From IMG/VR virus record IMGVR_UViG_3300048819_000060, positions 1-46,338 of that record: a stretch of 46,338 nucleotides of DNA, one strand, 5' to 3'. The notes under the pieces were generated by a model. It ran no database searches. It saw nothing but the letters and a program-made list of their open reading frames with translations, and was not told where the DNA came from. Within the stretch, counting starts at the first letter, position 1; the number at the start of each line of letters is the position of its first letter. Below, piece after piece: positions 1 to 46,338 of this stretch. Source of the stretch: a virus. Lineage: Duplodnaviria; Caudoviricetes. Position numbers and translations under genes: made by a program.

Positions 1-315
1 GACCGGCGCATCCTTGGCGTCGGTGAACATCTCTCCATGATGCTCGCAACCGGCGAGATCGCCGGGGCGCCGGCCCAGGCCATTCGTGAACTGCAAGAAA
101 TGCCGCTCGCTTTGCTGGATTTGGCGGGTGACGCTACCGTTTTGCTGCAAAGTCGTCGGCAAGTGGCTGTCCCAACCGTGCTGGCTCTTTCGTGCGCAGC
201 CGGCGCCCTGCTTTTCGCCGGCGCGCAGTCGATCGGCTTCGGCGAATCGGCACTCGGCAGCGGCGAACTCGTCGTCGCGGCGGCATTGGCGATCTGGGCC
301 TCCACTGGTCCGTAA
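1..315 (+). CDS. Partial hypothetical protein (5' end outside window), hydrophobic C-terminus
   Basis: The frame is open from base 1 (DRRILGVGEHLSMMLATGE...) to TAA at 313-315, followed by a non-coding repeat-containing gap. No family recognised. Confidence 0.4.
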   Translation, partial: DRRILGVGEHLSMMLATGEIAGAPAQAIRELQEMPLALLDLAGDATVLLQSRRQVAVPTVLALSCAAGALLFAGAQSIGFGESALGSGELVVAAALAIWASTGP

Positions 316-350
316 CTGATCCGCCACTAATCCCCGGGAACAACGTTATT

Positions 351-437
351 TGACGGACCGACGTATTGACGTACTGATTTATTGCCGCCAATCATGGTGG
401 GTTATTTACGTCATGACGGAAATAGCTATTAGCGTCA
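351..437. repeat. 8-bp periodic repeat array (centromere/operator-like), copy 1
   Basis: Units tgacggac cgacgtat tgacgtac tgatttat tgccgcca (351-390) and ttacgtca tgacggaa atagctat tagcgtca (406-437), in the gap upstream of the early operon. Confidence 0.65.
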
Positions 438-454
438 AACGAAGGGCTCCCTCC

Positions 455-832
455 ATGAAGCGCCGTGCGGCAGAACCTGCCGTCTACACCACCCTGACGC
501 GGGTCAGCGGTGACGATACCGACGAACTGGACGTGGTGATCGCGTTCGAGGTCACCCGTTACAGCCCCGGTTGCCCAGCTTGTTACTACCAAAGGAACGG
601 CGATCCGGGCTGGCCGGCCGAAGCGGCGGAATACGAGACGGCCATCACAGGCATCTCTCTCGACGGCGCGGTCGATGCTGGCGTCGAGCCGCTGACCGAC
701 GCCGAAGTGGCGACGCTTACCGCATGGTTCGAAAGCGACAAGGCGCACGACGCCACCGATGACGCGGTCCGCGAATATTACGACGACGCATATGACCGTT
801 ATTGCGACGAACAGATGGAAAGAAGCCTCTAA
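455..832 (+). CDS. Hypothetical phage protein (125 aa)
   Basis: ATG at 455 lies inside the 350..832 ORF. Acidic protein with a YSPGCPA...GDPGWPAE motif typical of small phage early proteins; stop is 1 nt before the next ATG. Confidence 0.7.
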   Translation: MKRRAAEPAVYTTLTRVSGDDTDELDVVIAFEVTRYSPGCPACYYQRNGDPGWPAEAAEYETAITGISLDGAVDAGVEPLTDAEVATLTAWFESDKAHDATDDAVREYYDDAYDRYCDEQMERSL

Positions 833-833
833 T

Positions 834-1286
834 ATGTCGGAAACACTGGAACGCGCTGTCGGCGACGCGCTGAGCGTGGTTGACCTCGCGGGGCACTGCT
901 CCGCGCTGGCCGCGCTGGTCTCCCCGTCCGCCTATGTGTCGCTCAACGTTGCGACGTCCACGAAAGACGCCTATCTCGGGATCTATCCGAGCGGGATGTC
1001 CGCGCCAGATTACCATCATTTCCGTGGCGAGACGTGGCAGCAGGCGCTCGATAGCGCCTACGTCTGGGCACGCGACTACGGCGCAGTGCACCGCGCCACG
1101 GTGATCCGCACCATGGCGCTGGCGATCATCGACCTGACCGACGAATACGGCACCTGCTCCGCTGGTCTGCTCGCTGGACGGAAGTTTGCCCACGCCGACA
1201 TCACCAGCTTCGCCAAGGCCGCCTGCGCGCGGGCCAGCGAGATGACCGGCAACACGCCGTTTGTCGTCCAGGGAATAATACCTTGA
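834..1286 (+). CDS. Hypothetical phage protein (150 aa)
   Basis: ATG 834 directly follows the upstream stop, and its own stop overlaps the TTG start of the yqaJ-like gene. Confidence 0.7.
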   Translation: MSETLERAVGDALSVVDLAGHCSALAALVSPSAYVSLNVATSTKDAYLGIYPSGMSAPDYHHFRGETWQQALDSAYVWARDYGAVHRATVIRTMALAIIDLTDEYGTCSAGLLAGRKFAHADITSFAKAACARASEMTGNTPFVVQGIIP

Positions 1287-2266
1287 TCACCACCGACATC
1301 CAGGAACACAGCCCTGAGTGGCATGCGATCCGCTCGCGCCATATCGGCGGGTCCGAGATCGCCGGCCTGTTCGGCGTCCAGGCGGAATACCAGATGTCCG
1401 CCTACACCCTGTTCATGGTCAAGTCCGGGCGCATCCCGCCGCCGCCGGTCGATCACTCCCCGGGCTCGCGCGTGTGGTTCGGCACGCGGCTGGAGGCGCA
1501 GATCGCGGGGATGGCCGCCGAGATTTACGGCTGGACCATCAGCAAGGGCGGCTACTGCATCGACGACACGACGCCCGGGATGGCCTGTTCCCTGGATTTC
1601 GTGATCGACGAACCCGGCGAGGAGGAGCGCTTGCTGGGGTTCAGCGGACCCGGCGTGCTCCAGATCAAGAACATCGACATGATCCAGCACAAGCGCGCCT
1701 GGAACAGCGACGAACCGCCCTATCCGGTGCTGCTGCAACTGCAGCACGAGATCGCCTGTCTCGGCGCATCCTGGGGCGTCATCGCCGGCATGGTCGGCGG
1801 CAACCAGCTTCCCGCCTACCGCTACGCCGCCCGCCCTCGGACGATCGCGCTGATCCGCGAGCGCGTCGGCGAGTTCTGGCAGCGCGTCGCCGATCAGCGC
1901 CCGCCCTCGGTCGACGGCTCGAACTCCACCGCCGAGGCACTCGCCGTGCTGTATCCGTCGCTGGAGGACAATCTGCCGATCGACCTGTCGAACGACAACG
2001 AAATGCCAGAGATCTGCGCCGGACTGCTGGTCGCCACCGCTGACCGCAAGAGCGCGGAGGCGAACGAGCAGAGCTACAAGAACCGGCTGGCAGAAAAGAT
2101 GGCCGGGCACAAGCGGGCAATCTGCACCGGCTTTTCGATCAACGGCGTGTTCACCCAGGCCAATCCGGGCAAGCGCGCCGGCGACCTGCCGGCGGACGAG
2201 ATCATCGGCAAACGCAAGGCGTCGGTCTGGTACAAGGTGAAGGAATATCTGGGGGTCGCCGCGTGA
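1283..2266 (+). CDS. YqaJ-like viral recombinase / lambda-type 5'-3' exonuclease
   Basis: N-terminal EWHAIRSRHIGGSEIA, then FGTRLE, CSLDF, LQIKN and YPVLLQLQHE motifs of the YqaJ family; in an operon with RecT. Confidence 0.9.
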   Translation: MITTDIQEHSPEWHAIRSRHIGGSEIAGLFGVQAEYQMSAYTLFMVKSGRIPPPPVDHSPGSRVWFGTRLEAQIAGMAAEIYGWTISKGGYCIDDTTPGMACSLDFVIDEPGEEERLLGFSGPGVLQIKNIDMIQHKRAWNSDEPPYPVLLQLQHEIACLGASWGVIAGMVGGNQLPAYRYAARPRTIALIRERVGEFWQRVADQRPPSVDGSNSTAEALAVLYPSLEDNLPIDLSNDNEMPEICAGLLVATADRKSAEANEQSYKNRLAEKMAGHKRAICTGFSINGVFTQANPGKRAGDLPADEIIGKRKASVWYKVKEYLGVAA

Positions 2267-2868
2267 GCACCCTGGTCTGGGACACAGAAACAACAGGTCT
2301 GCCCGCGTACGACAAGCGCAGCAACGATCCCGCGCAGCCGCATCTGGTGCAGCTCGCGCTCGTTCTGCTGGACGACGCCGGCCGCGAGGTCGAGGCCGTC
2401 TCGGTGATCGTCCGCCCCGACGGCTGGACCATCCCGCCGGAGATGACCGCCATTCACGGCATCTCGCACGAGCAGGCGGTGGCCGAGGGCATCCCGGAGC
2501 GCGCGGCGGCGATGATGTTCGTCGCGATGCAGTCGGTGGCGCGGCTGCGCGTGGCCCACAATGAGACTTTTGACCGTCGCATCCTGCGCATCGCCATGAC
2601 ACGCGCCGGTATCGAGCGTGACATGATCGAAGCGATCGAGGCCCGCGCCTCGTACTGCACCTGCAACGCGGCCAAGCCCATCGTCAACCTGCCGCCGTCG
2701 CCGAGGATGCTGGCGCGCGGGATGAAGGGGCCGAAATCGCCGAAGCTGGCAGAATGCTATCTCCATTTCTTCGGCGAACCTCTGAGCGGGGCGCATGACG
2801 CGCTGATCGACGCAAGAGCGTGCGCCCGGCTTTACGGCGCGCTACAGCAACAAGGAGCAGCAGCTTGA
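2263..2868 (+). CDS. DEDDh 3'-5' exonuclease (DnaQ/epsilon-like)
   Basis: ExoI WDTETTG, ExoII VAHNETFD, ExoIII AHDALIDA; GTGA overlap with the upstream gene. Confidence 0.92.
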   Translation: MSTLVWDTETTGLPAYDKRSNDPAQPHLVQLALVLLDDAGREVEAVSVIVRPDGWTIPPEMTAIHGISHEQAVAEGIPERAAAMMFVAMQSVARLRVAHNETFDRRILRIAMTRAGIERDMIEAIEARASYCTCNAAKPIVNLPPSPRMLARGMKGPKSPKLAECYLHFFGEPLSGAHDALIDARACARLYGALQQQGAAA

Positions 2869-4253
2869 GCGACGGACCACCGAACTGGGACGACATCCCG
2901 CCGGCTGACTATGGCCAGCCGTCCGGCGGCGGTGGCGGCAATCGGGGCGGCAAGAAGCCTCGCCCGCCCGCGATGACGGCGCAGGAGATGGCCACCGCCT
3001 CGGGCGACTTCTATGCGTGGCTCGAAACCGCCGCGACGCAGGCGCAGTTGAAGGTGGTCCTGCCCGATCACGTCGATCTGCCGCTGTTCATCGCGACCGC
3101 GAAGACCGCCGTTCTGACCAAGCCGCAGCTTCTGCGCGAGAACATGCGCCCGTCGCTGCTGGTGGCGATCATGAAGGCGGCCAGCCAGGGTCTGCTGCCC
3201 GACGGCAAGCAAGGCGCGCTGGTGCCGCGCTACGACAACGAGGCCGGCGGCTACATCGTCGCATGGCAACCGATGGTGCAGGGCATCATCAAACTCGGCC
3301 GGGAAACCGGCGCGATCAAGTCGATCCGCGCGATGATCGTCTTCCGCGGCGAGAACTTCCACGTCCTCGGCGGCGAGGAGGACCGGATCCAGCACGAAAT
3401 CGATATCGACATCGTCGATGAAGCCTACGCAGCGCTGAACGGCGGGCGTGACAACCACGGCAACCCGATCGCCCGACCGGCGGAGTTTTTCGCCCGGGTG
3501 CGCGCCGCCTACTGCTTCATCACCGGGGTCGATGGGACCGTGACGCGGCGGTACATGCCGCACCAGCGCCTTGTCAGCCTATGGGAAAGCAGCAAGGCGG
3601 CGAACGGCCCGTGGAATTCGCGCTGGATCGACGAGATGATCCTGAAGGGCGTGATCCTTTACACGGCGAAATGGATCAACCTCGACAGCGAGAGCGCGCC
3701 GGCGAAGCGTTTCAACGCCGCGCTGATGACCGACATGGAGATCGATTTCGACCGCCAGGGCCAGCTTACTGCCCCGGTGGCGCAGCCGCAGGCCGCTCTC
3801 CCGGCACCCGGGGACAAGCTGTCGACGCTCGAAGACGCCATCATGGGGAGGGTGACGAACAAGACGGTCAAGCCGCGCGAGACGGTTGCCAGTGGGTCGA
3901 ATAATCCCAGCGGGTCGAAGCCGGCGACCGCCAAGCCACGCGAACCGCCAGCCGGCGATACGGATTTCCTGCCGCGCGTGCTTGCCGTACTCGAGCGCGA
4001 GGGGAGCGGACGCGCCTGGATGAACGCGCTGACCGCCGCGACGATCGCCTGCCCGACAGCGGGCGAGCTGGGCGAGATCCGCAAGGCGGCGTCAGTGGTG
4101 GCCAACCTCAAGGACGCCCCGCCGGAGGTGCGCCCGCAGATCGCGGCACTGTTCGTCGCCGCCGCGCAGCGGCTGGCCGAACCGCAATCCGATGGCGCGG
4201 AGGACGGCGCCTGGAACGACCCCGCAGCAGAAATCAAAGGGAAAGCCGCCTGA
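2865..4253 (+). CDS. recT: RecT-family single-strand annealing protein with long C-terminal extension (462 aa)
   Basis: SLLVAIMKAASQGLLPDG..GALVP, WQPMVQGIIKL and GPWNSRWIDEMILKGVI match RecT. The TTG start at 2865 follows AAGGAG and overlaps the upstream TGA. Confidence 0.85.
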   Translation: MSDGPPNWDDIPPADYGQPSGGGGGNRGGKKPRPPAMTAQEMATASGDFYAWLETAATQAQLKVVLPDHVDLPLFIATAKTAVLTKPQLLRENMRPSLLVAIMKAASQGLLPDGKQGALVPRYDNEAGGYIVAWQPMVQGIIKLGRETGAIKSIRAMIVFRGENFHVLGGEEDRIQHEIDIDIVDEAYAALNGGRDNHGNPIARPAEFFARVRAAYCFITGVDGTVTRRYMPHQRLVSLWESSKAANGPWNSRWIDEMILKGVILYTAKWINLDSESAPAKRFNAALMTDMEIDFDRQGQLTAPVAQPQAALPAPGDKLSTLEDAIMGRVTNKTVKPRETVASGSNNPSGSKPATAKPREPPAGDTDFLPRVLAVLEREGSGRAWMNALTAATIACPTAGELGEIRKAASVVANLKDAPPEVRPQIAALFVAAAQRLAEPQSDGAEDGAWNDPAAEIKGKAA

Positions 4254-4483
4254 TGGCCAAGATCATCGTCCTGAAGATCGAGATCCCGGCCGACGACGAC
4301 GTGCGGGTCGATGGCGTCAAGGGTGTCGTCCTGGGCGCGCTCCGCGCGCTCGGGAAGCGCCAGTCGGACCCCGGCGAAGGCCAGTCCACAATCGAACATG
4401 CGACGTTCTTCGATGCGGCGTCGGTCAAGTTCTGGACCCAACCGACGGCCGCCGAGAAGAAGAAGCCGAAAACGCCGGTGTGA
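4253..4483 (+). CDS. Hypothetical protein (76 aa)
   Basis: TGATG coupling to recT; ends just before a hairpin. Confidence 0.65.
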   Translation: MAKIIVLKIEIPADDDVRVDGVKGVVLGALRALGKRQSDPGEGQSTIEHATFFDAASVKFWTQPTAAEKKKPKTPV

Positions 4484-4486
4484 TGG

Positions 4487-4516
4487 CCGCCGCAATTTCG
4501 CGGCGGAATTAATTGT
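4487..4516 (+). terminator. Possible intrinsic terminator of the recombination operon
   Basis: Stem ccgccgc (4487-4493) / gcggcgg (4500-4506) with a 6-nt loop, followed by AT-rich aattaattgt rather than a clean U-tract. Confidence 0.4.
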
Positions 4517-4548
4517 TGACGGACTGACGTGGCTACGCGAGGACGTCA
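4517..4548. repeat. 8-bp periodic repeat array upstream of parA (operator/centromere), copy 2
   Basis: tgacggac tgacgtgg ctacgcga ggacgtca, directly before the parA ATG and overlapping a TTGACG -35-like hexamer. Confidence 0.7.
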
Positions 4549-4552
4549 CACT

Positions 4553-5182
4553 ATGAGCCAGACCAGAGTTGTCGCGTTTCTCAGCCAGAAGGGCGGCACG
4601 GGCAAGACAACCCTGGCGGTTCACACCGCCGTCGCCGCGCAAGAGGCCGGCAGGCGTGTCGTCCTGCTCGACACCGACCCGCAGAAATCCGCCGGCGCAT
4701 GGCGCGACGCGCGCGGCGGTGCGGATCCGGTGGTGGCCACGGCCACAGCCTCCGAGATGGACCGGGTAATAGACGCGGCGATGGCCGACCGGATGGATCT
4801 GATCATTGTCGATACCGCGCCGCACGCCACACCCGATGCCGCCAGCATCGCCCGCAGGGCGCATCTCGTGCTGATCCCATGCCGGCCTAGCGCCTTCGAC
4901 CTTGCCGCCGCCGGCAGCGCCGTGGCGATCGTCAAGGCCGCTGGGGTCTCCGCGGCCTTCGTGCTGTCCGCATGTCCCTTCCGGGCGCCGGAGATCGCCG
5001 AGGCGCGGAAGGCATTGAAGCGTTACGGCATTCCGGTGGCGCGTGCCGAGATAACCGAGCGACGGGCGTTCGCGCGCGCGGTGGCAAGCGGGCGAGCGGT
5101 CACCGAATTTGAAGCCGACGGCCGGGCCGCAGCCGAAATACGCGCGTTGTGGAAGTGGATGGAGAAGGAATTGCGGACTTGA
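4553..5182 (+). CDS. parA: ParA/ParF-type partition ATPase (type Ib, short)
   Basis: Deviant Walker A SQKGGTGKTT, LLDTDPQ, IIVDTAP and IPCRPSAFD; about 209 aa with no N-terminal HTH; ATG 4553 after GAGGA. Confidence 0.93.
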   Translation: MSQTRVVAFLSQKGGTGKTTLAVHTAVAAQEAGRRVVLLDTDPQKSAGAWRDARGGADPVVATATASEMDRVIDAAMADRMDLIIVDTAPHATPDAASIARRAHLVLIPCRPSAFDLAAAGSAVAIVKAAGVSAAFVLSACPFRAPEIAEARKALKRYGIPVARAEITERRAFARAVASGRAVTEFEADGRAAAEIRALWKWMEKELRT

Positions 5183-5442
5183 CCACGAAACCGAAACCGA
5201 CCGGGCTGGCGAGCTTCACCACTCTCAAGCCGGTGCCGAAGCAGGCCGCCGAAGCGGCTGGCGCGCGCAAAAAGCGAGGGCAGGGGGCGACCGTCTCCCT
5301 GACTGTGCGGGTGGCGCGGGCCGACTGGGTGCGCCTGCGCCAGCTTGCCGATGCCGAGGGCACCTCGGTTCAGGAGATTACCATGGAAGGTTTCACAAAA
5401 GTCATGGTCGCACGCGGATTGCCGCCGATTGAAGGCTTGTGA
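5179..5442 (+). CDS. Ribbon-helix-helix centromere-binding protein (ParG/CopG-like)
   Basis: TTG start overlaps the parA TGA. Flexible basic N-terminus, then beta strand VSLTVRV and two helices (DWVRLRQLADAEGTSVQEITMEGF). Confidence 0.8.
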   Translation: MTTKPKPTGLASFTTLKPVPKQAAEAAGARKKRGQGATVSLTVRVARADWVRLRQLADAEGTSVQEITMEGFTKVMVARGLPPIEGL

Positions 5443-5487
5443 CGTCGTGACGTGGTGACGGATTAGCGTCATGGCGCTTTGGCGTTC
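5440..5487. repeat. 8-bp periodic repeat array downstream of the partition operon, copy 3
   Basis: tgacgtcg tgacgtgg tgacggat tagcgtca tggcgctt tggcgttc, starting at the RHH gene stop codon. Confidence 0.75.
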
Positions 5488-5747
5488 TTGGGTTTCCTGG
5501 CGGGTCGGGTGGCCGGCTCCTTGAAAACCAGGCCGCGCCCGACTTGCTGGCGCAGTAGCATGAGCTGCTGCGCGTCTTCGATAGACGCCACCAAGATCAA
5601 GTCGGCGTCTGGCGGCAAGAGCGCTTCGACGGCCCGACGGATCGATGCCTTGCCGCGTGCTGTCTTGCACCCCTCTGCGATCGCGGCATCGGCCAGACCA
5701 GGATCCATCGTCTCGATCATGATCAGCGCCGCAAATTTGTTAGGCAT
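5469..5747 (-). CDS. Hypothetical protein (92 aa)
   Basis: ATG preceded by AAGGGA; globular-looking composition; convergent with the par operon. Confidence 0.6.
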   Translation of the reverse strand: MPNKFAALIMIETMDPGLADAAIAEGCKTARGKASIRRAVEALLPPDADLILVASIEDAQQLMLLRQQVGRGLVFKEPATRPARKPKNAKAP

Positions 5748-5790
5748 TTAGGTAATTCCCTTGCGCAAAAAGCCACCCGCGGATTTAGGT

Positions 5791-6015
5791 CTATGGTTCG
5801 GCCCGGGAAATGTGCTCCGGGCGCAACGGGCCGGCTTCGGTCAGCGCCTGATGCGCCACTTGAAGCGTACGGATGATCTCGCCCACCATCGCTGGCGTCG
5901 GTAGATCGCTGACCAGAAGGGAAAAATACTCGCCGCCGCACAGTGTGCCGCGCAGCATCTCATGCGACGGGAACGATTGTCCTCTGCTATCTTCACGAGC
6001 GTCTAACATTGGCAA
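5791..6015 (-). CDS. Hypothetical protein (74 aa)
   Basis: Short ORF downstream of an AT-rich promoter-like tract (about 6010-6120). Confidence 0.45.
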   Translation of the reverse strand: MPMLDAREDSRGQSFPSHEMLRGTLCGGEYFSLLVSDLPTPAMVGEIIRTLQVAHQALTEAGPLRPEHISRAEP

Positions 6016-6165
6016 TATCTACCCAAAGTTGTATTTCATGATTCTTTCTTACTCATAAGTGATATCGATAGTACCGCAGTTCCACTGCTTAGGCTGTAAA
6101 AGCCCGGTGAAACATGACAACCGTCAAATGACGGATCTTTGGGAGGCGCGACGTTACCGTCTTTG

Positions 6166-7110
6166 TCAGCCGCCGGCAAAGATGATCCAGTTGTCGACCT
6201 GCACCGGCGGCATATTCTGCGACGCGCCGGTCAACCCCGAGGTGACGGTGGTCGTGACCGTCGCCGAAAGCGAGATCCCGGTGTAGCCGGTCGCGGTGGC
6301 AAGCGTGCTGCTCGATGGCGCGCTGGTGGTGGCATCCAGGCCCGAGGTGTGCCCGCCGGTCGCCGCGGTGGCGGTGATGGTGTTGTGGACGTGCCCGGGG
6401 TCGGTGACCGCGACGTTCGGTGTGCTGGTGGCGGTCAGCGTATCCTGCTGGGCGTTCTGGCTTCCGCCGGTGGAGCCGACGACAATCGCATTGACCCCTG
6501 ACACCGCGTTGGTGACGTTGCCAGCGGCAGACCCGCCCATGTTGTCGGCGCCGATCGACGCGCGGCCGCGCTTGTCGGGCACATTGAAGCTGCTCGACCC
6601 GTCGCCGTTGCCGTAGGCGGTGCCGATGGCGGCGAACAGCGGCGCGTAGGCGGTGCGTGAAACCGCCTGGCCGTAGCAGAGCAGCCAGCCAGCCGGCGCC
6701 GTCGTACCGCCGTAGGCCATCTGCACGCCGACCGGCACCCCGCCCAGCGTCGCCTCATACTGCGACAGAGCCGCCAGGATAGCGCTTTGCGGCGAGACCA
6801 CGTTGTCGATGGTCCAGAACGGATTGGTCGGCGGGTCCGTATCGGTCGCTGGCGCCAGGACAAACTTGTAGGCCAGCGTCGGGTCCAGCCACATGCCACA
6901 GGACGAGCCGGTGGCGGACGGCGCCACTTCGCCGCGGGCGTTGAGCACGATCGGGTCGGGCAGGGCGGTGCCACCCGATGCGTCGGTGAATGGCGGCTGC
7001 TTCGTCACCGTGCCGGAGGCATAGACGAAGAGCAGGCCGCCCGAGAGCGGATTGCCGCTGTTGTCGGTGTATTGTTGTACTGGCGCGGGGGCGAGGATCA
7101 TCGTGGTCAT
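6166..7110 (-). CDS. Tail fibre with virion-attachment N-terminus and tail-collar domain (P22 gp9 position)
   Basis: ATG 7110 (ATGA overlap). N-terminus QQYTDNSGNPLSGGLLFVYASGT...PIVLNARGE resembles podovirus tailspike head-binding regions; collar motif PVGVQMAYGGTTAPAGWLLCYGQAVSRTAYAPLFAAIGTAYGNGDGSSSFNVPD; C-terminal NMPP...WIIF. Confidence 0.88.
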   Translation of the reverse strand: MTTMILAPAPVQQYTDNSGNPLSGGLLFVYASGTVTKQPPFTDASGGTALPDPIVLNARGEVAPSATGSSCGMWLDPTLAYKFVLAPATDTDPPTNPFWTIDNVVSPQSAILAALSQYEATLGGVPVGVQMAYGGTTAPAGWLLCYGQAVSRTAYAPLFAAIGTAYGNGDGSSSFNVPDKRGRASIGADNMGGSAAGNVTNAVSGVNAIVVGSTGGSQNAQQDTLTATSTPNVAVTDPGHVHNTITATAATGGHTSGLDATTSAPSSSTLATATGYTGISLSATVTTTVTSGLTGASQNMPPVQVDNWIIFAGG

Positions 7111-8432
7111 AGTTGCATGTCCATCAGGTAGCCGGCGGCGTGAAATGCCCCGAGGTGGTCCCGGACCTTCTGTCCGATGTCGGTGCGAAACATCCGGTTC
7201 GGAAAGCGGATATGGTCGATGGTGCCGTAGACCCGCTCCTGGGCCTTGCCGACCGTCTTGCCGAGGCCGGTCGCCACCAGCACGTATTCGCCGGCGGTCT
7301 GATAGGTCGGCCGCTCGACCACGCGGCCGTCCTCCATCACCGGGCCTTTGCCCATCATCGCCTCGACCAGATGCACATCGGCCAGCACGTCCTCGACGCC
7401 GGCGATCGGCACCCCCTCGACCAGTTCCGGTGGCGAATTGTTGTAAGGGTATCGCGGCTGCGCCATGACCACGCCGATCGCCACGTCGTTTGAGACTTTC
7501 AGCGTGTCTTTGCCGGCGAGCAAATCCCGCATCCACTTGGCCGGGTCGCCGCGGTGCGATGCCGACTGGATCCACCACGCGGGGTAACCGCAACGGGCGG
7601 TAAATTCGAGCGGCCACGCCTTGCCCTTCTTGTCGAGCATGGCGCCGATGGCGAAGTCGCCGCGATGGCCGAGGGTGCGCAGGATCGCCTCGAACGGCAG
7701 CAGCATTTCTTCGGCGAGCTTGTCGCGGGTGCAGTATTGCGTCACCGAACCCTGCTCTCCCGTGGCAGGCCCGACGTCTTCATTCATCAGGGGCTTGTGC
7801 TCGATACAGACCTGGAATTTCTCCGGCAGAAACCCCTCCGGCCCCATCCAGCCCGACACGCCGATCTCTTCCAGCCGGTCGACCTTCTCTTGCAGCATGC
7901 ACGGGCCTTTGAGCTGCTTGCCTATCCCGATCTGCCGGCGCAGCCAGCCGACCATATCGGCCGGGTCTTTGGCGACGTAGGTCAGGGTTTTATCCGGCTC
8001 TGAACCGAGCGGTTTGTGCGCCCAGGCGCGGTCTGACTTGCGCGCGAATGCCTCGGCGTCCTCCAGGCTGTTGAAGGTCTGGTAGGGCGGAATATCGATG
8101 CCGACCGCCCGCATCGCCTCCATGCCCGCCGCGCGGTCAATTTCGAGGCGGGCGGATGCCACCGTCGGCGAGAAAACCTTGAAGCCGAAATCGGTCCGGT
8201 AGCGATCCAGCTCCCAGAGATAGCGGTTGTTCGCCGTGTTGAAGATCAGCCCGTCTTTCGCCCAGGCCATGTGCGGCTTGTAGTCGTCGACCAGGGTTAT
8301 ACCGGCGATGCCCTCGGCGTAGCGGGTCGGCTTTGCAGAGTAGCGGAACAGCCTGACCTCATGGCCGGCGGCAACGCATCGCATGCAGAAGTCGAGGCCA
8401 ACCGCGTCAGTGTCGATGACAAGGACGCGCAC
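7107..8432 (-). CDS. PurD (GAR synthetase)-like ATP-grasp ligase
   Basis: SARLEIDR, IPPYQTFNSLEDAEAF, LQEKV..EEI, EHKPLMNEDVGPATGEQGSV, LEFTARCGYP, VATGLG and FRTDIG follow the PurD fold pattern in diverged form. Confidence 0.8.
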   Translation of the reverse strand: MRVLVIDTDAVGLDFCMRCVAAGHEVRLFRYSAKPTRYAEGIAGITLVDDYKPHMAWAKDGLIFNTANNRYLWELDRYRTDFGFKVFSPTVASARLEIDRAAGMEAMRAVGIDIPPYQTFNSLEDAEAFARKSDRAWAHKPLGSEPDKTLTYVAKDPADMVGWLRRQIGIGKQLKGPCMLQEKVDRLEEIGVSGWMGPEGFLPEKFQVCIEHKPLMNEDVGPATGEQGSVTQYCTRDKLAEEMLLPFEAILRTLGHRGDFAIGAMLDKKGKAWPLEFTARCGYPAWWIQSASHRGDPAKWMRDLLAGKDTLKVSNDVAIGVVMAQPRYPYNNSPPELVEGVPIAGVEDVLADVHLVEAMMGKGPVMEDGRVVERPTYQTAGEYVLVATGLGKTVGKAQERVYGTIDHIRFPNRMFRTDIGQKVRDHLGAFHAAGYLMDMQL

Positions 8433-8836
8433 TAGCTGACTACCCCGTAATCGAACTTGCCGAGGAACAACGCGACCAGATGCTCGACCAGGCAGGCTTG
8501 CCTGTGCTGGACACGATACGGCGCGCCCGGGTCGTCGCCCGGCTCGTCATCGGGGCCGTGCTTGCCAACTTCGCGCTCCGCCTCGAACAAGTTGTCGAAC
8601 GCATCGACGGCGCCCTCGGTAATGCCCGCTTTGAACGCCAGCCGCGCCTCGACCAGCTCGTGGATCGCCACGAGGAACTTCTCTTCCTCGTCCCACACGT
8701 CCGCGCCCGCGACCTTGATGTGGATGTCCGCCGTTGTACGGTCGAAATACCAGTCGCCGCAGCCTTCCGTGCGGTAAGCGGCGAGCCGCATTTCTTCTGG
8801 CGGGACGGCTTCGATAATGATACGTGTCGATTTCAC
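8432..8836 (-). CDS. Small zincin-like metalloprotein (HExxE)
   Basis: CGDW, LVAIHELVE and EPGDDPGAPYRVQH motifs; its stop overlaps the GTG of the ATP-grasp gene. Confidence 0.65.
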   Translation of the reverse strand: MKSTRIIIEAVPPEEMRLAAYRTEGCGDWYFDRTTADIHIKVAGADVWDEEEKFLVAIHELVEARLAFKAGITEGAVDAFDNLFEAEREVGKHGPDDEPGDDPGAPYRVQHRQACLVEHLVALFLGKFDYGVVS

Positions 8837-8853
8837 TTACATTTCCCCGATGA

Positions 8854-8881
8854 ATACTATGGTGTTATTGCCCGATGTCAC
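8854..8881 (-). promoter_or_regulatory. Possible sigma70-like promoter for the zincin/ATP-grasp/tail-collar genes
   Basis: Minus strand GTGACA-16 nt-TAGTAT in an AT-richer gap just upstream of the 8836 start. Confidence 0.35.
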
Positions 8882-9044
8882 AAGATAGCCTTGCTTACGT
8901 CGCCCTGAAGGGCGGTTGTCTTGGCCTGTGGGTGGCGTGGTTGCACGCCTCGCGCGCCCGCAAGGCGCGCCGTATCGCCGCCGGTCTGCCCAGCATGACG
9001 GAGCGCCTGGGCTGGCAGGTCGCACGCTACTGGCACGATCTCCG

Positions 9045-11834
9045 TCATTGACGGTTGCCGGGGTGGACGGTCATGGTCGGGATCCGGTCGGCCGCCATCC
9101 CACCCGCCGGTGAGCCCGCCAACTGGCCGGCATAGCGGGACATTTGGGCCAGCGCGTTGCGCGTTGGGCCGGGCTGCTGCGACAGCCGATTGACAATCGC
9201 GTTCATCGCCTTGCTGGCAGGCACCGTGTAGGGGACCATCGCCGCCGCCGCGAGCGCCGCCGAGTGTGGTTCGATCGGCACCGCGCCAGATAGCGCGCCC
9301 AGCAGCATCCCCCGTTCCACCGTGCCGCTATCGTTCACCGACCGCGGCAGAACGTCACGCCCGGCCGCCGCGAGGTCTTGCATCATCGCATCACCGCGGG
9401 CGAACGCGGCCTTGTCCTTTGACCGGTCACGGGCAAGCACCGCACGCGACAACTGCGCGGGTGTGAACAAGCCGTCAGGCGAGGCGCCCGTCGCCGTCGC
9501 CGCGCGCTGGACGGTCTTGAACTTGGCGTAGCCTGCGTCGATCCGGTTCTTCGCCGCCTGAAGCGCGGGGTTGTGCGCCTCCATCATCCGGTCGAACGCC
9601 TTGTCGGCCTCCCGCAACGCGCGGCCGACATTCTGGCTGTAGGGATTGTCCGACTGGATCATCGGCTTGATCAGACCGTCGAGCCGGGTGCCGACGTCCT
9701 GCGCGAGATCGCCGCTGATGTGTCCGTTGGCGTCAAACCGATCGACGATCTCGTTCTGGATCGCGTAGCGGAGCCGGTTGATATACTCGGTCGGCAGTTC
9801 CGTCGGCGTCCCCTGCGCGTGGGCGCGGGTGATGATGGTGTTCAACTGGTTCATGAACGCCGGATCGCGGATGCCCCGCATGCTGGGGATGACCGAATTG
9901 TATGCGGCGCGAAACTGTTGTTCCGCCTCGCCGATAGCGTCGTGCCCGACGACCCCGTCCGGCAGTCTGGAGTTGATGTCGGCCAATGAGCGGTTGATCG
10001 CCGCCCGGTTGAAGGTCTCCAGGCTACGGTTTTGCGCCTTCCTGATCTGGCTTCCCAGAACCGGCACATTGGCCAGGATATCCTCTGCGCGCTTGGCGGT
10101 TCCGCCCTTGATCTGGCCCGGCGTGAGGATGACGCCCTCACGACCCAGCATCTTCACCGCCTCGGTCAGTTTCGGGGCGATCATGCCGCCCACGACTTCG
10201 CCGGCCTTGCCCGTAACCGCGCCAGCGGCAACGCCGCCACCAACCTGGAGCGCCTTGTCCCGCCAGAAATGATCGCCTTCCGAACCCGGTGACAAGAGGC
10301 CAGATATGCCGCCACTGAGTGCCGCCGCACGAAGCGCGTTGCCGGTGACCTTTCCCGCGACGCCTCCGGGGATCGCCATTTCGCCGACCATCTCGCCCGC
10401 GCCGGTCGCGTATGGGTGCGCCGCATGGTCCGCCTCCATCTCCTTCGTCAGACCGGCCATGCCGCCTTTGCCGTCTGCCCCTCCCCTTGCGTCCTGGACC
10501 AGCCACTCGCCGGCGCGACCAATCATGCCGCGCTGCGGTGCGTCGCCGGTAACCAGATCGCTCAGCGTCCGCTTCGGCGGCGAGATCATGTCTGATGCCG
10601 CCTCCAGTCCTTTGCCGACCAGCTCCTGGCCGCCCAGCACCGTGCGGCCGAAGCCCTCCGCCGCGCCCTTGATCCCCGACATAATCGCGCCGTCCGGTTC
10701 AGGCTTTTTGTCCCACCAGTTGCCCGCTGATTTGGCTTCTGCTTCAGCAGGGGCTGGCGTGCCGGAAGGCTTTTTATCCCACCAATTGCCGCCACTCGGC
10801 TCCGCCGCCTCGCGCGAGGAGCGCGGTTCTGCCGCGACGGCAGAGGGGATCAGCGTGCCCATCGCCCGGGAGAACAGCGAGCGCGGCGCATCTTTCGCCT
10901 TCTGGAAATCATACGGCAGCACCGTGCCCGACAGACCCTGGATCTCCGTCGGCTCCGCCTTGCCGCCGCCATCGCGCGAAAGCGCGCCTTCCGGCACGAC
11001 GCTCGACCGCGCGCCTTCCGGCCCGACGTTGCGGATCGCCACCGGGATAGCCTCGATCCCCTCGTCCTGTGCCATCAGCGCGCGGTGGCGCCCGTCCTGG
11101 TCGGTGACCGTGCCGGTGTTGCCCTTCACCCGCATATCCAGCGTCGGGATCGCCTCGACCTCGTCGCCGCGGTCGAGCGAGTTCTTCAGCGATTTCCCGC
11201 TGGCGCTGGTGCGGGGCTCGGCCTCGAAGTCGGGCGCGAGATCGAGGTAATCGCGCGGGCTCATGTAAACGAGGTCGGTGTTCTTCCGCCCCTTGTGCTC
11301 GCCCAGCGCATAGTCGCTGAACCGGTAGCGGTCGCTGTCCAGCTTCGGCTTGTTCGCCCACAGGACCGAGGCCGGCCGCTCGAACACCCGCTTGAAACTG
11401 TCCTCCGCCTCCGCCGGGTCATCGGCGCGCTTCAGTTGCGCCAGCAACGTCGGATAGCTCTTCTTCATTTCGCCGGCGGCGAACCGCACCTGGGTCACCG
11501 GATCCTGCCAGTCCGTGCCGGCGCTCTTGGCAAACGCCTTGAGGTCGGCAAAACGGGTGTTGTGGTGCTGGAACATGCCGCCCGACGTACCGCCGTCACC
11601 GATGATCTTGGAATCGCCACCGCTCTCGCGCATGACGTTGCGCACCACGCCCTCGGTGCCGGCGGCCGACAGCCCGGGCATTTCCTGCTTGATGAGAGCG
11701 GAGATCTGGTCGCGGCTGAGTTTCGCCCCCTTAGCGATCGGCTTGCCTTCGCCGTCAGCCTTGTCGCCCGGTTTGACGGTGATGGTTGGGATGGTGTCGT
11801 CTGAAGGACGCTCTGTTCGAGCAATGTCGGGCAT
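9045..11834 (-). CDS. Internal virion/ejection protein with phage lysozyme-like and ParB/Srx-like domains (929 aa)
   Basis: GVVRNVMRESGG...GGMFQHHNTRFADLKAFA...WQDPVTQVRF..GEM (tail lysozyme-2 pattern); YMSPRDYL...DQDGRHRALMAQDEGIEAIPV (ParB-like); then a Gly/Ala-rich helical ejection-protein region. Confidence 0.78.
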   Translation of the reverse strand: MPDIARTERPSDDTIPTITVKPGDKADGEGKPIAKGAKLSRDQISALIKQEMPGLSAAGTEGVVRNVMRESGGDSKIIGDGGTSGGMFQHHNTRFADLKAFAKSAGTDWQDPVTQVRFAAGEMKKSYPTLLAQLKRADDPAEAEDSFKRVFERPASVLWANKPKLDSDRYRFSDYALGEHKGRKNTDLVYMSPRDYLDLAPDFEAEPRTSASGKSLKNSLDRGDEVEAIPTLDMRVKGNTGTVTDQDGRHRALMAQDEGIEAIPVAIRNVGPEGARSSVVPEGALSRDGGGKAEPTEIQGLSGTVLPYDFQKAKDAPRSLFSRAMGTLIPSAVAAEPRSSREAAEPSGGNWWDKKPSGTPAPAEAEAKSAGNWWDKKPEPDGAIMSGIKGAAEGFGRTVLGGQELVGKGLEAASDMISPPKRTLSDLVTGDAPQRGMIGRAGEWLVQDARGGADGKGGMAGLTKEMEADHAAHPYATGAGEMVGEMAIPGGVAGKVTGNALRAAALSGGISGLLSPGSEGDHFWRDKALQVGGGVAAGAVTGKAGEVVGGMIAPKLTEAVKMLGREGVILTPGQIKGGTAKRAEDILANVPVLGSQIRKAQNRSLETFNRAAINRSLADINSRLPDGVVGHDAIGEAEQQFRAAYNSVIPSMRGIRDPAFMNQLNTIITRAHAQGTPTELPTEYINRLRYAIQNEIVDRFDANGHISGDLAQDVGTRLDGLIKPMIQSDNPYSQNVGRALREADKAFDRMMEAHNPALQAAKNRIDAGYAKFKTVQRAATATGASPDGLFTPAQLSRAVLARDRSKDKAAFARGDAMMQDLAAAGRDVLPRSVNDSGTVERGMLLGALSGAVPIEPHSAALAAAAMVPYTVPASKAMNAIVNRLSQQPGPTRNALAQMSRYAGQLAGSPAGGMAADRIPTMTVHPGNRQ

Positions 11835-11867
11835 CGGTCATTCACCGGGCGAATGCACGCCTTTCGG

Positions 11868-11920
11868 CGTGACGGGCGGGCGGGTGTTGATGATGCCCGG
11901 CAAGTCCGCGCCGGTGCGGT
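11868..11920 (-). promoter_or_regulatory. Conserved late-gene leader motif, copy A
   Basis: Minus strand accgcaccggcgcggacttgccgggcatc...tcacg upstream of the 929 aa gene; recurs at 27542-27584 and 40198-40231. Confidence 0.6.
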
Positions 11921-11939
11921 AGGCGAACGGTCTAGCAGG

Positions 11940-14900
11940 TCAGGACATGCGCGCCAATGCGTTCGTGCTGGGAGGCGTGCGAGGCGGCGGCATCAGGCGG
12001 GCGAGGGCGTTGCTGCCTTCGTCTACGCTGCCGGCTTCTTCGCGGAGACCGCCGCCGCCCGTTTCGCCACCGCTTCCCTTGGGTCCGGCTTTGCCAGATA
12101 TCCCCGCACCTTCTCCATCGCCGCCTGAACCTGACCGTGTGGATCGTGGTCCTTGATCTTCTCGCACTCCTCCAGGAAGGCCAGCATTTCGCTCCTCGGG
12201 GCGAACGGAGACGGTGTATCGAGCATCCACATGGCCGAGTTTCCTTAATTCCCTGTGCAGCGCCATCCTGATCGGCGCGGGCAGCGGCTGACTGGATAGA
12301 TAGTCGATTATGCCATCGGCTTGAAGGAAGCGATTTGTGACATCGTACCAGAAATGGTGGCCCTCATCAGGGCTGATTTTGTCCTCATCGACCAGCCATT
12401 GCAGCAGCTTTTGGGTTCGCGCGTCCGCCTCGGCATATGCCTCGGTCAATGTTTTTGAGTTCTTGCGGATATTCGCGGGGGTGCGCGTTCTCAGCGCAAG
12501 CCCCGCCCCTGGCCAAACCCGCGTAAAGTTGCCGTCGTGCCCATGCGCGACCACCGCTCTGATGCCGGGGTTGGCCAATATCCGAATATCCTCGGGAGAT
12601 ATCGCAGTGCTGCGCGGGTGATTGTGATGGATCGTGTAGGCGTCGCGCTCAGTCGGCGTGCTTACGAAGTCGAGCCACAGGTTCCCAACGAGTCCGTTCG
12701 TCCCGGCGTGCACGATCGCACCGGTTCGATTGTCCACCACAGCGATATGCTCAGCGCCGGTCGCCAGGCCACGTTCCACGACCCATGCCGCCGCGGCGTG
12801 TCCCGCTTCCGGGGCGAGGTGCAGCAGATCACGGAACCCGGGGCCGCCGCCACCGACCCAACGCGAGACCTGCGGCGCCGATGCTGGCCGAGGCGTGGTG
12901 GTAGGCGTCGCGCCAACGGCGCGCTCCCCGCGCGACATCCCGCTTTTTGCCGCCTTATTTTGCGTTATCCCGCGCTTGCGCTCGAACAGCGCCATGCCCT
13001 GCGTCTGCACCGCGTCGCGCATGGGCTCGGTGATGTCAAACTGGTGGACCGGCGCAGTCTGCTCCCCGTGACCCTGCTGCACGCGCAACGTATCAACGGG
13101 GACGCCAAGACTAGCCGCGACACTAGGCAGGGCGGCCTCGGCCCTCTCGCGAGTGGCGATCGTCGCGTAGTTCTCGCGACCATCCGCCGAAACGATGTCG
13201 TAGAACGGGGCGGCCGTGCGGACGTCGCCCTTGCCGACCCTGGCGCCGAACTTGCCGATGATCTTGTTCGTCTCTTTCGGCAGGATGTCGTCGTAGAAGC
13301 CCTTCATGCCCTCGCCGCCCAGCTTCAGATCGAGGCCGGTGTATTTTTTGAGGCCATCGGACTGCGCGGCGATCTTCTCGGCCAGTTCCTTGCCTATGGT
13401 GTCGGGCAGTTCCTTTTCTGGCACGGTTTTATCGAACAGGCGGTCGTTGTTCTTGAATGCCTCAACGCGATAGTTGCCTGAACCGTCAAGCAAGCGGGTT
13501 GCCATGACCGCATCGACCTGCCGCGCGAGGCTGTAGCGGTCCGCATGCACGCTTCCAGGCGACCACGCGACCCGGTCAAACCCGTTATCAACGGCGAACT
13601 TGATCATCCGGCGCATGATCAGCATCGGCCAGGAGGTCTTGAACGGCATCGGCGGAACGCCGTTATCCCTGGCCTCCTTGGCGCGGGCGAGTTCGCTATA
13701 CAAAGCGCCTTCGCGCACGGCCAGATCCGGGTGCCGACCATACGCCCGCTGCACATCCCCCTCATAACCGAAGTCGATGCCGGGCTCCCGCCGATCCAGT
13801 TCTTCGCGGTTCTGGTCGATCAACTCCTGGATGCGCCGGACCTCGTTCGCCGCGTCGGGGGATTTGTAGCCCTGCTTGCGGCCCGCCTGCCCCCAATCAC
13901 TCTGCACCTCCTGGACCATCAGCACCCGCGCCCCGTCGGGTGCTGTGCGCTCGTCAAAGCGGACATGCGCCATGACGTTCGGCTCGTTCCAGTGGCCGGA
14001 TTTGAACGTGGCCGGGTTATCAGCCGCGTCCCTCAGACCGTAGTCGAAACGCTGGCCGCGCTGAGCCGCATAGGCTTTTGCTTCCGCCTCGGTGTCGAAC
14101 GACGCGACAGCGAACCCGTCATGGGGATCAAACACTTCCCACGCGCCAGTCTTCGGCGGCAGCGTCAGCAGCATCTCGCGGTATTTGTCCGTGGTCTGGA
14201 ACGGCTTCAGCCAGCTTCCGAACTTCGTCGGCTTGGCGGCCTTTGCCTCCGCCTTCGCCGAGTCCAATTGCGCCTCGGCGGTCTTGGCATGGTCGGCGGC
14301 GCGCTTGTAGGCCGCAGCGGCGTCAGGCAGCCCCGCCCCATAACGGTCGGGCAGGTCGAGCGGCTTCAGAACGCCGTCTTCCAGCCCGGCGGTCACGTCT
14401 TCAATGTAGAGCCGATCGCCGTTCATCTCGACCGCATAACGGTAGTAGCGGTTTAAGATGTTGTCGATGGCGCCGCGCGCGACGTTGCGAGCCTGCCATG
14501 CCTCGGACAGTGCCATTTCCGCCGCATTGACCGCACCCTGGAAATCGCCCAGCGTCACCTCGCGCACATCGAGCGAGTTCGCCCGCACATAGTCCTGGAT
14601 CTGCTCGCGCGTGACCGACTTCTGGCCCTTCAGCCAGTCGGGCAGGCCCATCCACTCCATCTCTTCCGGCTTCACCCCAGGCGTCCTGGCGATCATCGAC
14701 AGCATCTGCTCGCCGGTGCCCTTGGCCTGCTTCAGCCCGTCGGCCGCACGCTGCACCGCGCTGTAGAGCGGCACTGGGCTGCTTTCGGCCAGGCCGCCGG
14801 CGGGTAGGCCGCGAACGTCGCGTTCGCCCTCGTCGGTGGTCCATTCCAGGCCGGGCGTGGGAGTGAACCCGGATGCCGCGACCGCGCTCTCTATTGGCGG

Positions 14901-17900
14901 CGGCGGCGCCCGACCGTTTTTGGCAGCTTCGACCGCCGCGGCCTCGGCCTTCAGCGTCGCTTCCAGTTGCCGGATTTCGTTCGCCAACCGGGCGATCTCC
15001 GGGCCGCCATCGAATGCCTTGCCGATGTTCGGCGCAATCGCCTGCGCGTCGCGGGTGGCTTCGGCGCCCTTTTGTATCGCTTCGGCGCGGTCGCTCTCAA
15101 AGCTGCGCAGCTTGTATTCAGCCGACGCCACCACGCCCGGCCGCGACAGCCAAGACACACGCCCGCCGGACAGACCCAACTGGATCACGTGCTCGCCGTT
15201 CTTGCCATACAGGTTCACCTGGACCGGGAACCCGCCGAACCGGCCGATGGTCGAAGTGCCGCCCACCGCCATGCTGTCGGCTCGCTCGATGGCCAGCATC
15301 GGCATCACCTCGTCGGCCTCGTCGCGGTCGGTGATCGTTTCCCCGTCGAGCGTGATGGTGAAATTCTTGCCCCGCGTGTCCTGCCGCTTGGTGATGTCCT
15401 CCGAAATCAGCCCAGCCAGCTTCTCCAGCCGGGCGGCTTCCGCCAGATGTCCCTCCATCCGCGACCGCAACGTCCACTGCTCCTGCTCGTGCGCCGACTG
15501 GCGGCGGCGGGCCTTGGCCACGTCCTCCTTCATTTGCGTCAGGGTGATGATGCGCGGGTCGGTCGTCGACATCGCCGACGCCTGCGCATACTGGCTGGCT
15601 TCGCCGATATCCTCCATGTCGCGCAGGTTCGGGTCGCCGCGGAAGAACTGTTCGATGAACCCAGCCTTGCTGGCCATCATCTTCCACATCTGCGAATCAT
15701 AGGTGCCGAACGTCGTGTAGTCGTGGATCGACACCTCGGGGTTATGGTTACCCTGGCGCAGCATGCGGCCGTTGCGCTGGTCGTCATCGGCCGGATACCA
15801 GAGCGGATCCTGGTTGTGCAGCGCGATCAGGCGGCGCTGGGCGTTGACGCCCGTGCCCATCTTCGGCACCGACCCGATCAGAATGCGGACCTTGCCCTCG
15901 TTCATGTCGTTGAACAGCGTCTGCTTGGCGAGCGTGCTTTTGTAGTCGCCGATGAAGGCCACTTCGTTGGCCGGGATGCCGGCCCGGCGGAATGCCTCCT
16001 TCATCCATTTGTAGGACGAGAACCCCGCCGGACCGCGCCCGTTGACGCCGAGGTTGGCAAAGATCATCTGCGTCGCCGGGCCGCGGAAACTCGGCGCCGT
16101 GTAATTGCTCCCCGGGCTGTAGAACTGCACGTCGCCCGTCTCGCGATAGATGCGGACGACGTTGTCGACCATCATGTTCAGCTTGGAGCGCGGATCGCTC
16201 TGGGACTGCTCGACGAAGCGCGGATCGATCGCCGCGTGCCGCCCGTCGTTGATCACCGACAGGATAATGTCGTCGCCTGGCGACGGCTTGCCCCGGCGCG
16301 CCTTGATCGCCTCCATGCGCGCGCCGAGCTGCGCCTGATAGCGGTCCAGGATGTCGGTGCGCGGCGCCATGTGCTGCTCGCGCTTGCCGCCCTTCAGCTT
16401 CGGGCGGACGACGTATTGTTCGAGTTCCTTCGATGTCACGATATCCATGATGCCGCTGACCATCTGGTACAGCTCCGGCATGTTCATGAAGCGCTGGAAC
16501 CGCGTCTGCGGCGCGTAGGTGCCGGCCGGGGTCTCTTCCAGTTCGGTCTTCATGGCGCCGAAGGTCTGTGCCCATGCGTCGAAATGCGCGACGCCGCGCT
16601 CGGCCATCGCTTTCGGCTGAAGGAAGCGGCTGAGCGAATACAGTTCGCCCATGGTGTTGGTGACTGGCGTGCCCGAGGCGAACACCGCGGCGCGGCCGGG
16701 CTTCTGCTGATCGAGATAGCGAACCTTGGTGTAGAGATCCCACGCCTGCGCCGAGCCCGCCGGGTCGATGCCTTTGACGCTCGATTGCGCCGAGGCAAAG
16801 CTGAGCTTGCGGAAGCCATGCGCCTCGTCGACGAACAGGAAATCGATGCCCATCTCCTCGAACGTCAGCGTCTCGTCCTTGTCGCCGCCGGTCGCCTTGG
16901 ACAGCTTCTCGCGCAGCTTGGCGATCTGGTTTTGCAGGCGCCCGACGGTAAAGCGGTCTTTGGTTTTCTTGATCGCGGCGAGCAGCGTCTGGATCTCTTC
17001 TTCGATCAGCGCCGCCTGGAACTCGTCGCTGATCGGGATCTTCTTGAAGCTGGAATGGGTGATGATCACCGCATCCAGGTCGTCCTGCGCGACGTTCGCC
17101 ATGAACTGCTTGCGCCGGCCGGTGTGGAACTGCTCCTCGCTCGCCACGGCGATGCGCGCCGTTGGATACTGCTCGTAGAACTCCTTGGTGAACTGGCCAA
17201 GCATGTGGTTCGGCACCACATACATTGGCTTCCTCACCAGCCCGAGCCGCTTCATCTCCATGCCGGCACCGATCATGGCACTGGTCTTCCCGGCGCCGAT
17301 GGCATGCGCCATGTAGGTGCTGCCCTCCAGGATGATCCGCGACACCACGCGCGTCTGATGTGGGCGCCAACTCCACCCCGCGGCGACGCCCGGCGTCGTC
17401 AGGTAGGCGCCGTCATGCACCCGCGGCACAGTGCGGTTCATCTTCGCGTTGTAGATGTCGGCCAGGGCGTTGGCCCGCGCCGGATCGTCCATCACCCAGC
17501 CAAGGCGGCTTTCCAGGCCGAAGAAGGCTTCCTTCATCGCCTCGATCTTGTCCGACGCCGCCTGCGTCGCGACCGTGTCAACGACACGTTCCTCCCGTGG
17601 CCCCATCATGATCTTCGGCTTGGTGCGGTTCAGCGCGTGCCCCAGCAGGTCGTAGGCGTCCTTGTCGGGCGTGCTCCACTGGTGGTAGCCGGGAAAGCGG
17701 TTGCCGCCGCCTTTCGGCTCCTCCACATTCCATGCGCCCAGTTCGGGCGAATAGATGATCCGGGGCTGGCCGATCTGAAGATGGTCGCGGGCAAAATCCA
17801 GGACCACGTTCGCCGGGATCCACGGCATGCCCAGCATCATGGTCACCTGCGACGGCGGCAGCGGGGCGGGCTGCGCCGCCTCCAGCGCGGACACGTTGCG

Positions 17901-20900
17901 CGCCATCTCGCGGTCGGTCTCGGCTGCGGCGCGGGCGACATCGAGCTTGGTCACCACGTCACCCGACAGGTATTCGCCCTTCGTCTGATAGGTCTCGCGC
18001 GTGCCAGGCACCCGGTAGATCGCATCGCCCAACCCGGCGACAACCTGTTCTGGCGCAATGCCCATCTTCTCGGCGATGGCGCCGATATCGAGCCGCCCCA
18101 GCTTGTTCATCGACCACAGCGCGCCGTCCTGCGGCGAATTGATCTGCGGCTCCTCCTCGAATTTAAGGATGCTGCGGGTGAAGATCGGCTTCTTGGCGGC
18201 GGCGCCCGTGGCGTCGTTGTAGTCCTCGATCGAACGCAGCCGGTAGCTCTCCGGGTCCGTCATGAACGGCTTGACGTTGGGCCGCCGCTCGATCACCACG
18301 TCGGCCATGTCGGCGGGATCGAACTCGCCCTCTTTGAAGCCCCGGCCGGACTCCAGTGCGGCGACCCGCGCTTTCTGCCGGGCCTCGGCAATCTCGGTCA
18401 TCGTGGCCTTCGCCGCGAACATCGCCGACGGATCGAAATCGCCTTCGTTGAAATAGTCACCGAGGTATCGGAACTCCTCGCGGGCCTCCGCCCGTGCGGT
18501 TTCCTGCTGCACGATCGACGGGCGCTTGTAGGAGAACTCCGCCTTGTTGATCGGGCCGAAGAACTTGACGAAGTTGTCGTAGTGCCGGTTGAGATCCTTG
18601 CGCGCCGCGGCACCAGCGGCTTCATCGCGCGCCAGGTCGGCGGCGAACACCGCGCGCAGCGCATCGCGGACCGGGATCAGCTTCAGCACCCGGTCACGGT
18701 CGGCCGCCGTGAAGCCGCCTTTAACCCCGGCACCGCGCGCCGCCACGGGGCGCCCGGCACCGCGGCTGTACTGCATCAGCGTGCCGTCTTCGGCGCGATA
18801 GAAGCTACCATCCTTCTTTTCCGGGGCATCGAAGTCGAGCGCGGCGCGCACATCCGGCGTCGGCTCGTCCTCCATCACCCCACGGGGCAACCGCTCCAGT
18901 GCCGCGCGCAGGTCGCTGGCGAGATCGCTGTCCGGCCGCTCGTGCACCGCGTAGCGGTCCTTGTAGAGCTTGTCGAAAAACCCCTCTTCGCCCAGCACCA
19001 TCTCGGGATGGTCGGAGAAGTAGCGACTGACCTCGCCCTCGGTCGTCGTGCCTTCAGCGTTCGGCAGGGCGCGCCGCACGGTGCCGGTCCAGTCGGGCAG
19101 CGGCGCATCGTCGGCGATTTCGATCTGTCCCGCCATGCGGCGCTTGAAGAACAGGATGTCGGTGGTGACGTCGGTCATCGCGTTCTGCCGGAACGCGCTT
19201 GACGGCAACCGCACGCCGCCCTGGAACTCCGCCCGCTCCGCCAGATACTTCTGTGCCTTGGGGTTGATCTTGTTCATCGTGCCGGCGCTGGTGACGAACG
19301 CCAGCAGGCCGCCGGGACGTACCGCGTCGATCGACTTGGCGAAGAAATAGTCGTGCAGCATGAAGCGATTGGCGGCGTATTTCGGGTCCGAGTTGATCAC
19401 CACGTCGGCGAATGGCGGGTTGCCGATGACCAGGTCGAATGCTTTCTCGGGCAGCACCCGCTTGGCGAAGTCGGCGCGCACGATGGCTGACTGCGGATAC
19501 AGCAGCTTGGCGATATCGGCCGTCAGGTGGTCCATCTCCAGGCCGCGATAGGTACTGCGTTCGGCGAGATCGGGCGGCATCATGCCGAGGAAGTGCCCGA
19601 TGCCCATGCCGGGCTCGAACACCGACCCGCCGCTAAAGCCCATATCCTCGACAGCCTGCCACATCGAGCGGACAATATGCTCGGCGGTGTAGTGGGCGTT
19701 CTGCGTCGAGGCTTCGGCGGCGCGGTATTCATCCGGGGTCAGCAGGTCTTGAAGCCGGTAGCCCAAGGTCTCCATGCCCTTGCCGAACTGGCCAGTGCTG
19801 TCGCGGAAGATGTTTTTGATCCCGCCCCAGCCGACGTACTTCACCAGCACCGCCTGCTCCGCCGTGGTGGCCGGCCGGGCTTCCTCTTTCAGCCGGTTGA
19901 CCAGTTCGATGGCGGCGATGTTGTCGCGCGCCTTGGTGACGCGGCCTCGATCTTCGGCGACGTCGCCCGGTTCTATGACGAAGTTCTGGCCCTTGACGTT
20001 CGGCCCGGCTACGCGCCCTCGCTGGTCCCGAGGGCGTCCGGTGGCTGCTGGCGGCTCTCCCGCTTCGCCTCCTCCGCCGGGAACTCGATCAGGGTCGCCC
20101 TGACTGTCTCCTCCGCTTCCCGTCTCGCCTGCATTGTCGGGTCGCCGTACTGATCCTTGGGGGCGCGTGCCAGCATTTCCGTCAGCATTCGGTGCGCCTC
20201 CAGGCTCTTGTCCTGAAGGTGCTGGTCCAGCGTCCCCGCCCGGCGCATTTCCATGAACATCCTGGGCGCCTTCTCCCGCATCGCCTGGACGTACGGTAGT
20301 TTGAACTCCATCGCTGGTCTCCTGGCCGTCGACGCTAGGCGCACCGCCCGTTAGTTGCAACGTCGGTCCGGTCTGGTCAGCCGTTTGTGTGCTGCCTGGG
20401 TCGTTGATCTCCGCCAACTGATTGAGGACGTGCTGCCGGTCGATGGCGTAGCGCGCAGGGTCGGCGTTCTTGTAGCCCTTCTGAACTGCAATGTGCCCGT
20501 TCACAAAGCGGCTGAACGAACCCAGCAAACCCATAAGCCGGTCTTTGAGGTCGGAGCCGCGCCTGCTGGGAACGCCAAATCCCCTTTCGTACAAGCGCAA
20601 TCCCATCGCGTTCAGGCGATCGACCTGGGTTTGCACGGCTTGCTGCACCTGATCGGTGAGCGCCCTGGCATCCGGGGATGCGATATCCTTGAACTGCTGC
20701 CACTGGCGAGGCGCGTCCCGGCCCTTGGTCGGCATGAACTCGTCGAGGGAGAAAGTCTCGTGCGGCAGTTCGGGCGCATTGGCGGGATCGGCCGCAGCCT
20801 TGGCGTCCGCCAGTTTCTGCCGGTTGAACTCCACTCTTTCAGGCGTGAGCTTCAGATTGACGCTGGCGCGAACCGCCTTCGCCATGCCGGGGTTGCCTAG

Positions 20901-23900
20901 CTTTTCCCATTCGTCGGCAATCTCGTTGATCTGCCGCACCAGTTCCGGGTCGTTGTCGGTGACTGGCGTGAATACCGGCGGCCTTTGGACGACGGCGAAC
21001 ATGTCGTCATCGCTCCACACCGCACTGCGGGGAGTGTCAGCCGCCAGTTGGTCAGCTTCTTCCCTGGTCTCGATACCCTTTGCGATCAGCGTTCCGTATT
21101 TCCCCAGGCTGTCGCCGGGCTTGGCGTTCGCCCACACGTCTGCCGCGGTTTCCTCGACCGCCGCCGGCTTCACCTCCTGGTCGAGCAATTCAAGCGCCCG
21201 CCCCGCTATCGCCTGCTGGTTGCGACGGCCTTCCTCCGGGCTTTCAACCATCTCGGCCAGGCGGCGCCGAACGTCCGCATCCGTCGCGCCGTCCTCGCGC
21301 AGAGCGCGGAGCAAGCCACGGGCGCGCAGCGTGTAGGATGCGGCGGATACCGGCGGCGGCGCCGGGTCGTAGCCTTCCATGTCGTCGATCTCGTCGTCCA
21401 CCGCCGCCGGGGACCAGCCGAACAGATCGGCCTGCGCCGCAATCGCCGCGGCTTCGCCCCGGAACCGCCGGGCGCTGTCGACCAGGAACGTGTCGCCCCG
21501 GTAATTGACCTTGATCGCGGGTTCCTCGGCGTCCGCAGTTGCAATGCGGGCCTCAACGTATGTCGCGATGGATGTCGTCTGCGGCGGCGTCAGCTTATGC
21601 CTGATCGAGACGTCAGTCGGGTCGGAGGCCCGCCTTCCGCGTGGTGTGTTCAGCTCGTCATCCTTCGCCAGACCGACCTCGGCGGCATGGGTCGCATCGA
21701 CGAAATCCTTTACCCGGCGGGCTGGATCGCCGGACGGTGGCGCGTCACCATCCAGCATGCGGACGATCTCGTCGTGCGTCTCGTTGTCCCAGCCGTCGAT
21801 CATGCGGCCATCCGGCAGGACGAATTTGGCGTCTGCCGCCTCTCCCCCCGGGACAACGCGCAAATTCGCCCGCTCCAGGTCTTCAGGCGTGATCGTCCGG
21901 GTTGGGGGGGCTGGCGAGGGCTCGGGCGGTACGGTGCCGGGCGGCTGGATCGTGGTCGTCTTGCCGCTGCGGATGTTGGTGACGACGAGGCCGGGGTGCG
22001 TTTTCGGCTGCTCGTCGAACGGCCGCCGCTTCGCCGCCATCTTGGCCGCCGCTTCCTGCGCCTGCTCCAGCGTCCACGGATCCTGCCCGTCGGGTGCGCC
22101 ATCGACCCGCCGCTTGCCGGCATCCGTGCTCGCGAGCCCTGGTGTGTATTCAACGGCATAGCGGTTGGGCACGAATGGCAGCGGGACAATGCGCCAGGTG
22201 CCGTCGTGCTGGGCCGATCCGGTGTGCCTGATCGCGTTCCTGAAAGCGGTCTCGTTTATGCCGCGATCAGGGGCCTTCGGTTTGGACTCTGCCGACGCCT
22301 GGTCCGTCTCGGCGGGCGCCGGCACACGCTCGAAATCCACGCCGTAGAAGTGAGGTCCGCCGTTGACCGAGATCATCTCCCCGCGCGACGACGATTGAAC
22401 GTGGCTGATGGTGCCCGCGTTCTTGACGACGTCGAGACCACTGCCGGCCTTCGGCCTTACTTTCGTTCCGATGTCGGCAGAGGTGAACGGCTTCTCGCCC
22501 GGATCGGCAAGCGTCGGAACATCGGCGTGTGTCGCCTTCCGCTTGTCCGGTTTGGACTCTGCCGGCGGGGCCGCCTCGGGTTCGGGTGGCTTCGGCTCGA
22601 CCACCTGATAGTCGGGGTCTTTGTCCTCTGGCGCGGCGACGCTCGAGCCTCGCGGCCCGACGCGGACCTTCTCGGTGGAGCGAATGCCGTCGGCGACATA
22701 GGATCGCACGCCGTTTTCGTCCTCGTAGACCGGATGGCCGTCGCGGTTCTTGCCGATCTCGGTCCAACGGCCTGGCGCTCCGCCCGTTTGGGTCGGTTTA
22801 ATCGGCGACTTTTCCGGCGTGACTTTCGCTTTGGCTTCTGTCTGCCGGGTCTCAACCGTCGTGTCGGAGACACGCTTCCCGCGTGGCAGGAACTTCGGCG
22901 GCCGCGCCTCCGGGTCACGCGGCACGCGACCTTTCTGGGGGTGCTCGTCGGTCGGCTCCATGTGCGGCACGCCGTCGTCGTTGACCGCGCGCACGCCGTT
23001 CGGGTTCTCGTAGATGGCCTGGCCGTCGCCGTTCTTCTTACCGGTGTCGGTCCACGGGCCATGTTCGGCGTTGGTGATGTCGGGCACGGGTGTCGGTTCC
23101 AGTGCCGATCCCTCGGGCGCCGCTTCCGCCGCCGGTTCGGCCGCAGCCTTCGGTTTCTTCGGGTTCGAGCGGATGAACCAGTAGTCGCCCAGCTTGAAAG
23201 CGGAAGGGTCGCGCTTCCGCGCGCTGTCGGCGTCGAGGTCTTTGTGCAGCGTGCCGGTGAGCATACGGCCCTTCTTGGTGGTGTAGGTAACCTCTTCCTT
23301 TTCGTCGTGGTCGGGCGGCGGCGGAACAAATATGCCGCCTGGGTTGACGTTGGTCGGTGCCGGTTTGGCGGTTTCGCCCGCGGGCTTGCTCGCCTCGGCT
23401 TCCGGCGCGGCCTTCGTTTCAGGCTTTTCCGTGGTCGTCAGCGGCTGCTCGGGCGTTGGTGTGTCGGTCGCGGCGGCCGGCTTTTCGGTTGTGGCGGTGC
23501 TGGTCGTTTCGGTCGGTTCGTCGGCCTTGGTCGCGAGCGTCGTGGCGTCCTGACTTTTTGGCGTATCTGCGTCTTGAGCTTTTAACTTATCCGCGTCCTC
23601 ACTTGTTGGCTTATCGGCGTCCTGGCTTGCAGAGGTGCCCGACGTGGTGCGCGGCGTCTCCGCCGGCGGCGTCCGCGCCGCGACCACCTGTTCAGGTCGG
23701 ACGAACACACGCTCGCCGCTGCCATCCGATCCGAGGTCGACAACATGACGGCCGTCGGCGCGCGTGCCGACCAGCTTGCCGGTGGTGTGCTCGCCCTCCG
23801 CGTTGGCGAAGGTGACGATGTGGCCGGGCTTGGCGTCCGCCTTGGGAACCGGGGTATTCGGCTTCTCGGGTTCGGGCTCTGGCTTGGCCTCCGGCGGCGG

Positions 23901-24710
23901 TTCGTGCTCGACCGCCTGCAACCGGTCGGTGACGGGGTCGCGCTCATACAGCTTGTTCTTGCCGTCGGGTTGCGTCACCCAAACCCTGCCGTCGTCGCGC
24001 ACGCCGAACACCGTGCCTGGGGTTTCGCCGCCCATCGCCGGATTGATGACCGTGACCTTGTCGCCGCGTTTGAGCGATACTGGGTTGGGCGCGGAGGCGG
24101 TGCCCGTCCCTGCCCCTGCCGGCTTCGCTTGCGGGGCAGCGGTCGCCGCTTCCGGCGCGGGCAAGGCCAACGGTTTGTCGCCTTTGCGCGGATCGCCGGG
24201 CGCACCGGGCGGTGCGCCCGGCGAAGGTCTGCCGCCGGGCGCTCCGTCTGGACCAAACGGTTCCTCGGCGAAATTCATCCGCGGCGCAGACGGGATGCCG
24301 CCTGGCGCCGGCCGGGCGCCCAACCATGTCGCGGCGTTGATGTCGCCGCGCACCGTCGGATCGTCGACCGGCCGCTCGCCTAGCGCCTCCTGGCCGCCAG
24401 CCTGAAGGCCCCGGATCGGTGACGCGATCATCCCCGGCGTGAACAGTTCGGGCGCCTGGAAGTCGCCGAACGGCGTGTGGTAGGTGCCCGTGACGACATT
24501 CCCCTTGTCGTCGGCCATAAATGGCAGCACGGAACCGCGATAGAACCCGGGCGGCGTCTGGAACGGCAGTGCCGCGTCGGCCGGACTTATGGTTTGCGGT
24601 GTGGCAGATCCGATCGGCGTGCCGATGCTGTCCCAATCGAACGCCTTTTTGTCCTTAGCCTCGCCCTCGACCGGCGCACCAATGCTGTCCCAATTGAAAC
24701 CGTCGGGCAT
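11940..24710 (-). CDS. Giant DarB-like polyvalent virion protein: N6-adenine methyltransferase + SNF2-like helicase + accessory domains (4256 aa)
   Basis: MTase motif I FEPGMGIGHF (~19600) and motif IV IGNPPF (~19415). Helicase motifs AHAIGAGKT (~17290), FVDEAH (~16820), SGT and QRNGRMLRQGN (~15760). C-terminal GVKPEEMEW..HWNEPNVMAHVRF..QEVQSDW domain and JAB-like HHNHP...SPED (~12600). Lies among the ejection genes. Confidence 0.88.
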   Translation of the reverse strand: MPDGFNWDSIGAPVEGEAKDKKAFDWDSIGTPIGSATPQTISPADAALPFQTPPGFYRGSVLPFMADDKGNVVTGTYHTPFGDFQAPELFTPGMIASPIRGLQAGGQEALGERPVDDPTVRGDINAATWLGARPAPGGIPSAPRMNFAEEPFGPDGAPGGRPSPGAPPGAPGDPRKGDKPLALPAPEAATAAPQAKPAGAGTGTASAPNPVSLKRGDKVTVINPAMGGETPGTVFGVRDDGRVWVTQPDGKNKLYERDPVTDRLQAVEHEPPPEAKPEPEPEKPNTPVPKADAKPGHIVTFANAEGEHTTGKLVGTRADGRHVVDLGSDGSGERVFVRPEQVVAARTPPAETPRTTSGTSASQDADKPTSEDADKLKAQDADTPKSQDATTLATKADEPTETTSTATTEKPAAATDTPTPEQPLTTTEKPETKAAPEAEASKPAGETAKPAPTNVNPGGIFVPPPPDHDEKEEVTYTTKKGRMLTGTLHKDLDADSARKRDPSAFKLGDYWFIRSNPKKPKAAAEPAAEAAPEGSALEPTPVPDITNAEHGPWTDTGKKNGDGQAIYENPNGVRAVNDDGVPHMEPTDEHPQKGRVPRDPEARPPKFLPRGKRVSDTTVETRQTEAKAKVTPEKSPIKPTQTGGAPGRWTEIGKNRDGHPVYEDENGVRSYVADGIRSTEKVRVGPRGSSVAAPEDKDPDYQVVEPKPPEPEAAPPAESKPDKRKATHADVPTLADPGEKPFTSADIGTKVRPKAGSGLDVVKNAGTISHVQSSSRGEMISVNGGPHFYGVDFERVPAPAETDQASAESKPKAPDRGINETAFRNAIRHTGSAQHDGTWRIVPLPFVPNRYAVEYTPGLASTDAGKRRVDGAPDGQDPWTLEQAQEAAAKMAAKRRPFDEQPKTHPGLVVTNIRSGKTTTIQPPGTVPPEPSPAPPTRTITPEDLERANLRVVPGGEAADAKFVLPDGRMIDGWDNETHDEIVRMLDGDAPPSGDPARRVKDFVDATHAAEVGLAKDDELNTPRGRRASDPTDVSIRHKLTPPQTTSIATYVEARIATADAEEPAIKVNYRGDTFLVDSARRFRGEAAAIAAQADLFGWSPAAVDDEIDDMEGYDPAPPPVSAASYTLRARGLLRALREDGATDADVRRRLAEMVESPEEGRRNQQAIAGRALELLDQEVKPAAVEETAADVWANAKPGDSLGKYGTLIAKGIETREEADQLAADTPRSAVWSDDDMFAVVQRPPVFTPVTDNDPELVRQINEIADEWEKLGNPGMAKAVRASVNLKLTPERVEFNRQKLADAKAAADPANAPELPHETFSLDEFMPTKGRDAPRQWQQFKDIASPDARALTDQVQQAVQTQVDRLNAMGLRLYERGFGVPSRRGSDLKDRLMGLLGSFSRFVNGHIAVQKGYKNADPARYAIDRQHVLNQLAEINDPGSTQTADQTGPTLQLTGGAPSVDGQETSDGVQTTVRPGDAGEGAQDVHGNAPGGDAGPAPSGQEPGGAPNADGNAGTRPQGSVRRPDNAGETGSGGDSQGDPDRVPGGGGEAGEPPAATGRPRDQRGRVAGPNVKGQNFVIEPGDVAEDRGRVTKARDNIAAIELVNRLKEEARPATTAEQAVLVKYVGWGGIKNIFRDSTGQFGKGMETLGYRLQDLLTPDEYRAAEASTQNAHYTAEHIVRSMWQAVEDMGFSGGSVFEPGMGIGHFLGMMPPDLAERSTYRGLEMDHLTADIAKLLYPQSAIVRADFAKRVLPEKAFDLVIGNPPFADVVINSDPKYAANRFMLHDYFFAKSIDAVRPGGLLAFVTSAGTMNKINPKAQKYLAERAEFQGGVRLPSSAFRQNAMTDVTTDILFFKRRMAGQIEIADDAPLPDWTGTVRRALPNAEGTTTEGEVSRYFSDHPEMVLGEEGFFDKLYKDRYAVHERPDSDLASDLRAALERLPRGVMEDEPTPDVRAALDFDAPEKKDGSFYRAEDGTLMQYSRGAGRPVAARGAGVKGGFTAADRDRVLKLIPVRDALRAVFAADLARDEAAGAAARKDLNRHYDNFVKFFGPINKAEFSYKRPSIVQQETARAEAREEFRYLGDYFNEGDFDPSAMFAAKATMTEIAEARQKARVAALESGRGFKEGEFDPADMADVVIERRPNVKPFMTDPESYRLRSIEDYNDATGAAAKKPIFTRSILKFEEEPQINSPQDGALWSMNKLGRLDIGAIAEKMGIAPEQVVAGLGDAIYRVPGTRETYQTKGEYLSGDVVTKLDVARAAAETDREMARNVSALEAAQPAPLPPSQVTMMLGMPWIPANVVLDFARDHLQIGQPRIIYSPELGAWNVEEPKGGGNRFPGYHQWSTPDKDAYDLLGHALNRTKPKIMMGPREERVVDTVATQAASDKIEAMKEAFFGLESRLGWVMDDPARANALADIYNAKMNRTVPRVHDGAYLTTPGVAAGWSWRPHQTRVVSRIILEGSTYMAHAIGAGKTSAMIGAGMEMKRLGLVRKPMYVVPNHMLGQFTKEFYEQYPTARIAVASEEQFHTGRRKQFMANVAQDDLDAVIITHSSFKKIPISDEFQAALIEEEIQTLLAAIKKTKDRFTVGRLQNQIAKLREKLSKATGGDKDETLTFEEMGIDFLFVDEAHGFRKLSFASAQSSVKGIDPAGSAQAWDLYTKVRYLDQQKPGRAAVFASGTPVTNTMGELYSLSRFLQPKAMAERGVAHFDAWAQTFGAMKTELEETPAGTYAPQTRFQRFMNMPELYQMVSGIMDIVTSKELEQYVVRPKLKGGKREQHMAPRTDILDRYQAQLGARMEAIKARRGKPSPGDDIILSVINDGRHAAIDPRFVEQSQSDPRSKLNMMVDNVVRIYRETGDVQFYSPGSNYTAPSFRGPATQMIFANLGVNGRGPAGFSSYKWMKEAFRRAGIPANEVAFIGDYKSTLAKQTLFNDMNEGKVRILIGSVPKMGTGVNAQRRLIALHNQDPLWYPADDDQRNGRMLRQGNHNPEVSIHDYTTFGTYDSQMWKMMASKAGFIEQFFRGDPNLRDMEDIGEASQYAQASAMSTTDPRIITLTQMKEDVAKARRRQSAHEQEQWTLRSRMEGHLAEAARLEKLAGLISEDITKRQDTRGKNFTITLDGETITDRDEADEVMPMLAIERADSMAVGGTSTIGRFGGFPVQVNLYGKNGEHVIQLGLSGGRVSWLSRPGVVASAEYKLRSFESDRAEAIQKGAEATRDAQAIAPNIGKAFDGGPEIARLANEIRQLEATLKAEAAAVEAAKNGRAPPPPIESAVAASGFTPTPGLEWTTDEGERDVRGLPAGGLAESSPVPLYSAVQRAADGLKQAKGTGEQMLSMIARTPGVKPEEMEWMGLPDWLKGQKSVTREQIQDYVRANSLDVREVTLGDFQGAVNAAEMALSEAWQARNVARGAIDNILNRYYRYAVEMNGDRLYIEDVTAGLEDGVLKPLDLPDRYGAGLPDAAAAYKRAADHAKTAEAQLDSAKAEAKAAKPTKFGSWLKPFQTTDKYREMLLTLPPKTGAWEVFDPHDGFAVASFDTEAEAKAYAAQRGQRFDYGLRDAADNPATFKSGHWNEPNVMAHVRFDERTAPDGARVLMVQEVQSDWGQAGRKQGYKSPDAANEVRRIQELIDQNREELDRREPGIDFGYEGDVQRAYGRHPDLAVREGALYSELARAKEARDNGVPPMPFKTSWPMLIMRRMIKFAVDNGFDRVAWSPGSVHADRYSLARQVDAVMATRLLDGSGNYRVEAFKNNDRLFDKTVPEKELPDTIGKELAEKIAAQSDGLKKYTGLDLKLGGEGMKGFYDDILPKETNKIIGKFGARVGKGDVRTAAPFYDIVSADGRENYATIATRERAEAALPSVAASLGVPVDTLRVQQGHGEQTAPVHQFDITEPMRDAVQTQGMALFERKRGITQNKAAKSGMSRGERAVGATPTTTPRPASAPQVSRWVGGGGPGFRDLLHLAPEAGHAAAAWVVERGLATGAEHIAVVDNRTGAIVHAGTNGLVGNLWLDFVSTPTERDAYTIHHNHPRSTAISPEDIRILANPGIRAVVAHGHDGNFTRVWPGAGLALRTRTPANIRKNSKTLTEAYAEADARTQKLLQWLVDEDKISPDEGHHFWYDVTNRFLQADGIIDYLSSQPLPAPIRMALHRELRKLGHVDARYTVSVRPEERNAGLPGGVREDQGPRSTRSGSGGDGEGAGISGKAGPKGSGGETGGGGLREEAGSVDEGSNALARLMPPPRTPPSTNALARMS
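12023..12232 (-). CDS. Small protein overprinted on the C-terminal tail of the giant gene (alternate frame)
   Basis: AAGGA RBS before the ATG; amphipathic helical sequence MLDTPSPFAPRSEMLAFLEECEKI; the host frame here is a disordered G/S/R-rich tail. Confidence 0.45.
   Translation of the reverse strand: MWMLDTPSPFAPRSEMLAFLEECEKIKDHDPHGQVQAAMEKVRGYLAKPDPREAVAKRAAAVSAKKPAA
20009..20311 (-). CDS. TnpV-like small protein overprinted inside the giant gene (alternate frame, 100 aa)
   Basis: AGGAG 7 nt upstream of ATG 20311. YVQAMREKAPRMFMEMRRAGTLDQHLQD...ARREAEETVRATLIEFP resembles TnpV-family helical proteins. The host frame is a G/P/D-rich linker. Confidence 0.55.
   Translation of the reverse strand: MEFKLPYVQAMREKAPRMFMEMRRAGTLDQHLQDKSLEAHRMLTEMLARAPKDQYGDPTMQARREAEETVRATLIEFPAEEAKRESRQQPPDALGTSEGA
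23535..23630. repeat. 8-bp periodic repeat array inside the giant gene, copy 4
   Basis: gagcgtcg tggcgtcc tgactttt tggcgtat ctgcgtct tgagcttt taacttat ccgcgtcc tcacttgt tggcttat cggcgtcc tggcttgc (12 units); locally AT-richer; encodes SQDADKPTSEDADKLKAQDADTPKSQDA. Confidence 0.65.
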
Positions 24711-24720
24711 GGGCGACCTT

Positions 24721-26673
24721 TCAGGCGAGGGGGCCAGAGGCGGGGGGTGCCGACACCATCGGGCGCTGGCGGATCTTGCCGTCGGGCGCGAGGAAGAACG
24801 TGCCGGGCGGCAACTTCATCGCCGCGGCTGGATCGGTAACGGCAATCGGGTCGTCTTTCGTCTTGCCCGAGCCGGACGGTGCAGCGGCTGACTTCCCGGC
24901 GGGCGTTCCGGTGGCCGGAGCCCCGCCGCCTTTGTTCCGCAACATCTCCTCGGCCGCGCGCTTGGCCGCGCCTGGGCCGAATTGGGCGTCGAATTGCTCC
25001 GCCAGGTCCGGGTCGGCCTTCAGTCTCTTGAGATCGTCAGGCGTGGGCGTCGGATAGGAATTGCCGCCACTGCTTTCACCACCACCGGATTTGGCCTCGG
25101 CAGGTTTCGCCGCGTCGGGGTCTGGCTTGCCGGAAATCCGCCGCTTGATCGCCTCGATCTGCTCCTGATACGAGTTCGTTCGATTCGCGATGCCGTTCTT
25201 CAAGGCTTCGATGATCTTCGGCACCTGTTCCGACGTCGCGCCGTCCGGCACCATCTTCAGCGCCAAGGCCCGCGCCGCGTCGGTCGAACCCTGCGCGCCG
25301 GTCGCGCCGCTCATGATCTTCGCGTACTCTTCGAGCGAGCTGATCAGATACGCCTGGTAGACCGGGACATCGACGTCGCCGAACTGGGTTTCGCCGCTGC
25401 GGACCCAGCGCGTCAGAAGCTGGCTGTTCAACGGCTCTGCCGACTTCGGTATCGCTTTGACCGCAAGGTCCATCTCCCGCGTCGCGGTCCTGGCGTAACT
25501 CTCGGCGGCATCGGCCTGTCCTGTCAGTTTGACCAAGGATGAACGAGCCGCCTTCACCTCCGCTGCCCGTTCAAGGCTGGCCCCCTTCTCCGGGAACAGT
25601 TCCGCCTCGCGCTTCATGATCGCCTCACGATCGGCCTGACCGCCGAACCCACCCGGCAGTTCGAGGGTTTCGTGGAACCGCTGGGCCGCCCGATCGAGCG
25701 CCTCGCCTTCCAATCCCGGCTGTGCGATGGATGCTTCCCTGTACAGCTTCTCCGCCTGAAGCGCACGTTCCGCAGGCGTTTTATACTTCCACACCGGGTC
25801 GACGGCTAATTGTCCCTCGATAGTCGCCCGGATTGCGTTGGGCGAGCCTTGAACGAGCTTGCGTTCACCCGCCGCCTTGTTGCGGGCATCCAGCCGGATC
25901 TGCGACTTCTCCGCCTCGGAGAGCGGCGATCCTTTGGCCTTCTCCGCCTCGGCAATGGTGTTCTGGGCGATGGCCTCGACATCGCGTTCCGCCGCGGCGG
26001 CCGGCGAAACCTTGCCCGCCTCGATATCATGATAACGTTTTGTCTCCGCCAGTTGCGCATCCTCGCGGGCCTCCGCCCGCTTGCGCTCGTCGATCGTCGA
26101 TTGCGTCTTCACCATCTCGCGGATCCGGTCGGAGCCGTCGAAATACCGCTTGAACCCGACAGGCTCGAACTCAGTCGGCAACCGTCGGGCTTCTTCCTCC
26201 GACAGCCCCCCGCCCTGCGCCCAGTCCGCGTTGACCGCCTGCACCTCACGGGTCGCTTCTTCGCGGGCCTGTTGTTCGGGAATGAGCCCGGCCTTGACTT
26301 TGTCCTGGTAGGTTTTGTCAATAACGCCGTATGCGTTATAGATCATGTCGTTCTTTTTCTGGAACGCCTCGGTCTTGTAGACGCTCATCTGAAGCTGTTT
26401 CTGCTGCGCCACCAGCATGTTGTCGCGCAGTTGCATCCCGGTCATGGGATCGACCGCGTTCACCTTCTTCAGCGCGTCGGCGGTCGGATTGCCCTGGTCA
26501 TCGATCGCGCCGGGTTGCGACAGAATGCTCCTTAGCGCGTTCTGCGACTGGATTTTCTGCTGGTTGGCCTGGAACTGCGCCAGCGCGTTGGCGCCCTGCG
26601 CGGCGTTACCCAGGTCAAAGCCGGGAAACTGCGTCGGCCTGAAGCTGAGCGCGATCGATGGGTCGATTGGCAT
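24721..26673 (-). CDS. DNA ejection/internal virion protein (P22 gp20 position)
   Basis: MPIDPSIALSFRP N-terminus, Q/A/E-rich helical body, C-terminal FDAQFGPGAA and LPPGTFFLAPDG motifs typical of podovirus injection proteins. Confidence 0.72.
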   Translation of the reverse strand: MPIDPSIALSFRPTQFPGFDLGNAAQGANALAQFQANQQKIQSQNALRSILSQPGAIDDQGNPTADALKKVNAVDPMTGMQLRDNMLVAQQKQLQMSVYKTEAFQKKNDMIYNAYGVIDKTYQDKVKAGLIPEQQAREEATREVQAVNADWAQGGGLSEEEARRLPTEFEPVGFKRYFDGSDRIREMVKTQSTIDERKRAEAREDAQLAETKRYHDIEAGKVSPAAAAERDVEAIAQNTIAEAEKAKGSPLSEAEKSQIRLDARNKAAGERKLVQGSPNAIRATIEGQLAVDPVWKYKTPAERALQAEKLYREASIAQPGLEGEALDRAAQRFHETLELPGGFGGQADREAIMKREAELFPEKGASLERAAEVKAARSSLVKLTGQADAAESYARTATREMDLAVKAIPKSAEPLNSQLLTRWVRSGETQFGDVDVPVYQAYLISSLEEYAKIMSGATGAQGSTDAARALALKMVPDGATSEQVPKIIEALKNGIANRTNSYQEQIEAIKRRISGKPDPDAAKPAEAKSGGGESSGGNSYPTPTPDDLKRLKADPDLAEQFDAQFGPGAAKRAAEEMLRNKGGGAPATGTPAGKSAAAPSGSGKTKDDPIAVTDPAAAMKLPPGTFFLAPDGKIRQRPMVSAPPASGPLA

Positions 26674-26679
26674 CGGCCG

Positions 26680-27528
26680 CTAACCGTAGGCCGACATGAT
26701 CGTGTTGCCGGAGATCGCGTTATTCGCCCCATATGGCGAAATCCCGTAGCCACCGCTTGAGGCGCCTCCGCCGCCGGATTGGAGCGCGGTCAAAATCGCC
26801 TGGAGGTTGTTGTTCTGGTTCGTCGCCAGCCCATACTGCATCGCGTTGGACCCGATGCCCTGGAGCGCGCCGCCCAGCGCGTTAGCGCTGCCGATGGTGC
26901 CGCTCGCCTGGGCGTTGCCGGCGCCGATCTGGTTGCCGCCGATTTCGCTGCCGAGACCCATTGCCGCGCTGGCGACCCCGCCCGCGGCGCCCTGCCCTCT
27001 CCCCACCAGATTGCTCAACTGGTCGGTCAGGTTGCCGTAAGCGCCGCCGAGGTTCGACAGGTATTGCTGCCAGCCCTGGTTGGCGGTGCCTTGTCCATAG
27101 CTCTGCAACTGCTTCAGCGCGTTGCCGCCGATCCCCTTGGCAGCATTCGAGTTGGTGATCGCATCCTCGCCCTGCTGCATCTGGAACTGGTAGCCGGGCG
27201 AGGATTGAAACTTCGACGGATCGATCCCGCCGCCGGTGGCCTGGCCGTTGGCGCCAATGCCCAGCATTTGCAGCATCGGGTTGGTCGCGCCTGATCCACC
27301 CGGACCGATGCCGAGGATCTTTTGCAGCGCCGCCAGCGCGTTCGTGCCGCCCTGCATATACGGCTGGAGGTCCGACTGCGCGGTGTTGAACATCGACAGT
27401 TCGGTGTTCGAGGCGAGCTGCGCGGCGTTTTCCTGCGCCTTCGCGCCGGACGATGCCGCGTTGCTGCCAATAATGCCGGAAGCGAGGCTACCGGCTGCGC
27501 CGATACCGGCGGCGACCATAAAGGGCAT
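26680..27528 (-). CDS. DNA transfer/pilot protein (P22 gp7-like)
   Basis: Gly/Ala-rich N-terminus, LQPYMQGGTNAL, FQSSPGYQFQMQQGEDAI, GGNALKQLQSYGQG and GAGNAQASG are characteristic of gp7-like proteins. Confidence 0.85.
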   Translation of the reverse strand: MPFMVAAGIGAAGSLASGIIGSNAASSGAKAQENAAQLASNTELSMFNTAQSDLQPYMQGGTNALAALQKILGIGPGGSGATNPMLQMLGIGANGQATGGGIDPSKFQSSPGYQFQMQQGEDAITNSNAAKGIGGNALKQLQSYGQGTANQGWQQYLSNLGGAYGNLTDQLSNLVGRGQGAAGGVASAAMGLGSEIGGNQIGAGNAQASGTIGSANALGGALQGIGSNAMQYGLATNQNNNLQAILTALQSGGGGASSGGYGISPYGANNAISGNTIMSAYG

Positions 27529-27541
27529 CGGACCTGCCAAT

Positions 27542-27584
27542 CGTGAGAGGAAACGTTGCCCGGAAAGCCCCGCGCCGGTGCGGT
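27542..27584 (-). promoter_or_regulatory. Conserved late-gene leader motif, copy B
   Basis: Minus strand accgcaccggcgcggggctttccgggca...tcacg upstream of the gp7-like gene; the first 15 nt are identical to copy A. Confidence 0.6.
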
Positions 27585-27624
27585 TACCTCAGCGAAACTA
27601 CATCAAGACCGCTGGCACGTCATC

Positions 27625-27963
27625 TCAGGAAAAAAGCACGCCATCCAGGGAATGCGCGGTCACCACCCCGCCGGTCGAGGCAAGCGCCTGAATGAAGCCG
27701 CCGTTCAGGATTACCGGGATATCCATATCGAGGTTGCCGTTCGCCAGAACCGTCTGCGTCTGACAGAACGTGTTGCCGGCCCCGGCTGTGTCGCCCGAGA
27801 CCACGCCATAGGCCGTGACCGTCACAGCACTGGCCGAGGTGTTGGTGAAGCGTATGCGCCCGCGGGCGAGGATCGCCGTGTCCGATCCCGAAACGGTATA
27901 GAGCGTCGCCGCCGACGTGGTCAGCGTCGTCGGCGGGAACATCTGCACGACCTGGACGGTCAT
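27625..27963 (-). CDS. Conserved small virion-associated protein (112 aa)
   Basis: Beta-rich sequence (LTTSAATLYTV...FTNTSASAVTVT...LNGGFIQALAS) of a type usually found just before gp7-like genes. Confidence 0.75.
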   Translation of the reverse strand: MTVQVVQMFPPTTLTTSAATLYTVSGSDTAILARGRIRFTNTSASAVTVTAYGVVSGDTAGAGNTFCQTQTVLANGNLDMDIPVILNGGFIQALASTGGVVTAHSLDGVLFS

Positions 27964-27976
27964 CGGCGGGTTTCTC

Positions 27977-28357
27977 CTACGGCGTCATGATGACGGCGGC
28001 CCGCGCCCGGGTGATCGCGCCAGCCGCGACCATGCCGTTCATCCAGTTGATCAGAAGTGGTGACGCAAAAATAACAAACCCCTGCGCCAGACCCAGGGTC
28101 ATGCCGAGACCGAGTTGCGGGCTGGCGTTCGCGGCCGTCTGCACCGCCAACTGTTCCGCCGGAGTGAACCTCGCATAAAACGCCGCGGCTGGTATCGTTG
28201 TCGGCACGATTGGCGTCGCGACCGGGGCGGGCACGTTGCCCGCCGCCAGCCAGGCCAAATACCCCTGCCAATCGACGTTGTGTGGATCTGCGGGGATCAG
28301 CGCGGTGTCATCAAGGCGGATGACACTGTCGCCCTTTGTGAGCTGGTAGCGGCTCAT
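27977..28357 (-). CDS. Tail fibre-associated/chaperone-like protein
   Basis: VIRLDDTALIPADPHNVDWQGYLAWLAAGNVP motif plus FYARFTPAEQ; follows the tailspike gene. Confidence 0.7.
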   Translation of the reverse strand: MSRYQLTKGDSVIRLDDTALIPADPHNVDWQGYLAWLAAGNVPAPVATPIVPTTIPAAAFYARFTPAEQLAVQTAANASPQLGLGMTLGLAQGFVIFASPLLINWMNGMVAAGAITRARAAVIMTP

Positions 28358-28587
28358 GCGTCCGGTCGGCTGCGCTTGTCGCGAGGATGGGCCATACCTG
28401 ATCCGTTCGTAACCGCCGGTTGTTGAACCTCAAGCGCCTGCGCCGGCTGCTGGGCGTCATTGAACTGTTCTTGCAACAACTGGATCAGCGGCGCCGCCAG
28501 CTTGTAAGGCCCCTCGGCGAGCAGATTGACGACAACTTGCCATTGCTGGGCTTCGAGCGTGAGAGAAATCTTGTCGGTTGGGCTCAT
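28354..28587 (-). CDS. Small hypothetical protein (77 aa)
   Basis: GGAG before ATG 28587; LTLEAQQWQVVVNLLAEGPYKLAAPLIQLLQEQ helical motif common next to fibre genes; ATGA overlap with the next gene. Confidence 0.7.
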   Translation of the reverse strand: MSPTDKISLTLEAQQWQVVVNLLAEGPYKLAAPLIQLLQEQFNDAQQPAQALEVQQPAVTNGSGMAHPRDKRSRPDA

Positions 28588-28608
28588 CTGTTCAGTCTCC
28601 AAACGTTG

Positions 28609-31600
28609 TCATGCGCCCATTACGCGAACAGACCATCCGAAGTATAGGCCCGGTGACGCCGTTGCGTTGGTTGAGATGGTGAATGTTGTCGAGGTTGCGG
28701 CGCTGACCCAGAAATTCGTGACCCCGGACGCCACGACGTTGGACAGCGCTACCAGTTGCACCTGCCAGGTGCCAGGCGTCGTCGACAGCCCATGCGAGAC
28801 GGCAATCGAGGACGTGCCAGCTACCAGCAGCACTTCACCCTGGTTGCTTGTTCGGTAGCCGGGATTGAACGCGACATTGCAGTTCACCCCGGTGGCGCCC
28901 ATGCTGATGGCCGTATTCGCCGTTGCGACCATGTTGCCGATGATTGTTATATCGTCGCCGGCCCCGGCGCCGATCATGATCTGATGGAGCTGGTGGTCCG
29001 CGAAGATGCCGCTTGGGCCGATATGGATGCCACTGAAGTGGAAATTTACGAGCCCCGCGGCAACATTGATGCCGTCGTAGGTATTCGCCGTACTGGTGCT
29101 GTTGCCGGAAATACAGCCGCCGATCTGGCGCCAGTTTTTGACCGAATTTTCGATATAGATACCGTGCTGACCACTGTTGAACCCGCGATAATTCGTCAGC
29201 ATGACCGTGTCGATAAAGCCGCCGGCGCCGTTCGCCACCATGCCATTGCTGGTGCCGGTCGAGCCCCAGCAGTTTTCCAACGCGATGCTGTAGATCGTGC
29301 CGGTGCCGCTGGTTTGCAGCAGCCATGGCGTGCCCGAGCAGGTGTCGCAGCAAACCTGCGAAAAGAACATGTATTCAACGGTCTGCCCGCTGCCCGGTGT
29401 CATCGCCACGCCATTGCCGCAGCGTATCAGGTCGCAATCGGTGACCCAGTCGCCGCCACTACTGGTGACCAGGATTCCCGCCGACGGCTGACCGGCAGGG
29501 TTGTCCATCAGGATTCGGTCTATGTAATGATCACCGCCCCCGCTGATCTTGATGCCAACGCCAGTGCTGACCACGCTGTTATAGATCAGGCCGTCAGCGG
29601 CAAATCCGCCCACATCCGCAAACTCGATACCGACAAAGCTGCCGACCAGATGAAAGTGGTGGATCTGCGTGTTCATCACGGTGGCGTCTAGGATGTAACG
29701 ACCGGCTGTCCGCGTCACCGTGCTGGTGATCGAGAAGTTGGACATGCCGGCATCTGTGCCGCTTGTGCCCGGGCTGAACACGAAGATGTCGCTGGTGGCG
29801 CTGGTCACGCTGAAGATCGTGGCGCTCGGTCCGACGCCAAGGATGTACTGGCCGGCGGCGATGTTGATCTGCCCGCTGACGGAAAAGGTGCCCGCCGGAA
29901 CGCAGAGAGTGCCGTTTCCCATGGCGGCCAGTGCGGCGATAATGCCCGTGGTCGAGTCCGTCGCGCCGGTCGGATCGATCCCGGAGAAGTCGAGCGCCGA
30001 AAACATATCCCCGAGCTTGGAGGCTAGCGTTCGGCTGACAGCGCCGGTGGATGCGCGCAGATACTGCGCGGTCAGCGTGCCCGACACGTTCAGCGTGCCC
30101 GCCACCGTTACCGCACCGCCAGCGATCGTGAGTGCGTTCGTGCCGCCGATGTTGAAGTAGTGCGCGTTGCCCGTGGAGACGGTGTAATTCAACGCGCTGG
30201 CGGTGACATTGAAGCCAAACGTGGTGCCCCAAAGCGCAATATGCTTCGAGCAGTCGGTGTTATTCGCGCCGACCTGCGAATTGAAACCGAGGCCGGTATT
30301 AATCGTCGTCAGGCCGCTCGCCATGATGCCAAGGGAGACGTTGCCGGCGCCGTTGCACAGCGCCAGGTCCGCGTCTACCGCCCGCGTCTGGCCGCGGATC
30401 AGCATGCCCCAGTTGCCGTCGGAGTAGAGCATCCCCGGCGCGAAGGTGCCGCCCGAGACGAACAGGCCGCCTGTGAAAGTTGCCGTGCCCGCGCTGATTG
30501 TGCCAGCACACGTCAGTGGCCCGTAGACGGTCATCGCGCCGGCCGGTGTGACGTTCCATGCCTGCACGATCGCCGCCGTCGCACCAGCGGTGCCTGTTGG
30601 CGCCACATAGAGCGACGTACCATTCGATCCGCCAAAGTAGAGCATTGCCCCGTAGTCGGAGGCGATGTATTTCCATCCGCCGCTATACGTCAGGTTCGAG
30701 CTATAATAAGCCCCGGCGCCGCCGATGTTGATGCCGCCCGTGAGCGTCGATATGCCCGACACGTTCAGCGCGCCCGTGACCGTCGTGGTGCCGGTGATCG
30801 CCGCGCCGCCGGCGTTGACGACGAGGCCGCCCGAGTTGACCGTCAGCAGGCCCGCCGTCCAGAACGATCCGGTCGGCCCCAGCGTCGCCAGCAGCGTTGC
30901 GCCCGGCGTGGACGTGCGCTGATACCACGAGAATGAAATTGCAGGTGGCCCGGCACTCCACTGGTTCCAGAAATCTACCTCACCACTACCGTTGGAGTAA
31001 TTCCAACTGAGCGCCGCGCCAAGCGCAGCAGCGGGGATGATACCGCCGGCGTTGCCCGCGACATACAGACCACCGTTCGCAGTTGTCAGGCCATTGACGA
31101 CCAACTGGCCCGTGACGTTGTAGCCGAGGTTTCCGTTTTCGCTCTCCAGCGAGAGGTAGCCACCAGAAGTGGCATAGCCGACATAGCCCTGCCGCGTGCC
31201 CGAAGGATTGTAGAACGCGACGTAGCCGGTGTTTGAGGCTCCGCCAGTGTAGAGCCCTACTAGGCCGATCGACGCACCGGAGGTGAAGATGGAGGGCGCA
31301 GAAATATTCCCGCTGAACGTCGCCCCCGCCAGCAGCGCATAGGGCGCCAGCAGCGAGGTGATGCCCGCGCCAGAGACGGTGCCCGCAACGCTCAGCGTGC
31401 TACTTAGTGTCGTGGGGGTCGCGACCGTCAGCGCTCCGCTGGTCGAGAAATAAGCGAACTGCGTATATTGCGATTGCAAGGTCGCATTGAGAGAATACTG
31501 ACCGAACGAAATCTCGCCGCCCGTGTAAGCGAATAGCGCGCTCTGGTAGACGCTGTTCGGACCATAGCGAAGTTCGAGGCCCCAGTTCGTATCCTGCCAA

Positions 31601-32565
31601 ATTCCGAGCGTGGGATTGCGTGTCGTGGTCGATAGTGTCCAGCTACTGGCTACAAATGTGCTGTTGCCGCGATAGACAATGCCGGTCAGCGTAGAAGCAC
31701 CCGACGCCGCCAGCGTCGTGAAGCTTCCCGAGGAACCCGAGATGGGCGATGCGGTAATGCCGTTCGCCATCGTGACGAGGCCGCTGGCGCGGGAGATCCA
31801 GAATGGGTTTCCGTTAAAGGCCCCGGCGTCGCTGAGTGCCTGGATGTAGAAATCGGAACCAGTATTGCTTCCGCTTTCCGTTCCAGCAGCCGCCATCACC
31901 AACCAGCGCCCGACACCCGCCGTTTGGAAAGCGACTTGACGCTGGTTGCCCGCCGCGCCGGTTATGGCGAGCGTTGGATTGTAGATTGTGCTCGAACCGA
32001 CCGTCAGCCCGATCGGTATCGTCATCAGGCCCGTCTGGCTGACCGAAAAAGCCGGCACGGACGTCATCGCCGCCCCTGCGGTGCCCGAGGGCGCGACGTT
32101 CAGCGAGACAACATCGCCAGTTGTGCCATCGGAGCGGAAATACCAGGCGAAATCCGTCGCGATGTATTTCCAGCCGCCGGAATAGACTGCGTTTGAACTA
32201 ACGATATTTCCCACGCCGCCGAGCGTGATGCTGTTTGCCACCGTTAGGCTACCGCTCGCACTTAGCGTTGTGAACGAGCCGGTGCTGCCGCTGATCGGTG
32301 TGCTGGTGATGCCGTTCGCCGACAGCACGCCAAGATCGGTCACAGCCAAAATGACGGAGGTGTAAGCGCTGTTGATGATCTGGAACTGGCCGCTAGTCAC
32401 GCGCAGGAACTTGCTAGGCGTGGTCGAGCCGTTGCCGGTCAGTTCGATGCTGACACCGTTCGCCCCGGTGTTCGTGATCGACAGGCTGGTCAGATTGCCG
32501 CTCGCGTCGGCGACCGAAAGCGGGTTATCGAACGTGTAGCCCGTGCCAAGATAGGTCCGCGCCAT
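28609..32565 (-). CDS. Long tail fibre/tailspike with C-terminal pectate-lyase-like beta-helix (1318 aa)
   Basis: G/S/T-rich fibre with internal repeats, then SRTLASKLGDMFSALDFSGIDPTGATDSTTGIIAAL...LCVPAGTF (beta-helix cap) and parallel beta-helix-like rungs. Confidence 0.85.
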   Translation of the reverse strand: MARTYLGTGYTFDNPLSVADASGNLTSLSITNTGANGVSIELTGNGSTTPSKFLRVTSGQFQIINSAYTSVILAVTDLGVLSANGITSTPISGSTGSFTTLSASGSLTVANSITLGGVGNIVSSNAVYSGGWKYIATDFAWYFRSDGTTGDVVSLNVAPSGTAGAAMTSVPAFSVSQTGLMTIPIGLTVGSSTIYNPTLAITGAAGNQRQVAFQTAGVGRWLVMAAAGTESGSNTGSDFYIQALSDAGAFNGNPFWISRASGLVTMANGITASPISGSSGSFTTLAASGASTLTGIVYRGNSTFVASSWTLSTTTRNPTLGIWQDTNWGLELRYGPNSVYQSALFAYTGGEISFGQYSLNATLQSQYTQFAYFSTSGALTVATPTTLSSTLSVAGTVSGAGITSLLAPYALLAGATFSGNISAPSIFTSGASIGLVGLYTGGASNTGYVAFYNPSGTRQGYVGYATSGGYLSLESENGNLGYNVTGQLVVNGLTTANGGLYVAGNAGGIIPAAALGAALSWNYSNGSGEVDFWNQWSAGPPAISFSWYQRTSTPGATLLATLGPTGSFWTAGLLTVNSGGLVVNAGGAAITGTTTVTGALNVSGISTLTGGINIGGAGAYYSSNLTYSGGWKYIASDYGAMLYFGGSNGTSLYVAPTGTAGATAAIVQAWNVTPAGAMTVYGPLTCAGTISAGTATFTGGLFVSGGTFAPGMLYSDGNWGMLIRGQTRAVDADLALCNGAGNVSLGIMASGLTTINTGLGFNSQVGANNTDCSKHIALWGTTFGFNVTASALNYTVSTGNAHYFNIGGTNALTIAGGAVTVAGTLNVSGTLTAQYLRASTGAVSRTLASKLGDMFSALDFSGIDPTGATDSTTGIIAALAAMGNGTLCVPAGTFSVSGQINIAAGQYILGVGPSATIFSVTSATSDIFVFSPGTSGTDAGMSNFSITSTVTRTAGRYILDATVMNTQIHHFHLVGSFVGIEFADVGGFAADGLIYNSVVSTGVGIKISGGGDHYIDRILMDNPAGQPSAGILVTSSGGDWVTDCDLIRCGNGVAMTPGSGQTVEYMFFSQVCCDTCSGTPWLLQTSGTGTIYSIALENCWGSTGTSNGMVANGAGGFIDTVMLTNYRGFNSGQHGIYIENSVKNWRQIGGCISGNSTSTANTYDGINVAAGLVNFHFSGIHIGPSGIFADHQLHQIMIGAGAGDDITIIGNMVATANTAISMGATGVNCNVAFNPGYRTSNQGEVLLVAGTSSIAVSHGLSTTPGTWQVQLVALSNVVASGVTNFWVSAATSTTFTISTNATASPGLYFGWSVRVMGA

Positions 32566-32575
32566 GACTTGCTTC

Positions 32576-33877
32576 CTAGCCGAGCACCGTCACCCGCAGC
32601 GAGGACGCCACCGGCGCGACGGCAAACCCAAAGGTGGCTGTCGTGGTGCTCGTGGCCGCCATGTCGCAGTCCACGACCGAATAGGGTGTCGAAGCCAATC
32701 GGCACGACATCACAACATCCTGGGTGTTGAGGTTATGCGTCACCACGATCTGCGTGGTCGTGCCATCCCCGATCGTCCCGCTGTATTTGCGCGTGACCAC
32801 GGTCGTGTCGATCCCGAGACCCGATCCCGAGACCACGAGACCACTGGCCGATTGCAAATTGATCGAAAACGCCGAGCCGGTAAGCATCAAACCGTTGCCG
32901 GCGGTGAAGACCGAGGCAGCGGAGAATTGCACCAACGTAATATTCGTCGTGCCGATGGTGATCGTGCCGGTATTGCTGCACCGCCACTGCGTCCCGCCGT
33001 TGGTCCCGCCGTTGATGACGAGCCACATCGCGCCTGGCTCGATCTCGCCCGGGGCGCTGCCGTCGTCCACCACGCGCGTCCACGCACCCGAGGCGGCGTT
33101 GTAGACGCCGTTCGCGGTGGCCGGTGTCTGGCCTGCGACCAGCACCCGGTCGTTGGCCAAGGTGGTATACCCGTCAATGGTTTGCAGGCCAGACAGGGTG
33201 ATGCTGCCGGTCGCGATGCACTGCACCGGGGGTTTGCTGGCGATGCCCGCCGCGGCACTTTGGATCTGGGCGATGACCCACGAGTATTCCGCCGCCTGCC
33301 CCGCCGCACTCGGGCCGGTGTTCAGCCCCGTGAGCGTGTAGCCGGACATCGCGATATTGCCGGTTGGCACGGCAAACGTGTTCAGCGGGCGGGTGTTGAC
33401 CCAGGTGTATTCGGCCGCGTCGCCCGCCGTCGATGGCGTGCCGATGTTCTGGATCTTGAAGCCGCCGTTGCCCCAGTTCGCCGTCGTCGCCGCCGCGCCC
33501 GCGATCGTGTTGAGGTTGCGCCCGGTGACGAAATCCCAGCTCGCCGCTTGTCCGGTCGAACTTTGCGATGTTGCCAGCCCGGTGATCTGGTAGCCGCCCA
33601 TCGCCAGGTTGGCCGTTGGGGCGGCGAACTGATTGAGGTGGTATCCCAGCACCGTGCTAGCAAAAGCCGGGATCGCCGAGACTGGAATGATCGTGCTCAG
33701 CGAGGCGTCGGTCGGCTGCCAGGTCGTGCCGTTCCAGACCCAGGCGGCGTTGTTGACGGTGTTGTAGTAAACCTGCCCGACGACCGGCGAGCTTGGCGCG
33801 GTGGCGAGGTTCTGCAACTGCGGATTGAGCAGTTGGTTCTGGTTCATGTTGATCGATGTCAAAAACGAACGCGACAT
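32576..33877 (-). CDS. Tail fibre-like structural protein (433 aa)
   Basis: MSRSFLTSINMNQNQL..QNLATAPSSPVVGQVYYNT, three MGGYQITGL-type repeats, ITLSGLQTIDG..LANDRVLVAGQ..ANGVY and VTHNLNTQDV. Confidence 0.82.
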   Translation of the reverse strand: MSRSFLTSINMNQNQLLNPQLQNLATAPSSPVVGQVYYNTVNNAAWVWNGTTWQPTDASLSTIIPVSAIPAFASTVLGYHLNQFAAPTANLAMGGYQITGLATSQSSTGQAASWDFVTGRNLNTIAGAAATTANWGNGGFKIQNIGTPSTAGDAAEYTWVNTRPLNTFAVPTGNIAMSGYTLTGLNTGPSAAGQAAEYSWVIAQIQSAAAGIASKPPVQCIATGSITLSGLQTIDGYTTLANDRVLVAGQTPATANGVYNAASGAWTRVVDDGSAPGEIEPGAMWLVINGGTNGGTQWRCSNTGTITIGTTNITLVQFSAASVFTAGNGLMLTGSAFSINLQSASGLVVSGSGLGIDTTVVTRKYSGTIGDGTTTQIVVTHNLNTQDVVMSCRLASTPYSVVDCDMAATSTTTATFGFAVAPVASSLRVTVLG

Positions 33878-33890
33878 GGCCGGGCGCCTT

Positions 33891-34640
33891 TCAGTTCAAA
33901 TATGCGATGCCGCTGAACGCGCCGGCAAAACTAAGCGTGATCGTGTTGGCGTCAGTATAGATAACGTCGCCCTCGACCATGTTGCCGGTCGAATCCACGA
34001 CAGCAACGGACGGGAACCGGTCGAGGTCGTGGTCCACCGTCCAGGTCGCCAGCGGCGCCACCTGGGTGAACGTGAAGGTCTCCGCGCCGCCCGAAGAAAC
34101 ATCTTGCCGGGACGGCAGCATGGCGAGCGTCATCGCGTCCGCCAGATCCCCCTCCAGCGTCGCCGCCTGCCCGCGCGTGTCGCGGATTGAGTAGAGCAGG
34201 GTTTCGTCGTCGGTGGCGGTGGCGGTGGCGCTGAGTGTGCCGGCGGTCAGCGTCAGGTTGTCGCCGATCGCGATACCGCCCGGCGTGGCGGTCACCGTCC
34301 CGGCGTTGCCGGCAAGTGTCATCGGGGCGAGCGGCGCGGCGACAAGCGTGCCGTTGCTGGTCGCCAGCCCGCCGCCAATCGGCACGATCGCCGGTTGCGC
34401 CAGCACCGTGCCCGCGTTGCCGATCAGCGAGCCGGCCGGCAGTTCCGGCGATGAGATGGTGCCGCCGTTGGTCAGTGTGCCATCATTGAAGATGGCGTTC
34501 GCCTTGACCGTCAGCGGGGCGGCGGTCTTGCCGGACTGCCCTATCAGGCTGTCGATCAGGCGCCACCAGTTGCGCGTCGGCAAGCCGTTGGCATCGACCA
34601 TCGGCTCGCGCGGCGAAAGGCTTTGCGGCGGCTTGCTCAT
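33891..34640 (-). CDS. Tail protein at the gp26 (needle) position with fused C-terminal beta domain (249 aa)
   Basis: ATG 34640 (ATGA overlap); N-terminal PMVDANGLPTRNWWRLIDSL; C-terminal FTQVAPLATWTVDHDLDRFPSVAVVDSTGNMVEGDV...FSGIAYLN. Confidence 0.72.
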   Translation of the reverse strand: MSKPPQSLSPREPMVDANGLPTRNWWRLIDSLIGQSGKTAAPLTVKANAIFNDGTLTNGGTISSPELPAGSLIGNAGTVLAQPAIVPIGGGLATSNGTLVAAPLAPMTLAGNAGTVTATPGGIAIGDNLTLTAGTLSATATATDDETLLYSIRDTRGQAATLEGDLADAMTLAMLPSRQDVSSGGAETFTFTQVAPLATWTVDHDLDRFPSVAVVDSTGNMVEGDVIYTDANTITLSFAGAFSGIAYLN

Positions 34641-35209
34641 CGCTTGCTGCGCAGCCGCGCCAGCGCTTCGCCCGGCAGGAACGCCGTGAGGTCGTCGGCC
34701 CGCGCCATGCCCGCCCGAATGGCAGCATGCACGTCGGCCTGAATGTTCTCGCCCTGGAGGTCGGCGATGCGCGCGGGATCGATGAACGCGCCGGGCATCA
34801 GGTAGTCCAGGCACGCGATCACCGTGTCGGTATCGGCCAGCGCCGCGTATGGCACACGCCGGATCAGCGAATGGCGGTAGGCCAAGGCTTCCGCCAGCAG
34901 ATCGCAGAAGTTCGAGCCCCCGAGGCCGATCCTGGCCAATGACGCATCGACCTCGGCAATCGGCCGGTCGATGATCAGCGTGCGCACCTGCCGGCGGGTG
35001 ATCTCCGGCAGATGAAAGCCCAGCCCGTGATCGGAGATGCCGACGTGCTCGAAGCCCCCGTGGCCGTGCCATATCTCGTCGAACACGTCGTCCCAGCGCG
35101 CCAGGTGCATGGTTGGCTCGTGGTAGCAGACCGCCGTGCCGTCGGTGGCCGCCACCGCCATCCATGCGGTTCGAGACCTGGGTAAGCCGGTGATCAAGAA
35201 CGCCGTCAT
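34637..35209 (-). CDS. Sulfotransferase-like P-loop protein (190 aa)
   Basis: ATG 35209 after GGGGAG; FLITGLPRSRTAW resembles the 5'-PSB loop (GxPRSGT), followed by CYHEP and IIDRPIAEVDASL. Confidence 0.7.
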   Translation of the reverse strand: MTAFLITGLPRSRTAWMAVAATDGTAVCYHEPTMHLARWDDVFDEIWHGHGGFEHVGISDHGLGFHLPEITRRQVRTLIIDRPIAEVDASLARIGLGGSNFCDLLAEALAYRHSLIRRVPYAALADTDTVIACLDYLMPGAFIDPARIADLQGENIQADVHAAIRAGMARADDLTAFLPGEALARLRSKR

Positions 35210-35222
35210 CAGCCGGGCTCCC

Positions 35223-35270
35223 CGGCGTCGATGCGTAAATACGTCATGAGCTGATGGCTTTTTAACGTCA
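35223..35270. repeat. 8-bp periodic repeat array in an intergenic gap of the tail operon, copy 5
   Basis: cggcgtcg atgcgtaa atacgtca tgagctga tggctttt taacgtca; fills the gap between two otherwise tightly packed genes. Confidence 0.65.
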
Positions 35271-37103
35271 TGAAACGTCGACCTCGGCATCAATGATGGC
35301 GACCGCGAACGGATCGCTGCTGCTGAGTTCGAAATAGCGATCGCTGCCGCCGAACCTGCGCGTCATGCCGAGGCGGTTGAACTTCACGCTCTGCGTGGTC
35401 GCGCCAAGTTCGCCGACCGGCTGGAACCGCTGCTCAGACCAGGTGCGCCCGCCATCGTCGGACCAGCGCAGCATGACCTGGGGCTTCGTCCCGGCGGGCA
35501 CGCCCTGGCCGGTCTGCATGTTGATAACGAGCGAGGCGAACCGCTTGGCGGCTGGACTGTTGCCCGCGACCGCGCGCCACCGCCGCACCCATCGACGCTG
35601 CGTGCCGTTATCGGTGAGCGTGGCCGGATTGAACGCATAGAGGTTGCCGGTTCGGTAGTCGCCCAGCACGCCGTTCCCGGGCGAGCCGGTGACGAACGTT
35701 ACGGTTGTCTCGGACGCCTGGGGCGGATTGCTCGGCCCGGCCGCGAGCGTGCCGGCGGAGACGGTGAACGGACCGCCGCGGCCGTTGTCAGCGGCGAAAC
35801 TCGACGGTGTGCCGTTCGAGGTCAGGAACACCGGCGGGGCGACCTGAAATGGCGCCGAGCCGTCCGCGCCGAGGTTCTGCGCCGCACCGACCTCGGAGAT
35901 GAACCTGCGCCGGTTCGACACCACGGTCAGATCCACGAAGGCAGCGGTCGGGCTGAACCAGAGATCCGCCACGATGACCTTCTGCGGTGGGGTATAAACC
36001 CCGCTCAGCAGGAACCACGCCGGCCCGAAGCTGCTTGGCGTGCCGCTAACGGGGGTCGGGTTCGGGGAGCCAGCCACGCTGCCGTAGACCACGACGAGCG
36101 CCAACTGGTCCGAACTGGCCACGCCAACGCCGCTGGCATTATCGGTCACCGTGGCAGTGGTTCCGGCCATCGTGTCGATGATGAGCGCGCCGGTGCTGTC
36201 GACGACTGGCAGTCCACCGCCCACAATGCTGAAATTATTCAGCGCAATGGCGGGCGACGGATTGATGATGTTCCACAGAATCGCACCGGTTGCGACATCG
36301 ACTTTGACCAACCGCCCGCCCGGCCCGGTCGTGCCTACCGCGACGATGACGTTGCCGTCCATCGCGTCATACCCGATCGCGCTGGCGGACACGTACGTCC
36401 ATGTCGGATCGATGGTGGCGACCGGGATCGAGGCGATCAAAGCGGTCGTGATGGCGGGGTTCTGGGTTGGCCAGGAGCTGATGTTGTAGGCCGACGCCGC
36501 CGGCAGAATGGTGACCGACTGAACGGTCAGGTAAGCGGGTGTCCCGTCGCTGTTCGCGGCGGGATCAGACGCCAGATAGACCGCACCGCCTGCCGCGCCT
36601 GATGTCCCCCGGCACATCACGTGGGCCTTGCAGATCGTCGACATCTGGAACCCCGCCGGCGCCAGCGTGTCGACGCGCACGACAGACAGCGTGTCGGAGA
36701 TGAACGACTTCATCACCGCATAACTGACGGTGCCGGCCTGCACGCAGATGATCTGCTGTGCGACGACGAGGCTGCTCGGATACGAGGGAAAGCTGCCGAA
36801 GCTGCCCCATGTGGCTAGCTGTGCGAAGCTGGTCTGGTCGAACTTGTAGATCGGCGCCGCATTGTAGCCCCCCGGCTGACAGATGATGTTGCCGGTCAGC
36901 GGGTCGATATCGAGCGCCTGGATGCCGAAGGTCAGCGTGGTGGAGCCGATCGGGCTTTGCGTCTCCATCGTCGCGGCGAAGCTGTAGATCGTGCTGTTCC
37001 TGTAGAGATAGATGCGCCCACGCGCCCAGTCGACACAGGCGTACGAGGCGGAGCCGCCCGGTGGCAGATTGAGTTGCGCCGACTGGCTGGCGAATGTCGT
37101 CAT
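35268..37103 (-). CDS. Tail protein: beta-rich domain + second half of lectin-like insert + C-terminal part of P22 gp10-like hub (611 aa)
   Basis: ATG 37103 overlaps the upstream TGA. The last ~130 aa (GDYRTGNLY...MQTGQG..PQVMLRWSDDGGRTWS...VGELG...FNRLG...FELSSSDP) are the typical gp10-family C-terminus. Confidence 0.8.
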   Translation of the reverse strand: MTTFASQSAQLNLPPGGSASYACVDWARGRIYLYRNSTIYSFAATMETQSPIGSTTLTFGIQALDIDPLTGNIICQPGGYNAAPIYKFDQTSFAQLATWGSFGSFPSYPSSLVVAQQIICVQAGTVSYAVMKSFISDTLSVVRVDTLAPAGFQMSTICKAHVMCRGTSGAAGGAVYLASDPAANSDGTPAYLTVQSVTILPAASAYNISSWPTQNPAITTALIASIPVATIDPTWTYVSASAIGYDAMDGNVIVAVGTTGPGGRLVKVDVATGAILWNIINPSPAIALNNFSIVGGGLPVVDSTGALIIDTMAGTTATVTDNASGVGVASSDQLALVVVYGSVAGSPNPTPVSGTPSSFGPAWFLLSGVYTPPQKVIVADLWFSPTAAFVDLTVVSNRRRFISEVGAAQNLGADGSAPFQVAPPVFLTSNGTPSSFAADNGRGGPFTVSAGTLAAGPSNPPQASETTVTFVTGSPGNGVLGDYRTGNLYAFNPATLTDNGTQRRWVRRWRAVAGNSPAAKRFASLVINMQTGQGVPAGTKPQVMLRWSDDGGRTWSEQRFQPVGELGATTQSVKFNRLGMTRRFGGSDRYFELSSSDPFAVAIIDAEVDVS

Positions 37104-39433
37104 GCGGATGCCGCCTGCAAATGCCACGGCTGGCTCGCCGCCGGTGCGATCGGATTGGTCGACGCCCAGGTGATCGCGACCGGCGTCAGCCGCGTCTCGA
37201 CCAGCACCGCCGAGACGATCGTGCTGGCATATGCCTGCAAGACCTGCGTCGCGGTGTCGATGGAGAGCAGGATGTTCACCCAGCTCCCCCAGCTCGCGTA
37301 ATCATAGGTCGCGGTGACGATCGCGGCGCCGGTGGCGTCGAACGCCTCGACGGTGATCTGCGGTGTGCCGGTGGCATCGTTATGGATCGCGACGAACAGG
37401 CCCGGGGTGGTGGTGGCGTGGGTGTCGTCGGTCTGGTTGGAGAAGATCAGCCCGGTTGTGGATCCGTCCGGGATCAGCAGCCACACGCTCAGCAATGCCG
37501 TGGCGAACGACCGCGCCAGACCGTTCAAGCCGGTCGTCGTGGCAAGCCGTGTCGGTGAGACGATGGTGACACTGTTGGCCTGATAGGTGCTCGTTTGACT
37601 GATCGGCCCGCCAGTGCCACGCCAGTTCCAGAAGCAGTTGCCCCAGTGGCGGCTCATCATGCCGGGCGTCGTGCCGGAAGGCGCGCCAGCTTCCCACGCC
37701 GCAAGCCGGTTCCACAGCGGGTAGCCGAGCATGGCGCTCGACGTCATGTCATACTGCCAGGTCCGGTTCGCCTCGGGGAAGGTCAACACATAGAAAACGT
37801 GGCCGCCCTGCTGGTAGCCGTAGCCGATGGCGTCGCCGCGGTTGGCATAGCCGTCGAACTCGTTGGTCAGCGCCTGCGTCGAGATGACGTCGACCTGATA
37901 GCCCTTGGCCATGACCACGAGCCCCTGGCCCTGGTCGTTGCGCGCCAGCCAGATCAGCACCTCGCCCAGCTTCGCCAGCGAGAACGGCGCCTCGATGCCG
38001 TATTCCATGTGCACGGCACTCAGCGGCTGGAAGGCGAAGCCGGCCGTCCCGGCATCGGCCCAGACCTCGGTGTTGCGCTGTTTCGGGATGAATGCCTGAT
38101 CGTGGATCACCGCGATTGCCATGCAGTTATCCGGCGACTGGTTGGCGACGCCGTAATTCAGCGCCTGCCACGTCGACAGATCGGCCTCGTCTGACTGCGC
38201 GATGGATTGCGAGCCCCGGAACACCAGCAGGCCGAAGCCGTCGCTGATCGCGCCCATGACCGGGTTGGGGAATGGCAGGATCACCGGCACCACGCCGACC
38301 CACGCGCCATACCCGGGCGAACTCAAGGTGAAGCCCGAGCCCGAGCCGGTGGTTGATTTCTGTTTGAAGGTCAGTGGCCAGTCGCCGGCCGACACCGCGC
38401 CGCCCTGGCTGACGGTGAAGCCGGTCACGCTGCCTGACGCGCCTGTCGCTGTGACGAGGTAGGTGGCGTCGTCGCTTCCGCCCGAGATCAACCCGACCGC
38501 GCCGACGACATAGCCCTGCCCGGCGGCGGCGAGCGTGGAGCCGGTGATCGGCCCGGACGAGGCGGTGATATTGAGCCTGAGACCAAGCCCGGCGTTGGCC
38601 GGCACGGCGGGCGCCGCGGCCGTCGTCGCCCCGGTGTATGCGGTGTAGGAGGTGCCGGGGTTGAGCATGGTGACTGCGGTCACCGCCCCGCCGCTGATGG
38701 TTTTCACCTGATAGACCGCATCGCCGCTGCCGCTGCTGATGAACCCGGTGTCGCCCACGGCATAACCGGAACCGCCGCTGTCGACGCCGATCGAGCCGAT
38801 CGGGCCGCCGCCGGCCGAGATGTTGATCAGCAGCCCGGACCCGACCCCGGCCTGTCCGGCGATCGCCGTCGTCGGGACGTTGGTCGCGCTGCTGTAGCTG
38901 GTGCCGTAGCTGCCCAGCTTGTAGGTGGTGACCGGGTTGTTCGAGATCGCGCTGACGGTGATGACCGGGTTGGCCGAAGCCGTTCCGCTGTCGCCTTGCA
39001 GGGTAATTTCGTCGTTGATCGCATACAGCCCGCCAGGCGCGTCGATCGTGCCACCGGTGAGCGGCGAGCCCCCCGGCACCAGCCAGCCGCCGACGCCGTC
39101 GACAATCATCAACTGCGTGGTGTTGGCGAACATCGAGACCGGGGTCTGAGCGGCGCCGATCGAGCCGCAGAGCGTGGCGACGCCGTTCGATGTCAGGCTG
39201 TAGACGTCCGGGCCGGAGACCACATAGAGCAGGCCATTGAGGTCGCGCACACCGCGGATCGGACCGCTGCCCAGTGCGGCGACCAGATCGAGGCCGGGGG
39301 CGTTGTAAAGCGCGCCAGGGGCAACCCCGTCTTTCGTTTCGACTATCTCGACTATGAGATTGACTAATTCATTGTCGGCAAGAAACCTCGACCGCGCCGC
39401 CGAGAAGCCGCCAAGGATTGGGGACTTCGCCAC
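37100..39433 (-). CDS. P22 gp10-like DNA stabilization/tail hub protein, N-terminal part with insertions (777 aa)
   Basis: LYNAPGL...GPIRG..LYVVSG, VSMFANTTQLMIVDG, TEVWADAG, GIEAPFSLAKLGEVLIWL, ISTQAL and YQQGGHVFYVLTFPEANRTWQYD; contains duplicated GGSGY-type beta inserts. Confidence 0.85.
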   Translation of the reverse strand: MAKSPILGGFSAARSRFLADNELVNLIVEIVETKDGVAPGALYNAPGLDLVAALGSGPIRGVRDLNGLLYVVSGPDVYSLTSNGVATLCGSIGAAQTPVSMFANTTQLMIVDGVGGWLVPGGSPLTGGTIDAPGGLYAINDEITLQGDSGTASANPVITVSAISNNPVTTYKLGSYGTSYSSATNVPTTAIAGQAGVGSGLLINISAGGGPIGSIGVDSGGSGYAVGDTGFISSGSGDAVYQVKTISGGAVTAVTMLNPGTSYTAYTGATTAAAPAVPANAGLGLRLNITASSGPITGSTLAAAGQGYVVGAVGLISGGSDDATYLVTATGASGSVTGFTVSQGGAVSAGDWPLTFKQKSTTGSGSGFTLSSPGYGAWVGVVPVILPFPNPVMGAISDGFGLLVFRGSQSIAQSDEADLSTWQALNYGVANQSPDNCMAIAVIHDQAFIPKQRNTEVWADAGTAGFAFQPLSAVHMEYGIEAPFSLAKLGEVLIWLARNDQGQGLVVMAKGYQVDVISTQALTNEFDGYANRGDAIGYGYQQGGHVFYVLTFPEANRTWQYDMTSSAMLGYPLWNRLAAWEAGAPSGTTPGMMSRHWGNCFWNWRGTGGPISQTSTYQANSVTIVSPTRLATTTGLNGLARSFATALLSVWLLIPDGSTTGLIFSNQTDDTHATTTPGLFVAIHNDATGTPQITVEAFDATGAAIVTATYDYASWGSWVNILLSIDTATQVLQAYASTIVSAVLVETRLTPVAITWASTNPIAPAASQPWHLQAASA

Positions 39434-40170
39434 TACTGGCGCCCCGTTCCGCGATCGTTATAGATATTGTAGCCGCCAGAAGAACTTCTAGCCACCAATT
39501 CCGGGTCATACACAGAAATCTGCATCCGCATATTCGTGCGCTTGATCGACGCCTTGGTCTCACGCGCCTCTTCGCGAACGTCGGGATCGAGCTGCGCACT
39601 GGTGAAGTATGCCTTTAGCGACAGCGCCAGATTGGTGGTGATCGCCCGCTTGTAGCCGGGCGGCAGGCTGAACACCGCGGTGAGTGAGCCAAAGTCACCG
39701 AGTTGCAGATACGACAGAAACGAGCACGTGTAGCTCATCGACGGCGTCGGCCAGATGTTGATGATCCCAAGCGGATACTGCGGATCGTAGAAAAGCGTGT
39801 CCGGTAGGTTTGCGTTGGCAACGGCCGTGGTCTGGTTGTTCCACGTCATCTGGTCGACGACGGTCATCATGTAGCGGTTGCCCTGCGTGTCGAGCAGGTA
39901 AGCGCTGCCGGGCGCCTCGATCACCCGCAGCGGTCGCGTGCCGGATATCATGCCGCCCGGTCCGACAGTATAGGCGCCGATGCCGACTTGCAGCGTGAAG
40001 GTCTGGGTCAGTTCGGCGAAGCAGGTCAACGTTTCGTTTGACCAGACATCGAGCATGTCGTTCAGCACCGACAGTCCACGCGCGCTGTCGGCCGCCGCGG
40101 CGGTGTCGCCTGGACCATAAATGCCCAGCAGTTCAAAGGCATCCTGGATGATGTCGAGCGCGGTCGTCAG
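39433..40170 (-). CDS. Head-to-tail adaptor (P22 gp4-like), probable CTG start (245 aa)
   Basis: TTALDIIQDAFELLG...GLSVLNDMLDVW, FYDPQYPLG.INIWPTP and LPPGYKRAITTNLALSL; GGAGGT lies 5 nt before CTG at 40170. Confidence 0.85.
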   Translation of the reverse strand: MTTALDIIQDAFELLGIYGPGDTAAAADSARGLSVLNDMLDVWSNETLTCFAELTQTFTLQVGIGAYTVGPGGMISGTRPLRVIEAPGSAYLLDTQGNRYMMTVVDQMTWNNQTTAVANANLPDTLFYDPQYPLGIINIWPTPSMSYTCSFLSYLQLGDFGSLTAVFSLPPGYKRAITTNLALSLKAYFTSAQLDPDVREEARETKASIKRTNMRMQISVYDPELVARSSSGGYNIYNDRGTGRQ

Positions 40171-40197
40171 TGGACACCTCCGGCGCAAAGGCGCCTG

Positions 40198-40231
40198 CGT
40201 GATCAGAGATGCCCGGCAGATCCCGGCCGGT
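40198..40231 (-). promoter_or_regulatory. Conserved late-gene leader motif, copy C
   Basis: Minus strand accggccgggatctgccgggcatc...tcacg upstream of the gp4-like gene, preceded by TGCTATCGT (extended -10-like). Confidence 0.55.
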
Positions 40232-40321
40232 CGGCGTGCGCGACGATAGCACCGAACCAATCGCTAGAACAACGACACGGTTTCTTCTGTCTGTCGTTGA
40301 AGCGGCACGCGGCGACAGCGT

Positions 40322-40342
40322 ATATCGCGATTGCGATATGAT
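40322..40342 (+). promoter_or_regulatory. Inverted repeat overlapping a -10-like hexamer in the divergent promoter region
   Basis: atatcgc-gatt-gcgatat (40322-40339) overlapping TATGAT (40337-40342), upstream of the glycosyltransferase-like gene. Confidence 0.4.
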
Positions 40343-40364
40343 TTCCTCAGACCAAGAGGTCAAA

Positions 40365-42278
40365 GTGATTTCCGCCCCCATTATTCCACAATTTGGCATG
40401 GACCCGAAATTGCTCCATGTCTTCGCGCCGCGATTTAATCCATTGGGTTTCAGTCAGCCGCACCAGCATTGGGAACGCTTCGCGCAGCATATGCTCGATT
40501 CCGGCGTGCATCTGACTGTTGTCGAATGCGTTTCGCCCGGCGAGGACTTTCATTGCACTGCGCCGCCGATGTCCGATCCGGCACACGCCGATCGCTTCCA
40601 GCACATTGGCGTCTACGCGAAAACCCGCGCGTGGACAAAGGAGAACCTAATTGTCCTCGGCGTACAACGCACTCCCCAGGCGCAGTTCATCGCCTGGCTC
40701 GACGCCGACATCACCTTTCGTCGGCAAGACTGGGCCTCGGCCACAGTCAAGGCTCTGCTGCACTATGAAATCGTGCAGCCATGGAAGAGTTGCCTCGACC
40801 TCGGGCCGAACGGCGAAATCATCGCCGTCCATACAAGCTTCTGCCACCAGATGTGGCAGGGCCAGCCGCTGGCGCCGCCTGACTGGAAAACACCATACTG
40901 GATCGGTGACGGCGGCTCGGCCGTCTATCCGCACTGCCTACCGGGGGATAGCCTCGTGGTGCCAGGTGGGAAGGTCATAGCCGCGAGCCGGCGTCCATAC
41001 GAAGGCGATCTCGTCGTCATTCGCACGGCCAGCGGTCAGGAGTTGTCCTGCTCGCTCAATCACCCGGTATTCTCGGGTAGCGAATGGGTCCGAGCCGATC
41101 GCCTCAACGTGGGCGATAATGTGTTGCGCCACGTCCGGGGGAACGGGCTTCTTGGCAAGCCAGACGAAAAGCAGCCCCCAGCCCGCATTGAGGATGTAGT
41201 TCGTTCGTTCAGCGAACGTGCGGGCCGCGACCGATTTGCACACCTTTTGCCTGACGATCTCGACAATAACCGGTCCAATTGCAAAGTCGCCGAGGTATGG
41301 GCCGATCGCCACCTGACGACAGAACGTCACGCCAGCAGCGCCAAGCAAAGCGGCGACTTCAATTTCGGTCGGATTGGACATCTGACCGCCGATCGTTTCG
41401 ACCGTCTTGGCTCGCATGATCTTCTTTGCCAGGCTCTCGGTCTTGCCACGCCTGCCAATCAGCCCACCGCGTCGGCCGGCTTCACGCCTGAACTCTTCGG
41501 TGGTCTTTTCGAGCATCCCAACGCTGATCGCCGCGCCGATTTGCTGACGTCGTTCGGCGCTCGCTCGATCCCAGGCCAATCGGCGACGGGTACTGGCAAT
41601 CTCCCCACTGGTTCTCGCTGCAGCATGCGCGGCACGGACATCAGCGGGAACGCGCTTGGCGATGATCTGTCGCGCATACCGTTCATTCATGCCGACGACC
41701 CCGGCGCACTCCGGCGCGGGCTTGCCGGACAAGTAGAGCTTGATGAGGTGGTCTATGTCGGCCGTCGTGAATTTCTTGGGCATCTGTACGATCTGCAGAC
41801 TGAGAACGGCTACATCATTGCTGACGGCATTCTGACGCACAATAGCGGGTTCGGGTGGGGCACAACGCGCGCTATCTGGGATGCGATCGGCGGGCTGTTC
41901 GAATACGGCGCAATGGGCAGCGCCGATCATCACATGGCCGCATCTCTCGCCGGTCTCGCGCACAAGACGTTGCCCCCCGGCAATACCTCAGCGAACTACT
42001 GTGCCGAGGTGCTGCGCTGGCAGCGCCGCGCGCAGGCCGCGATCAACGGCAATGTCGGCTACGTCGATGGCGTGATCGAGCATAGCTTCCACGGTGCGAA
42101 ACGGAACCGCTCCTACATCGGCCGGTGGGCGATGTTCCTCGAACACGGCTTCGATCCGCTGGAGGATCTGTGCCGCAACAGCTACGGCGTCTGGGAGTTC
42201 GCGACGAAGAAACCGCGCCTGCGCCGCGCGTTCGATCGTTACCTGCACAGCAGAAACGAAGATGGCAATTCGATGTAA
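40365..42278 (+). CDS. GT-A-fold glycosyltransferase-like protein interrupted by an intein (637 aa precursor, ~334 aa spliced)
   Basis: GTG 40365 after GAGGT (alternative ATG 40398). WTKENL, IAWLDADITF (DxD) and IVQPW precede the intein; SGFGWG...IGGLFEYGAMGSADHHMA, HSFHG and SRNED follow it. Confidence 0.8.
   Translation: MISAPIIPQFGMDPKLLHVFAPRFNPLGFSQPHQHWERFAQHMLDSGVHLTVVECVSPGEDFHCTAPPMSDPAHADRFQHIGVYAKTRAWTKENLIVLGVQRTPQAQFIAWLDADITFRRQDWASATVKALLHYEIVQPWKSCLDLGPNGEIIAVHTSFCHQMWQGQPLAPPDWKTPYWIGDGGSAVYPHCLPGDSLVVPGGKVIAASRRPYEGDLVVIRTASGQELSCSLNHPVFSGSEWVRADRLNVGDNVLRHVRGNGLLGKPDEKQPPARIEDVVRSFSERAGRDRFAHLLPDDLDNNRSNCKVAEVWADRHLTTERHASSAKQSGDFNFGRIGHLTADRFDRLGSHDLLCQALGLATPANQPTASAGFTPELFGGLFEHPNADRRADLLTSFGARSIPGQSATGTGNLPTGSRCSMRGTDISGNALGDDLSRIPFIHADDPGALRRGLAGQVELDEVVYVGRREFLGHLYDLQTENGYIIADGILTHNSGFGWGTTRAIWDAIGGLFEYGAMGSADHHMAASLAGLAHKTLPPGNTSANYCAEVLRWQRRAQAAINGNVGYVDGVIEHSFHGAKRNRSYIGRWAMFLEHGFDPLEDLCRNSYGVWEFATKKPRLRRAFDRYLHSRNEDGNSM
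40935..41843 (+). mobile_element. Class 1 intein, 303 aa
   Basis: Block A CLPGDSLV (Cys1 at 40935), block B LSCSLNHPVF, WVRADRLNVGD, block F/G HLYDLQTENGYIIADGILTHN, and +1 Ser at 41844. Removing it rejoins YPH|SGFGW. Confidence 0.93.
40938..41783 (-). CDS. Antisense-encoded HTH + DUF559/Vsr-like endonuclease nested in the intein (281 aa)
   Basis: MPKKFTTADIDHLIKLYLSGKPAPECAGVVGMNERYARQII (HTH), basic helical spacer, then SNPTEIEVAALL..GVTFCRQVAIGPYLGDFAIGPVIVEI...RTNYILNAGWGLLFVW. The TAG is complementary to intein codon 2. Confidence 0.78.
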   Translation of the reverse strand: MPKKFTTADIDHLIKLYLSGKPAPECAGVVGMNERYARQIIAKRVPADVRAAHAAARTSGEIASTRRRLAWDRASAERRQQIGAAISVGMLEKTTEEFRREAGRRGGLIGRRGKTESLAKKIMRAKTVETIGGQMSNPTEIEVAALLGAAGVTFCRQVAIGPYLGDFAIGPVIVEIVRQKVCKSVAARTFAERTNYILNAGWGLLFVWLAKKPVPPDVAQHIIAHVEAIGSDPFATREYRVIERAGQLLTAGRANDDEIAFVWTPARGYDLPTWHHEAIPR

Positions 42279-43516
42279 TGTCTTACACCAGCAAATGGAC
42301 CCCGCATGCCAGCCAGTGCCGATACTGCGGGGCACCAGCGCTCAAGTTTCGCCGCTGGAGCCCGGCACCGGGCGCCGACGAAGACATCTGCTTTTCTTGC
42401 GACGCCTGCCGCCAGGTCTGGTGGATCGAGGCCGCCGCTTCGCCAGAGGATGCCCGAATGAAAATTGCGGTCAAACCATACGCCATGCGCCTGTCGGGCA
42501 CAGTCGCCCAACAGCCCTATTCCATGTCGTGGACTATTCCTGCGCTATGCGCCGCTTACGACTGGCCTGACGACGCACCGGGCGGCGGGATGATTGCGAT
42601 CATCGAACTCGGTGGCGGGTGGAAGCAGTCTGATGTTGAGCAGGCATTCGCCGCGATGAAACTGCCCGCGCCGTCGATCACCGATGTCTCGGTCGATGGT
42701 ACGACCAACAGCCCAGGCGCCGACGCTGATGGAGAAGTGGCGCTGGACATCCAGGTCGCGGCGGCGAGTTACACCGTTGCCACGGGGGGCAAGCCGGCGA
42801 CGCTGCGCATCTACTGGTGCCAGGACATCGCCGCCGGCGTTGCCGCAGCGCAGGCTGATGGCTGTGACGTGTGTTCGATCTCCTGGGGGCTCGACGAAGC
42901 GTTGTGGGGGAAGGTCGATGGTTACGCGATGGATGCGGCGGCAACGGCAGCGACCAACGCTGGCATGGTGATCTGCGCCGCGGCAGGCGACAACGACAGC
43001 TCTGATGGCGGCACGACGCCAGCCAATGTCGATCTGCCTGGATCGGCGCGCCGGGTGATATCCTGCGGCGGCACCAGCCGCTGGCCATCAGGCACCGAAG
43101 TTGTCTGGAACAACGAGAACGGCAAGTCGAACGGCTCCGGCACCGGCGGCGGCTACTCGACGCTGTTTGCGATGCAAGTCTGGCAGACCGGCGCTCCGCG
43201 GCCACCGCCTAGTCTCGGCCGCATGGTACCCGATGTCGCGGCCTGCGCCGATCCGAACACCGGCTATCAGATCGTGCTGGACGGTCAGGTCGAAGTTGTC
43301 GGCGGCACCAGCGCCGTCGCCCCACTCTTTGCCGGGCTGTTCGCCGCGTGCGGCCGGAAGCTGGGCTTCATCGCACCCAAGCTCTACGAGAACAAGACGG
43401 CGTTCCGCGACATCATGCACGGCAACAACGGTCTGTACCATGCCGGTCTAGGCCCCGACCCCTGCTCGGGTATCGGTTCGCCGAACGGCAAGGCGATCGT
43501 CGCGCTGTTCGTCTGA
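42278..43516 (+). CDS. S53 sedolisin/kumamolisin-like serine-carboxyl peptidase with N-terminal Zn-ribbon instead of a prodomain
   Basis: IAIIELGGG, catalytic GEVALD (ExxxD), SISWG, AAGDND, GTGGGYS, RMVPDVA, GGTSAVAP (Ser) and Ca-site FRDIMHGNNG..DPCSGIGSP. Coupled ATG at 42278; a second ATG at 42458 follows GAGGA. Confidence 0.9.
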   Translation: MSYTSKWTPHASQCRYCGAPALKFRRWSPAPGADEDICFSCDACRQVWWIEAAASPEDARMKIAVKPYAMRLSGTVAQQPYSMSWTIPALCAAYDWPDDAPGGGMIAIIELGGGWKQSDVEQAFAAMKLPAPSITDVSVDGTTNSPGADADGEVALDIQVAAASYTVATGGKPATLRIYWCQDIAAGVAAAQADGCDVCSISWGLDEALWGKVDGYAMDAAATAATNAGMVICAAAGDNDSSDGGTTPANVDLPGSARRVISCGGTSRWPSGTEVVWNNENGKSNGSGTGGGYSTLFAMQVWQTGAPRPPPSLGRMVPDVAACADPNTGYQIVLDGQVEVVGGTSAVAPLFAGLFAACGRKLGFIAPKLYENKTAFRDIMHGNNGLYHAGLGPDPCSGIGSPNGKAIVALFV

Positions 43517-43629
43517 CGGCGAACCCGCCGGGCGAAGGATGAGCCGGCTTTAACCGCCACTTAACTCCAACCCGGTTATAGCCTGTGTCGAGCCGGCAGT
43601 GGCGCTGTCCACGGGCTCTTTGCGGTCAC

Positions 43630-43660
43630 GGGCGCGTCTTCTTGATCGATAGACGCGCCC
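43630..43660. terminator. Stable hairpin downstream of the S53 gene
   Basis: gggcgcgtct (43630-43639) / agacgcgccc (43651-43660): 10-bp perfect stem, 11-nt loop, no clear U-tract. Confidence 0.4.
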
Positions 43661-43757
43661 ACCTCACCGACAAGACCAGGGAGTATCCACTACGCGCGTT
43701 ATACAGAGTTCAAGTTAGCTTGAGCCCTATATGCGATGCGCTGCGCTCTCTGTATCG

Positions 43758-44012
43758 GTGGACGTGGACCGTTCGGCGCACCTGGAATGGTGCAAGCGTC
43801 GAGCGCTCGATTGCCTCGATGCCGGCCAGGTCCACAATGCCGTCGCGTCGATGCTGTCCGGTCTGCACAAGCATCCGGAAACCGTCCCCCAGTGCAGCCT
43901 TCAACTGGAGCGCACCGTGGTCCGTCTTCTCATCGATAGGGATGTCGCGGCGGCGCGCGCCTGGATCAACGGCCTTGCTTGCGCCGATGGGCCGGCGTCG
44001 GATCACCGCTGA
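43758..44012 (+). CDS. Conserved hypothetical protein
   Basis: RSAHLEWCKRRALDCLDAG...AVASMLSGLHKHPET...RAWINGL is a recognisable small phage protein pattern; start codon uncertain. Confidence 0.65.
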   Translation: MDVDRSAHLEWCKRRALDCLDAGQVHNAVASMLSGLHKHPETVPQCSLQLERTVVRLLIDRDVAAARAWINGLACADGPASDHR

Positions 44013-44199
44013 CCAGGATACGATGCCCACGGTGGCCGCATTCAGCGCAACGCAGTGGCAGTTCAATCAGCGGCGTATCGCCGTAGCCCGCTTCGATCAG
44101 CGCGGCCAGATCAATCTCTTCCGGGCGGTTACACGGCACACAGAACGCATGGACGGTGTGCAGGCCCAGATAGTCGCGCGCTGTCGGCGGCCGGCTCAT
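43966..44199 (-). CDS. Small Zn-ribbon protein
   Basis: CVPC...IDLAALIEAGYGDTPL...LRCAECG has two CxxC pairs; ATGA overlap with the upstream gene. Confidence 0.75.
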   Translation of the reverse strand: MSRPPTARDYLGLHTVHAFCVPCNRPEEIDLAALIEAGYGDTPLIELPLRCAECGHRGHRILVSGDPTPAHRRKQGR

Positions 44200-44505
44200 G
44201 ACGGTGGCGGCAGTCGTCCCTGCTCGATCCGTTGAACCCCCATTTCGACGCGGGTGAGGCGCGTCACTGTGTCCGTGAGGGCGCTGGTGGAGATCATTGT
44301 CGCTGCGCCGACGGCGGCACTCTTGGCTTCGCTGATAAGCTGGGTCTGTTCAGCCTCCAGCTTCAGCAACCTGTCCTCTACGGCACGTAGACGCTCGGCG
44401 AGCTTCTTTTCCAACGCCTGAAACCGCTCATCGATCGCGCTGAAGGTCGTCTTGTTTTCGTCCTGGAGCTTGAACAGATCCTCGTTTGAGCGAAGGCAAC
44501 GGCAT
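44196..44505 (-). pseudogene. Coiled-coil protein with apparent +1 frameshift near its start
   Basis: ATG 44505 directly follows the upstream TAG (MPLPSLK), but the coiled-coil text EDLFKLQDENKTTFSAIDERFQALEKKLAERL continues in a shifted frame; the total span is 3n+1. Confidence 0.5.
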
Positions 44506-44772
44506 CTAGAAGGCGAGCGGGCGTCGCAGGCTGGCTTGTATGTTCTTCATATCCTCGAACAACCGAGGTATGCCGTCGTCGAGCCGTTTGAGGATGGCGT
44601 CGATGTCTCCGGATACGGCCGCCTCGGCGTCGGTGGCTGGGTTCTCGGTTGCATCGACAGCAGCGAGCCGGTTGAATACCCGGTTGAGGTAATCCTGCAG
44701 CGTCCCCTCGCTGGTGAAATGTGCAAGAGCCGCCGCCGTGACGACGTGCTCAATCTCCTTGTCGGACACCAT
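44506..44772 (-). CDS. Hypothetical protein (88 aa)
   Basis: AGGAG before ATG 44772 (MVSDKEIEHVV...). Confidence 0.65.
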   Translation of the reverse strand: MVSDKEIEHVVTAAALAHFTSEGTLQDYLNRVFNRLAAVDATENPATDAEAAVSGDIDAILKRLDDGIPRLFEDMKNIQASLRRPLAF

Positions 44773-44848
44773 CAATCTCCTATCAGACGCACCATCATGC
44801 ACTTGGTGACGGAAGCGCGCCACTTCGACGCGCGGAGGTACGGGCCGC

Positions 44849-45049
44849 TCATTCCTCTGGCGGCAGCTTCAGACCCATGCGGGCAAAGAACGCTGCGATC
44901 TGCGCGTCGCGCTCAGGATCCGGCGGCAGCGGCTTCGGTTCGCGCTTCCACCGCGGCGTGTGCTGCACGATCCTGGGCGCCTTGATCTCGACCGGCTGCG
45001 TCTTGGGGCGATTACGGCGCGGCGGGCGATTGGTGACGATCCCTGCCAT
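44849..45049 (-). CDS. Small basic Pro-rich hypothetical protein (66 aa)
   Basis: MAGIVTNRPPRR...DPERDAQIAAFFARMG, a pattern seen in small alphaproteobacterial prophage proteins. Confidence 0.55.
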   Translation of the reverse strand: MAGIVTNRPPRRNRPKTQPVEIKAPRIVQHTPRWKREPKPLPPDPERDAQIAAFFARMGLKLPPEE

Positions 45050-45347
45050 CAGCGCCCCAGCATGAGCAGGGCGGCGATCGTCATGACCGCCGTCATGGCA
45101 GTGATCCATTTCGTGCAAGCCACCATAATCTTGGTTTGTTTTTCCTGATCACGCCGGGCCAATTCGTTCAGCGGCAATTGCGCCTGGAACAGAAACAGCG
45201 CCCTGTCCGCCCCGCTCGTCGTGTTCTCCGCAGCCTGCTTTATCAGTAGGTCTACCTGCTCTTTCAGATCTTCTTCCCGATCGGATCTGAGTCCGCCCGG
45301 CCGGCGCGATGATCATCATGATGGCAGGCGGCTGTCGTGAGCATCGC

Positions 45348-45584
45348 TTATTCTCCCAGGACAAACCGATTATAGGCGGCGATCCAGTCTCGAGCGATAG
45401 CCCGTTGCGCCTCGACCAGCGGCACCCGGCCCGAACAGACCATCCGCGACAGCACCGCCTCCAGCTCGTCCTTGACGTCCGCGTTCCAGCCGTCCGTCGT
45501 CGTTCGTGGTTCCGGCCATCCTGCCAGGGTCGGGCAAGGCGCTCTGCCCCAGCGCTGGCGCCGCCAGGACAAGGAAACGACCAA
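45348..45584 (-). pseudogene. Remnant of an HNH-like exported protein
   Basis: The C-terminal WPEP..GWNADVKDELEAVLSRMVCSGRVPLVEAQRAIARDWIAAY is intact; a signal-like FLVLAAPALGQSALPDPG lies just upstream in another frame; the central part is missing. Confidence 0.5.
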
Positions 45585-45585
45585 A

Positions 45586-45903
45586 TCAGTCGTCAGCGGG
45601 CGCTTCCATGCGGTCGCGGTCGCCGTCGTCGTCGTCTTCCTCCTGCTCCTGCTCCATCAAATCCTGGATCTCGCGGATCCGGTCCCACTCCTTGTGGCTG
45701 ATCTTGTACTTGCCGTGCGAGATCGTCAGTCGCTGCGCCATGGTGGCCAGGAAGCCTTCCTGCCACGCGGTGAGTCTAGGATCGCCGCGCCAGAACTGCA
45801 CGAGGTCCAGGAGATCCTCGGCCGCGTCCAGCCGCTCGATCTGATCCTCGCGCGAGAGTTCGCGGAAGATTGCCGTCGGCGGATACGGTCCTTTTCCGGG
45901 CAT
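45586..45903 (-). CDS. Hypothetical protein (105 aa)
   Basis: RLTAWQEGFLATMAQRL...ISHKEWDRIREI motif; directly downstream of the rep-like gene. Confidence 0.65.
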   Translation of the reverse strand: MPGKGPYPPTAIFRELSREDQIERLDAAEDLLDLVQFWRGDPRLTAWQEGFLATMAQRLTISHGKYKISHKEWDRIREIQDLMEQEQEEDDDDGDRDRMEAPADD

Positions 45904-45912
45904 TCGCTCAAA

Positions 45913-46338
45913 TTAGGCAAGCCCGGTTTCCTTGTCGACTGTTAGCTCCTCCATCTCTGCGATGGTACTTCCAAGCCGGTGCAAAGCCTTCAAGAGCCCT
46001 TTTCCCATGCCGTCAAAGTTATCCACAGGCCCTTTGACGCTGTTTTTAACCTCCGTCTGTAAGAAAGAACTTCTTGAATCTTTAAGAGTTTTGTTTCCTC
46101 CCGGAATTTCCGGCTTAGGTGCCATCGCGCGGAAAACGTAGGCATTCGAGGTCCGCAGCACGCGCCCGCCAGCACGGACGAGGCGGGTGAAAACGCGTAG
46201 CACCCCGGCGAACTCAAGCATCTTGATGGCTTCGAGCACCGTATCGCGATGGCATCCGGTCTTGCCGGCTATCGCCTCAAGGCTCGGAAAGCAGAAGCCC
46301 GTCTTTTTGTGGGCGAAGTCCATGAGCGCCCACAGCAC
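45913..46338 (-). CDS. Partial winged-HTH replication initiator-like protein (5' end outside window)
   Basis: ALMDFAHKKTGFCFPSLEAIAGKTGCHRDTVLEAIKMLEFAGVL...RTSNAYVF is the HTH_36-type pattern of phage/plasmid Rep proteins. Confidence 0.8.
   Translation of the reverse strand: MLWALMDFAHKKTGFCFPSLEAIAGKTGCHRDTVLEAIKMLEFAGVLRVFTRLVRAGGRVLRTSNAYVFRAMAPKPEIPGGNKTLKDSRSSFLQTEVKNSVKGPVDNFDGMGKGLLKALHRLGSTIAEMEELTVDKETGLA
46019..46100 (+). promoter_or_regulatory. Candidate replication origin: DnaA box plus AT-rich tract inside the rep gene
   Basis: Perfect TTATCCACA at 46019-46027, followed by an AT-rich stretch (tgtttttaac...aagaaagaacttcttgaatctttaagagttttgttt) in a high-GC genome. Confidence 0.55.

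Follow-up and report, generated by a model that had tools for sequence, protein, structure and literature searches.

A doubly coded intein in a phage glycosyltransferase-like gene and its predicted antisense Vsr-like homing endonuclease

The window, a 46,338-nucleotide (46-kb) virus record found in peat metagenomes, bears an intein of the antisense-VSR family. We judge, with a probability of about 0.7, that this intein belongs to a lineage that likely jumped from a phage minor-capsid gene to a glycosyltransferase (GT)-like gene and that it likely spreads among intein-free alleles of that gene through a nuclease whose own gene lies on the other strand. According to the proposed mechanism, the sense precursor would splice at C1 and N303/Ser+1 to yield an intact transferase, while the nuclease would be produced as a separate polypeptide, with its promoter, ribosome-binding site, and start codon all lying antisense within blocks G and F. 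The nuclease would then bind and cut the YPH|SG site of an empty allele carried by a co-infecting phage or a prophage, and the ensuing repair would copy the intein into that allele. Less firmly, DNA similarity between the old and new insertion sites may have aided the first jump, and the nuclease may still cut with its altered active site (Cys in place of His and a new Arg-Gln). The coordinates of the features are collected in Table 1.

Table 1. Features of the intein and its host gene (window positions)
Feature	Position	Strand	Remark
Host gene, phage glycosyltransferase-2-like protein split by the intein	40398..42278	+	DxD motif WLDAD
Class 1 intein, 303 aa, insertion point YPH|SG	40935..41843	+	Intein-free alleles known
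N-terminal Hint lobe, aa 1-68	40935..41138	+	pLDDT 86-98
Sense residues 82-124, under constraint in both frames, facing the nuclease active site	41178..41306	+	
C-terminal Hint lobe, aa 250-303, blocks F and G	41682..41843	+	pLDDT 85-98
Antisense gene, predicted homing endonuclease, 281 aa, exact codon register	40938..41783	-	
HTH domain of antisense protein, aa 1-46	41646..41783	-	
Vsr-like nuclease domain of antisense protein, aa 134-252	41028..41384	-	
Site of the family's Shine-Dalgarno, weak here	41790..41799	-	
Site of the extended -10 element of the family; the window has a weak CAGAAT lacking TG	41829..41834	-	
282-bp stretch deleted in a co-occurring allele	41345..41626	.	L187, P0153; joint 41344>41627 in runs X5 and X11

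The intein is bounded within a plus-strand open reading frame (ORF) by Cys at 40935 and His-Asn at 41843, followed by Ser, and all class 1 signature residues are present (C1, block B H43, H302, N303, and Ser+1). Structure modelling predicted a Hint fold for the intein termini. The N-terminal Hint lobe is approximately 20 to 30 residues shorter than the canonical form, and the C-terminal tail of the nuclease overlaps it. The block B His stands at 42-43 in 53 of 57 relatives (at 43 in the window intein) compared with 63-70 in four canonical inteins, and the block A-block B spacing of the window intein departs from the usual class 1 value, which is typical rather than strictly defining. Close homologues without the intein read YPH|SG across the insertion site, and the intein is precisely absent from P0155-P0164 and from 62 distinct empty alleles among 80 viral loci. 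Pro at +1 is incompatible with a splicing intein. It occupies this position in 35 of the 62 empty alleles, which by established intein chemistry could therefore not host one. The window reads AA at 41083-41084, where all three DNA runs and loci L004 and L187 read GC (E to G in the sense frame, F234 to A in the antisense frame); either the AA represents a minor variant or the assembly is in error here.

The evidence that the extein is GT2-like is weak: matches to Pfam Glycos_transf_2 were weak (best E of 0.01, 6 of 19 members matched), and its Atlas cluster is 'putative Glycosyl transferase family 2' (TM 0.91). The gene could alternatively start at an ATG farther upstream, at 40338. On its 3' side it adjoins a Subtilase-family gene (Peptidase_S8, E of 1e-10; 42446-43516, plus strand), and both run in the opposite direction from the structural module. 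The minus strand of the window carries P22-like head-closure and DNA-ejection genes. Two neighboring genes at 35268-39433 (minus strand) both match the head-closure family phrog_578, the first as an N-terminal part (profile positions 150-329) and the second as a C-terminal part (344-470), each with long extra regions. The window also contains a 4256-aa ORF (11940-24710, minus strand), over which in-register antisense frames are open for up to 1464 codons, a RecT-like annealing protein (2820-4253, plus strand), and a replication-initiator HTH fragment (45913-46338, minus strand). A genome collection search with P0155 alone gave no matches. The same search with an alignment gave 186 stretches, and the top rows, mostly Acetobacteraceae or alphaproteobacterial assemblies, only hint at the host organism of the phage.

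The initial annotation had described an ORF of 281 codons in exact register on the strand opposite the intein, and this observation was confirmed: the ORF starts at an ATG complementary to the codon of the block F His and terminates opposite intein Leu2. Structure prediction on both frames, which had been suggested as a check, gave the antisense protein a Vsr fold (1CW0 and 3R3P) after a long helical stretch, next to the Hint fold of the sense termini. Openness of the antisense frame proves little, since 11 of 33 long frames in the window have an in-register antisense frame without a stop, and it was dropped as evidence in itself. The frequency of such frames in this genome, together with the lack of a Pfam nuclease match or a PDB sequence match for the single antisense protein, would fit a shadow frame in GC-rich DNA that resembles a nuclease by chance. 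However, the antisense protein has 840 relatives at an E value of ≤0.001, a Vsr fold, conserved start signals among its relatives, and pN/pS values of 0.33 to 0.51. The antisense nuclease gene is under purifying selection, and this selection pattern refutes the shadow-frame explanation, the probability of which we consider negligible. The earlier proposal of a doubly coded intein with a Vsr-like nuclease as a separate antisense gene is upheld. For the nuclease core alone, the position bias was nonsignificant (p of 0.09 to 0.46), which counts against homing; the sense frame is constrained there too, which accounts for the lack of significance.

A family profile search recovered at least 530 viral stretches, and the antisense-VSR family is therefore far from rare. 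A nuclease match was present in 98 of the 99 loci examined (79 distinct), each with a long opposite ORF in register. Nearly all called junctions followed the pattern H-x-x|C-x-C, and matches to Mu_F, min_cap2, or VG15 were obtained for 10 of the 12 host ORFs checked. The window protein itself matches the antisense strand of MuF-like genes of Gordonia phages (tblastn E of 2e-9 against the Fosterous MuF antisense ORF). Intein boundaries were called in 71 of 93 loci; the pattern missed 22, among which the GT members were subsequently identified with a motif of their own. Eight mis-called or duplicate rows were removed before the large tree and the expression-signal counts were made. The 80 loci are the best 80 of at least 530, ranked by a query that overlaps the Hint lobe, so that the ranking favors intein-embedded copies. 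One host ORF (L006:2512-4464, minus strand) has two intein-like C termini, which suggests a second or nested insert. In four loci (L052, L058, L079, and L094), block A is followed by some 40 additional residues resembling the shadow of an extended nuclease tail.

The jump to the GT-like gene is likely from the position of its inteins in the trees. The four GT members in the large tree form one clade (100/99) nested inside the minor-capsid family, and L281 joins the GT intein clade (98/95). The likeness of the GT site to minor-capsid junctions exceeds that of almost any other in-frame position of the gene; it is weak in absolute terms, with scores of -2.7 to 6.0 compared with a median of 16.6 for native junctions, and to this extent speaks against homing. 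Six divergent alleles carry the intein (the window type, L005, L186, L189 [partial], L281, and P0165), and the five complete GT inteins fall at five separate places on the extein tree. Their placement among intein-free alleles points to homing after the jump, and the five changes could include losses of the intein. The distribution could also be explained without homing, by a single old insertion in the GT-like gene that was passed on vertically and precisely lost many times, or that was moved by ordinary recombination between phages. In keeping with that explanation, divergent exteins yielded no near-identical inteins, identities among the inteins (52 to 64%) are within the range of those among the exteins, and the branching order within the GT intein clade has poor resolution. 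However, bearers make up only 5 of 48 sampled rows, and an empty allele is the closest sister of four of them, in one case at 98% identity. Identity to L005 is 90% in the Hint domain but 61% in the extein, and vertical inheritance would leave the long-term selection on the nuclease without a cause. We therefore regard it as improbable. No invasion frequency is claimed, because extein searches place empty alleles ahead of split ones in their rankings. An intein-free joint lacking the 909 nt was not found in three DNA runs, whose contigs drop rare variants; this too counts against homing.

The active site of the nuclease was rewritten on the long branch leading to the GT lineage. In the window nuclease, E140, D166, and E175 are retained, the first two being the equivalents of EDxHD Glu170 and Asp196, and N164L, A173I, G178R, and His-to-Cys182 are changed. 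The family Asn164, Gly-Gly, and Trp-His are all replaced in the GT lineage, where the aligned His column holds Cys182, or Val181 with a gap. The family His is present in 124 of 150 family rows and in 50 of 55 in a second alignment. The caveat of the initial annotation that a DG..H segment was missing was correct. All GT-lineage members covering the site lack this His (the equivalent of I-Bth0305I H213) as well as the conserved Asn, which weighs against homing. The D222 equivalent is not conserved in the family, its column reading F/H/T in a sequence alignment rather than a residue-level structural one. PMC3239194 assigns H213 of I-Bth0305I the role of putative base and describes the D222N variant as inactive; given these roles, the predicted GT-lineage nuclease would work like an EDxHD nuclease yet fails the EDxHD motif.

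These losses raise the alternative that the antisense protein is made but is catalytically dead or dying in this lineage, kept as a DNA-binding protein or by selection in the recent past, with the intein drifting passively toward a mini-intein. The weak expression signals of the window are in line with this, as is the co-occurring deletion allele, which leaves both frames open but costs the nuclease approximately aa 53-146, including E140. It was found beside the full allele in two of three DNA runs (depth of 6.4 versus 18.6 in X5 and 2.3 versus 2.8 in X11), which also counts against homing. Loss of catalysis also finds support in L189, a GT-lineage copy on a short contig in which D166 is replaced by G and the C-extein of the host gene contains a stop; it is possibly a dead copy. 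In contrast, the altered site is common to all GT members covering it, across exteins that are 43 to 75% identical, indicating that the spread followed the change. C182, S184, and R193 are invariant in the lineage amid synonymous variation, and the wider family includes further His-less variants (9 other rows of 73, and phage Fosterous). A change that predates the spread among GT alleles, together with this recurrence, argues for retained nuclease function, and we consider loss of catalysis a minority explanation that nevertheless deserves weight. Present-day activity of the window copy is predicted at slightly better than even odds. A separate His-less nuclease clade (L063, L064, and L086; EVTGR) has min_cap2-type hosts.

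Antisense expression signals were counted in the last 60 bases of the intein in 63 relatives, with a null from 2000 recodings. A -10 element of at least 5/6 was present in 26 of the 63 (null of 7.8), and an extended -10 element was present in 14 (null of 1.5, with a maximum of 6 in 2000 recodings). A Shine-Dalgarno was found in 46 (null of 12.8) and an ATG or GTG in 46. The p values are optimistic because the rows are related. On these counts, the relatives carry a putative antisense extended -10 element and Shine-Dalgarno inside blocks F/G. Within the GT lineage, the extended -10 element is retained in L281 and GGAGG in L186, and the window's own weak -10 element and Shine-Dalgarno count against homing. 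Promoter scans called nothing in the window or L281. In one RNA run, a contig covers 40473-40735 only and gives no strand.

The sense insert had been read as an antisense shadow without an endonuclease of its own. The second part held, in that no endonuclease fold appeared for the sense insert. The first part held only partially, since residues 82-124 are constrained and residues 81-90 are modelled at a pLDDT of 95. Opposite the nuclease core, the sense frame of the relatives reads F-H-G-D-G (46 to 54 of 55 relatives per position), and the antisense wobble is fixed. This motif is gone from the GT lineage, yet both frames are still frozen there. Antisense-invariant degenerate positions are also sense invariant at 21 of 43 in the core compared with 2 of 25 in the helical region (p of 5e-4, four sequences). 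On the structure model, residues 81-90 may complete the Hint domain, and their confidence alone fits the reading of the sense block as a displaced Hint piece. A profile of sense residues 70-135 had no PDB or NCBIfam intein match, and hhalign of the sense block against four canonical N termini gave a probability of 0.7%. Tentatively, and with the odds against us, we propose that a His-less Vsr-fold homing endonuclease cuts, that it was rewritten (Cys and Arg-Gln) at the jump, and that its active-site codons complete the shortened Hint domain opposite. If so, the splicing enzyme and the nuclease would be inseparably overprinted, and retargeting one would force a change in the other.

The initial annotation had supposed the architecture to be undescribed, but inteins with an antisense nuclease in phage head genes were already published in 2025. 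Full inteins with anti-sense VSR-like homing endonucleases in actinobacteriophages are presented in Fig 3C and sections 8 and 15 of a preprint by Gosselin, Arsenault, and Gogarten (bioRxiv 10.1101/2025.01.02.630785), which cites antisense LAGLIDADG cases from 1998 and 2002. The text of that preprint available to us left open the expression and ongoing homing of these nucleases, and the literature covered held no experimental test of either. The words 'glycosyl' and 'promoter' each occur 0 times in its main text. Neither a GT-hosted intein of this kind nor an antisense promoter in block G was evident in literature search listings, with subscription papers and preprint supplements outside their scope. 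The likely host switch and the rewritten active site are new in this lineage. The GT lineage is a compact test case: it offers a new target, empty alleles of up to 98% identity, a natural deletion allele, and relatives whose start signals are intact or weakened. Cutting by the His-less enzyme would add a catalytic variant to the Vsr-fold nucleases and demonstrate retargeting under a two-strand constraint.

The window shares with the anti-sense VSR-like inteins, as far as the available preprint text describes them, a contiguous intein, an antisense nuclease ORF, the Vsr fold, and homology, and differs in its GT2-like host, Ser at +1, and an active site without His. The terminase-to-Cas4 extein switch of the same preprint likewise reached a new gene at a site of similar DNA; there the endonuclease is nearly identical, whereas the GT-lineage enzyme has a rewritten active site and a long branch. 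In the accessible portion of PMC3239194, I-Bth0305I resembles the window enzyme in its Vsr fold, N-terminal DNA-binding region, and E170 and D196 equivalents, but the window enzyme lacks H213 and D222 equivalents and has an HTH in front. Like the EDxHD enzymes as described there and in the available part of PMC2677866, it has an invariant Glu at the Vsr Phe62 position. In contrast to I-Bth0305I and the Vsr-like genes of the fractured loci in PMC2677866, which are located in an intron or between split-intein halves, the window gene is antisense within a contiguous intein. The cyanobacterial dnaX intein, as far as seen in the text available for bioRxiv 10.64898/2026.09.14.751524, also shows frame-dependent selection and full and reduced alleles in one population, but its LAGLIDADG is in the +2 frame, in contrast to the antisense Vsr-like gene of the window.
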